43,313 bases of DNA from a virus. Positions within the stretch are counted from its first letter, which is position 1, and the number at the start of each line of letters is the position of its first letter. The position numbers and the translations under genes are program-made. Of the stretch, positions 1-43,313 are shown piece after piece. The notes beneath the pieces were generated by a model that was given only the letters and a program-made list of their open reading frames with translations, did not search any database and had not been told where the DNA came from. The stretch lies in IMG/VR virus record IMGVR_UViG_3300044499_000010, one strand, 5' to 3'.

Positions 1-127
1 AAAAACGGCGGGTGGGTGGGGTTTAATTCGACGCCCTTTGGCAATAATCATTACAAACGCCTCTGTGCCTTTGCCGCCAAGAAAATGGCGGCGGGAGCCG
101 ATTGGTTCTTCGAGAAATTAACGGCGG
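1..127. repeat. Terminal direct repeat, identical to 43187..43313 (circular-assembly overlap or terminal redundancy)
   Basis: Read directly: aaaaacggcgggtgggtggggtttaattcg...gagaaattaacggcgg occurs at both window ends. Length is 127 bp. Confidence 0.95.
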
Positions 128-978
128 ACGAATGCCGCGTCTATTCCCCGATGCAATTGCAGGACATTTTAGAGCAGCTGCAGGATACGCATGGGGAGGA
201 CTATGGCAAATCGCTCTGGTTGCAGGAATATTACTGCTCATTTGACGCCGCCATTCCCGGCTCGATCTGGGGCGATTGCGTGACGAAGGCGGAAGTGGCG
301 GGACGCATTCTGGACTTTGAGCCCGATCATACCAGTCCGGTCCATACCGCGTGGGACTTAGGCCGCACCGACGACACCTCCATTTGGTTCTATCAGTTCA
401 AGGGGCCCTGGCTCGATATTTTCGATCATCACAGTTCCTCACTCAAAGACATCCCCTTCTATATGGACCTCCTGGAGTCCAAGCGCGTGGAGCATGGCAT
501 CGCCTATGCCCGTCATCACCTCCCGCATGATGCCCGGCCCCGCACCTTGGCCGCCGGCGGCCAATCCATTTGGCAGCAATGTCACAATGCCGCGAAGCAC
601 AACCCCGCGCTCGGCAGCTTTCAGATTGGGAAGCGCCTCGACAAGCAGGAGCACATTCAGGCCGGTCGCGCGACGTTTCCGCATGCGCGATTTCACAAGA
701 CGCGCTGCGCTAAAGGGCTGGAGAGTCTGCGCTGTTATCACCGCGAGCGTGACGAGGAGAAGGAAGTGTTTAAGGATACGCCGGAGCACGACTGGTCCTC
801 GCACGACGCGGACGCCTTCATGGAGTTGGCGACAAGCTGGAAGCGCACCGACGCGGCGAAGCCGGAGAGTCCCTTAGTGGATAAATTGTTGGCCCAGAAT
901 CCCAACGTCATGGCCTTCAGCGCCTTGAAGGCGCAACACTTTGCGAAGATGCGTCGGCAGCGTGAGGCGGTGGCCTGA
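1..978 (+). CDS. terL: Terminase large subunit, C-terminal nuclease part (continuation of 42734..43313)
   Basis: In frame from base 1 (KNGGWVGFNSTPFG...). RNaseH-like terminase nuclease motifs are present: HTAWDLGRTDDTSIWFYQ and DWSSHDADAF. Stop TGA at 976..978. Confidence 0.85.
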   Translation, partial: KNGGWVGFNSTPFGNNHYKRLCAFAAKKMAAGADWFFEKLTADECRVYSPMQLQDILEQLQDTHGEDYGKSLWLQEYYCSFDAAIPGSIWGDCVTKAEVAGRILDFEPDHTSPVHTAWDLGRTDDTSIWFYQFKGPWLDIFDHHSSSLKDIPFYMDLLESKRVEHGIAYARHHLPHDARPRTLAAGGQSIWQQCHNAAKHNPALGSFQIGKRLDKQEHIQAGRATFPHARFHKTRCAKGLESLRCYHRERDEEKEVFKDTPEHDWSSHDADAFMELATSWKRTDAAKPESPLVDKLLAQNPNVMAFSALKAQHFAKMRRQREAVA

Positions 979-3263
979 TGGCGGACGAGACCGACACCCC
1001 GAAGGACGACACCGAAGCCGTGGGCCGCTGGCTCAAGGAGATCACGGCCTGCCGGACGCGGGAGAAGGACTTCCGCACGGATGGGCAGCGGATTCTAGAG
1101 ATTTACGATGGCACCAAGGCCAAGGACGTGCCCTTCAACATTCTCTATAGCAACACCGAAACGCTGCTCCCAGCCTTGTATTCGGCGATTCCGCGCCCCG
1201 TGGTCCAACGGCGCTTCAAGGACGAGGACCCACTCGGCAAATCGGCAGCCCAAGCGGGCACCCGCTGCTTGGAGTTTCTGTTGGATACCAACACCGACGC
1301 CTACGAAACCTTTGACGAAAGCATGCAGCTCGCCACGCTGAACGCGCTCTTACCGGGCCGCGCCTTCACGGGGGTGAAATACGATGGGGAAGAGACCGAC
1401 CAGTACAAAAACGAAACCGTCTGTCTCGACACGAAGAACTGGAACCGCGTCTACCACGGCTACGCGCACAAATGGAACGACGTGCCCTGGGTGGCCTATG
1501 AAGATTACATCGACCGACCTGAAGGCCTACGGCTTTTTGGCGAGGATATTGTCAAACTCCTCACCTTCAGCGATCAGGAAGAACTCGACGCCTCCGACGA
1601 CACCAAAGGCAAAAAGGAAGAACCGCACCAAGGCGAGCGCAAGTTAACCCGCATCTATCAGATCTGGGATAAAGCCGGTGGGCGCATGGTGCGCTACGTG
1701 AGCGAGCAGGTCAAGGATCGGTTCTTGAAAGAAGAGGACGATCCGCTGGAATTGACGGGCTTCTTCAACTGCCCGCGTCCGCTGTCGTTCTTGAAAAAGC
1801 CGCATAGCCTGACCCCCACCGCGCCGTATATTCTCTATGAATCGCAAGCCAAGGAATTGAACGAACTCACGCGGCGCATTAAGGCCGTGACGAAATCCAT
1901 TAAGGCGAAAGGTCTCTACGACGGGGAACTGGGGCCGGATCTGCAAAAGTTGGTCGATGCGGGCGAAGGGGAATTGGTGGCCGCCGATAAATCGAGTTCG
2001 CTGGCCGCCGAGAAGGGTCTGCAAAACGCCATCTGGTTCTTTCCGGTGGACAAACTCATCGTGGTGGTGCGCGAACTCTACGCCGCGCGCGAAGCCTGTA
2101 AGCAGGTGATTTACGAAATTACCGGCATCAGCGACATCATCCGGGGTGCCTCGAAAGCCTCTGAGACGTTGGGCGCGCAGGAAATCAAGCAGCAGTGGGG
2201 GACGTTGCGGCTGAAGCGCTCCCAGAAGGAAGTGGCGCGGTACGCCCGCGATCTGCTCCGGCTCATGCTGGAGATTGCCGCGACGAAGTTTTCTGAGGAG
2301 ACGTGGGCGCGGATGACCGGCTTGCCGTTTTTGCTCTCCGAGAAGTTCAACGAATTGACCAAATTAGCGGAACTGCTCTCGCAGGACGTGCAGAGATTGC
2401 AAGCCTCAATCCCTCCCCCACAGCCCGGTGGTCCACCGCCGCCCGAGCCGCCGCAGGTCCAGGAATTGGCGAAGATCAAACAACAGCTGCAATCGCCGCA
2501 ATGGAAAAACGTCCTCGCCATGTTGCGCGACGATCTGCAACGCGCCTACCGGATCGACATCGAAACGAACAGCACGGTCGAACCCGAGGCGGTGGAGGAT
2601 CAAAAGAACATTCAAGAGGTCATGGCCGCGATGGGGCAGGTGTTGAACGGGATCGGCCCGCTCGTGGCCAAAGGGGTGCTGCCATTTGAAGCGGCGCAAG
2701 TCATGTTGTTGACGATTGTGCGCCGCTATCGCTATGGGTCCGAATTGGAGGACACGATCAAAGCGATGAAGCCGCCGCCCAAAGAGGATGATGGGAAAGC
2801 CGCCGAGATGGCGCAGATGCAGCAGCAGATGGCGGCGCAACAGCTCCAGGCGCAGCAGCAGACGGCGCAGCAGGACTTGCAAGTGAAGACGATGACGGCG
2901 GAGAAAGGGATTCTTGAACAAAAGATCGATCTGCAACTCCGCGAGATTCAGTTGAAAGCGGAGCAGGATAAATTGGCGCTGGAGCGCCAAGCGTTCGAGA
3001 AGCAGAGCGCCATGCAGCAGCAGCTCCAGGCCGCGAAGATCGGCCCCGAAGCGCAACAGATGGAAATGAGTAAGATGCAAGCGGAGCGGGCCATGGAGAA
3101 GATGAAGTGTGCGATGCAGCAGGAGACGGAACTCAAAAAGTGCATGATGCAGCAAGAAACGGAGATGAAAAAAGCGACGATGGACCACGAGGCAAAGATT
3201 GCCGTCGCGCACATCGCCGCCAAGGCGCAAAAAGACAAACCGCAGCCGGTGGGGGCCGCATGA
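978..3263 (+). CDS. Portal protein with a long C-terminal Gln-rich coiled-coil extension
   Basis: 761-aa ORF whose ATG overlaps the terL stop (TGATG). The call rests on position directly after terL and on size. It has a poly-Pro linker (IPPPQPGGPPPPEPPQ) followed by a heptad-like Q/A/E/K-rich tail of roughly 170 aa. Confidence 0.7.
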   Translation: MADETDTPKDDTEAVGRWLKEITACRTREKDFRTDGQRILEIYDGTKAKDVPFNILYSNTETLLPALYSAIPRPVVQRRFKDEDPLGKSAAQAGTRCLEFLLDTNTDAYETFDESMQLATLNALLPGRAFTGVKYDGEETDQYKNETVCLDTKNWNRVYHGYAHKWNDVPWVAYEDYIDRPEGLRLFGEDIVKLLTFSDQEELDASDDTKGKKEEPHQGERKLTRIYQIWDKAGGRMVRYVSEQVKDRFLKEEDDPLELTGFFNCPRPLSFLKKPHSLTPTAPYILYESQAKELNELTRRIKAVTKSIKAKGLYDGELGPDLQKLVDAGEGELVAADKSSSLAAEKGLQNAIWFFPVDKLIVVVRELYAAREACKQVIYEITGISDIIRGASKASETLGAQEIKQQWGTLRLKRSQKEVARYARDLLRLMLEIAATKFSEETWARMTGLPFLLSEKFNELTKLAELLSQDVQRLQASIPPPQPGGPPPPEPPQVQELAKIKQQLQSPQWKNVLAMLRDDLQRAYRIDIETNSTVEPEAVEDQKNIQEVMAAMGQVLNGIGPLVAKGVLPFEAAQVMLLTIVRRYRYGSELEDTIKAMKPPPKEDDGKAAEMAQMQQQMAAQQLQAQQQTAQQDLQVKTMTAEKGILEQKIDLQLREIQLKAEQDKLALERQAFEKQSAMQQQLQAAKIGPEAQQMEMSKMQAERAMEKMKCAMQQETELKKCMMQQETEMKKATMDHEAKIAVAHIAAKAQKDKPQPVGAA
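3108..3173 (+). repeat. Imperfect 33-nt tandem duplication inside the portal C-terminal tail
   Basis: tgtgcgatgcagcaggagacggaactcaaaaag / tgcatgatgcagcaagaaacggagatgaaaaaa encode CAMQQETELKK / CMMQQETEMKK. Confidence 0.85.
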
Positions 3264-3937
3264 CGCCGCTTCGGGTGTTCATTGGATTCGATAGACGCCA
3301 ACCTATCGCCTTTCAAGTGGCGGCGCAGTCGGTCTGGCAGCGCACGAGCGTCCCGGTGAGCATCACACGGCTGGATATTGCACAGTTGCCGATTACGCGA
3401 GTTGGACTAACTGCATTCACCTATTCCAGATTCCTCGCGCCCTGGCTCTGCGACTTTCACGGCGTCTCGATCTTCATGGATAGCGATGTGCTGGTCCGCG
3501 GCGATGTCGCGGAACTGCTCGCCTATCCGCTCATGGAACCGAAAACGCCGGTGTTTGCCGTGAAGGGCCAGAAGAAATTTGAGTGGGCGAGCGTGATGGT
3601 GTTCAATAACCCCCTCTGTCAAATGCTCACACCGTTGGTCGTGGAGAAACCGCACTTGAATCCCTTGACATTTTACTGGGCGCATACCGTGGGCGAGTTG
3701 CCGACAGCATGGAATCATTTGGTGGGGTATGACGCGTCGAACCCTGACGCCAAGCTCGTGCATTTTACGGCTGGCATCCCGATCTGGCCAGAGACCAACG
3801 GGTGTGAACATAGTGCAGAATGGCATAGCACGGCGAAGGCCTCGATGGGGTCCGTCTCCTACGAGGCGTTGATGGGGCGCAGCGTCCACAACGTGGCGAT
3901 CAAAACGGGGGCCATGAAGTTGCAGGCAGGGGTCTGA
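3260..3937 (+). CDS. Glycosyltransferase family 8-like (GT-A fold, DxD)
   Basis: ATG 3260 overlaps the portal stop (ATGA). MTPLRVFIGFD..., TAFTYSRFLAPWL, DxD motif in IFMDSDVLVRGDVAEL, and a C-terminal HFTAGIPIWP resembling the GT8 HxxGxxKPW motif. Confidence 0.65.
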   Translation: MTPLRVFIGFDRRQPIAFQVAAQSVWQRTSVPVSITRLDIAQLPITRVGLTAFTYSRFLAPWLCDFHGVSIFMDSDVLVRGDVAELLAYPLMEPKTPVFAVKGQKKFEWASVMVFNNPLCQMLTPLVVEKPHLNPLTFYWAHTVGELPTAWNHLVGYDASNPDAKLVHFTAGIPIWPETNGCEHSAEWHSTAKASMGSVSYEALMGRSVHNVAIKTGAMKLQAGV

Positions 3938-4374
3938 TGCCGCTGTATACGTACAGGTGTGAGAATGACCATCGAGCGGAGACGTATCATCCGGTCAAGC
4001 TGCTTGGGGCCTATCTGATGCTCTGTGATGAATGCGGAAAAACAATGAGCGAAACAGTTATTCAGGCGCCTCTTCTTGTAAAAGTAGCGCAAGATGTGTG
4101 CTATGACTCTCCTGTGACGGGCGCGCCGATCACTTCCTGGGCGGCCCGTGAAGAGGATTTGAAGCGGAACAATTGCCGGCCATACGATCCCGACGCGAAA
4201 ACTGACCACGCGAATCGAATCAAGGACTCCGAAGCGGCTTTAGATCGCACCGTCGATGCCTCCGTGGAAGAGGCGATTGAGAAAATGCCAACCGCGAAAC
4301 GCGGCAAGCTGTTCAGTGAATTGGTGAACCAGGGAGTCCAGGCCGACGTGATTCGGAGCACGCCGCATGCGTGA
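3937..4374 (+). CDS. Zinc-ribbon protein (FmdB-like N-terminus), function unknown
   Basis: TGATG overlap with the GT8 gene. The N-terminus MPLYTYRCENDH...MLCDECGKTM resembles the FmdB-type Cys ribbon. Confidence 0.5.
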   Translation: MPLYTYRCENDHRAETYHPVKLLGAYLMLCDECGKTMSETVIQAPLLVKVAQDVCYDSPVTGAPITSWAAREEDLKRNNCRPYDPDAKTDHANRIKDSEAALDRTVDASVEEAIEKMPTAKRGKLFSELVNQGVQADVIRSTPHA

Positions 4375-4459
4375 TCCGGCACTCCGTCAGGTCATCATTG
4401 ATGTACTGAGGATGCTCAAGGGTTTAGAGAAGAAACTGAAAGAACTACTCGATAAATAA
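4367..4459 (+). CDS. Possible 30-aa ORF (MRDPALRQVIIDVLRMLKGLEKKLKELLDK)
   Basis: ATG overlaps the end of the previous gene (ATGCGTGA). The peptide is amphipathic and helix-like, and the ORF is followed by a terminator-like hairpin. It is too short to support strongly. Confidence 0.25.
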   Translation: MRDPALRQVIIDVLRMLKGLEKKLKELLDK

Positions 4460-4493
4460 TCCGCGTACCCGCGCAGAACACGCCGCGTCACAC

Positions 4494-4530
4494 GCCTCAT
4501 GGTCCCAAGGGACTGTGGGGCGTTTTTTAT
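4494..4530 (+). terminator. Rho-independent terminator-like hairpin plus T-run
   Basis: gcctcatggtcc-caag-ggactgtggggc forms a 12-bp stem including 3 G-U pairs, followed by gttttttatt. It lies between the Zn-ribbon gene and the scaffold gene. Confidence 0.5.
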
Positions 4531-4542
4531 TCTGGAGGCTCT

Positions 4543-5556
4543 ATGGCCGAGGAACCGACCGCCACCGTTGAGGTAGACGAGTCTCAATCCATCGACATCG
4601 CTGCTGGGGTGGACAAGATCAGCGCCGACCTCTTTCCTGAGTCGATAGAGAAGGAGCCGACGCCACAAGAGACCGTGGCGACGGCATTGACTGAGCCAGC
4701 CATCCCGACCAAGACGGTGGCACCCCTGCCCACGATCCGTCAGGCCCCGAAGAGTTGGGCCAAGGACGTGCATCCCCTCTGGGAGAAGATCGATCCGAAG
4801 GCGCAGGACTACATTGAAAAGCGCGAGAAGGATTTTCTCGACGGATCGGAGGGATACAGAGAGGCGGCCAAGTACGGGAAGACATTGCAAGACGCCATCG
4901 CCCCGTTTCAGCAGACGTTGCAAGCGCAAGGGATCGATGCGCCTACGGCAGTCAAGACGCTCCTCGAAGCGCACTACAAGCTGACGCAAGGGACGATGGA
5001 ATCGCGTCAGGCCGCCTATAAGGATCTGGGGACACGGTTAGGTCTCCCCGCCGCGCTGGTCACGAACGGCAGCGAGCCGGTCACGCCGCTTGATCCGCGT
5101 CTTCAGACCATCGAGCAACAACTCCAAGAACTCCGGGACGCGCAAACGCGCCAGCAGCAGACGGCCTTACAGACGGCACGAGAGAAAGCCAGTCAGGAAG
5201 TCAGTGCGTTCGTGAGTGAGACGAACAAGGATGGCACACCCACCCACGTTTTTTTTGATGAGTGTCACGACGCCATCGTGACGTTCCTCAAGGCCGGGGA
5301 CTCCTTGCAGGAGGCCTACGACAAGGCGGTGTGGGCGAATCCTGTGACACGCGAGAAATCGAAGCTCGCTTACTTTCAGACAGAAAGTGAGAAGGCCAAG
5401 GAACGGGCGCGACTCGATGCCCTGCCCAAGCAGAAGGCGCGAGGCGTGAACGTCAGAAGTCAGGACACCCAGCGGCCTCCGACAGATCCGCTCGGGTCAA
5501 TGGAAGACACCTTACGGGCCACCGCGAAATCCATACGCGAGCGGACCGTCCATTAA
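4543..5556 (+). CDS. Scaffolding protein (putative)
   Basis: 337 aa with RBS GGAGG upstream. It has an acidic N-terminus and is helical, Q/E/K/A-rich and coiled-coil-like. It sits immediately upstream of the major capsid gene. The call is by synteny and composition. Confidence 0.55.
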   Translation: MAEEPTATVEVDESQSIDIAAGVDKISADLFPESIEKEPTPQETVATALTEPAIPTKTVAPLPTIRQAPKSWAKDVHPLWEKIDPKAQDYIEKREKDFLDGSEGYREAAKYGKTLQDAIAPFQQTLQAQGIDAPTAVKTLLEAHYKLTQGTMESRQAAYKDLGTRLGLPAALVTNGSEPVTPLDPRLQTIEQQLQELRDAQTRQQQTALQTAREKASQEVSAFVSETNKDGTPTHVFFDECHDAIVTFLKAGDSLQEAYDKAVWANPVTREKSKLAYFQTESEKAKERARLDALPKQKARGVNVRSQDTQRPPTDPLGSMEDTLRATAKSIRERTVH

Positions 5557-5576
5557 CCGAGAAGGAGTAACGCACC

Positions 5577-6536
5577 ATGCCAGCGAATGCCACCTTTACG
5601 GAACTGGTCACGACCACGTTCCGCAAACATCGCAGTCAAGTGAAAGACAACCTGAGTCTCAGGATCGCGCTGCTCAAGTACCTGAAGCGGCGCGGGAACT
5701 ATCGCCTGGAAGATGGCGGGCTTGAAATTGCTTGCCCGCTCGACTACGCGTCCAATGGGACCTATCAGCGGTATTCCGATTGGGACCTTCTCAATATCAG
5801 TCAATCGGACGTGCTCTCCGCCGCTGCCTATCAGTGGCGGCAGATCGCCATCAACGTGGTGGCGAGCGGGCGGGAGTTGCGCATCAACAGCGGGGAGACG
5901 CAGATCATCAACCTCGCCAAGTCGCGCATTAAGAACGCCATTCGGACGTTCAACAATAACTTCAGCTCGGATGTGTATTCCTCGGGCTCGCTCACCAATC
6001 AGGTGAACGGGCTGCAAGCGATCATTGCCGACACCAACACCAATACGGTGGGCGGGATCGATGCGAACGTCTGGACGTTCTGGCGCAATACGGTGCTCGA
6101 TGCGTCGGACGCCGTGACGACCATTTCGGCGACGAATATCGAGCATGGCTGCATGTTGCCGCTGTGGCTCGATTTGGACCGTGGCCCGGACGATCAGCCG
6201 GATTTGATCGTCATGGACGACGTGTACTACGCACTCTTTGAAGCCTCGCAGACCTCAATGAAGCGGTACAACGACGCGACGAAGAGCGATGCGGGATTCG
6301 TGACGATGAAGTACAAGGGGGCGGACGTGATCTTCGACGGCGCCTCGGGCATTCCGGCGAGCCACGCCTACTTCATCAATACCAATTACCTGGAACTCGT
6401 CGCGCATAAAGATGCGGACATGGAGGAAATGGACGCCTTGCATCCCGTGAATCAGGACGGCTCAGTCATCCCGATCCTCTGGATGGGCAATGTAGTCTGT
6501 TCTAATAGAGCCCTCCAGGGTGTCATTAAGACCTAA
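5577..6536 (+). CDS. Major capsid protein (putative HK97-fold)
   Basis: 319 aa with a strong RBS (GAAGGAG). It follows the scaffold-like gene, and its size and position are typical of a podovirus major capsid protein. Confidence 0.65.
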   Translation: MPANATFTELVTTTFRKHRSQVKDNLSLRIALLKYLKRRGNYRLEDGGLEIACPLDYASNGTYQRYSDWDLLNISQSDVLSAAAYQWRQIAINVVASGRELRINSGETQIINLAKSRIKNAIRTFNNNFSSDVYSSGSLTNQVNGLQAIIADTNTNTVGGIDANVWTFWRNTVLDASDAVTTISATNIEHGCMLPLWLDLDRGPDDQPDLIVMDDVYYALFEASQTSMKRYNDATKSDAGFVTMKYKGADVIFDGASGIPASHAYFINTNYLELVAHKDADMEEMDALHPVNQDGSVIPILWMGNVVCSNRALQGVIKT

Positions 6537-6587
6537 TACGTAGTGGCGGGCTTCCCCGTTCACTGCTTGGATAAAGGAGACTAGACC

Positions 6588-7085
6588 ATGGCCGTTGCGA
6601 GCAAAATCATCAGTCCGATTGTCACGCCAGCCTTGAACGCTACGTCCTCGACGCCGGGAATCACGTTGGGGACCATTGCGCACACGGATATGGGGGGCGT
6701 GGCCGAATACGGGTACGCCATCTCGCTGATTTCGCAGTATGCGTTCAGCATCTTGTACGACGGCGGGTCCGCCGAGATGGCGACCACGACCCTGGCCGCC
6801 GACGCGGGCAGTTCCAAGAAAATCGGTTGTCCCCAGGCCAGCATTGCGTCAGCCTATTACGGCTGGTTCATGCGCCAAGGGACGTTCATCGGGCGCTTTT
6901 CCGATGACTGTGCCGATCAGGTGCCGTTGTTTACGACCGCGACGGCGGGCGAACTCGACGACGCCACGGTGTCGAATTGTCTTGTGGCGGGGGTGTATCT
7001 GAACACGACCGCCTCGCTGGCGACCGCGTTGACCTGTTACGCGGCCACGCCGATGTACGTGCATCCGTACACGAACCCGGCGTAA
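6588..7085 (+). CDS. Hypothetical head-associated protein (possible capsid decoration/auxiliary protein)
   Basis: 165 aa, RBS AAAGGAGA, directly after the major capsid gene. It is Ser/Thr/Ala-rich and contains N-x-S/T sites (NATS, NTTA). Confidence 0.35.
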   Translation: MAVASKIISPIVTPALNATSSTPGITLGTIAHTDMGGVAEYGYAISLISQYAFSILYDGGSAEMATTTLAADAGSSKKIGCPQASIASAYYGWFMRQGTFIGRFSDDCADQVPLFTTATAGELDDATVSNCLVAGVYLNTTASLATALTCYAATPMYVHPYTNPA

Positions 7086-7087
7086 GC

Positions 7088-7876
7088 ATGGAGACCGCGA
7101 TCCGACAGCGCCTCCATCTCGATGTGGGTCAGTTTGGCGTGGCCGCGCAACATCGGCCCGCCATTCTGGCCGCGATGGCGCGCGGACTCCCGGAGTTTGC
7201 GCCGGCGCTGGTGGCCCACGACGGGACCATGGTGATTGCTGGGAGCGGCCCTTCGCTCCCGGCCTTCATCGACGAGATCCGCGCGGAACAGCAGCAGGGC
7301 CGCCCCATTTGCGCGGTCAACGGCGCACACGATTTCTTGTGTGAACAGGGGATTGTGCCGGAGTTGTTCCTGACCGTGGACCCACGCGACCTGCGGCATA
7401 ACCTCCGGCACAAGAACGAGGACACAATCTATCTTCTGGCGTCGCGTGTCGCGCCGGAAGTCTTTGACCATTTGAAGGACTGCCGGGTGATGCTCTGGCA
7501 TTCGGCGGGGCATCCCAGTGAAATGCCGGTGTTTGAAGGGACGGGCGTGAAGAAGATCGGCGGTGGGTCTACGTCCGGGCTCCGGGCGATTGCCGTGACC
7601 TATCTCATGGGATTTCGGAAGATGCTGTTATTCGGGTTTGATTCGTGTAATGACGCCGAGGGGCGCAAACGCTTTGACAGTGGCACCGTGACGGTCAATA
7701 CCGATGTGATCGTGGGCGGGCGCACCTTCGTTTGTAGCATGGCCATGGCGGCCCAAGCCAACGAATTTCAGATGTCCACCTACGGCATGCTGCCAGGGTT
7801 GCACCTGGAGGTGAAAGGCGATGGCTTGATTGCCGCGATGTTGGAAGAGAGGCGGAAGGCGGGATATCGGGTATGA
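7088..7876 (+). CDS. DUF115 / MptE-like (Maf-type) putative glycosyltransferase
   Basis: 262 aa from ATG 7088. Motifs: IAGSGPSL, ICAVNGA, and GGGSTSGLRAIAVTYLMGFRKMLLFGFD. This pattern matches the motility-accessory-factor/DUF115 family. Confidence 0.6.
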   Translation: METAIRQRLHLDVGQFGVAAQHRPAILAAMARGLPEFAPALVAHDGTMVIAGSGPSLPAFIDEIRAEQQQGRPICAVNGAHDFLCEQGIVPELFLTVDPRDLRHNLRHKNEDTIYLLASRVAPEVFDHLKDCRVMLWHSAGHPSEMPVFEGTGVKKIGGGSTSGLRAIAVTYLMGFRKMLLFGFDSCNDAEGRKRFDSGTVTVNTDVIVGGRTFVCSMAMAAQANEFQMSTYGMLPGLHLEVKGDGLIAAMLEERRKAGYRV

Positions 7877-8718
7877 AGGCCGTGTTCGTACATAGAATGG
7901 GCCCCACGTTTGCGAGTTTCCGCTACCGCGCCCAGATTCCCGCGAAGGCGATTGGGGCCTCCGTGAACGGCGGTGAAGGCTCCGTCTACATCTTCAGTAA
8001 GCCGACGCCGGATGACATCGTGTTGGCGAAAGAGTGTAAGGCTGAAGGCGTCAAGGTGGTGGCGGATCTGGGCGATGATCATTTTCGGCATCCCACCTGG
8101 GGGCCGATCTATGTCGAGATGGCCACACTCTGCGATGCGCTGGTGGTACCGACCGAGAATATGGCGGGCCGCATTATGAAGTATCTCGGCAGGAAGGCAG
8201 ATACGATCATTCCCGACCCCTACGAGGAAGCGTTGACGGCCCCTCATGCGAACGGGAAGGACGCCCGCTATTGCTGGTTCGGGAGTCCGGCGAATCTGAA
8301 AGACTTGGATGTCTATTGGCACTTTCTGCAGAACATGCCGTTGACGGTCGTGACGGGACAGAACCCGCGCAAGAACTTCAACTATATCAGGTGGTCTCCC
8401 ACGGCGCAGACCGAGCAATTGCACGCGGCGAATATCGTGGTGCTCCCGATCAGAAAAGGCGTCGAGTACAAGAGCCCCAATCGGTTGGTCAACGCGCTGC
8501 GTGCGGGCTGCTTCGTCGTCACCGATCGGCATCCCGCGAGCCTGGCCTTTCGGCGCTACGTCTGGGTGGGGAATGTGATGACCGGCGTGAAGTGGGCGCA
8601 ATACTACCACGACGAATTGAACGACATGGTAGCCGAGGGGCAAGCGTACTGCGAACAGTTTTCACCGGAAAACGTAGGGAAGCAATGGACACAACTTCTC
8701 AGCAGCCTGTCCGCATAA
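7873..8718 (+). CDS. Glycosyltransferase, GT-B (group 1-like)
   Basis: ATGA overlap with the previous gene. The C-terminal motif VLPIRKGVEYKSPNRLVNALRAGCFVV resembles the GT1/GT4 nucleotide-sugar binding region. Confidence 0.55.
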   Translation: MKAVFVHRMGPTFASFRYRAQIPAKAIGASVNGGEGSVYIFSKPTPDDIVLAKECKAEGVKVVADLGDDHFRHPTWGPIYVEMATLCDALVVPTENMAGRIMKYLGRKADTIIPDPYEEALTAPHANGKDARYCWFGSPANLKDLDVYWHFLQNMPLTVVTGQNPRKNFNYIRWSPTAQTEQLHAANIVVLPIRKGVEYKSPNRLVNALRAGCFVVTDRHPASLAFRRYVWVGNVMTGVKWAQYYHDELNDMVAEGQAYCEQFSPENVGKQWTQLLSSLSA

Positions 8719-9191
8719 ACGTCGGCAGCGGCCTGGCCCACTTCCCTGGCAAGTCGTGGATTAACTGCGACCGCCACGGTGACCCTGATGTCCAATGTGA
8801 CGCCTACCCCTTGCCCTTCGACACGGACTATGCGGATGAAGTGTGGGCCATTCATTTGCTGGAGCATATCCATCGCTCGGAAGCCGGGCGCGCCCTGTAT
8901 GAATGGTTTCGCGTACTGAAGCCAGGCGGCAAGCTGGTCCTTGAAGTGCCATGCCTCGATAAGATTGCGCAGCTCATTGTGAACGGCGAGAAGAACATTC
9001 GCTTGACGACGATGGGGCTCTTCGGCGATCCGCGTGACCCGAAACCTGACATGCTGCACAAATGGTGCTGGTCGAAAACGGAGTTGACCGATACCTTGGT
9101 CGGCGTGAACTTTCAGGACATTACCGTGATGGAGCCTATCTTCCATCTGGCTGCACGGGACATGAGGCTGGAGGCCCGCAAACCATGTTAG
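8685..9191 (+). CDS. Class I SAM-dependent methyltransferase (Methyltransf_11-like)
   Basis: MDTTSQQPVRINVGSG..., AIHLLEHIHRSEAGRALYEWFRVLKPGGKLVLEVP. The start was chosen at the first ATG downstream of most of the overlap with the GT-B gene. Confidence 0.75.
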   Translation: MDTTSQQPVRINVGSGLAHFPGKSWINCDRHGDPDVQCDAYPLPFDTDYADEVWAIHLLEHIHRSEAGRALYEWFRVLKPGGKLVLEVPCLDKIAQLIVNGEKNIRLTTMGLFGDPRDPKPDMLHKWCWSKTELTDTLVGVNFQDITVMEPIFHLAARDMRLEARKPC

Positions 9192-10273
9192 CCTGTCGCC
9201 TCTGCTGTGGCCCCACCCGCACGATGCTGTCGCTCACGCCGACGCCGCTGGCGAACAGCTTTCCCGACCATCCTGACACCGATGCCGAACGCTTCCCGTT
9301 GGACGTGACGCAATGCATCCTCTGCGATCATGTGCAACTGGGCTCGGCGCCGGCGGTCGATTGGGTGGATTATCGCTATGCGACCCCAGAGGCTGTCAGG
9401 CCGCACCTGGCAGCAGCGGCCAGTGTTCTACGTGGAACATATCCCGAGGCCAAGACGGTGCTGGAGATCGGCTGCAACAACGGCTTGTATTTGGAGGAAT
9501 TGCGGCGGGTCGGCTTCAGTGCCGTTGGGATTGATCCTAGTACCACGGTTGGAATCGCACGGCCATTCTCTCATTACTATGCAAAGATGTTCCTTGAGCC
9601 CGTGGACTTGATCGTGGCGAACAACGTGCTGGCCCATGTGGACGACCTCTGGGATGTGTTTCGCGGGATCGACCATCTCTTGAAAGACGATGGGGCGCTG
9701 GTGTTTGAGGTGCAATACTTCCCGTATATGGTGCGCGATGGATCATTTGACATGATTTACCACGAGCATCGGGACTACCACACGCTGGCTCCGTGGCCAG
9801 CCTTCCTGAAACGGTTTGGGTTGTTCATCACGAAAGTGGAACCGATTCCTACTCATGGCGGGTCCGTGCGGATCTTCTGTGAACGTCCAGGTGTTGGGGT
9901 GTGGTGCATACCGAATGAAGCCACAGACTGGCGCGCCTTCAAGCACCGCATCGCCGACGCGAAAGCGGTGGTGTTTGCACAGGTGGCGGCGGCTGATGGC
10001 CCTATTGTGGCCTTTGGGGCGACGGCGAAGGCCTGTACGCTGATTCATCACTTTGGGCTGGCGGATCTGATTGACTATTGCGTGGATAGTACGCCAGGGA
10101 AACGGCAACGGTATATTCCTGGCACGTCGATTCAGATTGTCTCGCCAGATGTGATCGGGCCAGAGATCACGATTCTCTTGACCGCCTGGAACTTTGAAAC
10201 CGAAATCAGAGCGCAATTCACGCATAACAAATTCATCGTCCCCTTCAGCAAGGAGGTTGTATGTCCGGTGTAA
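9185..10273 (+). CDS. NDP-hexose C-methyltransferase family (Zn-ribbon Methyltransf_13 + SAM domain + Methyltransf_14 C-terminal domain)
   Basis: CRLCCG...LTPTPLANSF...FPLDVTQCILCDHVQL (N-terminal zinc domain). VLEIGCNNG...GIDPS (SAM motif I). PTHGGSVRIF and IVAFGATAKACTLIHHFGL...YCVDSTPGKRQRYIPGTSIQIVSP (C-methyltransferase C-terminal domain). Confidence 0.8.
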   Translation: MLACRLCCGPTRTMLSLTPTPLANSFPDHPDTDAERFPLDVTQCILCDHVQLGSAPAVDWVDYRYATPEAVRPHLAAAASVLRGTYPEAKTVLEIGCNNGLYLEELRRVGFSAVGIDPSTTVGIARPFSHYYAKMFLEPVDLIVANNVLAHVDDLWDVFRGIDHLLKDDGALVFEVQYFPYMVRDGSFDMIYHEHRDYHTLAPWPAFLKRFGLFITKVEPIPTHGGSVRIFCERPGVGVWCIPNEATDWRAFKHRIADAKAVVFAQVAAADGPIVAFGATAKACTLIHHFGLADLIDYCVDSTPGKRQRYIPGTSIQIVSPDVIGPEITILLTAWNFETEIRAQFTHNKFIVPFSKEVVCPV

Positions 10274-10971
10274 TGGAAATGGCGACGGAACTCCTCGGCA
10301 AGACTGGCAAGCCGGCCTATGTCGAATTTTCTCAGGTGGCGAAGCATCTGCCCATCCAAAGCGAAAAAGAAGGCCGCTATGTGGCGATCGACGTGGATAT
10401 CGTGACGGTGCGGCAAATCGGCTCGGCGGACTCGGCAATCTTTGAAGTGGACCGCTGGCACAAGCAGAACCAGGCAGAGGTCAAAGGCGGGCGGCTGCCG
10501 CGCGAGCATGCCGACTACTACGAGCGGGCCTACAAATCCTGGAAGGCGGGGCAGGAGCTGCCGCTGGAAGGGACGCCGATCAAAGGCTGGCCGGTCATTG
10601 CCCCGTCGCAATGCGAGGCGATCATTCGGGCGGGCATCCGCACCGTGGAGGACTTGGCCCAGATGAACGGCGAAGCCATGCAGCGCATCGGGATGGGTGC
10701 GGTGATGCTCAAAAACAAGGCGCTGGCCTGGGTGGCGCAGGCCAAGGATAAAGGCCCGCTCACGATGCAGATGGCGGAACTCCAGAAGCAGAACGATCTA
10801 CTGAAAATGAATCTGGAGAATCTCACGGAGCAAATGGCGGCCTTGCAAACGGAGAAGCCACGCAGCCAGACGGTGTATCAACCCATCGAGGAACCTCAAC
10901 TTGGTATTGGCTTGAGCGACATTCTGGACCCTGAACCGTCCAAGCGGAGCCATCACCGCAAGGAGGCGTAG
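10261..10971 (+). CDS. Hypothetical protein with helix-hairpin-helix-like motif and C-terminal coiled coil
   Basis: Strong RBS AAGGAGG 5 nt upstream of ATG 10261. IIRAGIRTVEDLAQMNGEAM is HhH-like, and LQKQNDLLKMNLENLTEQMAALQ is coiled-coil-like. Confidence 0.6.
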   Translation: MSGVMEMATELLGKTGKPAYVEFSQVAKHLPIQSEKEGRYVAIDVDIVTVRQIGSADSAIFEVDRWHKQNQAEVKGGRLPREHADYYERAYKSWKAGQELPLEGTPIKGWPVIAPSQCEAIIRAGIRTVEDLAQMNGEAMQRIGMGAVMLKNKALAWVAQAKDKGPLTMQMAELQKQNDLLKMNLENLTEQMAALQTEKPRSQTVYQPIEEPQLGIGLSDILDPEPSKRSHHRKEA

Positions 10972-11682
10972 ATGTCGGTCCTCACCACGATCCAATACGT
11001 CTGCGGGCGGACCAATGTGCCGGTGCCGGCCACCGTCCTTGGCAATACGGATACGCAGGTCGTGCAGATGCTGCGGCTCCTCGAGGAAATCGGAAACGAC
11101 ATGGCGAAACGTGGCGATTGGGAAGGCGTGACCCGTGAGGCCACCCATACGAGTCTGGCCGATGAGGATCAGGGCACCATGGTCAGTATTGCTACGAACG
11201 GCTTTCGCAATCTCAAAAACGGCACCTTCTGGGACCGCACGAATAAGCTGCCCATCCTCGGGCCGCTCAACGATCAGCAGTGGCAAACCTTGAAAGGCAT
11301 GGCCACGACAGGCCCGCGCTATCACTTCCGCATTCGCGGCGGGAAACTCCTCATCAATCCCACGCCCACGGCGGGCCATACCTGGGCGTTTGAATACATG
11401 AGCAAGAATTGGATGCTGGGCGTCGATGGCACGACCTATAAGCAATACGCCACGCTCGATAGCGATACCATCCTCATCCCCGAAGACGTGCTGATTATGG
11501 GGCTCAGGTGGACGTGGAAGAAGGAAAAGGGCATGGACTACGCCGAAGATATGGCCACCTACGAAGCGCAAATCAAGGACTCACTCGGGCGCGACGGCGG
11601 CAAAGCTACGCTGCACATGGACGGCGGGGTGCGGGATGCGAGACCTGGGATCTTTGTACCAGATATGAGCTTGGATCTATAA
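10972..11682 (+). CDS. Putative head-to-tail adaptor / tail tubular protein A-like
   Basis: 236 aa, RBS AGGAGG. It occupies a T7 gp11-like position, after the head genes and before a large beta-rich protein. The call is by synteny only. Confidence 0.35.
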   Translation: MSVLTTIQYVCGRTNVPVPATVLGNTDTQVVQMLRLLEEIGNDMAKRGDWEGVTREATHTSLADEDQGTMVSIATNGFRNLKNGTFWDRTNKLPILGPLNDQQWQTLKGMATTGPRYHFRIRGGKLLINPTPTAGHTWAFEYMSKNWMLGVDGTTYKQYATLDSDTILIPEDVLIMGLRWTWKKEKGMDYAEDMATYEAQIKDSLGRDGGKATLHMDGGVRDARPGIFVPDMSLDL

Positions 11683-11692
11683 GGAGGAGACG

Positions 11693-11842
11693 ATGGCTAA
11701 AGAATCCATGAAACTGGGTGAGACGTTTTCCGCAACCAAAGTGAGCGGCGTCAGTGGACCGCTCCCACCTGAGCCCCCCAAGCCTCGGCATTATGCGATC
11801 GGCTACGGCGTCATTGCCGCGATCATCGTGGCGCTCAGTTAG
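11693..11842 (+). CDS. Small membrane-anchored protein (49 aa)
   Basis: Not in the ORF track (<60 aa). Strong RBS AAGGAGGAGA. MAKESMKLGETFSATKVSGVSGPLPPEPPKPRHYAIGYGVIAAIIVALS has a C-terminal hydrophobic helix. Confidence 0.5.
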   Translation: MAKESMKLGETFSATKVSGVSGPLPPEPPKPRHYAIGYGVIAAIIVALS

Positions 11843-11851
11843 GGAGATTAC

Positions 11852-13420
11852 ATGAGAACCGCTGTCCGCCAAGGCCGCGTGGCCAAGCAAAAGATCTCGA
11901 TCACGCAGACGTACCCGGCCCCCATTGCTGGATGGAACGCGCGCGATGGGCTCGCCTCGATGAAGCCCACTGATGCGATCGTGCTCAAGAACTGGTTTTG
12001 CCGCCCGTCCTATGTCGAGTTTCGCGGCGGCTGGGCCGAGCATGCGACCGGCACCACAGGCACAGTGAAAACGATTGCCGTCTATAACAAGATGACGGGC
12101 AGCAATCAGCTGTTCGCCTATACCGCGAGCGGGATTTATAACGTGAGCAGTGCGGGCGCGGTCGCCGCCTCGGTCCTCGCCCGCACGAACGGCAAGCACC
12201 AGTGGGTGATGTTCGGGGACGGCACGAGCAATTGGTTGATCGCGGTCAACGGCGTCGATAAACCAGCCTACTACGACGGCACGACCTGGACGGCGGTGAC
12301 AGAAGCCACGAGCCCGGCCTTGACGGGCTACCCTGCGAATGCCGTAGAGCAGTTCATCGCCGTCACGGTGTTCAAGGGCCGCCTGTTTCTCATTCCGATT
12401 AACAGCCTCTCATTCTGGTATCTGGCGGCAGGCGCAGCCGGTGGGGCCTTGACGGAGTTTGATCTGTCAGGCGAAGCCACAAAAGGCGGCTACTTGCTCG
12501 CCATGGCCACCTGGACGAGGGATGCGGGGAGTGGCCCGGACGACTTCGCCGTATTCTTCACATCCGAGGGTGAGGCGATTGTCTATCAAGGGACGAACCC
12601 CAGTGCGGTGAATACCTGGGCCAAGGTGGGCAGCTATACGATTGGGAGACCGCTCGGGCGGCGCTGCGTCATGCAGTACGGCGGGGACTGCGTGGTGCTC
12701 ACGGAGAACGGGGTGTTTCCGTTGTCGGCGCTCCTCCAGTCTGGTGACGAGCGGGCGAAGTTCGCGCTGTCCTATAAGATCCAGAACGCCGTGGTCGATG
12801 CCGCACGCAGCTATGGGTCCACGTTTGGATGGAAGGCGATCACCTTTCCCGCCTATGACGCGATGCTGGTAAATGTTCCCATTGCCGAGGACGGCGAGCA
12901 TGAGCAGTACGTGATGAACACCCTCACGAAGTCGTGGTCGAAGTTTACCGAATGGGACGCAGAGGATTTCGCGGTGTTCAACGGCGAACTCTATTTTGCG
13001 GTGGGCACGGAAGTCCGCAAATGCTGGACCGGCACGATCGACGGCGCAAACGATATTGTCTACTACGGCAAGCAGGCGTTTCAGGACTTCGGTGATCCGC
13101 GCAAAAAGCACTGTCAATTGTTCATGCCGATGCTTGCGGTGAGTGGGAATGTGGCGTATGGCGCAGATATCGACGTGGATTTTGAAGATGAAGAAATCTC
13201 CGGGACCGCCTCCTACACCGTCACTGCCGGGGCGCTCTGGGATGCCAGCAATTGGGATGAAGCCTATTGGGCGGAAAGCACGGTCACAGTGAAGCAGTGG
13301 AGTAGCCCTGCGACGTGGGAGGGGCGCTGGCTCTCCACGAAGCTCAAGATTGCCTCTAACGCGCTCACGGGGCAATGGAATGCGTCGGTCCTCGTCTACG
13401 AACATGGGGAGGGGCTATGA
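11852..13420 (+). CDS. Putative tail tubular B / nozzle-like protein
   Basis: 522 aa, beta-rich with repetitive G/T/W/Y blocks suggesting a propeller. It occupies a T7 gp12-like position. Confidence 0.4.
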   Translation: MRTAVRQGRVAKQKISITQTYPAPIAGWNARDGLASMKPTDAIVLKNWFCRPSYVEFRGGWAEHATGTTGTVKTIAVYNKMTGSNQLFAYTASGIYNVSSAGAVAASVLARTNGKHQWVMFGDGTSNWLIAVNGVDKPAYYDGTTWTAVTEATSPALTGYPANAVEQFIAVTVFKGRLFLIPINSLSFWYLAAGAAGGALTEFDLSGEATKGGYLLAMATWTRDAGSGPDDFAVFFTSEGEAIVYQGTNPSAVNTWAKVGSYTIGRPLGRRCVMQYGGDCVVLTENGVFPLSALLQSGDERAKFALSYKIQNAVVDAARSYGSTFGWKAITFPAYDAMLVNVPIAEDGEHEQYVMNTLTKSWSKFTEWDAEDFAVFNGELYFAVGTEVRKCWTGTIDGANDIVYYGKQAFQDFGDPRKKHCQLFMPMLAVSGNVAYGADIDVDFEDEEISGTASYTVTAGALWDASNWDEAYWAESTVTVKQWSSPATWEGRWLSTKLKIASNALTGQWNASVLVYEHGEGL

Positions 13421-13950
13421 GCCTCGTCTTTTCGATTGAGCCGATTGCCACGTGTTGGCCTGATTTTCTGGACTTGGCGAAGATTCACTGGCAGGGCACT
13501 ACGAGCTATCGGCGCCACGAACCGTTTGACTTGTCGCTCGCCCGATACCAGGCCTGTAACGAATCTGGGTTTCTCCAATTCTGTACCGCACGGGATCAGA
13601 GTCGCTTGGTTGGCTACCTCATTTTCTACGTAACGACTTCCATGCACTCGCAATTAAGTCTTGCGGTCGAGGATACATTTTTTCTTCATCCTGACTATCG
13701 GAAGGGCCGCAACGCCCTCCGGTTCTTGCAGTATGTTGAGCGCCTGTGTCGGGAGTGGGGCATTTCTGAAATGATGTGTTCCTGCGAGGTAGACAATGCG
13801 TCCGGGATTAAAGGTCTGCTGACATTGCTTGACTATCGTGAGGTTGTCGTGCAATATAGCAAAAAGCTCGCCAATTTCTCACCAGGCAGCGACACTGCCA
13901 TAGCTCCTACGGAGCAGCGCAGTGTCGAAGCTCACACCCCTTCAATCTGA
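13417..13950 (+). CDS. GNAT-family N-acetyltransferase
   Basis: ATGA overlap with the upstream gene. LVGYLIFYV...FFLHPDYRKGRNALRFLQYVERLCREWG matches GNAT motif A (R/Q-x-x-G-x-A/G). Confidence 0.7.
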   Translation: MSLVFSIEPIATCWPDFLDLAKIHWQGTTSYRRHEPFDLSLARYQACNESGFLQFCTARDQSRLVGYLIFYVTTSMHSQLSLAVEDTFFLHPDYRKGRNALRFLQYVERLCREWGISEMMCSCEVDNASGIKGLLTLLDYREVVVQYSKKLANFSPGSDTAIAPTEQRSVEAHTPSI

Positions 13951-15073
13951 CGGAACCTGTACCATCAACTTTCATCGACGGCGCACAGTCTTGTCCTGTG
14001 CGCCATCACCACCACCAGCCCCCGATGTGATTGGTGCCGCCAAGCAGCAGGGCATCGAAAATAAAGAAACGGCCATCACGCAAGGTCGGATCAATAACCC
14101 CAACGTTATCAGTCCCTATGGGACGCAAACGACGACCTGGGGCACGGTGGATCAACCGGGCTACGACGCCGCGCTCGCTAAATACCAGACCGACCTGGCC
14201 GCCTACAACGCGCAACCGCTGACGGCCCAGCCTGGTGCCAGGACGTGGGTGCCGAGCACGACGGGGAGTTATACCGACGCGCGAAGCGGCGGCGGAACGC
14301 CAGGTGGCCAATGGGTGACGGCGCCCAGCACGGGCATTCGTCCTGGCACGGCCCCCGTTGCGCCGACAAGAGCCCAATTCACTCGGAACCCAGATCAGCC
14401 CACCATCACCCAGGTCTTTTCCCCTGAACAGCAAGCCCTCTACGATCAAAGCACGACCACGCAGCAGCAGCTCGGGCGCGTGGCCGGACAAGGGGCCACG
14501 GCCCTCGAAGGCGTGGTCGGCACCCCCGTCGATTTCTCCGGCGCCCCTCAAACCGGCAACTACGACGCCACGCGCAAAGCCGTGATTGACGCCATGATGG
14601 GGAGGGTGAATGAGGATTACGACAAGCGCACGGATACCGACCGCTCCAATTTGATTGCTGCCGGCATTCGCCCAGGGAGTAAAGCCTATGCCGATAATCA
14701 GCAGATGATCGAGCGGAGCCGCAACGACGCCTATCAGCAAGCGGAAATCGCGGGAGGCAACGCCGCCTCTCAGGCTTACGGCATGGATGAAGCCCGAAGA
14801 CGGCAGGCGATCACCGAACTGTTAGCCGAGCGGCAAACCCCCATCAACGAAATCAGCGCCCTCCTGTCCGGCTCACAGGTCAGCAATCCGTTCAGCATGC
14901 CGGGGTATGCGCAAAATACGCAAGTCGCCCCGACGCCCTATTACAACGCGGCGCAGGCGGCTGGGCAGTACGGCACCGATATCTTTAATCAGCAGGCGGC
15001 CAGCGCAGGGAACACACAGAGCGGCCTGATGGGCCTCGGGGGGACGGCCATCATGGCAGGAGCGATGCTATGA
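13922..15073 (+). CDS. Putative internal virion / ejection protein (start uncertain)
   Basis: 383 aa from GTG 13922, with GGAG 7 nt upstream. It is Q/A/G/T/P-rich. An alternative start is GTG 14027. Position corresponds to the T7 gp13/14 region. Confidence 0.4.
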   Translation: MSKLTPLQSDGTCTINFHRRRTVLSCAPSPPPAPDVIGAAKQQGIENKETAITQGRINNPNVISPYGTQTTTWGTVDQPGYDAALAKYQTDLAAYNAQPLTAQPGARTWVPSTTGSYTDARSGGGTPGGQWVTAPSTGIRPGTAPVAPTRAQFTRNPDQPTITQVFSPEQQALYDQSTTTQQQLGRVAGQGATALEGVVGTPVDFSGAPQTGNYDATRKAVIDAMMGRVNEDYDKRTDTDRSNLIAAGIRPGSKAYADNQQMIERSRNDAYQQAEIAGGNAASQAYGMDEARRRQAITELLAERQTPINEISALLSGSQVSNPFSMPGYAQNTQVAPTPYYNAAQAAGQYGTDIFNQQAASAGNTQSGLMGLGGTAIMAGAML

Positions 15074-15735
15074 AGGCGCTCGCGTTCTCCGGGGGCAAAG
15101 ATTCGATGGCGTGCCTCCATCTGCTCAAGGACGAATTGGACTGCGCCATCTACGTCGATACGGGTTACACGTACCCCGAGACGCACGCCATGGTCGCGTA
15201 TGCCAGTACCATGATTTCGATGCACCGCGTCAAGAGTGACCGCCAAGGTCAGCAAGCGTTGAATGGGCTCCCCTCCGATGTGGTGCCGGTGGAATGGACG
15301 GTCACCGGGCAATCTATTACCGGGAAGAAAGCGACGACCATTCAAGCCTCCCTGCAATGTTGCTACGAGAATCTGTCTCGCCCGTTACTGGATCGTGCCA
15401 AAGCACTGGGCGTCACGGAGCTGGTCTATGGGCAGCGGAAGGAAGAACTGTACACGGCCCCCTCGAAGCACGGGGAGGTCGTGGAAGGCATGACGCGCCT
15501 GTATCCCATTGAGGACTGGACCACCAGGCAAGTACTCGACTATCTGGCGACGAAGATGCAAGTGCCAGACCACTACACACTCACCCGCTCCTCGCTCGAT
15601 TGCTACGACTGCCCGGCCTATCGGCGCGTATCGCAGGATCTCCATGCCTGGACCAAGGACCGCTATCCCCACTATTACGCCGCCTTTCAGCAGAACTGTA
15701 ACACCGTCTATGCGGCCATTCAGGAGGCGCTGTAG
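15070..15735 (+). CDS. PP-loop ATP pyrophosphatase (PAPS-reductase / adenine nucleotide alpha-hydrolase superfamily)
   Basis: ATGA overlap. The N-terminus MKALAFSGGKDSMACLHLL carries the SGGxDS PP-loop. The C-terminus has SSLDCYDCPAY (CxxC). Confidence 0.75.
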   Translation: MKALAFSGGKDSMACLHLLKDELDCAIYVDTGYTYPETHAMVAYASTMISMHRVKSDRQGQQALNGLPSDVVPVEWTVTGQSITGKKATTIQASLQCCYENLSRPLLDRAKALGVTELVYGQRKEELYTAPSKHGEVVEGMTRLYPIEDWTTRQVLDYLATKMQVPDHYTLTRSSLDCYDCPAYRRVSQDLHAWTKDRYPHYYAAFQQNCNTVYAAIQEAL

Positions 15736-17339
15736 TGGCGACGAATCAAATCTCCACCTCGCCCTATCTCCTCTCCGACTCGAATCAAGCGTCCTATCGC
15801 TATAACGGAGAACTGCCACCGGAAGAGTCGCTTGAACAGCAGGCCCTCAATCGCCGCCAACATATTGCGAATCTGCTCATCCAACAGGGCTTGGCGGGCG
15901 CGGGCGGGAATCGCGGGCAGATGGTGGGTCGGTTCTATGTGCCAGGCTCGCCGCTCCAAGGGCTGGGCGACATGGCCAAGATCGGATTGGGGGCCTATGG
16001 CACCCATATGAACGATCAATCGCGGCAAGAACTCGCCGCCTCGAATCAGCAAATGCTCGCCGATGCGGTGGCGAACTATAAACAAGGCACGAGCGACGTG
16101 CCGGCGGTGGCGGGCAGTATGCCGCCTCCACAGTCCGCCGTGGCCGACTCAATGGCCGCGCCACAGGCCACGCCGCCATCCATGGAGGCCATGCCGATGG
16201 GGCCGCCAGCCTCGCCGTTAAGTGGGGGCTATCAAATGGGGCTTGACGAATCAGGTTGGGCTCCCAAGGGACCTATCCAAGACTTGAACGCGGGCGCTCC
16301 ACCGATGCCAGTTCCACAGCAGGCCGTGGCGCAAGCGATGGTGCCGCAGATGCAAGGGCCGGTTAGTCCAGGGACGCCAGGACGGGCACGGACACCGGAG
16401 GAGCGCAAGATTGCGCTCATCGACCTCATGGCAAGTCAGCATCCACAGGCACGGCAGTTGGGGACGATCTTGGAGAAGCAGGAGGCTGATGCTGCCGAGC
16501 GGGCGACGAATCGTGAATTTATGGGCGAGCAGCGGCAACTCGACCGTGATGCACGGCTGCAAGGACAGGAGATTCAACTGAACCAAGCCATGATGATGGG
16601 CCTCATCACCAAAGAACAAAAAGATCAAATGCTGGCGTTACAGAAACAGCAAATCGAGCAGACTGGCAGCATCGCCAAGATGCACGATCAAACACAGAAG
16701 TCGATTGCGGCGATGAATAAAGAGACCGGCAAGACGCCGCCGGGCTATCGCGCCACACCAGAAGGAAATTTGCAAGCCATTCCTGGCGGGCCTGCCGACC
16801 TCAAGCAGCAAGGCAAACGTGAGCAAGCAAGTGCGGCGCTGCAAAGCATGTCGTCCGACCTCGATCGGCTGGCGGTCTCGGCGAATCAGATTCTCAATCA
16901 TCCTGGCTTGGCTGGCATTACCGGCCTCCGTGGGGCGGTGCCGGATATTCCAGGGACGCAGGCCGCCGATGCCCGCGCGTTGCTCAATAAGCTGAAATCG
17001 CAAGTGGGCTTTACGGTGCTGCAGAACATGCGGAACAACAGCAAGACGGGCGGGGCGCTCGGCCAAGTCTCGGACAATGAAGGGAAGCGCCTAGAAAACA
17101 ATCTGGCCTCGGTGGAATCCGCGCAATCCATCGACCAAATGCGGCGCGAGCTCCAGGGCATTGTGGATTATGTCAATGGCTCGAAGGACCGGCTCAGTGC
17201 GGCGTATGAGTCTACCTATGGCGAAGGCACACCGGCGGCTGCACCACAACCGGAAGGCATGACGCCGACCGTGCCAGCATTCCACGATCCTGAGAAACAG
17301 AAACGCTATGAGGAGTTTCGCAAGAACCATACACCATGA
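15735..17339 (+). CDS. Putative internal virion / ejection protein
   Basis: 534 aa. GTG overlaps the upstream TAG, with AGGAGG 7 nt upstream. It is Q/A/P/M-rich with a long coiled-coil segment. T7 gp15-like position. Confidence 0.4.
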   Translation: MATNQISTSPYLLSDSNQASYRYNGELPPEESLEQQALNRRQHIANLLIQQGLAGAGGNRGQMVGRFYVPGSPLQGLGDMAKIGLGAYGTHMNDQSRQELAASNQQMLADAVANYKQGTSDVPAVAGSMPPPQSAVADSMAAPQATPPSMEAMPMGPPASPLSGGYQMGLDESGWAPKGPIQDLNAGAPPMPVPQQAVAQAMVPQMQGPVSPGTPGRARTPEERKIALIDLMASQHPQARQLGTILEKQEADAAERATNREFMGEQRQLDRDARLQGQEIQLNQAMMMGLITKEQKDQMLALQKQQIEQTGSIAKMHDQTQKSIAAMNKETGKTPPGYRATPEGNLQAIPGGPADLKQQGKREQASAALQSMSSDLDRLAVSANQILNHPGLAGITGLRGAVPDIPGTQAADARALLNKLKSQVGFTVLQNMRNNSKTGGALGQVSDNEGKRLENNLASVESAQSIDQMRRELQGIVDYVNGSKDRLSAAYESTYGEGTPAAAPQPEGMTPTVPAFHDPEKQKRYEEFRKNHTP

Positions 17340-18856
17340 CGACCGCGATTGACGAAAAAGAGGAGTTTGAATTCCTCTACCAAATGGAGCAGGACGCCAA
17401 GGCGGGCATTCCACCGCCTAATCCCGCACCAGTGAAAGCCTCGATGGGCGACGTGATCGCGGGCACCCCGCTGGCACGCCTTGGAATGGGCTTGGCCTCA
17501 CCATTGATCGGCGCGGCTCAGATCGGCGCGCATGTCGGCGATGTGGCGAACCGCGCAATGGGTGTCGAGCCAATGGTGAGCCCGTGGATCGACAAGAAAT
17601 TGTCAGAGTATGAAGCCGCCAAGCAACGCGGCATGAAGGCGTCTGGCACCGAAGGCTTTGACGCGATGGGCCTGATCGGGTCCTTGCTGCCTGGATCATC
17701 TATCGCCAAGGGTGTGACAGCCGCGCTGCCAGCCGCCAAGAACATCGGAGGGAGAATCTTGCAAGGGGCAGGCATTGGGGCAGCGACGTCAGCCGCGCAA
17801 CCCGTCGTCAACTCGCCTGAGTTTTGGAGCGACAAGGGCAAGCAGGCTGGGATCGGAGCGGTAACAGGGGCAGCGGTGCCAGCGGTAGCGGAAGCCTTAC
17901 GGGCGGCACGCGGGATGCCGCAACTCAATCCTGTGAAGGCACAGACGCTCAAAGAAGGCCAGGCGGCTGGCTACGTCGTGCCGCCGTCCACGGTCAATCC
18001 ATCGTTCCTCACCAATCGACTGGAAAGCGTGGCTGGGAAGGCGGCAGTGGGACAGGAAGCGGCGAAGAGGAACCAAGAAGTGACAAATGCGCTGGCGGCG
18101 AAATCGTTAGGCCTTCCGAAAGAGACGACCTTGACGCCTGAAGTGTTGAGCGAGTTCAGAACGCAACAAGGGAAAGTCTACGAACAAGTGGCCGCACTCT
18201 CCGACACGGCGAAAACTGCATTGAACGAACTCAAGCAAGCGCGCCATGACTCCAAAGTGCAATGGAACTTTTACAACCGCTCAGGCAACCCGGAGGCGCT
18301 TGCGACTGCGAAGAATGCCGATGCGATGGCAGAAATGTTCACGGACGAGTTAGGCACTGAAGCCACAAAGGTGGGTCGGTCTGATCTGATTCAATCCCTG
18401 ACGGATGCCCGTACAAAAATCGCCAAGTCGTTCGATGTGAGCCGCGCACTCAATGCGTCATCTGGTGAGGTGAATGCGCCGACGTTGGGAAAGATATTTG
18501 CCAAGCGAGGCGACAAGGCGATGACAGGTGAACTCGCCACGATAGGGAAAATGGCGGGCGCGTTCAAGGGATCGATGCGCGAAGGTGGGAACGTCCCAGT
18601 CTCAGGCGTCAGTGGCACTGATGCCGCAGCCTCAGCCTTACTGGGAGTCGCGGGAGCAGCTGGAGGAGGGCCAATGGGGCTCCTTGCTGGTGGATTGCCG
18701 CTACTGCGTGGACCTGCCCGCAACTTGGTGCTCTCGAAGGCCTATCAGAACTTCGCGACCAGCGACCCCTCAAAGTATCAGGCGCTCATTGATGCGCTTT
18801 CGCAGCGCGGCGCGGGGGCAGCAGGGACCATCGCCGGACGAGGAGTACAGCCATGA
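17336..18856 (+). CDS. Putative internal virion / ejection protein with Gly/Ala-rich hydrophobic segments
   Basis: 506 aa, ATGA overlap. It has several G/A-rich membrane-like stretches (GIGAATSAAQP, GVAGAAGGGPMGLLAGGLPLL). T7 gp16-like position. I saw no lysozyme or transglycosylase motif. Confidence 0.4.
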   Translation: MTTAIDEKEEFEFLYQMEQDAKAGIPPPNPAPVKASMGDVIAGTPLARLGMGLASPLIGAAQIGAHVGDVANRAMGVEPMVSPWIDKKLSEYEAAKQRGMKASGTEGFDAMGLIGSLLPGSSIAKGVTAALPAAKNIGGRILQGAGIGAATSAAQPVVNSPEFWSDKGKQAGIGAVTGAAVPAVAEALRAARGMPQLNPVKAQTLKEGQAAGYVVPPSTVNPSFLTNRLESVAGKAAVGQEAAKRNQEVTNALAAKSLGLPKETTLTPEVLSEFRTQQGKVYEQVAALSDTAKTALNELKQARHDSKVQWNFYNRSGNPEALATAKNADAMAEMFTDELGTEATKVGRSDLIQSLTDARTKIAKSFDVSRALNASSGEVNAPTLGKIFAKRGDKAMTGELATIGKMAGAFKGSMREGGNVPVSGVSGTDAAASALLGVAGAAGGGPMGLLAGGLPLLRGPARNLVLSKAYQNFATSDPSKYQALIDALSQRGAGAAGTIAGRGVQP

Positions 18857-19986
18857 GCTTTAACGGCAGTGGAGTATTCGTGGTCAACAGCGCTGGCCAA
18901 CCTGTCGTGGCTACTACGCTCATTACGGCAGCGGCGATGAATGCCCTCACGGCTGATCTGGCTACAGGACTATCAAATTGCATTCTGAAAGACGGCACAC
19001 AGACCCTCACCCAAAACATCCCTTTCAACGCCAAGAAGATTACGGGCCTCGGCGCGGGATCTGCGCGCACCGATGGGGCCTCCTTAGCGACCATTCAGGA
19101 CGGGACCGGCGTGTACGTGGCGACGGTCGCTGGCACGGCGGACGCCATTGAACTGACGCCCTCCCCCGCGATTACGGCGTATGTCGCGGGGCAGACCTTC
19201 AGGTTCTTGGCGAGCGGGGCCAATACCACAGCCGTGACCGTCGCGGTCTCAGGCTTAGTCGCCAAAGCCCTCACAAAGAATGGCACGACGGCCCTCGTGG
19301 CAGGGGATATTCCATCGGCGTCGATGGTGTCCGTCACCTACGACGGGACGCGGTTTATCATCGTGACCGCTGCCTTGTCGTTCTCGATTCTCGATACGGC
19401 GGGCGATCTGATCTATGCGTCGGCGGCGGATACCGCCGCGAAGCTGGCCATCGGCACAGCGCGGCAGGCATTGACCGTCAACGCCGGAGCGACGGCGCCC
19501 GCATGGGCGAACCCTATCACCATCGGGACCGAGCAAGCCTCTACCTCGGGCACCTCGATCGACTTCACCGGCATTCCCGCTGGCGTGCGGCGGATCACGA
19601 TCATGTTTGTCGGAGTGTCTACCAACGGGAGCGCAGAACCGTGGGTTCAATTGGGCGATGCAGACGGGTTCGAGGCGTCTGGATATACGAGTACGATTGC
19701 CGTCTTATCGAATGTAAACACGGTCGTTGTCACAGATGAAACAAACGCCTTTCAGGTAAGTACGCAAGGCGCAACCGTCGCATTGACAGGAACGCTGGTC
19801 TTGTGTTTGGAGGATGCGGCACAATTTACTTGGATGGCGTCAGGGAATTTTAACAGATCCGACACTGTTTTCAATGTTGTTGCAGGCTCCAAGTCACTCA
19901 GCGCCGAACTCACACAAGTACGGATTACCACAAGCAACGGGAGTGACGCCTTTGACGCGGGAGCGATCAACATCAATTACGAATAA
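18853..19986 (+). CDS. Tail fiber protein
   Basis: The N-terminus MSFNGSGVFVVNSAGQPVVATTLITAAAMNALTADLATGLSNCILKDGTQ matches the conserved N-terminal anchor seen in many podovirus tail fibers. The remainder is T/A/G/V-rich and beta-like. Confidence 0.7.
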   Translation: MSFNGSGVFVVNSAGQPVVATTLITAAAMNALTADLATGLSNCILKDGTQTLTQNIPFNAKKITGLGAGSARTDGASLATIQDGTGVYVATVAGTADAIELTPSPAITAYVAGQTFRFLASGANTTAVTVAVSGLVAKALTKNGTTALVAGDIPSASMVSVTYDGTRFIIVTAALSFSILDTAGDLIYASAADTAAKLAIGTARQALTVNAGATAPAWANPITIGTEQASTSGTSIDFTGIPAGVRRITIMFVGVSTNGSAEPWVQLGDADGFEASGYTSTIAVLSNVNTVVVTDETNAFQVSTQGATVALTGTLVLCLEDAAQFTWMASGNFNRSDTVFNVVAGSKSLSAELTQVRITTSNGSDAFDAGAININYE

Positions 19987-19997
19987 TAAGGAGCCCT

Positions 19998-20180
19998 ATG
20001 CCAGCCACCTATCAAGTCATCACGGCCACGGGGCGCGTGGCGCTGGACATCCAGCTGAACGAGCAAGCCAAGAACTTCTATCGACCCATCTTGTTCGCCC
20101 AGTCCGAAGGGATTCTCGCAAGTGGAGAAACCCAGAAGAACGTGCATTACACGGTGATTCTGGAGCATAGGCCATCATGA
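19998..20180 (+). CDS. Hypothetical protein (60 aa)
   Basis: RBS AAGGAG. It lies between the tail fiber gene and the first secreted-protein gene. Confidence 0.45.
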   Translation: MPATYQVITATGRVALDIQLNEQAKNFYRPILFAQSEGILASGETQKNVHYTVILEHRPS

Positions 20181-20194
20181 CAAAGGAGACGACC

Positions 20195-21154
20195 ATGTGG
20201 ACACGACGACTCCTCACTGGGCTGCTGCTGGTGGGCCTCTGGGCCTTCTATAGCCCGCATGTCCACGCCTCCTGCGAGGTGCAAACATCCACCGCGACCT
20301 ACGCGAACGGGACCTTTATCGGGGGTGATCTCTGCGATGAGAACGGTAACAAAAAGACCACGACCAACGGGTCTTTGGGTGGCAGCGGCACCGCCACAGA
20401 AGTGGCGCCAACCTTGGCAGAAGGCGCTGGTGCCGCCTTCTCCTTCGACCTCTCCGGACAACTCCGCACGACGCCCGCGCTGGCATTCTTTGAAGATTCG
20501 ACCAACAGCCTGGCCCGGGTCAGCGGTGGGGCCATTCGCACTTCGACCGTAATGACCGGCGTGACCACCAATACCACCAGCGCCACGACGCCCGTGTTCA
20601 GTGGAGCCAAGACGCCGATGGCGAGCGTGACCGGCACCGGAGCCCAGACCGCAACGGTACAGTTTTATGGGGACATGGAGAACACGACGACACACGGGGA
20701 AGTGTTGTGTCCCGCCATCGTATTGAGTGGGACCACCAAGGCGGTCGGATTTTGCCCACAGGTCAGCAAGGATTACCCGTATGTGCACGCGGTGACTACG
20801 GCAGTCACCGGCACCGGGGCGACCGTGGAAGCGGTGATTGTCACGGGGTTAGCGAGCGCCTCCAAGGACGAGTGGCTGTCGTCGGGCATTAAGACGGCGG
20901 ACGCGCTCATCAAAACCGGCGCCGGGAAATTGCAGTGCATCATTATTGCCCAAAACGACGCGGCCCCGACCGCTGGCACGATCAGCGTGAACGATGCGGT
21001 CTCGGCAGGCACGGGCACCGCGCTGTTCACCTGGGTGCTGACCACGGCGGTGTTCTCGCCGTTTCAAGTGTGCCCGCAGGTGCCGTTTACGACGGGGCTG
21101 TATATCGACAACACAACTGTTGGTGACGTGAATATTTCGTTGTCGTACAGATGA
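20195..21154 (+). CDS. Thr-rich protein with a cleavable Sec-type signal peptide
   Basis: AAGGAGA lies 6 nt upstream of ATG 20195 (alternative start 20177, which has an ATGA overlap). MWTRRLLTGLLLVGLWAFYSPHVHA/SCEV shows n-h-c regions and an AxA-like cleavage site. Confidence 0.6.
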   Translation: MWTRRLLTGLLLVGLWAFYSPHVHASCEVQTSTATYANGTFIGGDLCDENGNKKTTTNGSLGGSGTATEVAPTLAEGAGAAFSFDLSGQLRTTPALAFFEDSTNSLARVSGGAIRTSTVMTGVTTNTTSATTPVFSGAKTPMASVTGTGAQTATVQFYGDMENTTTHGEVLCPAIVLSGTTKAVGFCPQVSKDYPYVHAVTTAVTGTGATVEAVIVTGLASASKDEWLSSGIKTADALIKTGAGKLQCIIIAQNDAAPTAGTISVNDAVSAGTGTALFTWVLTTAVFSPFQVCPQVPFTTGLYIDNTTVGDVNISLSYR

Positions 21155-21915
21155 TACTTAATGGTTATAAAATGACTGACGAGCATAAGAGGAAGATCAG
21201 TCTGGCTTTGATCGGACGGAAGAATCCAAAGATCAGTCTTGCCAAGATGGGCCACAGCGTCTCCGAAGAAACGAGACGCAAGATCAGCCTTGCGAAGAAA
21301 GGCGTTCCTAGTCCTACCAAAGGCAGGAAATTTCCCCCAGAGTTCGGAGCGAAAATCAGCGCGAGATTGAAGGGCCGAGTTGGTACCAACAAAGGAAAAA
21401 CTTTCTCAGCCGAAGCACGCGCCAATATGAGTAAGGCTCGCAAGGGTCACTCTGGTCCCAATAAGGGCAAAACATTTTCACCAGAATACCGAGCCAAATT
21501 ACGTGAGGCCCATCTTGGTCAGGTGGCGTGGAATAAAGGGCTCAAGGGCGTTCAGAAATCGTGGAACAAAGGAAAACCGTCCCCGTGGATGAAAGGTGAG
21601 AAGAACTGTCGCTGGAAAGGCGGCGTCACGGCTGCGCACCGATTGGAGCGTGCAAGTATCCAAGCGCGAGAATGGCGCGAAGCCGTCCTCGCCCGTGACG
21701 CCTTCACCTGTCAGCACTGTGGCCAGATTGGCGGCAAATTACAGGCTGACCATATCCGTATCTGGGCACACCATCCAGAACTTCGATTCGATGTGAGTAA
21801 TGGACAAACACTCTGCAAGTCCTGTCACAGCAGAAAAACCAGCACCGACATGAAGGAATATTGGGTGACGACATTTTCAAAACAATCAGTTCAGGTGAGC
21901 GCGATGAAGCCATGA
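21151..21915 (+). CDS. HNH homing endonuclease with four NUMOD3-like DNA-binding repeats
   Basis: NUMOD3-like repeats: TDEHKRKISLALIG, SEETRRKISLAKKG, FSAEARANMSKARKG, FSPEYRAKLREAHLG. C-terminal HNH: CQHCG...LQADHIRIW...NGQTLCKSCHSRKT. ATGA overlaps at both ends. Confidence 0.85.
   Translation: MILNGYKMTDEHKRKISLALIGRKNPKISLAKMGHSVSEETRRKISLAKKGVPSPTKGRKFPPEFGAKISARLKGRVGTNKGKTFSAEARANMSKARKGHSGPNKGKTFSPEYRAKLREAHLGQVAWNKGLKGVQKSWNKGKPSPWMKGEKNCRWKGGVTAAHRLERASIQAREWREAVLARDAFTCQHCGQIGGKLQADHIRIWAHHPELRFDVSNGQTLCKSCHSRKTSTDMKEYWVTTFSKQSVQVSAMKP
21151..21915 (+). mobile_element. Free-standing homing-endonuclease gene inserted in the tail-fiber module
   Basis: Same ORF as above. It is visibly more A/T-rich than the flanking genes and splits a run of secreted-protein genes. 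Confidence 0.6.
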
Positions 21916-22613
21916 AGAAATACCTCCTCCTGATTCCGCTCCTCTGCCTCCTGGCCTCGCCGGTCTGGGCCTTCCCCGACAACGGCCTACTGGACGACTT
22001 TACCGGCTGCACCGATACCACGACCCCGCCGAACGCCAACTGGACCAATACCGTGTTGCGTGGTGCTACGTCGAGCACGGTGGACTGTGAAGATACGGCG
22101 GCGACTGCCACGACCACGGGCACCGAGGCGGATATGTATTGGCACGCCACGACCTTCAACGCCGACTCCGAAGCCTACGGCACCGTCGTCGGGACGTTGG
22201 CTGGCTTTGTCTCGGCGGCAGTTGGAGTTCGCATGGTGAATATTGGTGCTAGCACCACGGACGGCTACATGGTGAAGGTGAGCGATGGGCTCGCTACGAT
22301 TGTGATTGAACGCATTGACAACGGTACATCAACTGAAATTGCAACAGAGGCGCAAACGATCACCTCTGGGGATAGTTTCGGGATTCGCGCCGAGGGCTCG
22401 TCTATTTGTTCTTGGTACAAGCTCGCCGCTGGGGGCTGGACACAAATTGAATGCGCTACGGATGCCACCTACACCGCTGGAGGGAATTTGGGTGTGATGG
22501 TCCAAGGCAACGGCGCGGTTGGGGCGTTAGACGACGTGGGCGGTGGCAATCTTGCGGCGGCGGCGGGTGTGCTGCAATCGCCTGCGCTCCCGAGTGTGCT
22601 CTTTCAAGAATGA
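21912..22613 (+). CDS. Secreted protein with Sec signal peptide, beta-sandwich (lectin/LamG-like?)
   Basis: ATGA overlap with the HNH gene. MKKYLLLIPLLCLLASPVWA/FPD is a signal peptide. The rest is beta-rich (GYMVKVSDGLATIVIERIDNG...GDSFGIRAEGSSICSWY). Confidence 0.55.
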   Translation: MKKYLLLIPLLCLLASPVWAFPDNGLLDDFTGCTDTTTPPNANWTNTVLRGATSSTVDCEDTAATATTTGTEADMYWHATTFNADSEAYGTVVGTLAGFVSAAVGVRMVNIGASTTDGYMVKVSDGLATIVIERIDNGTSTEIATEAQTITSGDSFGIRAEGSSICSWYKLAAGGWTQIECATDATYTAGGNLGVMVQGNGAVGALDDVGGGNLAAAAGVLQSPALPSVLFQE

Positions 22614-25600
22614 GGTCCAGGATGCTGCTGAAATTTGTGCTCGCGTTGGTTCTCCTGAGCTTTCCCTCTCTGGCCCAGGCCACGACCTACTATATCTCCC
22701 CCACTGGCTCTGATGCCGCGGCTGGCACTTCGACAGGTACCGCCTGGCAAACATGGAGCAAAGCATTGGGGGCCAGTTCTGCTTGCGGTGATACCATCCT
22801 TGTCATGGACGGCACCTTCACCACGGCGACACATGGCAATCCCTCGCTCACCAAGGTCTGCACGGTAGGCAACGAATTTACTGTGCGTGCTCTGAATCAG
22901 CGTGTCGCATTAATCAGTGGGGATGGCACTGCGCATTCTTTTCGTGTCATCAACAGCGCGTATGTCGTCCTCGACGGGTTGCGTATCAAGTCTGTGGATA
23001 ATGCGACGACGAACAGTGAAGCCGTGGTGGCGATTCGGACCTCCAGCCATGTTACGATAAAAAACTCGTTGATCTACACCAATAACCGCTACGGGAACAC
23101 GCATTTACTCGGACTCTTTACCTCAACCAATGGGCTCGTAGAGGATCTGGAGCTGTACGACTTTCATCGGCATGGCATCATCATTTCGAGTGGGAGTTTC
23201 AATGTAATTCGACGTATGTATTGTCATTCGAGGAATCGTGCTGATATTGTCGGGGGGTTTGCCAGCGCCAGTCCCACACGCGGAGAAGGATGTACTGCTG
23301 TCTATCCCTCGAACGACAACATTCTGGAGAACATCATTGCCGAGAACTCGCTCGAAATTGCGGAAGTCAATTCCAGCGGGACCAATCAGGGCCGTCGCAA
23401 CCAAATCCTCGGTTCGGTCATTATCGGGTCGAGTACCTATCCCTCTGGCCGTGGCATCATCTTTGACGCACGCGCCAACAGCACGTCAGGTCAACCGCAG
23501 GATAACACCGTTCGGGATAGTGTAGCCATTCTCCAAACGGGGAACGGCAATCACGGTATAAACGCGCGCGGCGCGTTGAATACGCAGGTGTGGAACTCCA
23601 CAGTCATCGGGGCGGAGTTCGCTGGGTTCGCCGCCGATGAGGGGCCGTTCACGGGTGGAGGGACAAACTCGTACTTCTGTACCAACTGTCTGAGCCTCAA
23701 TAACGGGACGCAGGGCTTTATTGTGGAACCAGCTCCCGCTACGGATAACTGGACGATCAATTACCCGAACAGTTTTGGGAACGGTACCGCCTTCTCCCCC
23801 GCGGCGTCAGACCCGAACATCACCAACGAACAGACCATTGACCCAGTATTGGGGAGTTGCTATCTGTGGCTCCCAGACGCCTCACCACTCAAGGGAGCCG
23901 GATTAGCTGGGGCCGACATTGGCGCGACCATCCTCTACCGCTACGTCGATGGCGTGCTCACGACCACGAAACTCTGGGACGATGTGACGGGTGAGTTCCC
24001 GCACGGCGCGATCATCGCCGGGGTGAACGATATTGCCGGGCAATCCCTGTTTGATGTCCACGAACGCCTCCACGTCGGCACGGCGAACGGGTGCGCGTTC
24101 CCCGCTGGCTATGCCGGAAGTCCTCCCGCCAATCCTGCGGGACTCGTGTCGTCGCAAGGCACCACAAACCCCTCACATGATCGGACCGTCACGGCATCGA
24201 AAGAAGCCCTTGTCGCCGGGATTGCGCTCAATGACACGTCGGGGAATGTGGGGACGGTGACGGGCGTCACGTCCTCATGCGGAGCCGAAGCGTTGACCCA
24301 AGTCGGCACCGCCGTCACGTCTCCGGCCTATCGGCGCGTCTACTTGTTCCGTCGCCTCAATCCGACTGCGGGAAGCTGTACGATTTCGGTCGTCACGTCT
24401 GGCACGGTCATGGCGTCGGTGTTGACGACGAATGAGTACGACAATGTGGCCGCATTTGGGACAGCAGTGACCGCCACGGGGTTGAGTGGAACACCGTCTG
24501 TCACGGCCTCAGTCGTGGCTGATGCGGGCAATATCATCCTGGATATGTATGCCGGGAAGTGCGGGCTGAGTGCAGGGGTCTGTACGACGAGCCTCTCTGC
24601 TGGGCCTAACCAAGTTCTCCAAGGTGATCAAGGCCATTTTACGCTCGGTGATGTTCGACTCGCCACTTCGGAAAAAGTGAGTACGAACGGCACCAATATC
24701 TCCTATGCAACACTTAATAGCTATTGGGCGATCGTGGCCGTGCCCATGTGCGCGGTGAGTTGTGACGCGCTGACGCACGTCGTGACGCAGAGCCAGAGCC
24801 AAGTCGATGGCGCGTTCCTGGTGGGCGGGGCCGTGGTGCATCTTGGGGCCGTCAATGCGGCCAACGTCAACATTCCCATCGGCACCTCGTTTGCCGTGAC
24901 GCTCCAGACCGACTGCACCGTGGCAGCCAGTCCCACGGGTGGGCGGCGCGTATGGGTCAGTCACGATAGCGGGGCCTATGCACCGCTGACCGATACGCTC
25001 ACGAACGGCATTGTATTTCACGGGGCGACAGGAGATCCCCTGCTGGTGTCTGGGGCGGTCGCCGCCTGCCTGGATGCCGGAGCCTTGACGGAAGTGGCTG
25101 GCACCACGATTCAATCCGCCGCGACGACGCCAAGTGTGACCCTGACGCAAGATGATTGCACGGCGAATCGCTGGGTCGCCACATTGGGGCAGGCGGCGTC
25201 AGGCACCTACGAGTTCCGTGAGTACACCGATGCCGGAGTACCGCTCGATGCCTACGGGGCGACTGCTGACGCGAAGATCACCGTGACGGGCACCCAGCCC
25301 GATATTCAAGCGCCAACGAACTTGAAGCTGACCGGATCTGCATCGACCGACGTGACCTTGAGCTGGTCGCCGAATGCCCATGTGAATTTTGCGGGCTATC
25401 GGGTCTACCAGAGCACCGAGAGCGGGGTCTATGACGTGGTGCCGACCTATGCCACGACGCCCTCCATCGCGGCCTTACTGAATACCCCCGTGACGACCTG
25501 GAGCACGCAGCTTTCACTTGCCGACACCTATTACTTCGTGGTGACGGCCTTTGACCATGACAACAACGAGTCGGCGGTGAGTAACGAGGTGAGCGTGGCC

Positions 25601-25669
25601 TTGACGGGCATGCCGACACGTACCGTGTCCACCACGCGCACCGCCGCCACCGCGAGGACGCCACGATGA
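22610..25669 (+). CDS. Large secreted right-handed beta-helix protein (tailspike/depolymerase-like) with C-terminal FN3 domain
   Basis: 1019 aa from ATG 22610 (ATGA overlap). Signal peptide MRSRMLLKFVLALVLLSFPSLAQA/TTYYISPTGSDAAAGTSTGTAWQTW. The motif GDTILVMDGTFT is typical of pectate-lyase-fold proteins. FN3-like segment: APTNLKLTGSASTDVTLSWSPN...GYRVYQS...YYFVVTAFDHDNNES. Confidence 0.7.
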   Translation: MRSRMLLKFVLALVLLSFPSLAQATTYYISPTGSDAAAGTSTGTAWQTWSKALGASSACGDTILVMDGTFTTATHGNPSLTKVCTVGNEFTVRALNQRVALISGDGTAHSFRVINSAYVVLDGLRIKSVDNATTNSEAVVAIRTSSHVTIKNSLIYTNNRYGNTHLLGLFTSTNGLVEDLELYDFHRHGIIISSGSFNVIRRMYCHSRNRADIVGGFASASPTRGEGCTAVYPSNDNILENIIAENSLEIAEVNSSGTNQGRRNQILGSVIIGSSTYPSGRGIIFDARANSTSGQPQDNTVRDSVAILQTGNGNHGINARGALNTQVWNSTVIGAEFAGFAADEGPFTGGGTNSYFCTNCLSLNNGTQGFIVEPAPATDNWTINYPNSFGNGTAFSPAASDPNITNEQTIDPVLGSCYLWLPDASPLKGAGLAGADIGATILYRYVDGVLTTTKLWDDVTGEFPHGAIIAGVNDIAGQSLFDVHERLHVGTANGCAFPAGYAGSPPANPAGLVSSQGTTNPSHDRTVTASKEALVAGIALNDTSGNVGTVTGVTSSCGAEALTQVGTAVTSPAYRRVYLFRRLNPTAGSCTISVVTSGTVMASVLTTNEYDNVAAFGTAVTATGLSGTPSVTASVVADAGNIILDMYAGKCGLSAGVCTTSLSAGPNQVLQGDQGHFTLGDVRLATSEKVSTNGTNISYATLNSYWAIVAVPMCAVSCDALTHVVTQSQSQVDGAFLVGGAVVHLGAVNAANVNIPIGTSFAVTLQTDCTVAASPTGGRRVWVSHDSGAYAPLTDTLTNGIVFHGATGDPLLVSGAVAACLDAGALTEVAGTTIQSAATTPSVTLTQDDCTANRWVATLGQAASGTYEFREYTDAGVPLDAYGATADAKITVTGTQPDIQAPTNLKLTGSASTDVTLSWSPNAHVNFAGYRVYQSTESGVYDVVPTYATTPSIAALLNTPVTTWSTQLSLADTYYFVVTAFDHDNNESAVSNEVSVALTGMPTRTVSTTRTAATARTPR

Positions 25670-25995
25670 GGTATCTCGGCTGGCTCATGCTCCTGATTCT
25701 GGTCGGCTGTGCCAGCCAGTCGGCGGAGGCACGGCCAAGACCCAAGCCCGCACCGCTGGCGACGTTCACCTGGGACCGCATGCCGAATGCGATCGACTAT
25801 CGGTTCTATCTGTGCTGGATACCCCGGTGTACGCCGGATGTGCCAAGGACAGAGATTGTGGCGCAGACCATAGAAGGGGTCACGCCGACGTTTCGGATCG
25901 ATCTGACGGGTTCTGTGGGCGCGGCGGCGGTCTCAGCCCGCAATGCCAGTGGCGAATCAGGCCTGAGCAACGTGGTGCGATTTGATCGACGATGA
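25666..25995 (+). CDS. Small lipoprotein with FN3-like domain
   Basis: ATGA overlap. MRYLGWLMLLILVGC contains the lipobox L-V-G-C. TFTWDRMPNAIDYRFYL...SARNASGESGLSNVVRF is FN3-like. Confidence 0.6.
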   Translation: MRYLGWLMLLILVGCASQSAEARPRPKPAPLATFTWDRMPNAIDYRFYLCWIPRCTPDVPRTEIVAQTIEGVTPTFRIDLTGSVGAAAVSARNASGESGLSNVVRFDRR

Positions 25996-26001
25996 GGCGG
26001 T

Positions 26002-26520
26002 ATGGGCCTGACCATCGAGGACATGAAACTGTCCCAAAATGCCAAGCGGGCGGCGCAGCTTATCCTCTCGTATCATCCCACGGTGGTGTTTACGTCTGGC
26101 CGGCGCGATGCCCGAGACCAAGCGCGGGCGATGGCGGCAAATACGATTCGCTATGGGGTGGGCTGGCTCGGACAGACCTATAAGAACCAGAACATGGTGC
26201 GGAGTTTGGAGGAGTGGATGGAGCAGCACTTAGACCAGACAGCCTCAGAGAAGCTGATGACGGAAGGCTTCTATCAGACAATCCTCACCACGCAGGCGGG
26301 GCAGCTCGCGCAGTTCCCGCATTGCCGGGGGGACGCCATCGACATTCAGTGTCCGCGCTATGCCAGCGGCCAGGTCGATGAGCCGGCGGTGCTCAGGATC
26401 AAACATACGATCGAGACCTTACCGAATGAGTTGGGGTTGCAATTGATCGTGACCAGAGAAGGTTCTTTGAGAATTATCCACGCACAATTTAATCATGTGG
26501 TGGAGTCCGTCGAGGTCTAG
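26002..26520 (+). CDS. Peptidase M15-like endolysin (putative)
   Basis: TSGRRDARDQ, HCRGDAID (H-x6-D zinc ligands) and a later IIHAQF. It sits at the head of a cluster of small membrane-protein genes. Confidence 0.6.
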   Translation: MGLTIEDMKLSQNAKRAAQLILSYHPTVVFTSGRRDARDQARAMAANTIRYGVGWLGQTYKNQNMVRSLEEWMEQHLDQTASEKLMTEGFYQTILTTQAGQLAQFPHCRGDAIDIQCPRYASGQVDEPAVLRIKHTIETLPNELGLQLIVTREGSLRIIHAQFNHVVESVEV

Positions 26521-26531
26521 GTGATGAGTGC

Positions 26532-26729
26532 ATGAGTACCACCGAGCGGATGCTGATCGGCGCGTTGTTCGCCATCCTGATGGGACTGGAGGCATGGCTG
26601 TTGGGCACCGTGAGTGTCAATAGTGCGCGGATCGCCGTGCTGGAGCAACGAACGAACAATCATTCTCGTGAGATGGTCGACATGAAGGCCGATATGAGAG
26701 ACCATCGATCGGCTACGGAGCGGCGGTGA
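26532..26729 (+). CDS. Small membrane protein (holin or spanin-like candidate)
   Basis: 65 aa with an N-terminal TM helix (MLIGALFAILMGLEAWLLGTVSV) and a charged C-terminal tail. Confidence 0.45.
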   Translation: MSTTERMLIGALFAILMGLEAWLLGTVSVNSARIAVLEQRTNNHSREMVDMKADMRDHRSATERR

Positions 26730-26917
26730 TGTGGCTGCTGGTTATCATGTTCCTAGGGCCAGAAATCTTCACGCAGCAGGAGCTGTATCGGTATGAAACG
26801 ATCGAAGCGTGCCAGGTCGAACGGGCGCGCATCGGCTTCGAGATGGCTGAATCGTACCCGGAAGCAGGCTTTCGCATCGTGTGCGTGAAGCAGCGGACGC
26901 CACAGGAGGCAGCCTAA
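26726..26917 (+). CDS. Small membrane protein
   Basis: 63 aa, ATGA overlap, N-terminal hydrophobic segment MMWLLVIMFLG. Confidence 0.4.
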   Translation: MMWLLVIMFLGPEIFTQQELYRYETIEACQVERARIGFEMAESYPEAGFRIVCVKQRTPQEAA

Positions 26918-27264
26918 TGAGCGATGAAGAAGTCAAAGCGACGGTCTTTGGGACGCCGGTCGCTATTAAGGGCATTGCGGCACTCGTCGTCGTGGTGCTG
27001 GCCGCCGCCTTGGGCGGGTTGATTTATCTGCTCTTGACCGTCAACGCGAGCGAGCACAGGCAGCAATCGATCCAGCAGATGCAGGAGCACCAGGCGTTCG
27101 TCGAGACGCTCAAGGAGATCAACCACACGAACGAGAAAATTCAGGATGCCGTGGACGAGAACAGTTATATGGTACTGGCGGACGAGAAGGAACGCCAAGC
27201 CATCAAGGCGAAGTTAGGGCGACCATCGAGTTTGAGCAGGAAGCTCAGGGCAGAGACCGAGTAA
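26917..27264 (+). CDS. Type II membrane protein with coiled-coil ectodomain (i-spanin-like candidate)
   Basis: TAATG overlap, with AGGAGG upstream. TM helix IAALVVVVLAAALGGLIYLLLTV is followed by a Q/E-rich helical region. Confidence 0.45.
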   Translation: MSDEEVKATVFGTPVAIKGIAALVVVVLAAALGGLIYLLLTVNASEHRQQSIQQMQEHQAFVETLKEINHTNEKIQDAVDENSYMVLADEKERQAIKAKLGRPSSLSRKLRAETE

Positions 27265-27283
27265 TTAACCAAGGGAGGATGGC

Positions 27284-27496
27284 ATGCGACAGATTCTTGA
27301 TTTTCTCGTCGGAAAGAAAACCTATGTGATGATTGGGGTAGACGCGCTTGATCAACTAGGGATCGCGCTCGGCTGGTGGGAGGAAGCAAAGATTCGCACC
27401 ATCGTTGAGTTCGTGTTGACGGCGGGCTTCCTGCGGGCCGGGATCAATACCAGTGCGCCCGTACCGATTCCGTTTATTTCAAAAGGGAAATTGTAG
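27284..27496 (+). CDS. Small hydrophobic protein (holin-like candidate)
   Basis: 70 aa, RBS GGGAGGA. Hydrophobic stretches: YVMIGVDALDQLGIALGWW and IVEFVLTAGFL. Confidence 0.4.
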   Translation: MRQILDFLVGKKTYVMIGVDALDQLGIALGWWEEAKIRTIVEFVLTAGFLRAGINTSAPVPIPFISKGKL

Positions 27497-27498
27497 GG

Positions 27499-27717
27499 AT
27501 GCCAGGTGAACTGCAAGGCCTGGGCCTGGTCGCCCAACTCTTGAACTCGCTCTTTACTTGGGCCACGGGGCCGGATGGGTGGGAGCAACTCAGCATCGAG
27601 CGAAAGGTGCAGGTGATACATGCAGGCATTCAAGTGGCTCAGGCAAAGGGCGAAACTGCTGCTGTGGACGCTCTGTTTGCTGAGTATCGTGAGCTGTCGA
27701 AGCGGGTCGGTACTTAA
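27499..27717 (+). CDS. Hypothetical protein (72 aa), overlapped by the next gene
   Basis: ORF directly after the previous gene. Its 3' 98 nt are shared out of frame with the lipoprotein gene 27620..27841. Confidence 0.4.
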   Translation: MPGELQGLGLVAQLLNSLFTWATGPDGWEQLSIERKVQVIHAGIQVAQAKGETAAVDALFAEYRELSKRVGT

Positions 27718-27841
27718 AAGCCTAGAGGTCGATGCGACCTCGAAGGGAGCGAGCACGAAGTTCGTGCTGGAGCATTCCGACTTGTATGCGGAAAATATCC
27801 GGCTCAAGCAGGCGTTAGAGATTTGCCAAAAGAAGAAGTAG
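27620..27841 (+). CDS. Small lipoprotein (o-spanin-like candidate)
   Basis: MQAFKWLRQRAKLLLWTLCLLSIVSC contains the lipobox I-V-S-C. The mature part is about 48 aa with a second Cys near the C-terminus. It is the last gene of the plus-strand operon. Confidence 0.5.
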   Translation: MQAFKWLRQRAKLLLWTLCLLSIVSCRSGSVLKSLEVDATSKGASTKFVLEHSDLYAENIRLKQALEICQKKK

Positions 27842-27911
27842 CCGCCTACCGCGTCAATCGGGCGTGCTTGCGCGGGGTGGTGGCGCGGTTGAAGGCCGCG
27901 TACAAAGAGTA

Positions 27912-28049
27912 GCTAGGGCTGGATGTACCGCCAACGTTTGGTCTTGGTCATCAGGTTGCGCTTCTGCCAGACTCCGTTGATGAAGCGATATTGAAAGCCT
28001 CTCACCATCACGGCGTTCTTGGAACGCCAAACGATAGTCCGTTTCGTCA
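27912..28049 (-). CDS. Possible 45-aa very basic ORF in the convergence zone
   Basis: GTG start with a weak RBS. VTKRTIVWRSKNAVMVRGFQYRFINGVWQKRNLMTKTKRWRYIQP. It ends in the same GTAGCTAGGG context as the upstream gene. Confidence 0.2.
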
Positions 28050-28109
28050 CTGTAGTCCCATTTTTACAGGCTCAGGCACGCCCTGAAGCTGGCGCAGGAG
28101 GAGCGGTAG

Positions 28110-28259
28110 CTAGGGCCTCAGATAGCGCCACAGGGCATAGAGGGCCGAGGCGGGCAGGCCAATCACGATGCCCCAGACCATAAGCTGCAACAGCGTCCAC
28201 ACGATGCGCGTACCAGCATACTGCAAGGCGCGATCCGCGAAGTCAACTAGCGCGTCCAT
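28110..28259 (-). CDS. Small membrane protein (49 aa)
   Basis: Not in the ORF track. MDALVDFADRALQYAGTRIVWTLLQLMVWGIVIGLPASALYALWRYLRP has one TM helix. Its ATG overlaps the end of the upstream small ORF. Confidence 0.45.
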   Translation of the reverse strand: MDALVDFADRALQYAGTRIVWTLLQLMVWGIVIGLPASALYALWRYLRP

Positions 28260-28417
28260 GTAAATCTCCCCAGGAAGAGACTCCACGCCCCCACCAGCAG
28301 CGTCCAGGCGCCGAGGAGTAGGAACAGGAGCGAGTCGATCGCCCCGGTCCCGTGATTACGACGGGGCAGTTGGTCATTGAGGAGGCTGAATAGGGTGGGG
28401 TGTTTGATTGTGGCCAT
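28247..28417 (-). CDS. Small membrane protein (56 aa)
   Basis: Not in the ORF track. RBS AGGAGA is 7 nt upstream. MATIKHPTLFSLLNDQLPRRNHGTGAIDSLLFLLLGAWTLLVGAWSLFLGRFTWTR. Preferred over the 114-aa ORF 28243..28587, which is in another frame. Confidence 0.45.
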   Translation of the reverse strand: MATIKHPTLFSLLNDQLPRRNHGTGAIDSLLFLLLGAWTLLVGAWSLFLGRFTWTR

Positions 28418-28464
28418 GATGGATCTCCTATGAAGCAGTAGGCGCCTGAGTGCTCGTATGCGTC

Positions 28465-28488
28465 AACCCCCCTCACACGAGGGGGGTT
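28465..28488. other. Perfect 10-bp GC-rich hairpin (AACCCCCCTC-ACAC-GAGGGGGGTT)
   Basis: Read directly. It overlaps the stop codon of the minus-strand gene 28487..28900, and no U-tract follows on either strand. Confidence 0.8.
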
Positions 28489-28900
28489 AGGGGGTCCGCC
28501 AGCACTGCGCCTTGGCGGCGGTCCATTGCTCCAAGGCATCCCATGCTCCCTTGGGCCATAATTCTCCGTGCAGCCGATCAACGCCACGCAGAGTCAGGCC
28601 AGGAACACTTTCCATAAGAAACGGCTCCATCGCCCGCATCGCGGCCTCCATGGTGGCGAGGCAGTCTGGTGTATGAGCCTGAACGTACTCACGATCAATC
28701 GCAAACCGCTTGATTTGTGGATACGCTATGGCCGCACTCACTATCGCCCGACCAAGTTGTTCCTGGTCGCTGCCAGCTATAATAAACCCAATGCCCCCGT
28801 CAACTCCGCTTATCCTCCAATTCCAAAACTGTGCAGGCTCCTCCCCCGCCCCCGCCTCCACGGCGACCAGCAGCAGGGCGAGGCATAGGAGGGATTTCAT
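28487..28900 (-). CDS. Secreted hypothetical protein (Sec signal peptide)
   Basis: RBS GAGGAGG. MKSLLCLALLLVAVEAGAGEEP is a signal-like N-terminus. 137 aa. Confidence 0.55.
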   Translation of the reverse strand: MKSLLCLALLLVAVEAGAGEEPAQFWNWRISGVDGGIGFIIAGSDQEQLGRAIVSAAIAYPQIKRFAIDREYVQAHTPDCLATMEAAMRAMEPFLMESVPGLTLRGVDRLHGELWPKGAWDALEQWTAAKAQCWRTP

Positions 28901-28910
28901 GGGGGCCTCC

Positions 28911-29126
28911 TCACTTCATTGTTCTACTGACTCGATAGGCTTCATCGAGTTGGGATTTGACTGTCTCGATAGATTCTGCGGTTGACAGCGTCGGCCAAGC
29001 GCCATTGATACAGACACCGTTCCGTGATGCAGAAATCTCAGGCCGATTCACCCACCCAGTTTTACAGGTCCACCTAACTACCAATCCATCCATAATCGTT
29101 GGTGTCTCATTCCGTTCAAATAACAT
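28911..29126 (-). CDS. Hypothetical protein (71 aa)
   Basis: Start trimmed to MLFERNETPT..., which has GGAGGAGG upstream. The longer listed ORF would overlap the upstream gene extensively. Confidence 0.45.
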   Translation of the reverse strand: MLFERNETPTIMDGLVVRWTCKTGWVNRPEISASRNGVCINGAWPTLSTAESIETVKSQLDEAYRVSRTMK

Positions 29127-29640
29127 CTTCCTCCTCCTTCCCCGCCAGCGCGGCTTTAACTGTGGCTTCAATGGCATTGAGTCGTTGGATACACACCACT
29201 TTATCCATATCGGCTGGTGCAAAAGCGAGTACGCGGTTCAGCGCCCCCTCCAGCTCGGTGACGCGGGCCTGGAGGGTGTCTCGTTGATGTATGAGATCAG
29301 TAACATGCCGCCCTGGATTCTCTACATGGATAGCCGTGAGCTTCAGCGGTTTCAACGCCTCAAAGAATGAGCCGGTAAGCTGTAGGCCAACGTCCATTTG
29401 GCCCTTATAGTCATCCCGCTCCCGCGTCACCGTCTCCAGCGCGGTGCGGTGGGCGGCAGTAATAGTATCCAGTTCTACGACTCTAATAAATGTGAGTTTC
29501 AGTTGTTCCGTGGTAGCCTCAAGCTGGGTGCGGAGGGCGGCGTAGTCGGTAGCTAGGACACATTCGACTAAATGGTGGGCGACTGTGCGATCGGGCCCGT
29601 ACTCTGTTCGCAGCGCCTTGAACCGCTTCACGTCGCTCAT
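29116..29640 (-). CDS. Hypothetical coiled-coil protein (174 aa)
   Basis: The start at MSDVKRFK has an ATGA overlap with the upstream Zn-ribbon ORF. The protein is helical and Leu/Glu-rich. Confidence 0.5.
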   Translation of the reverse strand: MSDVKRFKALRTEYGPDRTVAHHLVECVLATDYAALRTQLEATTEQLKLTFIRVVELDTITAAHRTALETVTRERDDYKGQMDVGLQLTGSFFEALKPLKLTAIHVENPGRHVTDLIHQRDTLQARVTELEGALNRVLAFAPADMDKVVCIQRLNAIEATVKAALAGKEEEDVI

Positions 29641-29792
29641 CGTAACACCTTGTAGGGAGTCAGCAAGGCCTCTGTACATGCGTCACACAACCACAGCCGC
29701 ATAGTGCTGTCGCCAAAATGCTCAAAGCGGTAGGTCGGGAGTTGCTGGTGGCATCGATCACAGCCGATGCGTTGGCGCTCCACGTCGCTCAT
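29637..29792 (-). CDS. Small zinc-ribbon protein (51 aa)
   Basis: Not in the ORF track. RBS GGAGGA. MSDVERQRIGCDRCHQQLPTYRFEHFGDSTMRLWLCDACTEALLTPYKVLR has a CxxC...CxxC pattern. Confidence 0.5.
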   Translation of the reverse strand: MSDVERQRIGCDRCHQQLPTYRFEHFGDSTMRLWLCDACTEALLTPYKVLR

Positions 29793-29800
29793 GCGTCCTC

Positions 29801-29974
29801 CTACCAACTCTCGCTCGCGGTTGCGGGATAACGTGCGTCTAGAAACACCGCATATTCCCCAGACGCGGTTGGTGGCAGCATCACCCCATACACATAGACT
29901 TTCTTCCCGTCTCGTCCAGCCGTATTCGCTAGGTGAATCAGTAAGGCGTAGGCCTCACGCTCGGTTTGCATCAT
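29801..29974 (-). CDS. Hypothetical protein (57 aa)
   Basis: The start MMQTEREAY has an ATGA overlap with the upstream gene and GAAGGAGA upstream. Confidence 0.45.
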   Translation of the reverse strand: MMQTEREAYALLIHLANTAGRDGKKVYVYGVMLPPTASGEYAVFLDARYPATASESW

Positions 29975-30264
29975 TTCTCCTTCCTCGGCTCCCGGTGCAG
30001 GGCGGCCTGGGTACGGCATGTACTGGCAATGTTAGTACAGGCTTCACGTTGAGCACGAAAGGCATTGCCGTGTAAGATGGGGCGAGCACCTTCTGCTATC
30101 TTCGCTGCCTCCTCCAACCCCTCGGCACTGGCCTCACGCAGCGCGGCGTCGATGATCGTTTCGATATGATCGCTCGTGCCGTATGGTAGCAACGGCAAAA
30201 AGTTCATTATTTGAGCTGTCAGCGCCCGCGCCCGCTCGATCTGCTGGGGAGTGAGGGTGGTCAT
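29971..30264 (-). CDS. Hypothetical protein (97 aa)
   Basis: The start MTTLTPQQIERARAL has an ATGA overlap with the upstream gene. Confidence 0.45.
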   Translation of the reverse strand: MTTLTPQQIERARALTAQIMNFLPLLPYGTSDHIETIIDAALREASAEGLEEAAKIAEGARPILHGNAFRAQREACTNIASTCRTQAALHREPRKEK

Positions 30265-30458
30265 GGCTTGTCCTTTCGGCGCACGGCTCCACGGAGCGAC
30301 CGCCACGGGATTGTGGCTTGCAGCGTGTCAGCGAGCAGGCGGCCATTCGCGTCACGGCATTCCATGACAACGCAAATGCCTTTTTCATCTTCATACCACC
30401 ACGCTGACTCAGTGCCGCGAATAGGATGCGGCTCTAACTGTAAATGTGTGTCACTCAT
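30261..30458 (-). CDS. Hypothetical protein (65 aa)
   Basis: The start MSDTHLQLEPHPIRG has an ATGA overlap and a G-rich RBS. Confidence 0.45.
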   Translation of the reverse strand: MSDTHLQLEPHPIRGTESAWWYEDEKGICVVMECRDANGRLLADTLQATIPWRSLRGAVRRKDKP

Positions 30459-30703
30459 CGCTCCCCCCTCACCGCCTTCAGCAGGTCGTCGCGGCTGATC
30501 CATTCGCCGTCATTTCTAAACCACATTGCCCCACCTTGTGGTCCTGGCTTAAACCGTGGTTGTGCTTCGATCACCCGCACCACCAGCCGATGCTCACGCA
30601 ACATGAGATTCACCGCATCCTCGCATGAAATCAGTGAGTAGGACTTGTACCCGTGGTCTAAGCCTTTTCCTACCATCTTCTCCACCCGCGCCTTGTAGGT
30701 CAT
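30455..30703 (-). CDS. Hypothetical protein (82 aa)
   Basis: The start MTYKARVEKMVGKG has RBS AAGGAGA and an ATGA overlap with the upstream gene. Confidence 0.45.
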   Translation of the reverse strand: MTYKARVEKMVGKGLDHGYKSYSLISCEDAVNLMLREHRLVVRVIEAQPRFKPGPQGGAMWFRNDGEWISRDDLLKAVRGER

Positions 30704-30861
30704 GGCGTCTCCTTGTACCCGCGCAAGCGCCATTCAGCGTCATAGAGTTCTTTTAATGGACTTTTCTTGATCTCCATTCTGATCTCGATAATAATGCCTT
30801 TGTATTCACCAAACTGAACGAAATCTACTAGGCTGGCAGGCCGCAGGCAATCATTATTCAT
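30700..30861 (-). CDS. Hypothetical protein (53 aa)
   Basis: The start MNNDCLRPASLVDF has RBS GGAGGAGG. Confidence 0.4.
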   Translation of the reverse strand: MNNDCLRPASLVDFVQFGEYKGIIIEIRMEIKKSPLKELYDAEWRLRGYKETP

Positions 30862-30922
30862 AGCCTCCTCCGTGCGTCCCCCGCGCCCCGCCAGGGGGGT
30901 TAAGGGTGCGCCCGATGTCTCG

Positions 30923-31339
30923 TTACGCATCTTCCTCCATGTCTATATGGCCGCCGGCGTGGACAGCCATGAGTTTCTGCCCGCAATTACCATAGCTAGC
31001 AACCCACAGCGGCGTCAGGGCACCCATCATGTAGTCACCACCCTTGTATCCGGTGAACACCTGGCCCATCGCGGCCTGACATTGAGCGAGTAACTCGGCA
31101 GCCGGTCGCATGCCATCGCCTTGCACAAAATACAGATCGCTGTAATAGCCTCGGTAGCTGTCAGGATCGCGCAGATTGGCCACCTGCGTCCCGTCCGGCA
31201 TCACCTTCAGCGCCTCGATCAGTGCTCCGAGGGTCAGTTGTGTGGCCGCCCGTTCGCGTTGCCATTGCAGGCCCAGGCCGTCAACAAGTGCTTGCATGTT
31301 TATCTGTGTATTCTCGCTCATCATTTCCTTCTTGCTCAT
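30923..31339 (-). CDS. Hypothetical protein (138 aa)
   Basis: Full listed ORF in the early operon. No motif recognised. Confidence 0.5.
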   Translation of the reverse strand: MSKKEMMSENTQINMQALVDGLGLQWQRERAATQLTLGALIEALKVMPDGTQVANLRDPDSYRGYYSDLYFVQGDGMRPAAELLAQCQAAMGQVFTGYKGGDYMMGALTPLWVASYGNCGQKLMAVHAGGHIDMEEDA

Positions 31340-31342
31340 CGC

Positions 31343-31510
31343 TCATCGTAACACCAGATCTCTCCCCGCCTGTCGATAGTCCTCAATCCGCATCGGCACC
31401 AGCCGAAAGAACGTCCGCGCCACCTTCCGCACCGCCATGGTGTTCGTGCGCTTGACGCGGTTGCGGTGAAACATTTGCTCTTCAGGGGTTAAAGATTGGT
31501 AGTAGCGCAT
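31343..31510 (-). CDS. Small basic protein, MRYY-family paralog C (55 aa)
   Basis: Not in the ORF track. MRYYQSLTPEEQMFHRNRVKRTNTMAVRKVARTFFRLVPMRIEDYRQAGRDLVLR. TGATG overlap with the upstream gene. Confidence 0.45.
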   Translation of the reverse strand: MRYYQSLTPEEQMFHRNRVKRTNTMAVRKVARTFFRLVPMRIEDYRQAGRDLVLR

Positions 31511-31905
31511 CACGCCCCCTCCGTGGCCTTCAGCGCGGCGAGACAGATCGCCAATGTAGTGGAACTGTCCGTAGCTGATTCATCACTTCGATCTTGAGGA
31601 CCTAAATAAAATGACGCGATCGATAACTTGCTGTCGGCTGATTTCAGTAACAGGAAATGAAACCCAGATGCTGTAAGCTGCTCCACCACTCGCCACGCCG
31701 CCGCAAGATCAGTCGAATAGGACGCAGGTTCATCGGCATGACGGTCTGGATACGGGCGCATTGAACAATTATCTTTCACGCACCCCTTCATCTGATTGTC
31801 TACAATCGGCCAGCCGCAGATGCGACAGCGTGCCTCATCCCACTTGCGCCCCATCACCTTCTCCGCGACCAGCGCGTCCAGCTTGCGTCCAGCGTTGTGC
31901 GTCAT
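31510..31905 (-). CDS. Phage ABA-sandwich-domain-like protein (131 aa)
   Basis: MTHNAGRKLDALVAEKVMGRKW...YSTDLAAAWRVVEQL...LAICLAALKA matches my memory of the Phage_ABA_S family signature. RBS GAAGGAGG. Confidence 0.45.
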   Translation of the reverse strand: MTHNAGRKLDALVAEKVMGRKWDEARCRICGWPIVDNQMKGCVKDNCSMRPYPDRHADEPASYSTDLAAAWRVVEQLTASGFHFLLLKSADSKLSIASFYLGPQDRSDESATDSSTTLAICLAALKATEGA

Positions 31906-31943
31906 GTTGCCTCCTTCATCATCAGCGAGGAGTAGTAGCGCAT
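31902..31943 (-). CDS. Truncated MRYY-family mini-ORF B (13 aa)
   Basis: MRYYSSLMMKEAT. The ATGCGCTACTAC start is shared with paralogs A and C. Its stop overlaps the next ATG (ATGA), and its 3' end supplies that gene's RBS (GAAGGAGG). Confidence 0.3.
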   Translation of the reverse strand: MRYYSSLMMKEAT

Positions 31944-31946
31944 GTG

Positions 31947-32408
31947 TCACCATCCCTTTAATAACGGTTGCATCTTGCCGGACTTGTAGGCGTCCTCGAT
32001 CATCGGCAGCGTATGCTCGGAGACGGTCTTGCCGTCTGGCATGAGGATATGGGCCATGAACTCATCCTCGAAGGTGGTGATTCCCGTGTTCACCGCTTCA
32101 AGTTTTGCCTTGACAACCAAGGCCAAGGCTCGCCAGCGCCGACGTACTTCCTGGTCGTAGACCTGCTTCGCAGATTCGGCAGATCGCAGCAGATGCGTGT
32201 GGTTCTTCTGATGCGTGAACTGCTGGTCTTTTGGATTGGGCATCTTCAGCGTGAAGCGCACGAACCGCCCGCTTGCGCGAAACTGAACCCGCGCCTCTTG
32301 CTCCTTCCACCCTGACACAAACTGATCGGCCCCATACTTCTGCAGCATCCCTTCGATCTCAGCTTTCGAGCGTTCGACAGGAACACTGGTGCCTTCGGCG
32401 TAACTCAT
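31947..32408 (-). CDS. Hypothetical conserved phage protein (153 aa)
   Basis: The start MSYAEGTSVP has RBS GGAGGAAAGC. The RRWRALALVVKAKLEAVNTGITTFEDEFMAHILMPDG motif looks like a recurrent phage early-protein family that I cannot name. Confidence 0.5.
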   Translation of the reverse strand: MSYAEGTSVPVERSKAEIEGMLQKYGADQFVSGWKEQEARVQFRASGRFVRFTLKMPNPKDQQFTHQKNHTHLLRSAESAKQVYDQEVRRRWRALALVVKAKLEAVNTGITTFEDEFMAHILMPDGKTVSEHTLPMIEDAYKSGKMQPLLKGW

Positions 32409-32488
32409 GCTTTCCTCCATTCCCTGGCAAACACCGCCAGATGATGCAGCACTTGCTCTTCGGGCGTCAGCGATGGGTAGTAGCGCAT
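32405..32488 (-). CDS. MRYY-family paralog A (27 aa)
   Basis: MRYYPSLTPEEQVLHHLAVFAREWRKA. RBS GGAGGA. Its stop overlaps the next ATG (ATGA). Confidence 0.4.
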   Translation of the reverse strand: MRYYPSLTPEEQVLHHLAVFAREWRKA

Positions 32489-32498
32489 GGGGTCCTCC

Positions 32499-32975
32499 TC
32501 AGATATATTCTCCGTCGAATCCTCCACCTTTCTTCATCCACACCAAGCGCCACACGAAACAGGGGAACAGCGCCGCCGCAATCTTCAGGCGCGTCATGCC
32601 GTCGCGGCGGTTTTTGCTCCAGCCCTTCACCTCGATCAGTTCAAGCGCGGCATAATACTCAGCCGGAGCGACATATTGCACCATGAAATCAGGCTTGTAT
32701 CGCACCTTGCCGGGGAGCCACAGCGAGAAGGGTTCGTACCACCACTGCTTGATGATTCCAGCCCGCTGCTCTAGATCCAGTTTGTTCGCGTAGGCGGCTT
32801 CCCACTTTGAGCGGTACAGGGGGCGGCTTGTGGGGTCGGCTGTCCGCCCCGCTACGTCGGTCTTTCGATCCCCTCCAGACGTACCGCCCGGCGTGGCTTC
32901 ACCGCGCTGTGCGCCCCGCACCTTGTCCTCATACACCCGCAGCTCGTCCTCGCTGATCCGGCTATAACGGCTCAT
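32499..32975 (-). CDS. PD-(D/E)XK nuclease, DUF1064-like (possible Holliday-junction resolvase)
   Basis: YRSKWEAAYANKLDLEQRAGIIKQW...RYKPDFMV...LELIEVKG gives the D...E-x-K arrangement typical of DUF1064 and RecU-like phage nucleases. Confidence 0.5.
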   Translation of the reverse strand: MSRYSRISEDELRVYEDKVRGAQRGEATPGGTSGGDRKTDVAGRTADPTSRPLYRSKWEAAYANKLDLEQRAGIIKQWWYEPFSLWLPGKVRYKPDFMVQYVAPAEYYAALELIEVKGWSKNRRDGMTRLKIAAALFPCFVWRLVWMKKGGGFDGEYI

Positions 32976-33345
32976 AAAAAATCACCACCATGCTGGGGAA
33001 AGGGGCACCATTCTTTGAATCGCCAAATTTCAACCGTCCCTTGATGAATCGAATCTCGCTCGCCTTCAAACAAAATTCATGAAACCACTTCGTATCAGTG
33101 CGGGCTGGCAACAGATAGACGGCACAATCCGCTTCCCATGCCTTCCTCAAATACTTCTGAATCTCTGGTCCGTATGGCGGGTTGCAGAACACGCGCTCGC
33201 CTGTCCAGGCCCGCATGCAATCGAGCGTGGCCGTGTTGAGTGGACAGGGATCGAGCGTGAAATGAAACTCGTGGTCGAGTTGTACATAGAGAGCGCTTGG
33301 CGTGGCCCAATGCGGAGAGAGTGCGCTGAACATGACACGATTCAT
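32962..33345 (-). CDS. dam: DNA N6-adenine methyltransferase (phage Dam family)
   Basis: WATPSALYVQLDHEFHFTLDPC, and the catalytic NPPY in VFCNPPYG. The 127-aa size is typical of the phage N6_N4/Dam PF05869-type family. Confidence 0.8.
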   Translation of the reverse strand: MNRVMFSALSPHWATPSALYVQLDHEFHFTLDPCPLNTATLDCMRAWTGERVFCNPPYGPEIQKYLRKAWEADCAVYLLPARTDTKWFHEFCLKASEIRFIKGRLKFGDSKNGAPFPSMVVIFYEPL

Positions 33346-33665
33346 TTCAGGAATTCCAAGAGTTTCTTCATGTCATAGAAGATTGGCAACCCACGATAGG
33401 CTGCGCGAATTTCTTCTGCCTCTGATCCCGGACTGTCTCCTGGTAAACGAAAGAAATAATCGCACGCATCAATCCACGCAAGATCCAACTCAGTCCAGGT
33501 CGCATAGGATTGTGGTTCAAGTAGGTGCATGAAGTGGTACAGGTGTGGAACAAACGGCGCATGGCCAGCCTTCGCGATCGCGAGGCCCGCAGTCATAGCG
33601 TTTCTGACGTTGACTGCGACATCGCCAGAGGTATAAGGACCAGCAATATAAATTCGCTTCATCAA
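33342..33665 (-). CDS. DUF4406 / nucleoside 2-deoxyribosyltransferase-like protein
   Basis: MMKRIYIAGPYTSG...NVRNAM...PFVPH...DLAWIDACDYFFRLPG...SPGSEAEE matches the DUF4406 pattern. Confidence 0.55.
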   Translation of the reverse strand: MMKRIYIAGPYTSGDVAVNVRNAMTAGLAIAKAGHAPFVPHLYHFMHLLEPQSYATWTELDLAWIDACDYFFRLPGDSPGSEAEEIRAAYRGLPIFYDMKKLLEFLK

Positions 33666-33712
33666 TCGTCCTTATATGGCACGCTCGCCAAGCCGCTCGT
33701 ATATCACCTTGC

Positions 33713-34021
33713 TCACAGCTGCACCTGCTTGAAACAATGCAGCCAGACCACCTGCACCGGCTCGAATCCAGCCCGAGGATGAATGCTCCGCCAGACCTCC
33801 TGAAAATGCTCGATACTGTGACAGCCTTCCTGCTCCCAGCAATCTCGCGCGACATAATCCAGCGGAATCCGACACACATGCGTGAGCACAAAGGTCGCGC
33901 CAAACTCGTCGAACGTGTCACCAGGCGACCCCATCCGCTTCGTGCGAGCGGTACAGGTCTTGACGCCAGAGAGCATGGGGTCCTTGAAGTACGGCTTGAA
34001 AGGTATGTGGACCTTGCTCAT
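33713..34021 (-). CDS. ASCH-domain-like protein
   Basis: MSKVHIPFKPYFKDPMLSGVKTCTARTKRMGSPGDTF...CWEQEGCHSIEHFQEVWRSIHP. ATGA overlap with the upstream gene. Confidence 0.5.
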   Translation of the reverse strand: MSKVHIPFKPYFKDPMLSGVKTCTARTKRMGSPGDTFDEFGATFVLTHVCRIPLDYVARDCWEQEGCHSIEHFQEVWRSIHPRAGFEPVQVVWLHCFKQVQL

Positions 34022-34263
34022 CCCCGCCCCCGTCGCACCGCCGCGCCTTCGGCAATCGCGCAGCCGCGACACAGGGTGGAATACTTACTGCGCATTTGGC
34101 CACACAGCGCGCAGGCGTTCGTCCCCATCATGCGCGGCGAGACGTAGGGCGTGGGCAAGGGGTCGTTTTTGCGGTAGCCACAATTCAGGCACCACGTCTC
34201 TGACACATTCGGCCACTCGATACAGCGCGTGATGAGGCAGCCTGCACAGCGGGGGCAGCGCAT
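34018..34263 (-). CDS. Cys-rich zinc-ribbon protein (81 aa)
   Basis: MRCPRCAGCL...WCLNCGY...CALCGQ...CRGCAI contains four CxxC pairs. Confidence 0.5.
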   Translation of the reverse strand: MRCPRCAGCLITRCIEWPNVSETWCLNCGYRKNDPLPTPYVSPRMMGTNACALCGQMRSKYSTLCRGCAIAEGAAVRRGRG

Positions 34264-34271
34264 GAGACCTC

Positions 34272-34478
34272 CTATTTATGTTTATGCGAACTCTTAAACC
34301 ATTGCTTCGTCCCAGGTCGTCGAAATTCTAGCGGGTGCCGCACGAATAGTGTTTCTCGCAAATCGTAGACGCCGACCAGGCCTTCATCCTGGTCCCCAGG
34401 AGCCAGAGAGGCTACGAGATAGGTCGAACCATCATTGTCTTTGTCTTCGTACACATAGATCACTTTTGATAACGCCAT
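34272..34478 (-). CDS. Hypothetical protein (68 aa)
   Basis: Listed ORF with RBS GGAGGA upstream. Confidence 0.45.
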   Translation of the reverse strand: MALSKVIYVYEDKDNDGSTYLVASLAPGDQDEGLVGVYDLRETLFVRHPLEFRRPGTKQWFKSSHKHK

Positions 34479-34487
34479 AACGTCCTC

Positions 34488-35543
34488 CTATTTCTTCCCC
34501 TTCACCGCCTTCATCACTTTCATGTACCGCTGATAGAGACTCGCGCGGTCATCGGTAGACAGCCGCTTATCGGCCACGACATCATTCCAAACCTTCTGTC
34601 CGCTAATCGGTTCGGTAATGGAATCAATCGCGGTGTGATGATCGACCACCGCGGATGACTGCTCAAAGAGATTATCGGCAGGAGCATCGCTGACTTGCTG
34701 GGTGATGCCCGTTCGCTCGGCTTGGGAAACATCCACTCCCGTGCCAACGTGTCCAGCGCCGTCCTCCTGCCTGTTCTCCGCCTGCGCCACGGGGGGTTCG
34801 CGCTTGGCGATCTCCGCTTTGAGCGCATCGCGCATTTTCTCGTTGAGGCCCTTGTATTTTGCTTTCTCAGGATCAGCGATTGACTTTTCCGCTCCCGCCA
34901 AGTAGTAGCGCAATTCCTCAACCGGCACGGCGGGGTCATCCATTTGCTGCCCCTTGTGCCGGCCATAATTCGGAAGTTTCATGGTGGCATTCGGGTCGCT
35001 GTCCCGATATGTCACCTTGCCAACATCCTCGCGCTTAATCCCTGCGCCAGCCAATTCCTCCCAGGTGAGATTGCGGATACCGAGCAATCGACTGATCCCG
35101 TTTCCTAGGCAGTTGGTCATGGCCCCTTTCTTCACATCATTCCGGTCGATCTCCGAAGGGGGAATGGGTTTATCCTTACTACCTCCAAAGAACGGGTCTT
35201 GACTGCCGCGCGTGCCAATCACTTCAATTTCGGCGGTGCCCATGGAGAAATAGCCCTTGAATAAATAATCAAAGTGTCCATCGTCGTAGTCCTCGCGCAC
35301 CGGCGGATCAAGCCGCCACGAAATCCCAAAGAGCCGCGCCACCTTCTCGGCGCCAGAGACCGCCATGTACGGCTTCCCGCCTTGGTCGTTCCAATCGTGC
35401 GCGTTCGTCACCTTGAGTGAGAGAATCTTGATCCGCATGATCGCTTCCACCCGTCGCTCCGCCGCTGCGGCTACGGCCAACAGTTGATCGTCACCCAATC
35501 CTGTCGGCACGACTGCGACGGCTTGTCCGTTCTCTTCAGGCAT
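34488..35543 (-). CDS. Putative single-strand annealing protein (Rad52/ERF-like superfamily)
   Basis: 351 aa, immediately downstream of the exonuclease gene. KKGAMTNCLGNGISRLLGI resembles the K-x-A-x-T...LGIG motif of Rad52-like annealases. It has a long acidic, disordered C-terminal tail. Confidence 0.45.
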   Translation of the reverse strand: MPEENGQAVAVVPTGLGDDQLLAVAAAAERRVEAIMRIKILSLKVTNAHDWNDQGGKPYMAVSGAEKVARLFGISWRLDPPVREDYDDGHFDYLFKGYFSMGTAEIEVIGTRGSQDPFFGGSKDKPIPPSEIDRNDVKKGAMTNCLGNGISRLLGIRNLTWEELAGAGIKREDVGKVTYRDSDPNATMKLPNYGRHKGQQMDDPAVPVEELRYYLAGAEKSIADPEKAKYKGLNEKMRDALKAEIAKREPPVAQAENRQEDGAGHVGTGVDVSQAERTGITQQVSDAPADNLFEQSSAVVDHHTAIDSITEPISGQKVWNDVVADKRLSTDDRASLYQRYMKVMKAVKGKK

Positions 35544-36450
35544 CTGGCAATCCTTTCGTTACGGTCAGTTGATCGATCTTCGTTTTCCAATACTTCGGCT
35601 TGTCCTTGGGTTCAATCCATTTCCCTGTGAGGAGGAAGGGGCCGCACAACACCTTCGGTTTTTCTTTTACCAAATCCTTAATCTCTCCATCTAACTCTTC
35701 ATACTCCTTTCGCGGGGGGTCCAGTGCTGCGCGGCGGTGCAGTTTCACTTCCAACTCAGGATCGTTCGTGAGGTCAATCGCCTCCCGCTTCGCTTCTGGC
35801 AAACAGATATGCGCGTAGGCACAGCGCCCGCAAATGTCCTCATCCCATGGAATCGGCGGCGGGGTTTCCTTCTGCGCCACATAGCCATTGATACGCTCGG
35901 CTTTTTTAATCAGTTCCTCAGCCATCGCGTAGTCAAGATCCATCCAGACTTCTTTCAGGAGTCCGCTGCTTTTGTCTTTGAAGATGAACACCCCGCGCTC
36001 GCTGTTCGACAAGAGCAGGTACACCTGCATCTGCGCAGCATAGGCTCGGATATAGTGTTTTTTGGATTGGAGAATATCCTGCGCCGAGTTGATCGTCTTG
36101 AAGGTGAATGGATTCATCGACTTGATTTCGAGCGTGAATGGCTGCTCAAGAATCACCTTGCCGTCCAGGTGCGCGGTGATCTGATATTGCTTCCATTCAT
36201 AGTCTCGCTGTTGCTCAATCACCTGCCAGCCCGCGTCAGCTAAGTCTTTGAGCACTTGTGCCTCTTGCAAATTCCCTTCATCGAAAATGAATTGCAGGCC
36301 CACATCGTAGAGCGTGGCTTCTTCCCAGCGCGTGCGATCAAAGACCAGCTTGCGCTCACAGATATGACCCAAGGAGGAGGCGCGGTTCGTATGACAGGGG
36401 CGCAGTCGGATCTTCTTCTGCTTGGCCTCAATGATTTTTTCAATCAACAC
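35536..36450 (-). CDS. Cas4/RecB-like PD-(D/E)XK exonuclease with 4-Cys cluster
   Basis: GHICERK (N-terminal Cys), HLDGK...LEIKS (D..E-x-K), AAQMQVY (QxxxY), and C-terminal CGRCAYAHIC (CxxCx5C). Preferred start is GTG 36450, with GGAGGAG 5 nt upstream. The alternative start at 36504 adds a Gly-rich extension. Confidence 0.75.
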   Translation of the reverse strand: MLIEKIIEAKQKKIRLRPCHTNRASSLGHICERKLVFDRTRWEEATLYDVGLQFIFDEGNLQEAQVLKDLADAGWQVIEQQRDYEWKQYQITAHLDGKVILEQPFTLEIKSMNPFTFKTINSAQDILQSKKHYIRAYAAQMQVYLLLSNSERGVFIFKDKSSGLLKEVWMDLDYAMAEELIKKAERINGYVAQKETPPPIPWDEDICGRCAYAHICLPEAKREAIDLTNDPELEVKLHRRAALDPPRKEYEELDGEIKDLVKEKPKVLCGPFLLTGKWIEPKDKPKYWKTKIDQLTVTKGLPDA

Positions 36451-36596
36451 TTCCGCTCCTCCAGCCGATCCTGAAGCGCCCGATCCGCCGCCTCGTCTCG
36501 ACAATGTTCACAGGGCCGCAGCGCGCCATGATCGAGACACCACCCGAACCATTGATCGCTCGGCTCGTCGAGCTGGCGGTCGGCGTCGGCGGTCAT
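36444..36596 (-). CDS. Small Cys-containing protein (50 aa)
   Basis: Not in the ORF track. MTADADRQLDEPSDQWFGWCLDHGALRPCEHCRDEAADRALQDRLEERKC. ATGA overlap upstream, and GTGTTGA overlap with the exonuclease start. Confidence 0.4.
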   Translation of the reverse strand: MTADADRQLDEPSDQWFGWCLDHGALRPCEHCRDEAADRALQDRLEERKC

Positions 36597-36787
36597 GGTG
36601 GGGCCTCAGGTCCACCCTTCTTCACATATTCAACCCGATGCGTTTCTTGTTTCGTCATTCCTAGTGCTTCCACGAGCCGATCTAGATCGCTACGTAAGGC
36701 CCAGTATTTCTCGCGCGATTCATCGTTGAGATAATCGATCCGTGTGCTCAGACTCTCAACAGATCGCTTGAGTTTTTTATTGAACAT
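36593..36787 (-). CDS. Hypothetical protein (64 aa)
   Basis: The start MFNKKLKRSVESL has RBS GGGAGG 5 nt upstream. Confidence 0.4.
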   Translation of the reverse strand: MFNKKLKRSVESLSTRIDYLNDESREKYWALRSDLDRLVEALGMTKQETHRVEYVKKGGPEAPP

Positions 36788-36803
36788 CCCCGCCTCCCGC
36801 CCG

Positions 36804-37004
36804 TCAGGGCTTAGCCGACTGCCAGGTGCTACAACTTTTTCCTGCATGAGGTTGGACCGTTGTGACTTCGAGCTCAGAAACAGCGAATGGGATTTGACGT
36901 TCAGCCGTGAGGTGCCGCATAAATTCAACGACTGGATGTCGGCACAATCCAATCACCCTTGGTCTGTCGTACCACCGGCACGTGCCACACCGTTGGTTCA
37001 TCAT
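36804..37004 (-). CDS. Small Cys-rich protein (66 aa)
   Basis: The start MMNQRCGTCRWYDRPRVIGLCRH has a G-rich RBS and an ATGA overlap with the upstream gene. Confidence 0.45.
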   Translation of the reverse strand: MMNQRCGTCRWYDRPRVIGLCRHPVVEFMRHLTAERQIPFAVSELEVTTVQPHAGKSCSTWQSAKP

Positions 37005-37195
37005 CCCCCCCTCCGTATATTCGCCCGTGGCTTCTCGCCATGCGCCCACTGGTCGAGAAATGGCGAAGTGATAAACCCGATGTGTTTCCGCTTGCGCGCG
37101 GCCCGCCAGTCGCTCACCAGCCATGTAGCTAACCAGGCGAACAGGAGCACCGAGGCGACGATGAGGAGGTCCAGGAAGGGATTGCCAGTAGTCAT
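37001..37195 (-). CDS. Small membrane protein (64 aa)
   Basis: MTTGNPFLDLLIVASVLLFAWLATWLVSDW contains a TM helix. RBS AAGGAGA. Confidence 0.45.
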   Translation of the reverse strand: MTTGNPFLDLLIVASVLLFAWLATWLVSDWRAARKRKHIGFITSPFLDQWAHGEKPRANIRRGG

Positions 37196-37212
37196 GGTGC
37201 GTCTCCTTTCGG

Positions 37213-37314
37213 TTAGCTGAAAAACATCCAGTACAGCAGCCCGCTCCACAGGACTCCGCCAAAAGCCACCCGCCACCACACCATCCCCTTGACGCGCGGC
37301 ACGTCGGGGGTCAT
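37213..37314 (-). CDS. Membrane mini-protein (33 aa)
   Basis: Not in the ORF track. MTPDVPRVKGMVWWRVAFGGVLWSGLLYWMFFS. ATGA overlap with the upstream gene, and AAGGAG upstream. Confidence 0.35.
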   Translation of the reverse strand: MTPDVPRVKGMVWWRVAFGGVLWSGLLYWMFFS

Positions 37315-37481
37315 GGCGTGGGCTCCTTCTGGTGTCCGGCGTCAAGGTGTTTCAGCGCGACCGTGGTGATGGCCTTATCCAACTGGTGCTCAATGCCCTT
37401 GAGGTTCCACGTCACGCCAGGGCCCTGCAGTAACAGAATCAATTCCTCGCGCAAGGCTGCGGCAAAGTCGAAGGTCGTCAT
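37311..37481 (-). CDS. Hypothetical protein (56 aa)
   Basis: The start MTTFDFAAALREEL has RBS GGAGGAG and an ATGA overlap. Confidence 0.45.
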   Translation of the reverse strand: MTTFDFAAALREELILLLQGPGVTWNLKGIEHQLDKAITTVALKHLDAGHQKEPTP

Positions 37482-37969
37482 CGTCGCTCCTCCTCGTGGC
37501 GCGGGGTGGCGGCGGGGGACACCGGCAATAGTTTCACGATGGACAAGTCCCAAATACAGCCACTCGCGCAATCCCATCCGTAGTACCAGCTAAATCCAGG
37601 CTCCAAGCGCCGTTCCCAGCAATAGGGCGCAATGATGATGCCCTGATAGGTTGCGGCCACTGTCAGCCAATCGATATACCCAATGAACAAACCACCAACG
37701 GCAGTGCCCGTGCGGTACGTGTCGGTGAATCGGTCGATGTCCGCCACGCCACGCAGGCGAAGAATGTTGGCGGGGTGAGTAAGCTGAATCGTGTAGGCGT
37801 ATTTCACCCCGTTCAGATTCCATGATTCTCCCTCGCACCAGGTTCGCCACGCGGCCCCCACCGACACCCACAGCCCGTGAGGTTTGTAGCCTGGCCGTTG
37901 CTTGTACACATTCGGCCTCAGCATTTCGATGCGTTGACTCGAAAAATGGACGAGATCGTTTTGTGTCAT
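37478..37969 (-). CDS. Hypothetical conserved protein (163 aa)
   Basis: The start MTQNDLVHFSS has an ATGA overlap. Trp/Tyr-rich motifs are present (KPHGLWVSVG, WYYGWDCASGCIW). I do not recognise the family. Confidence 0.5.
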   Translation of the reverse strand: MTQNDLVHFSSQRIEMLRPNVYKQRPGYKPHGLWVSVGAAWRTWCEGESWNLNGVKYAYTIQLTHPANILRLRGVADIDRFTDTYRTGTAVGGLFIGYIDWLTVAATYQGIIIAPYCWERRLEPGFSWYYGWDCASGCIWDLSIVKLLPVSPAATPRHEEERR

Positions 37970-38250
37970 GTCTCCACCCCCGCCGCTGCCTCGACCGGGG
38001 GCGGCAGAGCGGCTTTGACATACCCAAAACTCAAACCAGGGTTTGCGGCTTCTATTTTCAAAATCAGGTTTCGGTCTTTCATGGCATAGAGGTTGTCGAT
38101 AAACTCCTGCATGCTTTGCAGCGCAGATACCAGTGCGTCGTGGTGGCAATAGCGCTTCTCCGCTTCCGTAATGAACTCGAGTAATTCAGGATGATTCGAA
38201 ACAACCAATCCTTTGAGTGCGTAGAAGTCAGCATGTGGTGTCCGTGTCAT
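37966..38250 (-). CDS. Hypothetical protein (94 aa)
   Basis: Listed ORF with RBS GAGGAGGA. Confidence 0.5.
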   Translation of the reverse strand: MTRTPHADFYALKGLVVSNHPELLEFITEAEKRYCHHDALVSALQSMQEFIDNLYAMKDRNLILKIEAANPGLSFGYVKAALPPPVEAAAGVET

Positions 38251-38279
38251 TTCTATCCTCCTCGGCCCACGGGGCGGGG

Positions 38280-38555
38280 TTAGGGTTTCTTCTTTGGTGC
38301 CAGGTATTGCTTCTCTAATTCACCGAGTGACCGTAGGACGGCCCGCACGTCAGCGAGGCCTGGCTTTGTCCCGTACTTCGAGGTGGACCGACAATTGTGC
38401 TGCGTCAAAATCACGATGCCATCAAAGGTCAATCCATTGGTCGAGAGGCGTTGCACCGCCTGACTGATATTCAGAATGGCCGAGGCCATGACATTGCGCT
38501 CCACGGGTCGCTCTTGCTCCTCGATGATGCGGACTTTAGTGTGCGGTACTTTCAT
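38280..38555 (-). CDS. Hypothetical protein (91 aa)
   Basis: The start MKVPHTKVRII has RBS AAGGAGGAGA. Confidence 0.5.
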   Translation of the reverse strand: MKVPHTKVRIIEEQERPVERNVMASAILNISQAVQRLSTNGLTFDGIVILTQHNCRSTSKYGTKPGLADVRAVLRSLGELEKQYLAPKKKP

Positions 38556-38592
38556 CGTCTCCTCCTTCGCGGTGCGGGGTGGTCGTGCGGGG

Positions 38593-38748
38593 TCATCGGG
38601 CGCGCCCATTCTTTTTGGTGAGCCCCACTTCGCGGCGCAAGATAGTGCGGACCCATTCACTAAAGGTCATTTGTTTCTCTGAGGCTTTCGCCTTGCATTG
38701 CGCCGTCAGCACGGGTTCCAGCCGAATGCACTGTGTCTGTTTCGTCAT
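38593..38748 (-). CDS. Ribbon-helix-helix (CopG/Arc-like) DNA-binding protein (51 aa)
   Basis: Not in the ORF track. MTKQTQCIRLEPVLTAQCKAKASEKQMTFSEWVRTILRREVGL shows the beta-strand plus two-helix RHH pattern. RBS AAGGAGA. It is the first gene after a 140-bp divergent intergenic region. Confidence 0.55.
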   Translation of the reverse strand: MTKQTQCIRLEPVLTAQCKAKASEKQMTFSEWVRTILRREVGLTKKNGRAR

Positions 38749-38888
38749 CACGTCGTCTCCTTAAATACATTTGTACGACAAACGCCATACGGTTGTCAAG
38801 AGTTATTTTCCTTGTACGTAGTCCCCACAACTTGACGGTCGTATGACGTTAGTAGTACGTTCGTCGTCAGAGGAATGGAGGTGATGCC

Positions 38889-39089
38889 ATGATGGCTGGG
38901 AAAACCGTGCAGTTAAATGTGCGGGTCTCGCAGACGATGTATCGGAAGGTGCAGCGGTCGGCCAAGAAATCGGGCTGGGATTGCTCCAAGCAGGTCCGCG
39001 CCACCCTGGAGCGGGTGTATGGGGCGGACGATGAGCCCTATTTCCCCGACCTGCCCAGTTCTGACGACCCCTCTCGCAAGGATGCGTAG
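38889..39089 (+). CDS. Ribbon-helix-helix-like regulator (66 aa), upstream of attP candidate and integrase
   Basis: MMAGKTVQLNVRVSQTMYRKVQRSAKKSGWDCSKQVRATLERVYG is RHH-like. RBS GGAGG. Confidence 0.5.
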   Translation: MMAGKTVQLNVRVSQTMYRKVQRSAKKSGWDCSKQVRATLERVYGADDEPYFPDLPSSDDPSRKDA

Positions 39090-39122
39090 CGCCTTGTCGA
39101 GCGAACTGGGCTAGATGTGGGT

Positions 39123-39148
39123 GCGCCCGTAGCTCAATTGGATAGATC
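39123..39148 (+). other. tRNA 5'-half fragment (acceptor stem + D-arm); attP core candidate
   Basis: GCGCCCG-TA-GCTC-AATTGGATA-GA(T)C has a canonical tRNA 5' layout (U8, A14, G18G19, A21). No matching 3' acceptor strand or T-arm follows. It is followed by the palindrome CTTGGTCCAAG and lies 78 nt upstream of the integrase gene. Confidence 0.5.
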
Positions 39149-39225
39149 TTGGTCCAAGGGAGGCTACGGAAGTCGTAATTCATCCCTCCTGTGTGGGGTA
39201 GTGGTCCCATCGGACGTATGCCATC

Positions 39226-39837
39226 ATGGCCAGTATGCGCCGACTCATCGCCTGGATGCTGCCGAAGCCGAAGCGCACACGTGCTCGCGCTAGGGAACGC
39301 TTTCTCTTGCCCCAGGAATGGCAGACGCTCAGGCCCATTCTCGCTAGGCACCCGCTGAAAATCTCCGTCTATTTCTCCATCCTGTTGCTCGAAGGCTCGC
39401 GTCCCTCGGAGGCGCGACTCATGCAACGCGCCCATGTGGATCTCACCCAAGGCCTCTGGCACAAGACGGTCTGCAAGAACGGACGCCGGCAGTTGTTGGC
39501 GTTGAGTCCGACGAGCTGCGCCTTGCTCGCCTCGCTGCCCAATCGGGGGCCGTACTTCTTCCCTGGGGACACGCCACAGGTGCCCTGGTCGAGAACGGCG
39601 GCGAGATATCATTGGCGGAAGATCAGACAGGAGGCGCATCTGGAAGATGTTCAGCTGCGGGATCTCCGCCGCACGTGTGCGACGTGGCTCAGTATGAATC
39701 AAGAGAACCTCATCACCATCCGTGATATTCTGCATCATAGCAGCCTCAGTACCACGCAAATCTATGCGCGGGCCGATCAAGCCTCGACCCGAGCCGCCCT
39801 CACGCGCCATGCGGCGCGGCTGTTCCCGGAGTCCTAA
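39226..39837 (+). CDS. int: Tyrosine recombinase / integrase, short form (203 aa, catalytic domain only)
   Basis: LLLEGSRPSEARLM (Arg I), LRDLRRTCATWL (box with Arg II), ILHHSSLSTTQIYAR (His and Tyr nucleophile). An in-frame TAG 9 codons upstream of the ATG excludes a longer N-terminus. Confidence 0.8.
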   Translation: MASMRRLIAWMLPKPKRTRARARERFLLPQEWQTLRPILARHPLKISVYFSILLLEGSRPSEARLMQRAHVDLTQGLWHKTVCKNGRRQLLALSPTSCALLASLPNRGPYFFPGDTPQVPWSRTAARYHWRKIRQEAHLEDVQLRDLRRTCATWLSMNQENLITIRDILHHSSLSTTQIYARADQASTRAALTRHAARLFPES

Positions 39838-39844
39838 TCGCCGC

Positions 39845-40102
39845 TCATGACGTGCCCGTATGTCGGCTGGGCCACGTTTCTTGTTCCATGAGCGCAAAGG
39901 CGGTAATCATCATGTCTTGCAGTCGCACGGCACGGTCTACGAGTTCTTGGGTGTGCTCGGTGACGCCGGGATAGCATTCGGTCATAATCGCAGACACGGT
40001 GAACGCGAGCAGCTCTGAGAGTCGCGCATCATGCAGAATGCGTTGCTCCATGGCATCGAAGGCACAGGCGGTAATCGTTAAACTAGGCATGGATGGCCTC
40101 AT
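39845..40102 (-). CDS. Hypothetical protein (85 aa)
   Basis: Listed ORF, convergent with int (gene ends 8 nt apart). Confidence 0.4.
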   Translation of the reverse strand: MRPSMPSLTITACAFDAMEQRILHDARLSELLAFTVSAIMTECYPGVTEHTQELVDRAVRLQDMMITAFALMEQETWPSRHTGTS

Positions 40103-40751
40103 GATTCATGGCAAGGATACGGACGACATCCGCCTCGGCAATCGTGTTTTTCTTGAGGAGTGACTCCAGTTCGCGTTGACAGGCCATGGCGCGATGCTCG
40201 TATTCATCGGCCTGCTTCGCCAATCCTTTCTCACGGTAGAGCTGTGCGGTCTTGAAGGCTTGAATCGACCCGCCTTGCGCCTTAATGGCGGCGAAGAGAT
40301 CCCGGCCAAATTCATCGAGCGACAAATAGGCTGGCGTCTCAGCGATCACTGGGAGAGTCTCGGGCTTCGGATCGTGAATCCGTTGCCCATGCGCATAGCG
40401 CCAATATTCCTCTTGATTGAGGCCCCAGCTTGATTTCATGTCATAACCTTCAGCCCGTCTCGTCCACCACGCCTCATAGGCGGGTCGTTCAATGCGTTCT
40501 TCTAAGGTCCTCGCATCCGCCACTAATTGTTTCCAATGGGCATGCCAATGACAGTGGCGTGGCTGTCCGGGCATCTTCCCTGACGCCGGCAAACAACACC
40601 GGTCGAGCGTCACCCAGACACAGCGATGGAGTCGCAGTCCAGATTTCATCGTTAAGAACTCTTCGCTGTTTGTCTCCAATTGGGGTTTGGGCGCATAGCC
40701 GCACACACAGGGATAAGCGTGAATGGCTTTCAAGCAGGCGTCACAGGTCAT
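40083..40751 (-). CDS. Hypothetical Cys/His/Trp-rich protein (222 aa), replication-module position
   Basis: ATGA overlap with the upstream replication-protein gene. The N-terminus MTCDACLKAIHAYPCVCGY and HRCVW...CCLP...HCHWHAHW suggest metal binding. No ATPase motif seen. Confidence 0.5.
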   Translation of the reverse strand: MTCDACLKAIHAYPCVCGYAPKPQLETNSEEFLTMKSGLRLHRCVWVTLDRCCLPASGKMPGQPRHCHWHAHWKQLVADARTLEERIERPAYEAWWTRRAEGYDMKSSWGLNQEEYWRYAHGQRIHDPKPETLPVIAETPAYLSLDEFGRDLFAAIKAQGGSIQAFKTAQLYREKGLAKQADEYEHRAMACQRELESLLKKNTIAEADVVRILAMNHEAIHA

Positions 40752-41392
40752 TTCGTCACCTCCGCGAGATAGCCTTCGAATTTGGTTTTATTGAAGAGGG
40801 TTTCCGGCCGTAAATAGGTCTGCATGTCCGGTCGGTCTTTCCAGTCATGAATCTTGCGCATGATGAGCGTGCGGCAAGTTTGCACATCGATGCCGGACTT
40901 CAAGCGGGCCTGAATGAATCCGAGCGTGGCGTCCACTTCACGGAAATGCTTTTGAGTCTTGTCATTGAGGAAGGCTAAGACTTCCCTGGATTCCGCGAGG
41001 TAGTCACGCCCGTTGGCGAGGGGAGTGCGCCGCGTGGGTTTGTCTGCCCATCGCTTCAACGCGCCTCGCTGCCCACTTTCACTCAAGACCTCGGTACGTG
41101 CCTTCGCTTCAAGCCATTCGGCATAGAGCCTGACATTCGTGACACGCCCGGTGCGTTTCACTGGTTCAAAGCAGGCGAGCACGGGCTCAAAGTCCCCGTA
41201 TTTCTCATCGCTCCACTTGCTGAGTTTTTTTAGCACGTCAGGCTCACTCGGGAGCGTGCAACTCTCTTGCGTCCAACATTGCGCGAGCAACATAATGTAA
41301 CTACCAACATGTGGCGCTTCCATGAGTGCGATTTTCTCACTCGTCAACCAGTCCGTGACGTTGAACTTGAAAAATGGGAGTGATAACGGCAC
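40748..41392 (-). CDS. Replication-associated protein: DUF1376 (YdaU-like) N-domain + conserved phage C-terminus (Phg_2220_C-like)
   Basis: FFKFNVTDWLTSEKIALMEAPHVGSYIMLLAQCW (DUF1376 pattern). VLAFLNDKTQKHFREVDATLGFIQARLKSGIDVQTCRTLIMRKIHDWKDRPDMQTYLRPETLFNKTKFEGY (Phg_2220_C pattern). Confidence 0.65.
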   Translation of the reverse strand: MPLSLPFFKFNVTDWLTSEKIALMEAPHVGSYIMLLAQCWTQESCTLPSEPDVLKKLSKWSDEKYGDFEPVLACFEPVKRTGRVTNVRLYAEWLEAKARTEVLSESGQRGALKRWADKPTRRTPLANGRDYLAESREVLAFLNDKTQKHFREVDATLGFIQARLKSGIDVQTCRTLIMRKIHDWKDRPDMQTYLRPETLFNKTKFEGYLAEVTK

Positions 41393-41464
41393 GTTATCCT
41401 TCTAGCCTAGCTATGGGCAGGCTATAGGCACGTTATAAGGTGGCGATAGCCATGCAATAGCATC

Positions 41465-41641
41465 TTAGATCCCAGATTCAGATTCAGAGAGAGAATCAGA
41501 AGAAGATATACTGTCGAGTTTGGGTCGATCCCAATACGCTGACCGACAATTCGGACAGGTCAACGGACGCTCGGACTTCCGAGGTATCCAGGTGTGTTCA
41601 CAGCGGAGACAGGTGAACTCAGGAAGAATGAATGTCGTCAT
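41465..41641 (-). CDS. Small zinc-ribbon protein (58 aa), first gene of the leftward early operon
   Basis: MTTFILPEFTCLRCEHTWIPRKSERPLTCPNCRSAYWDRPK has a CxxC...CxxC pattern, followed by an acidic Ser-rich tail. Its ATG lies 6 nt after a near-consensus -10 box. Confidence 0.55.
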   Translation of the reverse strand: MTTFILPEFTCLRCEHTWIPRKSERPLTCPNCRSAYWDRPKLDSISSSDSLSESESGI

Positions 41642-41647
41642 GTGGTG

Positions 41648-41676
41648 CTTATATACAGTACATATACATTTGTCAA
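41648..41676 (-). promoter_or_regulatory. Near-consensus sigma70-type promoter (TTGACA-17-TATAAG) for the leftward operon, leaderless geometry
   Basis: The reverse complement reads TTGACA aatgtatatgtactgta TATAAG caccac ATG. The spacer is 17 nt and the -10 box is 6 nt from the ATG at 41641. Confidence 0.6.
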
Positions 41677-41695
41677 CACTTTTCTTTACATTCAC

Positions 41696-41724
41696 TTGAC
41701 AATCCGCCCCCACTCCTGTACAGA
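41696..41724 (+). promoter_or_regulatory. Sigma70-like promoter (TTGACA-17-TACAGA) for the rightward operon, leaderless geometry
   Basis: TTGACA atccgcccccactcctg TACAGA gcgtactc ATG(41733). The -35 is perfect and the -10 is weak. Confidence 0.4.
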
Positions 41725-41732
41725 GCGTACTC

Positions 41733-42098
41733 ATGCCATCCTTAGTCGAATCCTCGACACCAACTCGCTTATTCCGTCAGACACGTAAATCCTCGCTGCG
41801 CAATGTGCCCAGCGGAAAAGTCAAGCAAACCATCATGGCCGTCTTCGATGGCCTCGGCGGATGGGAAGCAATGCTGACGTGGGCACAGAAAAACCAAGAC
41901 TTGTTCTACGGCACGATCTACCCAAAGCTCCTCCCCACCGAAGGCTACGAGAAGGGCTCAGGGCCGATCCGCGTCCTCGTCTATGCACCACAGCAATCGC
42001 CTACTGATAAACAAGTAGTCCTCCTCGATACCGCTTTAGTGCAACCGATGCAAGCAGCCGAGCAAGCTGAGGAGCGCTTGGATGGTAATACTACGTAG
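41733..42098 (+). CDS. Hypothetical protein (121 aa); possible small terminase or late regulator
   Basis: First rightward gene. The basic N-terminus and the AVFDGLGGWEAMLTWAQKNQDLFYGTIYPKLLP motif loosely recall small-terminase-like proteins. The functional call is weak. Confidence 0.4.
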   Translation: MPSLVESSTPTRLFRQTRKSSLRNVPSGKVKQTIMAVFDGLGGWEAMLTWAQKNQDLFYGTIYPKLLPTEGYEKGSGPIRVLVYAPQQSPTDKQVVLLDTALVQPMQAAEQAEERLDGNTT

Positions 42099-42150
42099 AT
42101 TATTAGAATTATTGGTGCTTATGAAACATCGAGGTACGAAATATCAAGCA

Positions 42151-42217
42151 CTTACGAGCGCAAGGCCTGATAATAACCATTATGTTAACTCGTACTTACG
42201 GAGCGAATGGGCCTGAT
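42151..42217. repeat. Two imperfect ~22-bp direct repeats in an A/T-rich non-coding region
   Basis: CTTACGAGCGCAAGGCCTGAT (42151..42171) and CTTACGGAGCGAATGGGCCTGAT (42195..42217), read directly. Confidence 0.7.
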
Positions 42218-42275
42218 TCGCAAGTAGAGCCATACGCGAGCTGCTTGCACGGTTGGCAGGGGAGCGTGAGGACAT

Positions 42276-42473
42276 ATGGACGCACAGCAGAAGATTTCCC
42301 TAGCTAGAAAAAAACTTCTCAGTCCCACGCCAGGAACGAGGCCGGGGGCATTGTCGTCAGGCGGGGGCGTACCGAAAGGGAACCCGACGTGTACGGCTAG
42401 ACACACGCCTAACCCACTCGACGACATGGATATTGATTCCATCGACATGAGTTACTGGGGTTGGGTTGAATAA
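42276..42473 (+). CDS. Hypothetical protein (65 aa)
   Basis: RBS GAGGA. The segment SSGGGVPKGNP loosely resembles the GNPxGRPKG motif of some small-terminase-like proteins. The acidic C-terminus is noted, but coding status is uncertain. Confidence 0.3.
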   Translation: MDAQQKISLARKKLLSPTPGTRPGALSSGGGVPKGNPTCTARHTPNPLDDMDIDSIDMSYWGWVE

Positions 42474-42503
42474 CACCTAGGTACTTACTGAAAGGAGTCC
42501 CTT

Positions 42504-42734
42504 ATGGCCATCACAAGCGCAGCCCTGCAAACCGAACTCGGCGAGACCTCGATGCAGAGTCCGCGGGTCTTGCGGCAGTTGCCGCCCTACGGGAGCACGT
42601 TGCAGTATTGGCTGATCCATGGGAATCAGGCGTACCACGGGACGGTGAAGCGGATCAGCACGACGGCGAGTGACGATGCGGCCACGCAGGCGGCGGCGGT
42701 GCTCACGGCGCTGGCGTTAGGGAGTCCGCCGTAG
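42504..42734 (+). CDS. Hypothetical protein (76 aa) translationally coupled to terL
   Basis: RBS AAAGGAG. Its stop TAG overlaps the terL GTG. Confidence 0.45.
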   Translation: MAITSAALQTELGETSMQSPRVLRQLPPYGSTLQYWLIHGNQAYHGTVKRISTTASDDAATQAAAVLTALALGSPP

Positions 42735-43313
42735 TGGACATCATATTGCCCTATCAGTGGCAGCCGAGGCCCCATCAAGTGGCGTTGTGGGAGTATCTCA
42801 AGGGGGGGGGCACGCGGGCGGTGGCCCTCTGGCCGAGACGGCATGGCAAGGATGATGTGTTTCTTCGGCACACCTCCTGCCGCATGCCCATTCGCAAAGG
42901 GAATTACTGGTATCTCCTACCGGAATATGCCCAGGCCCGGAAGTCCATGTGGGATGCGATCAATGAGGAAACGGGGGTGCGTCGGATCGATGAAGCGTTT
43001 CCGAAAGAGATTCGCACGATGTACCGTGAGCAAGAAATGATCCTAGGCTATGCGGGCAGTACCTTTCAGCTCGTCGGGGCCGATAACTTCAAAGCCCTGG
43101 TCGGCTCCCCCCCGATCGGGCTCGTGTTCTCCGAATATGCGCGCACGAATCCCTCGGCCTGGCCCTACCTGATGCCGATCATGGAGAAAAACGGCGGGTG
43201 GGTGGGGTTTAATTCGACGCCCTTTGGCAATAATCATTACAAACGCCTCTGTGCCTTTGCCGCCAAGAAAATGGCGGCGGGAGCCGATTGGTTCTTCGAG
43301 AAATTAACGGCGG
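42734..43313 (+). CDS. terL: Terminase large subunit, N-terminal ATPase part (continues across the circular junction into 1..978; about 476 aa in total)
   Basis: GTG at 42734 overlaps the TAG of the upstream ORF (TAGTG). The frame stays open to the window end and matches the frame of ORF 16..978 after subtracting 43186. Translation VDIILPYQWQPRPHQVALWEYLKGGGTRAVALWPRRHGKDDV...GLVFSEYA shows Walker A-like and Walker B-like motifs. Confidence 0.8.
   Translation, partial: MDIILPYQWQPRPHQVALWEYLKGGGTRAVALWPRRHGKDDVFLRHTSCRMPIRKGNYWYLLPEYAQARKSMWDAINEETGVRRIDEAFPKEIRTMYREQEMILGYAGSTFQLVGADNFKALVGSPPIGLVFSEYARTNPSAWPYLMPIMEKNGGWVGFNSTPFGNNHYKRLCAFAAKKMAAGADWFFEKLTA
43187..43313. repeat. Second copy of the 127-bp terminal repeat
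   Basis: Identical to 1..127 by direct comparison. Confidence 0.95.

Follow-up and report, generated by a model that had tools for sequence, protein, structure and literature searches.

A Maf-like enzyme cassette inside a phage structural operon, putatively for glycosylation of a virion protein

The window is a stretch of 43,313 nucleotides whose source is a complete environmental phage genome, and it contains an island of four overlapping genes on the + strand: gA (7088-7876, 262 aa), gB (7873-8718, 281 aa), gC (8685-9191, 168 aa) and gD (9185-10273, 362 aa). The overlaps between consecutive genes are 4, 34 and 7 nt; gA starts 2 nt past the stop of the gene for a 165 aa protein (6588..7085, +), hereafter the post-capsid protein, and gD overlaps the next gene by 13 nt. 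Upstream lies the gene for the major capsid (head) protein (5577..6536, +; phrog_9953 major head protein, 6.4e-72), to which the major virion structural proteins of MW202489.1 and Mx8 are 60% and 33.5% identical, respectively. The downstream boundary of the island is a p50-like conserved gene (10261..10971, +; phrog_20268; 37% identity to p50 of MW202489.1, E 1e-39), found in nearly all related loci and followed by a gene for an SU10-type adaptor or tail protein (10972-11682). Upstream of the scaffold gene, a strong hairpin resembling an intrinsic terminator (4492..4523, +; 14 base pairs in the stem, 8 of them G-C, then a T run) is likely the upstream limit of the transcription unit holding the island; from it to ca. 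11700 we detected no promoter-like site and no convincing or comparable terminator. The gene calls thus confirm the four-gene arrangement between 6588-7085 and the tail adaptor region that a preliminary description had reported, and the start/stop overlaps and uninterrupted stretch support its location inside the structural operon. The same operon also includes a PAPS-reductase-like gene.

Consistent with its earlier designation as a Maf/DUF115-like transferase, the gA product matches Pfam PF01973 (MptE-like/DUF115; 4.7e-21, 75.8 bits, cut-off 34.6), and its AF2 model (pLDDT 89) retrieves the Maf glycosyltransferase 5mu5 as top Foldseek match (6.2e-10, 247 columns, TMq 0.66). Mafs O-glycosylate Ser/Thr residues with CMP-Pse, CMP-Leg, CMP-Neu5Ac or CMP-Kdo as donors, and their catalytic part is the central PF01973 domain (PMC11339370; bioRxiv 10.1101/2020.06.03.131540; 10.1101/2023.12.03.569772). 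This domain is shared by gA and the flagellin Mafs of Magnetospirillum (5mu5), Aeromonas (Maf1), Clostridium botulinum and Shewanella (Maf-1/Maf-2). In contrast with these, gA consists of the central domain only, lacking the N-terminal Rossmann-like and C-terminal helical/TPR domains (PMC11339370; 10.1101/2023.12.03.569772), and is phage-encoded, next to the gene of a capsid-associated protein instead of flagellin; no GlfM-like specificity factor was identified. We propose that gA is a stand-alone Rossmann enzyme and a putative protein-directed O-glycosyltransferase, with putative donor and acceptor. We retrieved 439 homologues, with identical gene order in every context fetched; a tblastn search of 50,697 phage records gave no match to gA, so that no close homologue is seen in cultured phages, and we found no description of a Maf-like enzyme in phages within the literature searchable here.

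It is also conceivable, and in our view very improbable, that gA is an MptE-like pyrophosphokinase or another nucleotide-dependent enzyme, and that the cassette modifies a small molecule or phage DNA, for instance through sugar-hypermodified bases. PF01973 is named for the archaeal 6-hydroxymethyl-dihydropterin pyrophosphokinase, and by sequence profile against PDB the archaeal MptE and Maf are equally near (both 1.1e-4). Maf appears favoured only by comparison of the predicted fold, in which Foldseek places it ahead of MptE (8sd5; 4.7e-7, 180 columns, TMq 0.47).

By sequence, gB had no match in Pfam, PHROG or PDB, and its description as a GT-B glycosyltransferase was confirmed through the AF2 model and Foldseek only. 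The model (pLDDT 95.6) shows a GT-B fold whose top matches are SdgB, GtfC, Gtf3, MshA and SenB (E 1e-8 to 1e-7, TMq <=0.75), suggesting a compact GT-B glycosyltransferase of an unannotated family, which comprises 844 representative clusters. The best of these matches (TMq 0.60-0.74) are GtfC/Gtf3 and SdgB, GT-B enzymes of serine-rich-repeat adhesins that are cytoplasmic and glycosylate Ser-rich proteins or lengthen a protein-linked sugar; gB is shorter and only 13–18% identical to them and, because GT-B folds are generic, the match shows similarity without placing gB in their family. Glucosylation of phage DNA is another activity of GT-B enzymes (Pyle et al. 2024, as cited in PMC12619734), and the PAPS-reductase-like gene of the structural operon would suit modification of DNA or of a small molecule. 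Nevertheless, DNA glucosyltransferases are absent from the top 50 structural matches of gB, which are glycosyltransferases of proteins or small molecules, and there was no hydroxymethylase or thymidylate-synthase-like gene among the proteins scanned. DNA-modification genes are normally located in replication modules, unlike this island. Likewise, its neighbour encodes a virion protein, and in related phages Maf-like domains are joined to a C-terminal GT-B (P0216, P0226, P0228, P0235 and P0253), to GT2 (L065) or to Methyltransf_24 or Methyltransf_25 (L022, L025, L069 and L090), all of which argues against targets of this kind. The slot of L065 also holds an FdtA-like sugar-nucleotide ketoisomerase, and the head module of L004 contains a gene for TPR plus GT41, a family of O-GlcNAc-type protein glycosyltransferases.

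The two remaining genes of the island were found to encode methyltransferases, in line with the preliminary description. gC passes the cut-off for Methyltransf_11 (1.7e-9), matches the PDB methyltransferase 3bus (2.2e-5) and contains the motif I INVGSG; its top NCBIfam match, to the mycofactocin oligosaccharide methyltransferase MftM, is partial and far under the cut-off (8.5e-8). We propose that it is a compact class I SAM-dependent methyltransferase, putatively for sugar O-methylation. The gD product has the Pfam architecture Methyltransf_13 (Zn), Methyltransf_23 and Methyltransf_14, and is homologous along its full length to the solved sugar 3-C-methyltransferases 5t64 (2.7e-38), 4rv9 (4.4e-38) and TcaB9, in end-to-end alignments where the zinc-site Cys pairs and the Y-x-E-H motif line up. 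gD is thus predicted to be an NDP-hexose C-methyltransferase of the TylC3/TcaB9 type, sharing the three-domain architecture of TylC3/TcaB9/KijD1 (E about 1e-38). It differs from them in being located in a phage head module without dehydratase, aminotransferase or ketoreductase. Homologues of gC occur in 17/17 GT-B-bearing loci, whereas a gD-type gene is present in only seven of these 17 and is therefore accessory and not part of the core.

A further gene, at 3260..3937 (+), had been described as a GT8 glycosyltransferase. This is consistent with our results, although the Pfam GT8 match is weak and under the cut-off (4.6e-4; phrog_28018, 1.5e-21). Its family profile matches the GT8 domain of WbbM, the sole PDB sequence match of the protein, over the DxD region (1.3e-3), and the family alignment shows an invariant D-x-D plus a HYT..G.P motif; we thus weakly assign the product as GT8-like (GT-A, DxD). 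The gene is present in 8/9 loci with a GT-B gene and in none of 32 without it, and its homologues lie within or beside the island in L006, L008, L010 and L012, suggesting that it belongs to the island's system despite its separate position. The five enzymes, previously presented as one set of sugar enzymes, hence appear to belong to the same system, with a conserved core composed of the Maf-like enzyme, the GT-B, the small methyltransferase and the GT8-like enzyme, to which gD is an addition.

Genome comparisons indicated that the enzyme slot is a variable position within a conserved operon. The closest GenBank relatives, MW202489.1 and a Bradyrhizobium phage, contain the capsid protein, one protein and then p50, with no enzymes. 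Among 89 related loci, a post-capsid protein occupies the slot, accompanied by enzymes in some loci and alone in others, and the Maf-like gene is present in 39. Dozens of metagenomic phage contigs, independent of one another, show the arrangement of the island, which hence exceeds chance. Moreover, presence of the Maf-like gene differs among clusters of post-capsid proteins: it was found in 10/10 loci with the cluster of the window (158–174 aa), 19/21 with a cluster of 162–193 aa and 4/4 with one of 165 aa of the Maf-GT-B fusion type, and in none of those with clusters of about 238 aa (0/25) or 154–171 aa (0/11). When 70 non-redundant related loci were arranged in UPGMA trees, the distribution of Maf required three changes on the tree of the post-capsid protein, but 15 on that of the capsid protein and as many again for p50 and for the adaptor. 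The Maf-like gene therefore co-segregates with the post-capsid gene, and not with those of the capsid, p50 or adaptor. This could partly reflect a recombination boundary instead of function; p50 is equally adjacent to the island, yet its tree needs 15 changes.

The post-capsid protein is a secure homologue of AAK94384.1 of Mx8, as judged from sequence comparisons (hhalign probability 99.6%, E 1.8e-23; BLASTP 7e-10), and matches phrog_29386 virion structural protein (3e-5). Because the annotation of AAK94384.1 names it the second "major virion structural protein" of Mx8, we consider its homologue a virion protein, and the Ser+Thr content of this homologue, 21% compared to roughly 8–17% in other tabulated genes apart from three tail-region proteins, agrees with the preliminary description of a Ser/Thr-rich, head-associated protein. 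The Ser/Thr fraction is slightly higher in Maf-linked than in unlinked post-capsid proteins (0.206 and 0.183). We found no structural annotation for the family, so its surface exposure, as a capsid surface or decoration subunit, is assumed.

With moderate confidence, we favour that this late-expressed, phage-encoded cassette O-glycosylates the post-capsid virion protein in the cytoplasm, adding a methylated glycan. From the co-segregation and the Mx8 homology, which support the earlier proposal that the phage glycosylates its own virion, we infer a protein target, and this protein as the most likely substrate, encoded as it is directly upstream. By analogy with flagellin Mafs, gA would attach the first sugar to Ser/Thr residues of the acceptor, drawing on an ulosonic or nonulosonic acid that the host supplies in CMP-activated form; the glycan would then be lengthened by gB and the GT8-like enzyme, and gC would O-methylate a sugar. 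In those phages that carry gD, a host NDP-4-keto-6-deoxyhexose might be diverted to a C-methyl branched sugar donor. In contrast with flagellin glycosylation systems, we found no nonulosonic acid synthesis genes in the window; genes for NDP-sugar synthesis and a 4-ketoreductase were likewise absent from it, and therefore donor sugars must be supplied by the host. As in this locus, flagellin glycosylation islands include extra glycosyltransferases and methyltransferases, and the proposed process would similarly attach O-linked sugars, in the cytoplasm and ahead of assembly, to Ser/Thr residues of a structural subunit expressed at high levels.

The cassette might instead glycosylate another virion protein, such as the major capsid protein, p50, the adaptor/nozzle or three tail-region proteins (18853-25669) with 20–25% Ser+Thr, because its late operon site and enzyme set suit any virion target. 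Mycobacteriophages offer a precedent: in Che8, Corndog and Myrna (Freeman et al. 2023, Cell Host Microbe, as reported in PMC12619734), phage glycosyltransferases presumably modify the phages' own structural proteins, with glycans on the C-termini of capsid and tail-tube subunits, whereas the target that we propose is a distinct protein encoded after the capsid gene. Our phage also differs in its lineage, an Mx8/Tb-like podovirus-type module; its cassette is modular, is swapped along with the putative acceptor gene and combines Maf-like, GT-B, GT8-like and methyltransferase genes. We consider these other targets unlikely, since Maf presence tracks the post-capsid tree and since, in L009, L010 and L012, the order post-capsid protein, Maf, GT-B and methyltransferase is kept when capsid proteins are only 31–34% identical.

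Finally, the enzymes could alter host LPS/EPS, capsule or flagellin late in infection, blocking superinfection or the trapping of progeny on debris, which we regard as decidedly unlikely. GT-B, GT8 and C-methyltransferases are frequent in O-antigen clusters, and WbbM is an O-antigen enzyme. Phages also encode sugar-modifying enzymes in seroconversion modules (GtrABC, O-antigen acetylases), which are built on membrane proteins and lie near attachment or immunity regions. These modules are a poor fit here, because no membrane-helix-like segment is predicted for any of the five enzymes; the enzymes thus look soluble, are not accompanied by membrane protein, flippase, polymerase or GtrA/B-like genes, and are translationally coupled to structural genes of the late operon and not placed in a moron or near an integration module. 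Furthermore, although Mafs are known from flagellin glycosylation only, according to the Maf papers (PMC11339370; bioRxiv 10.1101/2020.06.03.131540; 10.1101/2023.12.03.569772), gA lacks their flagellin-binding domains (PMC11339370), and the co-segregation is specific to a virion protein subtype. If glycosylation of the post-capsid protein is the true function of the cassette, this phage would coat its own capsid with sugar by means of a flagellin-type (Maf-like) enzyme.

The genome is complete and circularly assembled, of ca. 43,186 bp, with its last 127 nt (43187-43313) repeating the first 127 nt (1-127); the large terminase frame exits the 3' end and resumes in the ORF at 16-978, which corresponds to its C-terminal part. 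As judged from capsid protein similarity, it belongs to an Mx8/Brucella-Tb-like lineage, and the nearest GenBank record by this protein, the uncultured phage MW202489.1, shows 60% identity. No tRNA genes were found in the window. One long late module occupies the + strand from ca. 1 to 27 kb and contains, all in this orientation, genes for the portal (978-3263; phrog_12082, 3.7e-141), a GT8-like protein (3260-3937; Pfam GT8 and PHROG searches) and a small Zn-ribbon protein (3937-4374), a strong terminator-like hairpin (4492-4523), a scaffold-position gene (4543-5556), and genes for the major head protein (5577-6536; phrog_9953, 6.4e-72) and a 165-aa post-capsid protein (6588-7085). These are followed by a four-gene island (7088-10273), a p50-like gene (10261-10971), an SU10-type adaptor (10972-11682) and a nozzle or "stabilization" homologue (11852-13420). 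The island genes, gA to gD, are separated from the post-capsid gene by 2 nt, overlap each other by 4, 34 and 7 nt, and overlap the p50-like gene by 13 nt; between 4543 and 11700, we found neither a promoter-like site nor a convincing terminator interrupting the series. Recent horizontal acquisition detectable by composition was considered and rejected, because the GC and GC3 values of the island match those of neighbouring genes.

Other enzyme genes also occur in this module. Directly after the nozzle gene, and inside the structural operon, there is a GNAT acetyltransferase gene (13375-13950, +; Acetyltransf_1, 2.2e-7), which many relatives keep at this position, some of them lacking the sugar island, and which is annotated in MW202489.1 and in a Bradyrhizobium phage; its product is a candidate for acetylation that could act on protein or sugar. 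A PAPS-reductase-like gene (PF01507; 15070-15735, +) interrupts a series of genes for virion and ejection proteins, with homologues at similar spots in two related loci (L010 and L039) and absent from most relatives, and the tail gene region contains an HNH plus NUMOD3 homing-endonuclease-type gene (21151-21915, +). MW202489.1 in turn carries a PhoD-like phosphatase gene (3699-4832) between terminase and portal, which suggests that enzyme genes frequently land in the head module of these phages.

The product of gA (7088-7876; 262 aa) matches PF01973 (MptE-like/DUF115) with 75.8 bits, well above the cut-off of 34.6 (E 4.7e-21; profile positions 26-168 of 171), in agreement with the DUF115-like part of its preliminary description as a Maf/DUF115-like transferase. 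The best Foldseek match of its AF2 model (pLDDT 89) is the Magnetospirillum Maf glycosyltransferase 5mu5 (6.2e-10, TMq 0.66, 247 columns), followed by the archaeal MptE kinase 8sd5 (4.7e-7, TMq 0.47, 180 columns) and then, weakly, by sialyltransferases. In sequence profile comparisons Maf and MptE are equidistant, both with E 1.1e-4, and the Maf-like label thus rests on fold and genomic context. Its alignment with the 632-residue 5mu5 chain is confined to the middle portion of the latter (TMt 0.30), and the protein lacks the three-domain architecture of flagellin Mafs, which consist of an N-terminal Rossmann-like, a central and a C-terminal helical or TPR domain (PMC11339370). Flagellin Mafs require the TPR domain or a GlfM partner to recognise their acceptor (10.1101/2023.12.03.569772); since gA has neither, specificity may come from the gB product, often fused to the gA-type domain, or from the acceptor itself. 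Homologues of gA form 439 clusters; tblastn against 50,697 GenBank phage records gave no match, and a cultured phage with a homologue was not found. In 185,579 species genomes the only matches were three MAG contigs, labelled Saccharibacteria, Burkholderiaceae and Pseudomonadales, which look like binned phage DNA, and relatives in BFVD are only auto-annotated "uncultured Caudovirales" entries.

For gB (7873-8718), sequence searches of Pfam, PHROGs, NCBIfam and PDB gave no match, and membership in the curated GT1/GT4 Pfam families was not found. The GT-B glycosyltransferase call made for it previously is right, but HMMs by themselves would not have established it, and it was only the structure model that resolved the assignment: the AF2 model (pLDDT 95.6, pTM 0.92) shows a compact GT-B fold, and Foldseek retrieved 137 PDB matches with E <= 1e-3, the best 50 of which are GT-B-type enzymes or close structural relatives with probability 1.00, topped by SdgB, GtfC, Gtf3, MshA, SenB and BshA. 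Among homologues, only the fused protein P0253 touches Glyco_trans_1_2 (3.3e-5, just under the cut-off) and Glyco_trans_1_4 (2.1e-4). A predicted fold can therefore now be assigned to a large unannotated protein family, comprising 844 representative clusters; gB itself gave no match in the 185,579 species genomes. Three giant TPR-rich homologues of 1857-2225 aa (P0276, P0296 and P0313) show a gB-like domain at around residues 1220-1486 and a C-terminal GT1-type domain, suggesting that the family also occurs in large multi-domain glycosyltransferases.

The calls for the two remaining island genes are borne out by Pfam domains and PDB homologues. The product of gC (8685-9191) matches Methyltransf_11 (38.6 bits, cut-off 21.2) as well as PDB methyltransferases, carries a glycine-rich motif I (INVGSG, residues 11-16 of the translation), and is a compact class I SAM methyltransferase. 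That of gD (9185-10273) contains a Zn-ribbon Methyltransf_13, a SAM domain and a C-terminal Methyltransf_14, all above cut-offs, and aligns end to end with 5t64, 4rv9 and 3ndi (2.7e-38 to 3.6e-33); it is a full-length homologue of solved sugar 3-C-methyltransferases of the TylC3/TcaB9 type. The evidence is weaker for the gene at 3260-3937, which had been called GT8: its product scores 20.3 bits against PF01501, below the gathering cut-off of 24.3, but it keeps an invariant D74-x-D76 and its profile matches the WbbM GT8 domain across the DxD block (1.3e-3), and we refer to it as GT8-like.

In MW202489.1 and in Bradyrhizobium phage ppBjS10J-1, the gene order is capsid protein, one protein, p50 and adaptor, with no enzymes there. 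We compared the contexts of gA and gB homologues together with 80 IMG/VR loci encoding a capsid protein that shares 68-90% identity with that of the window, mapping the genes of all loci by tblastn. The interval from the capsid gene to p50, or slot, always starts with the post-capsid protein, and enzyme genes follow in 39 of the 89 loci, all 39 with a Maf-like gene, many of the 89 being mutually related, so that the counts represent non-independent events. The Maf-like domain is the constant element of the enzyme-bearing slots: it can occur alone (277-286 aa; loci L042-L044), fused to Methyltransf_25 (L025), to Methyltransf_24 (L022, L069 and L090), to GT2 (L065) or to GT-B (proteins P0216, P0226, P0228, P0235 and P0253, and loci L011 and L012), or, as in the window, next to GT-B and methyltransferase encoded by separate genes. 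The slot of L065 contains an FdtA/WxcM-like sugar-nucleotide ketoisomerase gene (7688-8110, 1.6e-34) followed by that for the 746-aa GT2-Maf fusion (7996-10236); here, another sugar chemistry occupies this position of the cassette. The head module of L004 carries a further enzyme of protein-glycosyltransferase type, a 558-aa TPR plus Glyco_transf_41 (O-GlcNAc-transferase-like) protein (3499-5175), upstream of the GT8-like gene.

In the subtype found in the window, the small methyltransferase is present in all 17 GT-B-bearing loci and the C-methyltransferase in seven of these 17. The GT8-like gene occurs in 8 of 9 GT-B loci spanning the whole region, versus 0 of 32 loci without GT-B, and is located inside or just after the island in L006, L008, L010 and L012. 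These occurrences and locations indicate a functional unit made of Maf-like, GT-B, small methyltransferase and GT8-like enzymes, with the C-methyltransferase as accessory. The equal profile E-values for Maf and MptE would fit gA being an MptE-like kinase and the cassette modifying DNA or a small molecule, a reading that the structural matches of gA and gB, together with the fusions in the slot, make very improbable; likewise, no base-hydroxymethylation genes were found among the proteins scanned. On the same grounds, DNA hypermodification and the MptE kinase were set aside.

The 162-aa product of the gene right after the capsid gene in Mx8 (AAK94384.1) is annotated as a second "major virion structural protein", and the post-capsid protein of the window is its homologue (hhalign probability 99.6%, E 1.8e-23; BLASTP 7e-10); the family gave no Pfam or PDB profile match. 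Post-capsid proteins cluster in five main groups and one singleton (L001, which is MW202489.1; 244 aa, no Maf), and the groups predict the enzymes. The Maf-like gene is absent from groups of ca. 238 aa (0/25 loci) and 154-171 aa (0/11), and present in 19 of the 21 loci of the group of 162-193 aa, in all ten of the window's own group (158-174 aa), which also have GT-B, and in the four of a 165-aa group with Maf-GT-B fusions. In crude UPGMA trees built from 70 non-redundant loci, the distribution of Maf requires 3 changes with the post-capsid protein; the capsid, p50 and adaptor trees take 15 apiece, and shuffled labels ca. 23. As p50 and the post-capsid gene are physically equally close to the enzyme genes, plain linkage does not explain this asymmetry. 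The adjacency of post-capsid and Maf-like genes also persists where the capsid protein is only 31-34% identical (L009, L010 and L012). The acceptor-like gene and the enzymes move as one cassette.

A glycan carried by some other virion protein would agree equally well with the location of the genes, but it is hard to reconcile with Maf presence tracking the post-capsid tree (3 versus 15 changes), and we consider it unlikely. Three consecutive tail-region proteins of 377, 325 and 1072 aa (within 18853-25669, +), the largest with an fn3-like domain, contain 20-25% Ser plus Thr; these probable fibre or spike proteins could be the acceptors instead. In the post-capsid protein itself, a Ser/Thr site signature of Maf-linked acceptors was sought, and the weak enrichment at positions equivalent to T29, S129 and S143 of the window protein was not decisive. 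Phages without Maf often have the longer version of ca. 238 aa (e.g. L020, 6354-7070), with an extra C-terminal domain of ca. 80 aa that Maf-linked versions lack; protein domain and glycan might be alternative surface decorations.

None of the five enzymes contains a 19-residue window reaching a Kyte-Doolittle mean of 1.6, or any membrane-helix-like segment, and no Pfam match to GtrA, GtrB or Gtr-type, Wzx/Wzy or acyltransferase_3 proteins was found among the proteins scanned. The island thus differs from seroconversion and O-antigen modules, which have integral-membrane components (GtrA, GtrB, Wzx/Wzy). Modification of the host envelope or flagellin is compatible with the enzyme families, although it conflicts with the soluble enzymes, their coupling to the late operon and the cassette behaviour, and appears slightly less likely still than another virion target.

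The folds and families of the enzymes, their embedding in the operon, the fusions and the co-segregation with a virion protein are what the data show. The boldest reading, to which we give a little under an even chance, is a widespread modular capsid-glycosylation cassette in environmental phages, with the second major capsid (decoration) protein O-glycosylated by a minimal enzyme consisting of a stand-alone Maf domain; in this reading, the donor might be one at hand in any host, a CMP-ulosonic acid such as CMP-Kdo. In the mechanism that we propose, gA would O-glycosylate Ser/Thr residues of the post-capsid protein in the cytoplasm, while the head is being assembled or earlier, using a host CMP-activated ulosonic or nonulosonic acid, in line with the donors that Mafs accept (CMP-Pse, CMP-Leg, CMP-Neu5Ac and even CMP-Kdo; PMC11339370; 10.1101/2020.06.03.131540). 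The gB and GT8-like enzymes would lengthen the glycan, gC would O-methylate it, and gD would C-methylate a host NDP-4-keto-6-deoxyhexose, supplying a branched sugar. The window proteins scanned include no dehydratase, epimerase or reductase, and with no co-encoded 4,6-dehydratase pathway the gD substrate would have to be host-supplied. The FdtA-like enzyme of L065 presumably uses this same intermediate, which hints that these phages tap the host RmlB product.

Freeman and co-workers reportedly found glycosyltransferase genes embedded among virion structural genes in mycobacteriophages, and the window resembles such systems in this respect. Virion glycosylation is established for mycobacteriophages, the only documented case in the literature reached (Freeman et al. 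2023, via PMC12619734), and the literature searched held no link of DUF115, MptE-like or Maf enzymes to phages. We rate the idea that a phage glycosylates its own virion as already known, with enzyme type, target, phage lineage and modular organisation differing here. If the proposal is correct, a virion glycosylation system would for the first time be known outside actinobacteriophages, and Maf-type enzymes would gain in the post-capsid protein their first natural substrate other than flagellin, a second substrate class for a family so far tied only to flagellin. The 165-aa acceptor and 262-aa enzyme would constitute a compact test pair, with natural fusions. Phages would exchange acceptor gene and enzymes as a single unit, diversifying the capsid surface and adding a new variable to its chemistry, with consequences for stability, adsorption, grazing or immune recognition, phage therapy and glyco-engineering. 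In all, if the cassette works as the evidence suggests, capsid glycosylation would be common in a large clade of uncultured Mx8/Tb-like phages.

Follow-up and report, generated by a model that had tools for sequence, protein, structure and literature searches.

Gene content and organization of the locus

The window analysed here, i.e. the whole stretch of 43,313 nucleotides of IMG/VR record IMGVR_UViG_3300044499_000010, is a complete 43-kb phage genome whose assembly is circular, with a 127-nt terminal overlap. The phage is a podovirus and probably infects nitrite-oxidising Nitrospira, a host assignment for which protein similarity, MAG binning and GC were the only grounds. Nitrospira is a key nitrifier of wastewater and drinking-water biofilms, with cells buried in polysaccharide microcolonies. 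We know of no cultured phage of Nitrospira, and no cultured relative of this phage was found; its closest backbone relative is MW202489.

We focused on four genes, A to D, located in the late operon (Table 1). A preliminary description had presented them as four consecutive genes lying directly downstream of the tail fibre gene, within the same coupled operon. The cassette does follow the fibre gene, but a 60-aa ORF, also carried by the independent contig L071, lies between the latter and A, and a homing endonuclease gene splits A from B, so that the four genes are not consecutive. The coupling was borne out, with ATGA stop/start overlaps joining the homing endonuclease gene to B, B to C and C to D within the late operon. 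AAGGAG, 7 nt ahead of the ATG of A, provides a Shine-Dalgarno sequence; 20177 offers an alternative start. The N-terminal 74 aa of the fibre match phrog_13989 (virion structural protein), and the protein shares 41 % identity over 107 aa with the fibre of MW202489; no signal peptide was found on it by our heuristic scan.

Table 1 Features of the late region of the window
Feature	Coordinates	Strand	Product	Remarks
Tail fibre gene	18853..19986	+	377 aa	Receptor-binding candidate; context, outside the cassette
60-aa ORF	19998..20180	+	60 aa	Between fibre gene and A; without signal
Gene A	20195..21154	+	319 aa, predicted exported protein	Signal, homologs, Cys parity
Signal peptide of A	20195-20269	+	Residues 1-25	
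Homing endonuclease gene	21151..21915	+	254 aa, free-standing NUMOD3+HNH	Pfam, PHROG; not exported
Gene B	21912..22613	+	233 aa, predicted exported protein	Signal, homologs, Cys parity
Signal peptide of B	21912-21971	+	Residues 1-20	
Gene C	22610..25669	+	1019 aa, predicted exported beta-helix protein, putative carbohydrate-active enzyme	Signal, fold, homologs
Signal peptide of C	22610-22681	+	Residues 1-24	
Gene D	25666..25995	+	109 aa, predicted lipoprotein	Lipobox LVGC, Cys15; divergent FN3
Presumed lysis cassette	26002..27841	+		Directly 3' of D
Endolysin candidate	26002-26520	+	172 aa	Assigned by position only
Membrane protein gene	26532-26729	+	65 aa	Hydrophobic N-terminus
Rz-like gene	26881-27264	+		Weak PHROG spanin matches
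Lipobox protein gene	27620-27841	+	73 aa	Lipobox N-terminus

The homing endonuclease was recognized by Pfam (NUMOD3, 2e-20; HNH, 8e-8) and by PHROG HNH families. GC falls to 53 % in the 1-kb bin that holds its gene, compared with 55-63 % in adjoining bins of the region, and the gene is missing from the related cassettes L065, L067 and L070. It is best read as a gene that interrupted the cassette. Downstream of D, the endolysin candidate had no Pfam or PDB match; its homolog in L003 follows a C homolog.

Export signals and cysteine pairing

Signals were called with a simple heuristic of our own, based on the n-, h- and c-regions. Signal peptidase I signals were defined by a positively charged n-region, an uncharged hydrophobic h-region of 7-15 residues and small residues at -3/-1, and lipoboxes by the pattern [LVI][ASTVI][GAS]C closing the h-region. 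On control sequences, 7/7 E. coli signal peptides passed and 0/5 cytoplasmic or tailspike proteins did. A to D all score in the positive range. Among 72 ORFs of the window, the heuristic flagged only A, C, D, a minus-strand ORF (28487-28900) and two small, doubtful ORFs; B, whose ORF overlaps a long upstream extension of that of C, was left out of this set and passes when scored singly. The minus-strand ORF is the other credible signal-bearing protein in the window.

A (MWTRR-LLTGLLLVGLWAFY-SPHVHA/S), B (MKK-YLLLIPLLCLLA-SPVWA/F) and C (MRSR..FVLALVLLSF-PSLAQA/T) each combine a positive n-region, an uncharged h-region and small -3/-1 residues, i.e. signal peptidase I signals, and D (MR-YLGWLMLLI-LVGC) fits the lipobox pattern as L-V-G-C15. 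The export signals that the preliminary description had attributed to all four products thus proved canonical, and they are conserved in each of the four families, which are unrelated to one another: signals were present in 81/97 homologs of C, 14/14 of B, 39/43 of A and 24/29 of D. No twin-arginine motif was found in these signals, which look Sec-type.

Cysteine content gave a second line of evidence. Mature homologs have an even number of Cys in 39/39 cases for A, 14/14 for B and 34/37 for C, these counts being drawn from related sequences, for which binomial p-values overstate independence. Within families Cys residues are gained or lost in pairs, as illustrated by B, whose pairs co-vary, and D has a conserved CxxxxC pair. 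Extending the comparison to unrelated late proteins at 12 loci, 25 signal-bearing proteins had even and 6 odd counts, versus 33 even and 49 odd for signal-less proteins (Fisher p=1.3e-4); the bias is absent in the virion proteins of the window. We read the paired Cys as a disulfide signature, indicative of folding outside the cytoplasm. As far as can be judged from sequence, export of A to D is well supported, translocation and cleavage being predicted.

These data bear on the suggestion that the N-terminal segments serve another role, for instance as uncleaved membrane anchors. Hydrophobic N-termini alone would fit a signal peptide or a signal anchor equally, but the small -3/-1 residues are conserved, the A/FP at the predicted cleavage site of B is invariant among homologs, and the AxA of C directly abuts a conserved T(Y/R)YISP motif. 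D has a lipobox, close homologs of D display VAC, SAC, AAC or VGC, and the family alternates between lipobox and signal peptidase I signals. Moreover, the paired Cys would place the protein bodies outside the cytoplasm even without cleavage. Given the disulfide signature and the lipobox, we find a non-secretory role hardly credible.

Domain architecture of A, B and D

Past its signal, A was modelled by AlphaFold2 (AF2; pLDDT 77) as a low-confidence Thr/Gly-rich linker followed by two beta-sandwich domains (115-218 and 237-318); PNGase F-II, XepA and PRD1 P3 were weak fold matches. B had no Pfam match. The description of D as a small FN3-like lipoprotein holds, with a probable, divergent FN3 domain that aligns to genuine fn3 repeats in P0161 and P0170. 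D matched neither Pfam nor PHROG, and similarity was detected neither to exclusion proteins described so far nor to the C-terminal end of C.

Architecture and relatives of C

The AF2 model of C comprises a beta-helix (~26-455), a beta-sandwich region (~510-890), a putative FN3 domain (~900-990) and a basic tail. Foldseek matched C to GH136, PL6, GH87 and phage depolymerases. In Pfam, C stays below the cut-offs for Beta_helix (17.3 versus 25.9 bits) and, over residues 901-987, for fn3 (22.6 versus 25 bits), the AF2 model placing a beta-sandwich at this same position; PF22842, which with PF13229 stands for pectate-lyase-superfamily / Pel9A-like beta-helices, is precomputed on many C homologs, and on this model a Nitrospira homolog reaches 30.4 bits against a cut-off of 25.2. 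The beta-helix fold first proposed for C is upheld by the model and by Foldseek, the FN3 domain being a candidate one. Fifteen polar residues are invariant between phage and cellular C homologs (R98, N159, Y161, N163, E178, E181, R187, H188, R201, R202, Y204, R208, Y232, E240 and N241); as candidate catalytic residues, R98, E178, E181, R187, H188, R201, R202, E240 and N241 fit a lyase (Arg/Lys with Ca2+ ligands) or a hydrolase (acid pair) alike.

The closest cellular relatives of C (39-43 % identity) are secreted proteins of ~520 aa, with a signal or a lipobox, found in Nitrospira MAGs within Wzy/Wzc-type exopolysaccharide (EPS) clusters, where their neighbours are Bac_transf/Polysacc_synt_2, Wzz-GNVR-AAA_31, UDP-sugar dehydrogenase, DegT, Wzy_C and GT4 genes. 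No C homolog was found by tblastn in 50,697 phage genomes, and in sequence no deposited phage protein is as near to C as the cellular enzymes of the EPS clusters. Its beta-helix shares ancestry with the secreted enzyme of the polysaccharide clusters of the probable host. Since C is predicted to cleave glycans and is kin to host slime-synthesis enzymes, the phage probably remodels the sugar coat of its host, both from within the periplasm and once lysis has occurred.

In its phage-borne versions, C is longer by a C-terminal extension of 400-500 aa, absent from the cellular homologs. This segment was matched by 'minor tail protein' models, both PHROG 553 (1.7e-12) and actinophage ones, which makes a link of C to the virion possible. 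C, with A and B, might accordingly be a true spike or fibre set that folds in the periplasm and binds to tails when compartments mix at lysis. C has its beta-helix fold in common with phage depolymerase spikes, the genes always lie in the late structural operon on the same strand, and late attachment is physically possible, as P22 tailspikes and T4 fibres attach to particles in vitro. Against this, the beta-helix motif of C (TTYYISPTGS) begins at 25-26, directly after the signal, which leaves no room for an N-terminal anchor, and no particle-binding domain was found there in the AF2 model. The phage already owns a fibre with a conserved adaptor N-terminus, D as a lipoprotein would remain in the membrane, and the cellular homologs of C are ordinary secreted enzymes. 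We know of no precedent for an exported tailspike and consider this reading improbable. Its broader form, in which the exported proteins are host-recognition parts of the virion that mature in the periplasm with disulfides and dock at lysis, i.e. a two-compartment assembly of a tailed phage, is quite improbable; if true, long runs of signal-bearing genes in other phages would be exported fibre sets.

Distribution and mobility of the cassette

Cassette A-D is absent from MW202489, in which the fibre gene leads to the holin gene without signal-bearing genes between them; backbone relatives thus work without the cassette. Elsewhere, in late operons of unrelated uncultured phages, signal-bearing genes form comparable runs of up to seven (L002). 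In L065-L068 the gene directly upstream of the C homolog is a B homolog, and a D homolog comes after the closest C homolog in L070. Comparable cassettes are located 5' of tail tube/tape-measure genes in L002, L008 and L065, and 5' of the endolysin gene in L003, L067, L069 and L070. This variable position among late operons is hard to reconcile with a fixed tail component and speaks further against an exported tailspike. Components are also swapped between relatives: L070 has the signal of B on an unrelated mature domain, and L069 a different large protein. By sequence comparison, the cassette is accessory and mobile, and such cassettes are carried by uncultured phages of several morphotypes.

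Taken together, signal conservation, Cys pairs, the anchor-less C, the mobility of the cassette and the EPS-cluster ancestry sustain the proposal that these are exported proteins and not ordinary tail parts assembled in the cytoplasm. The label 'tailspike' for C was abandoned.

It had also been proposed that the proteins act as envelope-located exclusion or lysogenic-conversion factors. As lysogenic-conversion (moron) cargo, they would be made from the prophage and remodel EPS or biofilm to the benefit of the host. One C homolog does belong to a prophage, carried by a 719-kb contig (L001), and signal peptides are found on about 5 % of prophage CAZymes (PMC13507307). However, the genes are coupled by ATGA overlaps to adjoining late genes, promoter and terminator matches in 18500-28500 are no better than chance (with an E. 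coli-type consensus, which may not fit the host), no integrase turned up in those window genes that were tested, and the sequence closes into a circle. This part of the proposal is disfavoured, and we regard it as very improbable.

The exclusion part fares better. The exported set could strip or mask a polysaccharide receptor from the periplasmic side, with D, lipidated and placed in the outer membrane, playing a part like that of T5 Llp or Cor, so that rivals are kept out and progeny are spared loss on debris. The export evidence applies equally here, the cassette follows the fibre gene, a lipoprotein comes after C in this phage, L070 and L008, and the swapping of components resembles host-range modules. 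Late co-expression with lysis genes would nevertheless leave little time for exclusion to matter, D resembles no known exclusion protein, and a depolymerase of ~100 kDa would be a costly receptor mask. Receptor destruction or superinfection exclusion seems rather unlikely to us, and it is not mutually exclusive with the explanation that follows.

Proposed role of the cassette

The explanation we favour, with modest confidence, is that A to D constitute an accessory late module of glycan-targeting proteins exported by Sec/Lol, C not being a tailspike; its substrate and role are our inference. The genes would be co-transcribed and co-translated with virion and lysis genes. Sec would export A, B and C, signal peptidase I would cleave them, D would be lipidated and enter lipoprotein sorting, and disulfides would form in the periplasm. 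C would cut a host surface or matrix polysaccharide, presumably of the EPS, capsule or O-antigen class, and A, B and D (beta-sandwich/FN3, putative for B) would probably bind glycan or tether C. Lysis by holin, endolysin and spanin would then free folded, oxidation-stabilised enzymes together with the progeny, and the released enzymes would strip the polysaccharide that surrounds the lysed cell and adjacent ones. Presumptive, too, are the timing and what the phage gains, seen here as escape or dispersal and not exclusion. As Sec export ends at the periplasm, surface polymer could be acted upon ahead of lysis only through nascent-chain access or further secretion. Among the three options initially raised, enzymes remodelling EPS, whether free or periplasmic, fit best.

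If correct, this would add a step of phage escape or receptor clearing for hosts living in polysaccharide microcolonies. The tie between a phage enzyme and a host EPS cluster could serve as a host-linking marker, and the proteins would be candidate enzymes for dispersal of nitrifying biofilms. Additionally, runs of signal peptides with even Cys counts in late operons may offer a simple genomic signature for similar modules.

Comparison with known systems

Like phage depolymerases and tailspikes (P22 gp9, LKA1 gp49, Klebsiella KP32 gp38), C is modelled as a right-handed parallel beta-helix, is encoded in the late region and probably cleaves a host surface polysaccharide. It differs from them by its predicted cleavable Sec-type signal, its lack of an N-terminal particle-binding domain, its place in a multi-gene exported cassette and its greater proximity to cellular EPS-cluster enzymes.

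T5 Llp, Cor and lambda Lom/Bor are phage-encoded envelope proteins with a signal or a lipobox, Llp and Cor being lipoproteins, and their genes adjoin receptor-binding genes. Each is a small protein that stands alone and is, as a rule, made early or from the prophage. D resembles this group as a lipobox protein near a receptor-binding gene, with no homology detected to any of them; in contrast, the cassette studied here consists of coupled late genes including a putative enzyme.

Exported glycanases encoded in EPS clusters include AlgL, PslG and BcsZ. C resembles this group as a predicted secreted beta-helix enzyme with kin in Wzy/Wzc-type clusters. Pantoea WceF belongs here as well, a tailspike-like EPS hydrolase that is exported and whose gene lies in an EPS cluster (PMC7949094). 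WceF uses Tat, whereas the signals here look Sec-type. C is moreover phage-borne and late, has additional beta-sandwich/FN3 domains and comes with three further predicted exported proteins.

XepA of PBSX is a late protein, exported past the cytoplasmic membrane and not found in particles, whose gene lies between the tail genes and the lysis genes, just before the latter (PMC6834076). Cassette A-D has a like placement. The two beta-sandwiches of A match its fold weakly (6i56, E ~6e-4, TM 0.26-0.29), with no sequence similarity between the two proteins, and XepA is a single protein of a Gram-positive host, as opposed to an enzyme cassette. Free phage depolymerases are usually viewed as surplus tailspikes set free at lysis. 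Here, a putative depolymerase and three partners appear to be dedicated to export.

Genome organization and gene map

The window is a complete phage genome assembled as a circle of about 43,186 bp, with an exact direct repeat of 127 nt at its two ends (1-127 and 43187-43313); the gene at 16-978 probably runs on from the window's end. From position 1 to about 27.8 kb, the plus strand carries in order the portal, head, tail/ejection protein and fibre genes, the cassette region (i.e. the signal-bearing genes A, B, C and D and their surroundings) and presumed lysis genes, while replication and recombination genes occupy the minus strand. No integrase was found among the window genes tested, and a tRNA scan of the window returned none. 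The nearest deposited genome was 'Bacteriophage sp.' MW202489 (Manatee Spring), with 42 % identity to the window portal and 60 % to its head protein; more distant portal matches were Brucella Tb-like podoviruses. Neither a megablast of 18000-27000 nor a tblastn of A, B and C gave a match among 50,697 deposited phage genomes.

Two further genes were recorded in the structural region. The PAPS-reductase-like gene lies amid virion/ejection-protein genes, roughly where MW202489 has an acetyltransferase. The 403-aa protein, for which no family match was obtained, is unusually Cys-rich, with 12 Cys (3 %) versus 0-1.8 % in the window's other virion proteins.

Coordinates of the features discussed, in the window and in related contigs
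Contig	Feature	Coordinates	Strand	Details
Window	Portal	978-3263	+	
Window	Major head protein	5577-6536	+	
Window	Structural-region protein	9062-10273	+	403 aa
Window	PAPS-reductase-like gene	15070-15735	+	phrog_424, 4e-22
Window	Fibre	18853-19986	+	377 aa
Window	Small ORF	19998-20180	+	60 aa
Window	A	20195-21154	+	319 aa
Window	Homing endonuclease	21151-21915	+	254 aa, NUMOD3+HNH, free-standing
Window	B	21912-22613	+	233 aa
Window	C	22610-25669	+	1019 aa
Window	D	25666-25995	+	109 aa
Window	Endolysin candidate	26002-26520	+	172 aa
Window	Presumed lysis cassette	26002-27841	+	directly after D
Window	Further signal-bearing protein	28487-28900	-	137 aa
L001	Staphylococcal-nuclease-like protein	2810-3238		signal peptide; directly after prophage portal gene
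L002	Run of seven signal-bearing genes	4270-12721		416, 286, 103, 281, 397, 417 and 906 aa
L025	BACON_2/fn3 protein	6438-7793	-	signal-bearing
L070	Product at B's position	1227-1985		

A to D had been described as four consecutive genes; they are not strictly so, because the HNH homing endonuclease gene splits A from B. Its 1-kb bin has a GC content of 53 % versus 55-63 % for the neighbouring bins of this region, and the gene is missing from the related cassettes of contigs L065, L067 and L070. It also occurs on an independent contig (L071), and in the window an ATGA overlap is present at both of its ends. ATGA overlaps couple HNH/B, B/C and C/D, and a Shine-Dalgarno AAGGAG precedes the start of A. 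A 1072-aa version of C (start 22451) was rejected, since it would overlap B by 163 nt and every homolog begins at the signal peptide.

Besides the 172-aa endolysin candidate, the presumed lysis cassette contains a membrane protein of 65 aa, a weak Rz-like match and a lipobox (IVSC) protein of 73 aa that could be an o-spanin. A homolog of the endolysin candidate also follows C in contig L003; the candidate had no Pfam match and only chance-level matches in a PDB sequence search.

Export signals

The export-type N-termini attributed to all four products in the preliminary description were confirmed by sequence features. Each has a charged n-region and an uncharged hydrophobic core, with small residues at -3/-1 in A (VHA/S), B (VWA/F) and C (AQA/T), D having instead the lipobox LVGC. 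All four scored positive with a simple custom heuristic, which accepted 7/7 signal peptides of E. coli and rejected 5/5 cytoplasmic/tailspike N-termini. Applied to 72 window ORFs, the heuristic flagged A, C, D, one further credible protein and two doubtful small ORFs; B passed when scored alone, being absent from the automatic ORF set because its ORF overlaps a long upstream extension of that of C. The further credible protein (N-terminus MKSLLCLALLLVAVEAGAG) begins the minus-strand block and has no family match.

Signal-like N-termini were found in 81/97 homologs of C, 14/14 of B, 39/43 of A and 24/29 of D retrieved by database searches, those lacking one being mostly fragments or long mis-called starts. 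In the C family, the AxA site abuts the conserved T(Y/R)YISPxGS opening of the beta-helix; the A/FP junction is invariant in the B family, and the D family alternates between lipobox and SPase-I sites. In L070, the product at B's position has a signal nearly identical to that of B (MKTLLLLLPLLCLLASPAWA vs MKKYLLLIPLLCLLASPVWA) and a mature part with no blastp similarity to B; judging from these sequences, its body has been exchanged behind a retained B-type signal.

Cysteine parity

The mature part of A contains an even number of Cys (range 2 to 10) in 39/39 sequences, and that of B, counted from the invariant A/FP junction, in 14/14, with three distinct Cys pairs gained or lost jointly in the alignment. 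Full-length C has an even number in 34/37 sequences. Among late-operon proteins of 12 related loci, signal-bearing proteins were 25 even/6 odd versus 33 even/49 odd for signal-less ones (Fisher p=1.3e-4, a generous value as the sequences are related). No even-Cys bias was found in the window's own virion proteins. Such a pattern is the footprint that would be expected of oxidative folding outside the cytoplasm.

Distribution of the cassette

MW202489 has the window's head, tail and fibre genes in common, and its fibre is followed by two small genes and then the holin. A signal-like N-terminus is absent from all of its annotated late genes; on the late strand the heuristic raised a single flag, which came from an internal alternative start. 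In the phages carrying C relatives the other genes have no match to the window, and signal-bearing genes almost always flank the C relative. Membership of the same phage family was rejected as the reason for the shared cassette, since, when all window proteins were compared by blastp with the C-homolog loci, the recurring ones were limited to C, B and the endolysin candidate.

The position and composition of the cassette vary among these loci. On the T7-like backbone of L002, seven consecutive signal-bearing genes follow the head genes and precede tail tubular proteins A and B; in the siphovirus-like L065, four consecutive ones, including B and C homologs, lie between connector genes and the tail tube gene; and in L008 a run of them precedes the tape-measure gene. 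L067 encodes a 327-aa protein, B, C and then an endolysin, and L069 an A homolog, three further signal-bearing proteins and then a lysozyme. L070, which holds the closest C (51 %), encodes an A-like protein, the product with the B-type signal and unrelated body, C, a D homolog and an SLT endolysin, with no HNH gene, while the prophage of L001 (719-kb contig) combines a C homolog with the signal-bearing staphylococcal-nuclease-like protein (SNase). Such shifts of place would not be expected of a component with a set position in the tail, and on these comparisons the cassette appears to be accessory and mobile.

L002, where the pattern is at its most extreme, was binned with a Nitrospira MAG. 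An SNase without signal was found near the lysis genes of L069.

Folds and families of A to D

In the AlphaFold2 model of C (pLDDT 74), the signal helix is followed by a right-handed beta-helix (residue 26 to about 455), then by several domains of beta-sandwich type and, at the end, by an FN3-like one. Foldseek retrieved GH136 lacto-N-biosidases, PL6 alginate lyases, chondroitinase B, GH87 glucanase, AlgE epimerase and phage capsule depolymerases, and, among viral models, beta-helix proteins of uncultured phages and actinophage 'minor tail proteins'. Pfam Beta_helix and fn3 scores fell just under the cut-offs; on the model and the fold matches, the earlier assignment of C as a beta-helix protein with a probable FN3 domain stands. 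PDB sequence searches with A, B and the C profile gave chance-level matches, apart from an N-terminal YYxxPxGSD motif that C has in common with PL9 rhamnogalacturonan lyase.

In the model of A, the signal leads into a Thr/Gly-rich linker of low confidence, after which come two confidently modelled beta-sandwich domains; the fold gave weak matches to PNGase F-II, XepA (a PBSX exported protein) and PRD1 P3. A, B and D matched neither Pfam nor PHROGs. D, a predicted lipoprotein, is probably a divergent FN3 domain, aligning to true fn3 repeats of large proteins; it is not a duplicated piece of C, as it has no similarity to C's FN3 end.

These data bear on whether C could be a genuine tailspike, exported first and docking once the cell has lysed. 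Its phage-specific C-terminal half does resemble minor tail proteins; however, the model contains no N-terminal domain able to anchor it to the tail, the phage has a separate fibre, relatives dispense with the cassette and D is a predicted lipoprotein, so that we consider docking improbable.

C-terminal residues are also conserved, being (I/F/W)(F/L)Q in most B homologs and MGF or AGF in many C homologs of ~900 aa; the window C has instead FN3 and a basic TARTPR tail, as do P0002 and the B+FN3 fusion P0100. Such endings may tag the proteins for sorting or for an interaction.

Origin of C and probable host

When species-representative genomes were scanned with C, each of the six best matches fell on a contig from a Nitrospira MAG. 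On four of these contigs (L022, L024, L025 and L027), the homolog is about 520 aa long and made of the beta-helix only plus a signal or lipobox. Its neighbours in L024/L025 (Pfam scan) are polysaccharide-synthesis genes, i.e. initiating sugar transferase/dehydratase, Wzz-GNVR-ATPase co-polymerase, UDP-sugar dehydrogenase, DegT aminotransferase, Wzy_C protein and GT4 glycosyltransferases. The EPS cluster of L025 also encodes, next to the C homolog, a signal-bearing protein that combines 'viral BACON' (BACON_2) repeats with an fn3 domain.

Identity between the window C and these Nitrospira proteins is 39-43 %, which puts them as close to it as its phage relatives are, and 15 polar residues are invariant across phage and Nitrospira homologs. 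On this evidence, phage C and the enzyme of the host EPS cluster have a recent common ancestor and probably work by the same chemistry. The likely substrate of C is thus a polysaccharide of the Nitrospira surface or matrix, and the EPS-cluster ancestry of C together with a GC content of 58 % makes Nitrospira the probable host.

Proposed mode of action

We propose that A to D would be co-expressed late, as suggested by gene coupling and by the lack of internal promoter/terminator signals, the scan having remained at chance level with an E. coli-type consensus that may not fit the host. A moron model for the cassette was rejected on the same scan. The products would then be exported through Sec or Lol, as predicted, and would form disulfides, a step that the Cys statistics support; C would act on host polysaccharide, in line with its fold and ancestry, and release would occur at lysis through the cassette placed directly after D. 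The most likely benefit is capsule/matrix clearing that lets progeny leave dense microcolonies. A serious alternative, which may coexist with such clearing, is that receptors are destroyed to prevent superinfection or to keep progeny from being lost on debris. Lysogenic conversion, or N-termini that are not signals, are the weakest readings.

Comparison with known systems

Phage depolymerases are well known in both free and virion-bound form. XepA of PBSX, to which A has a weak fold match, is late, exported, non-virion and encoded ahead of lysis genes (PMC6834076); signal peptides occur on about 5 % of prophage CAZymes (PMC13507307), and WceF is an exported tailspike-like hydrolase within an EPS cluster (PMC7949094). 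We found no description of the cassette in the literature on signal-bearing tailspikes, Nitrospira phages and late exported phage enzymes. The combination for which no earlier account was met is a set of several proteins predicted to be exported, encoded by conserved and translationally coupled genes, that recurs in the late operons of phages of several morphotypes and whose core enzyme apparently derives from a host EPS cluster.
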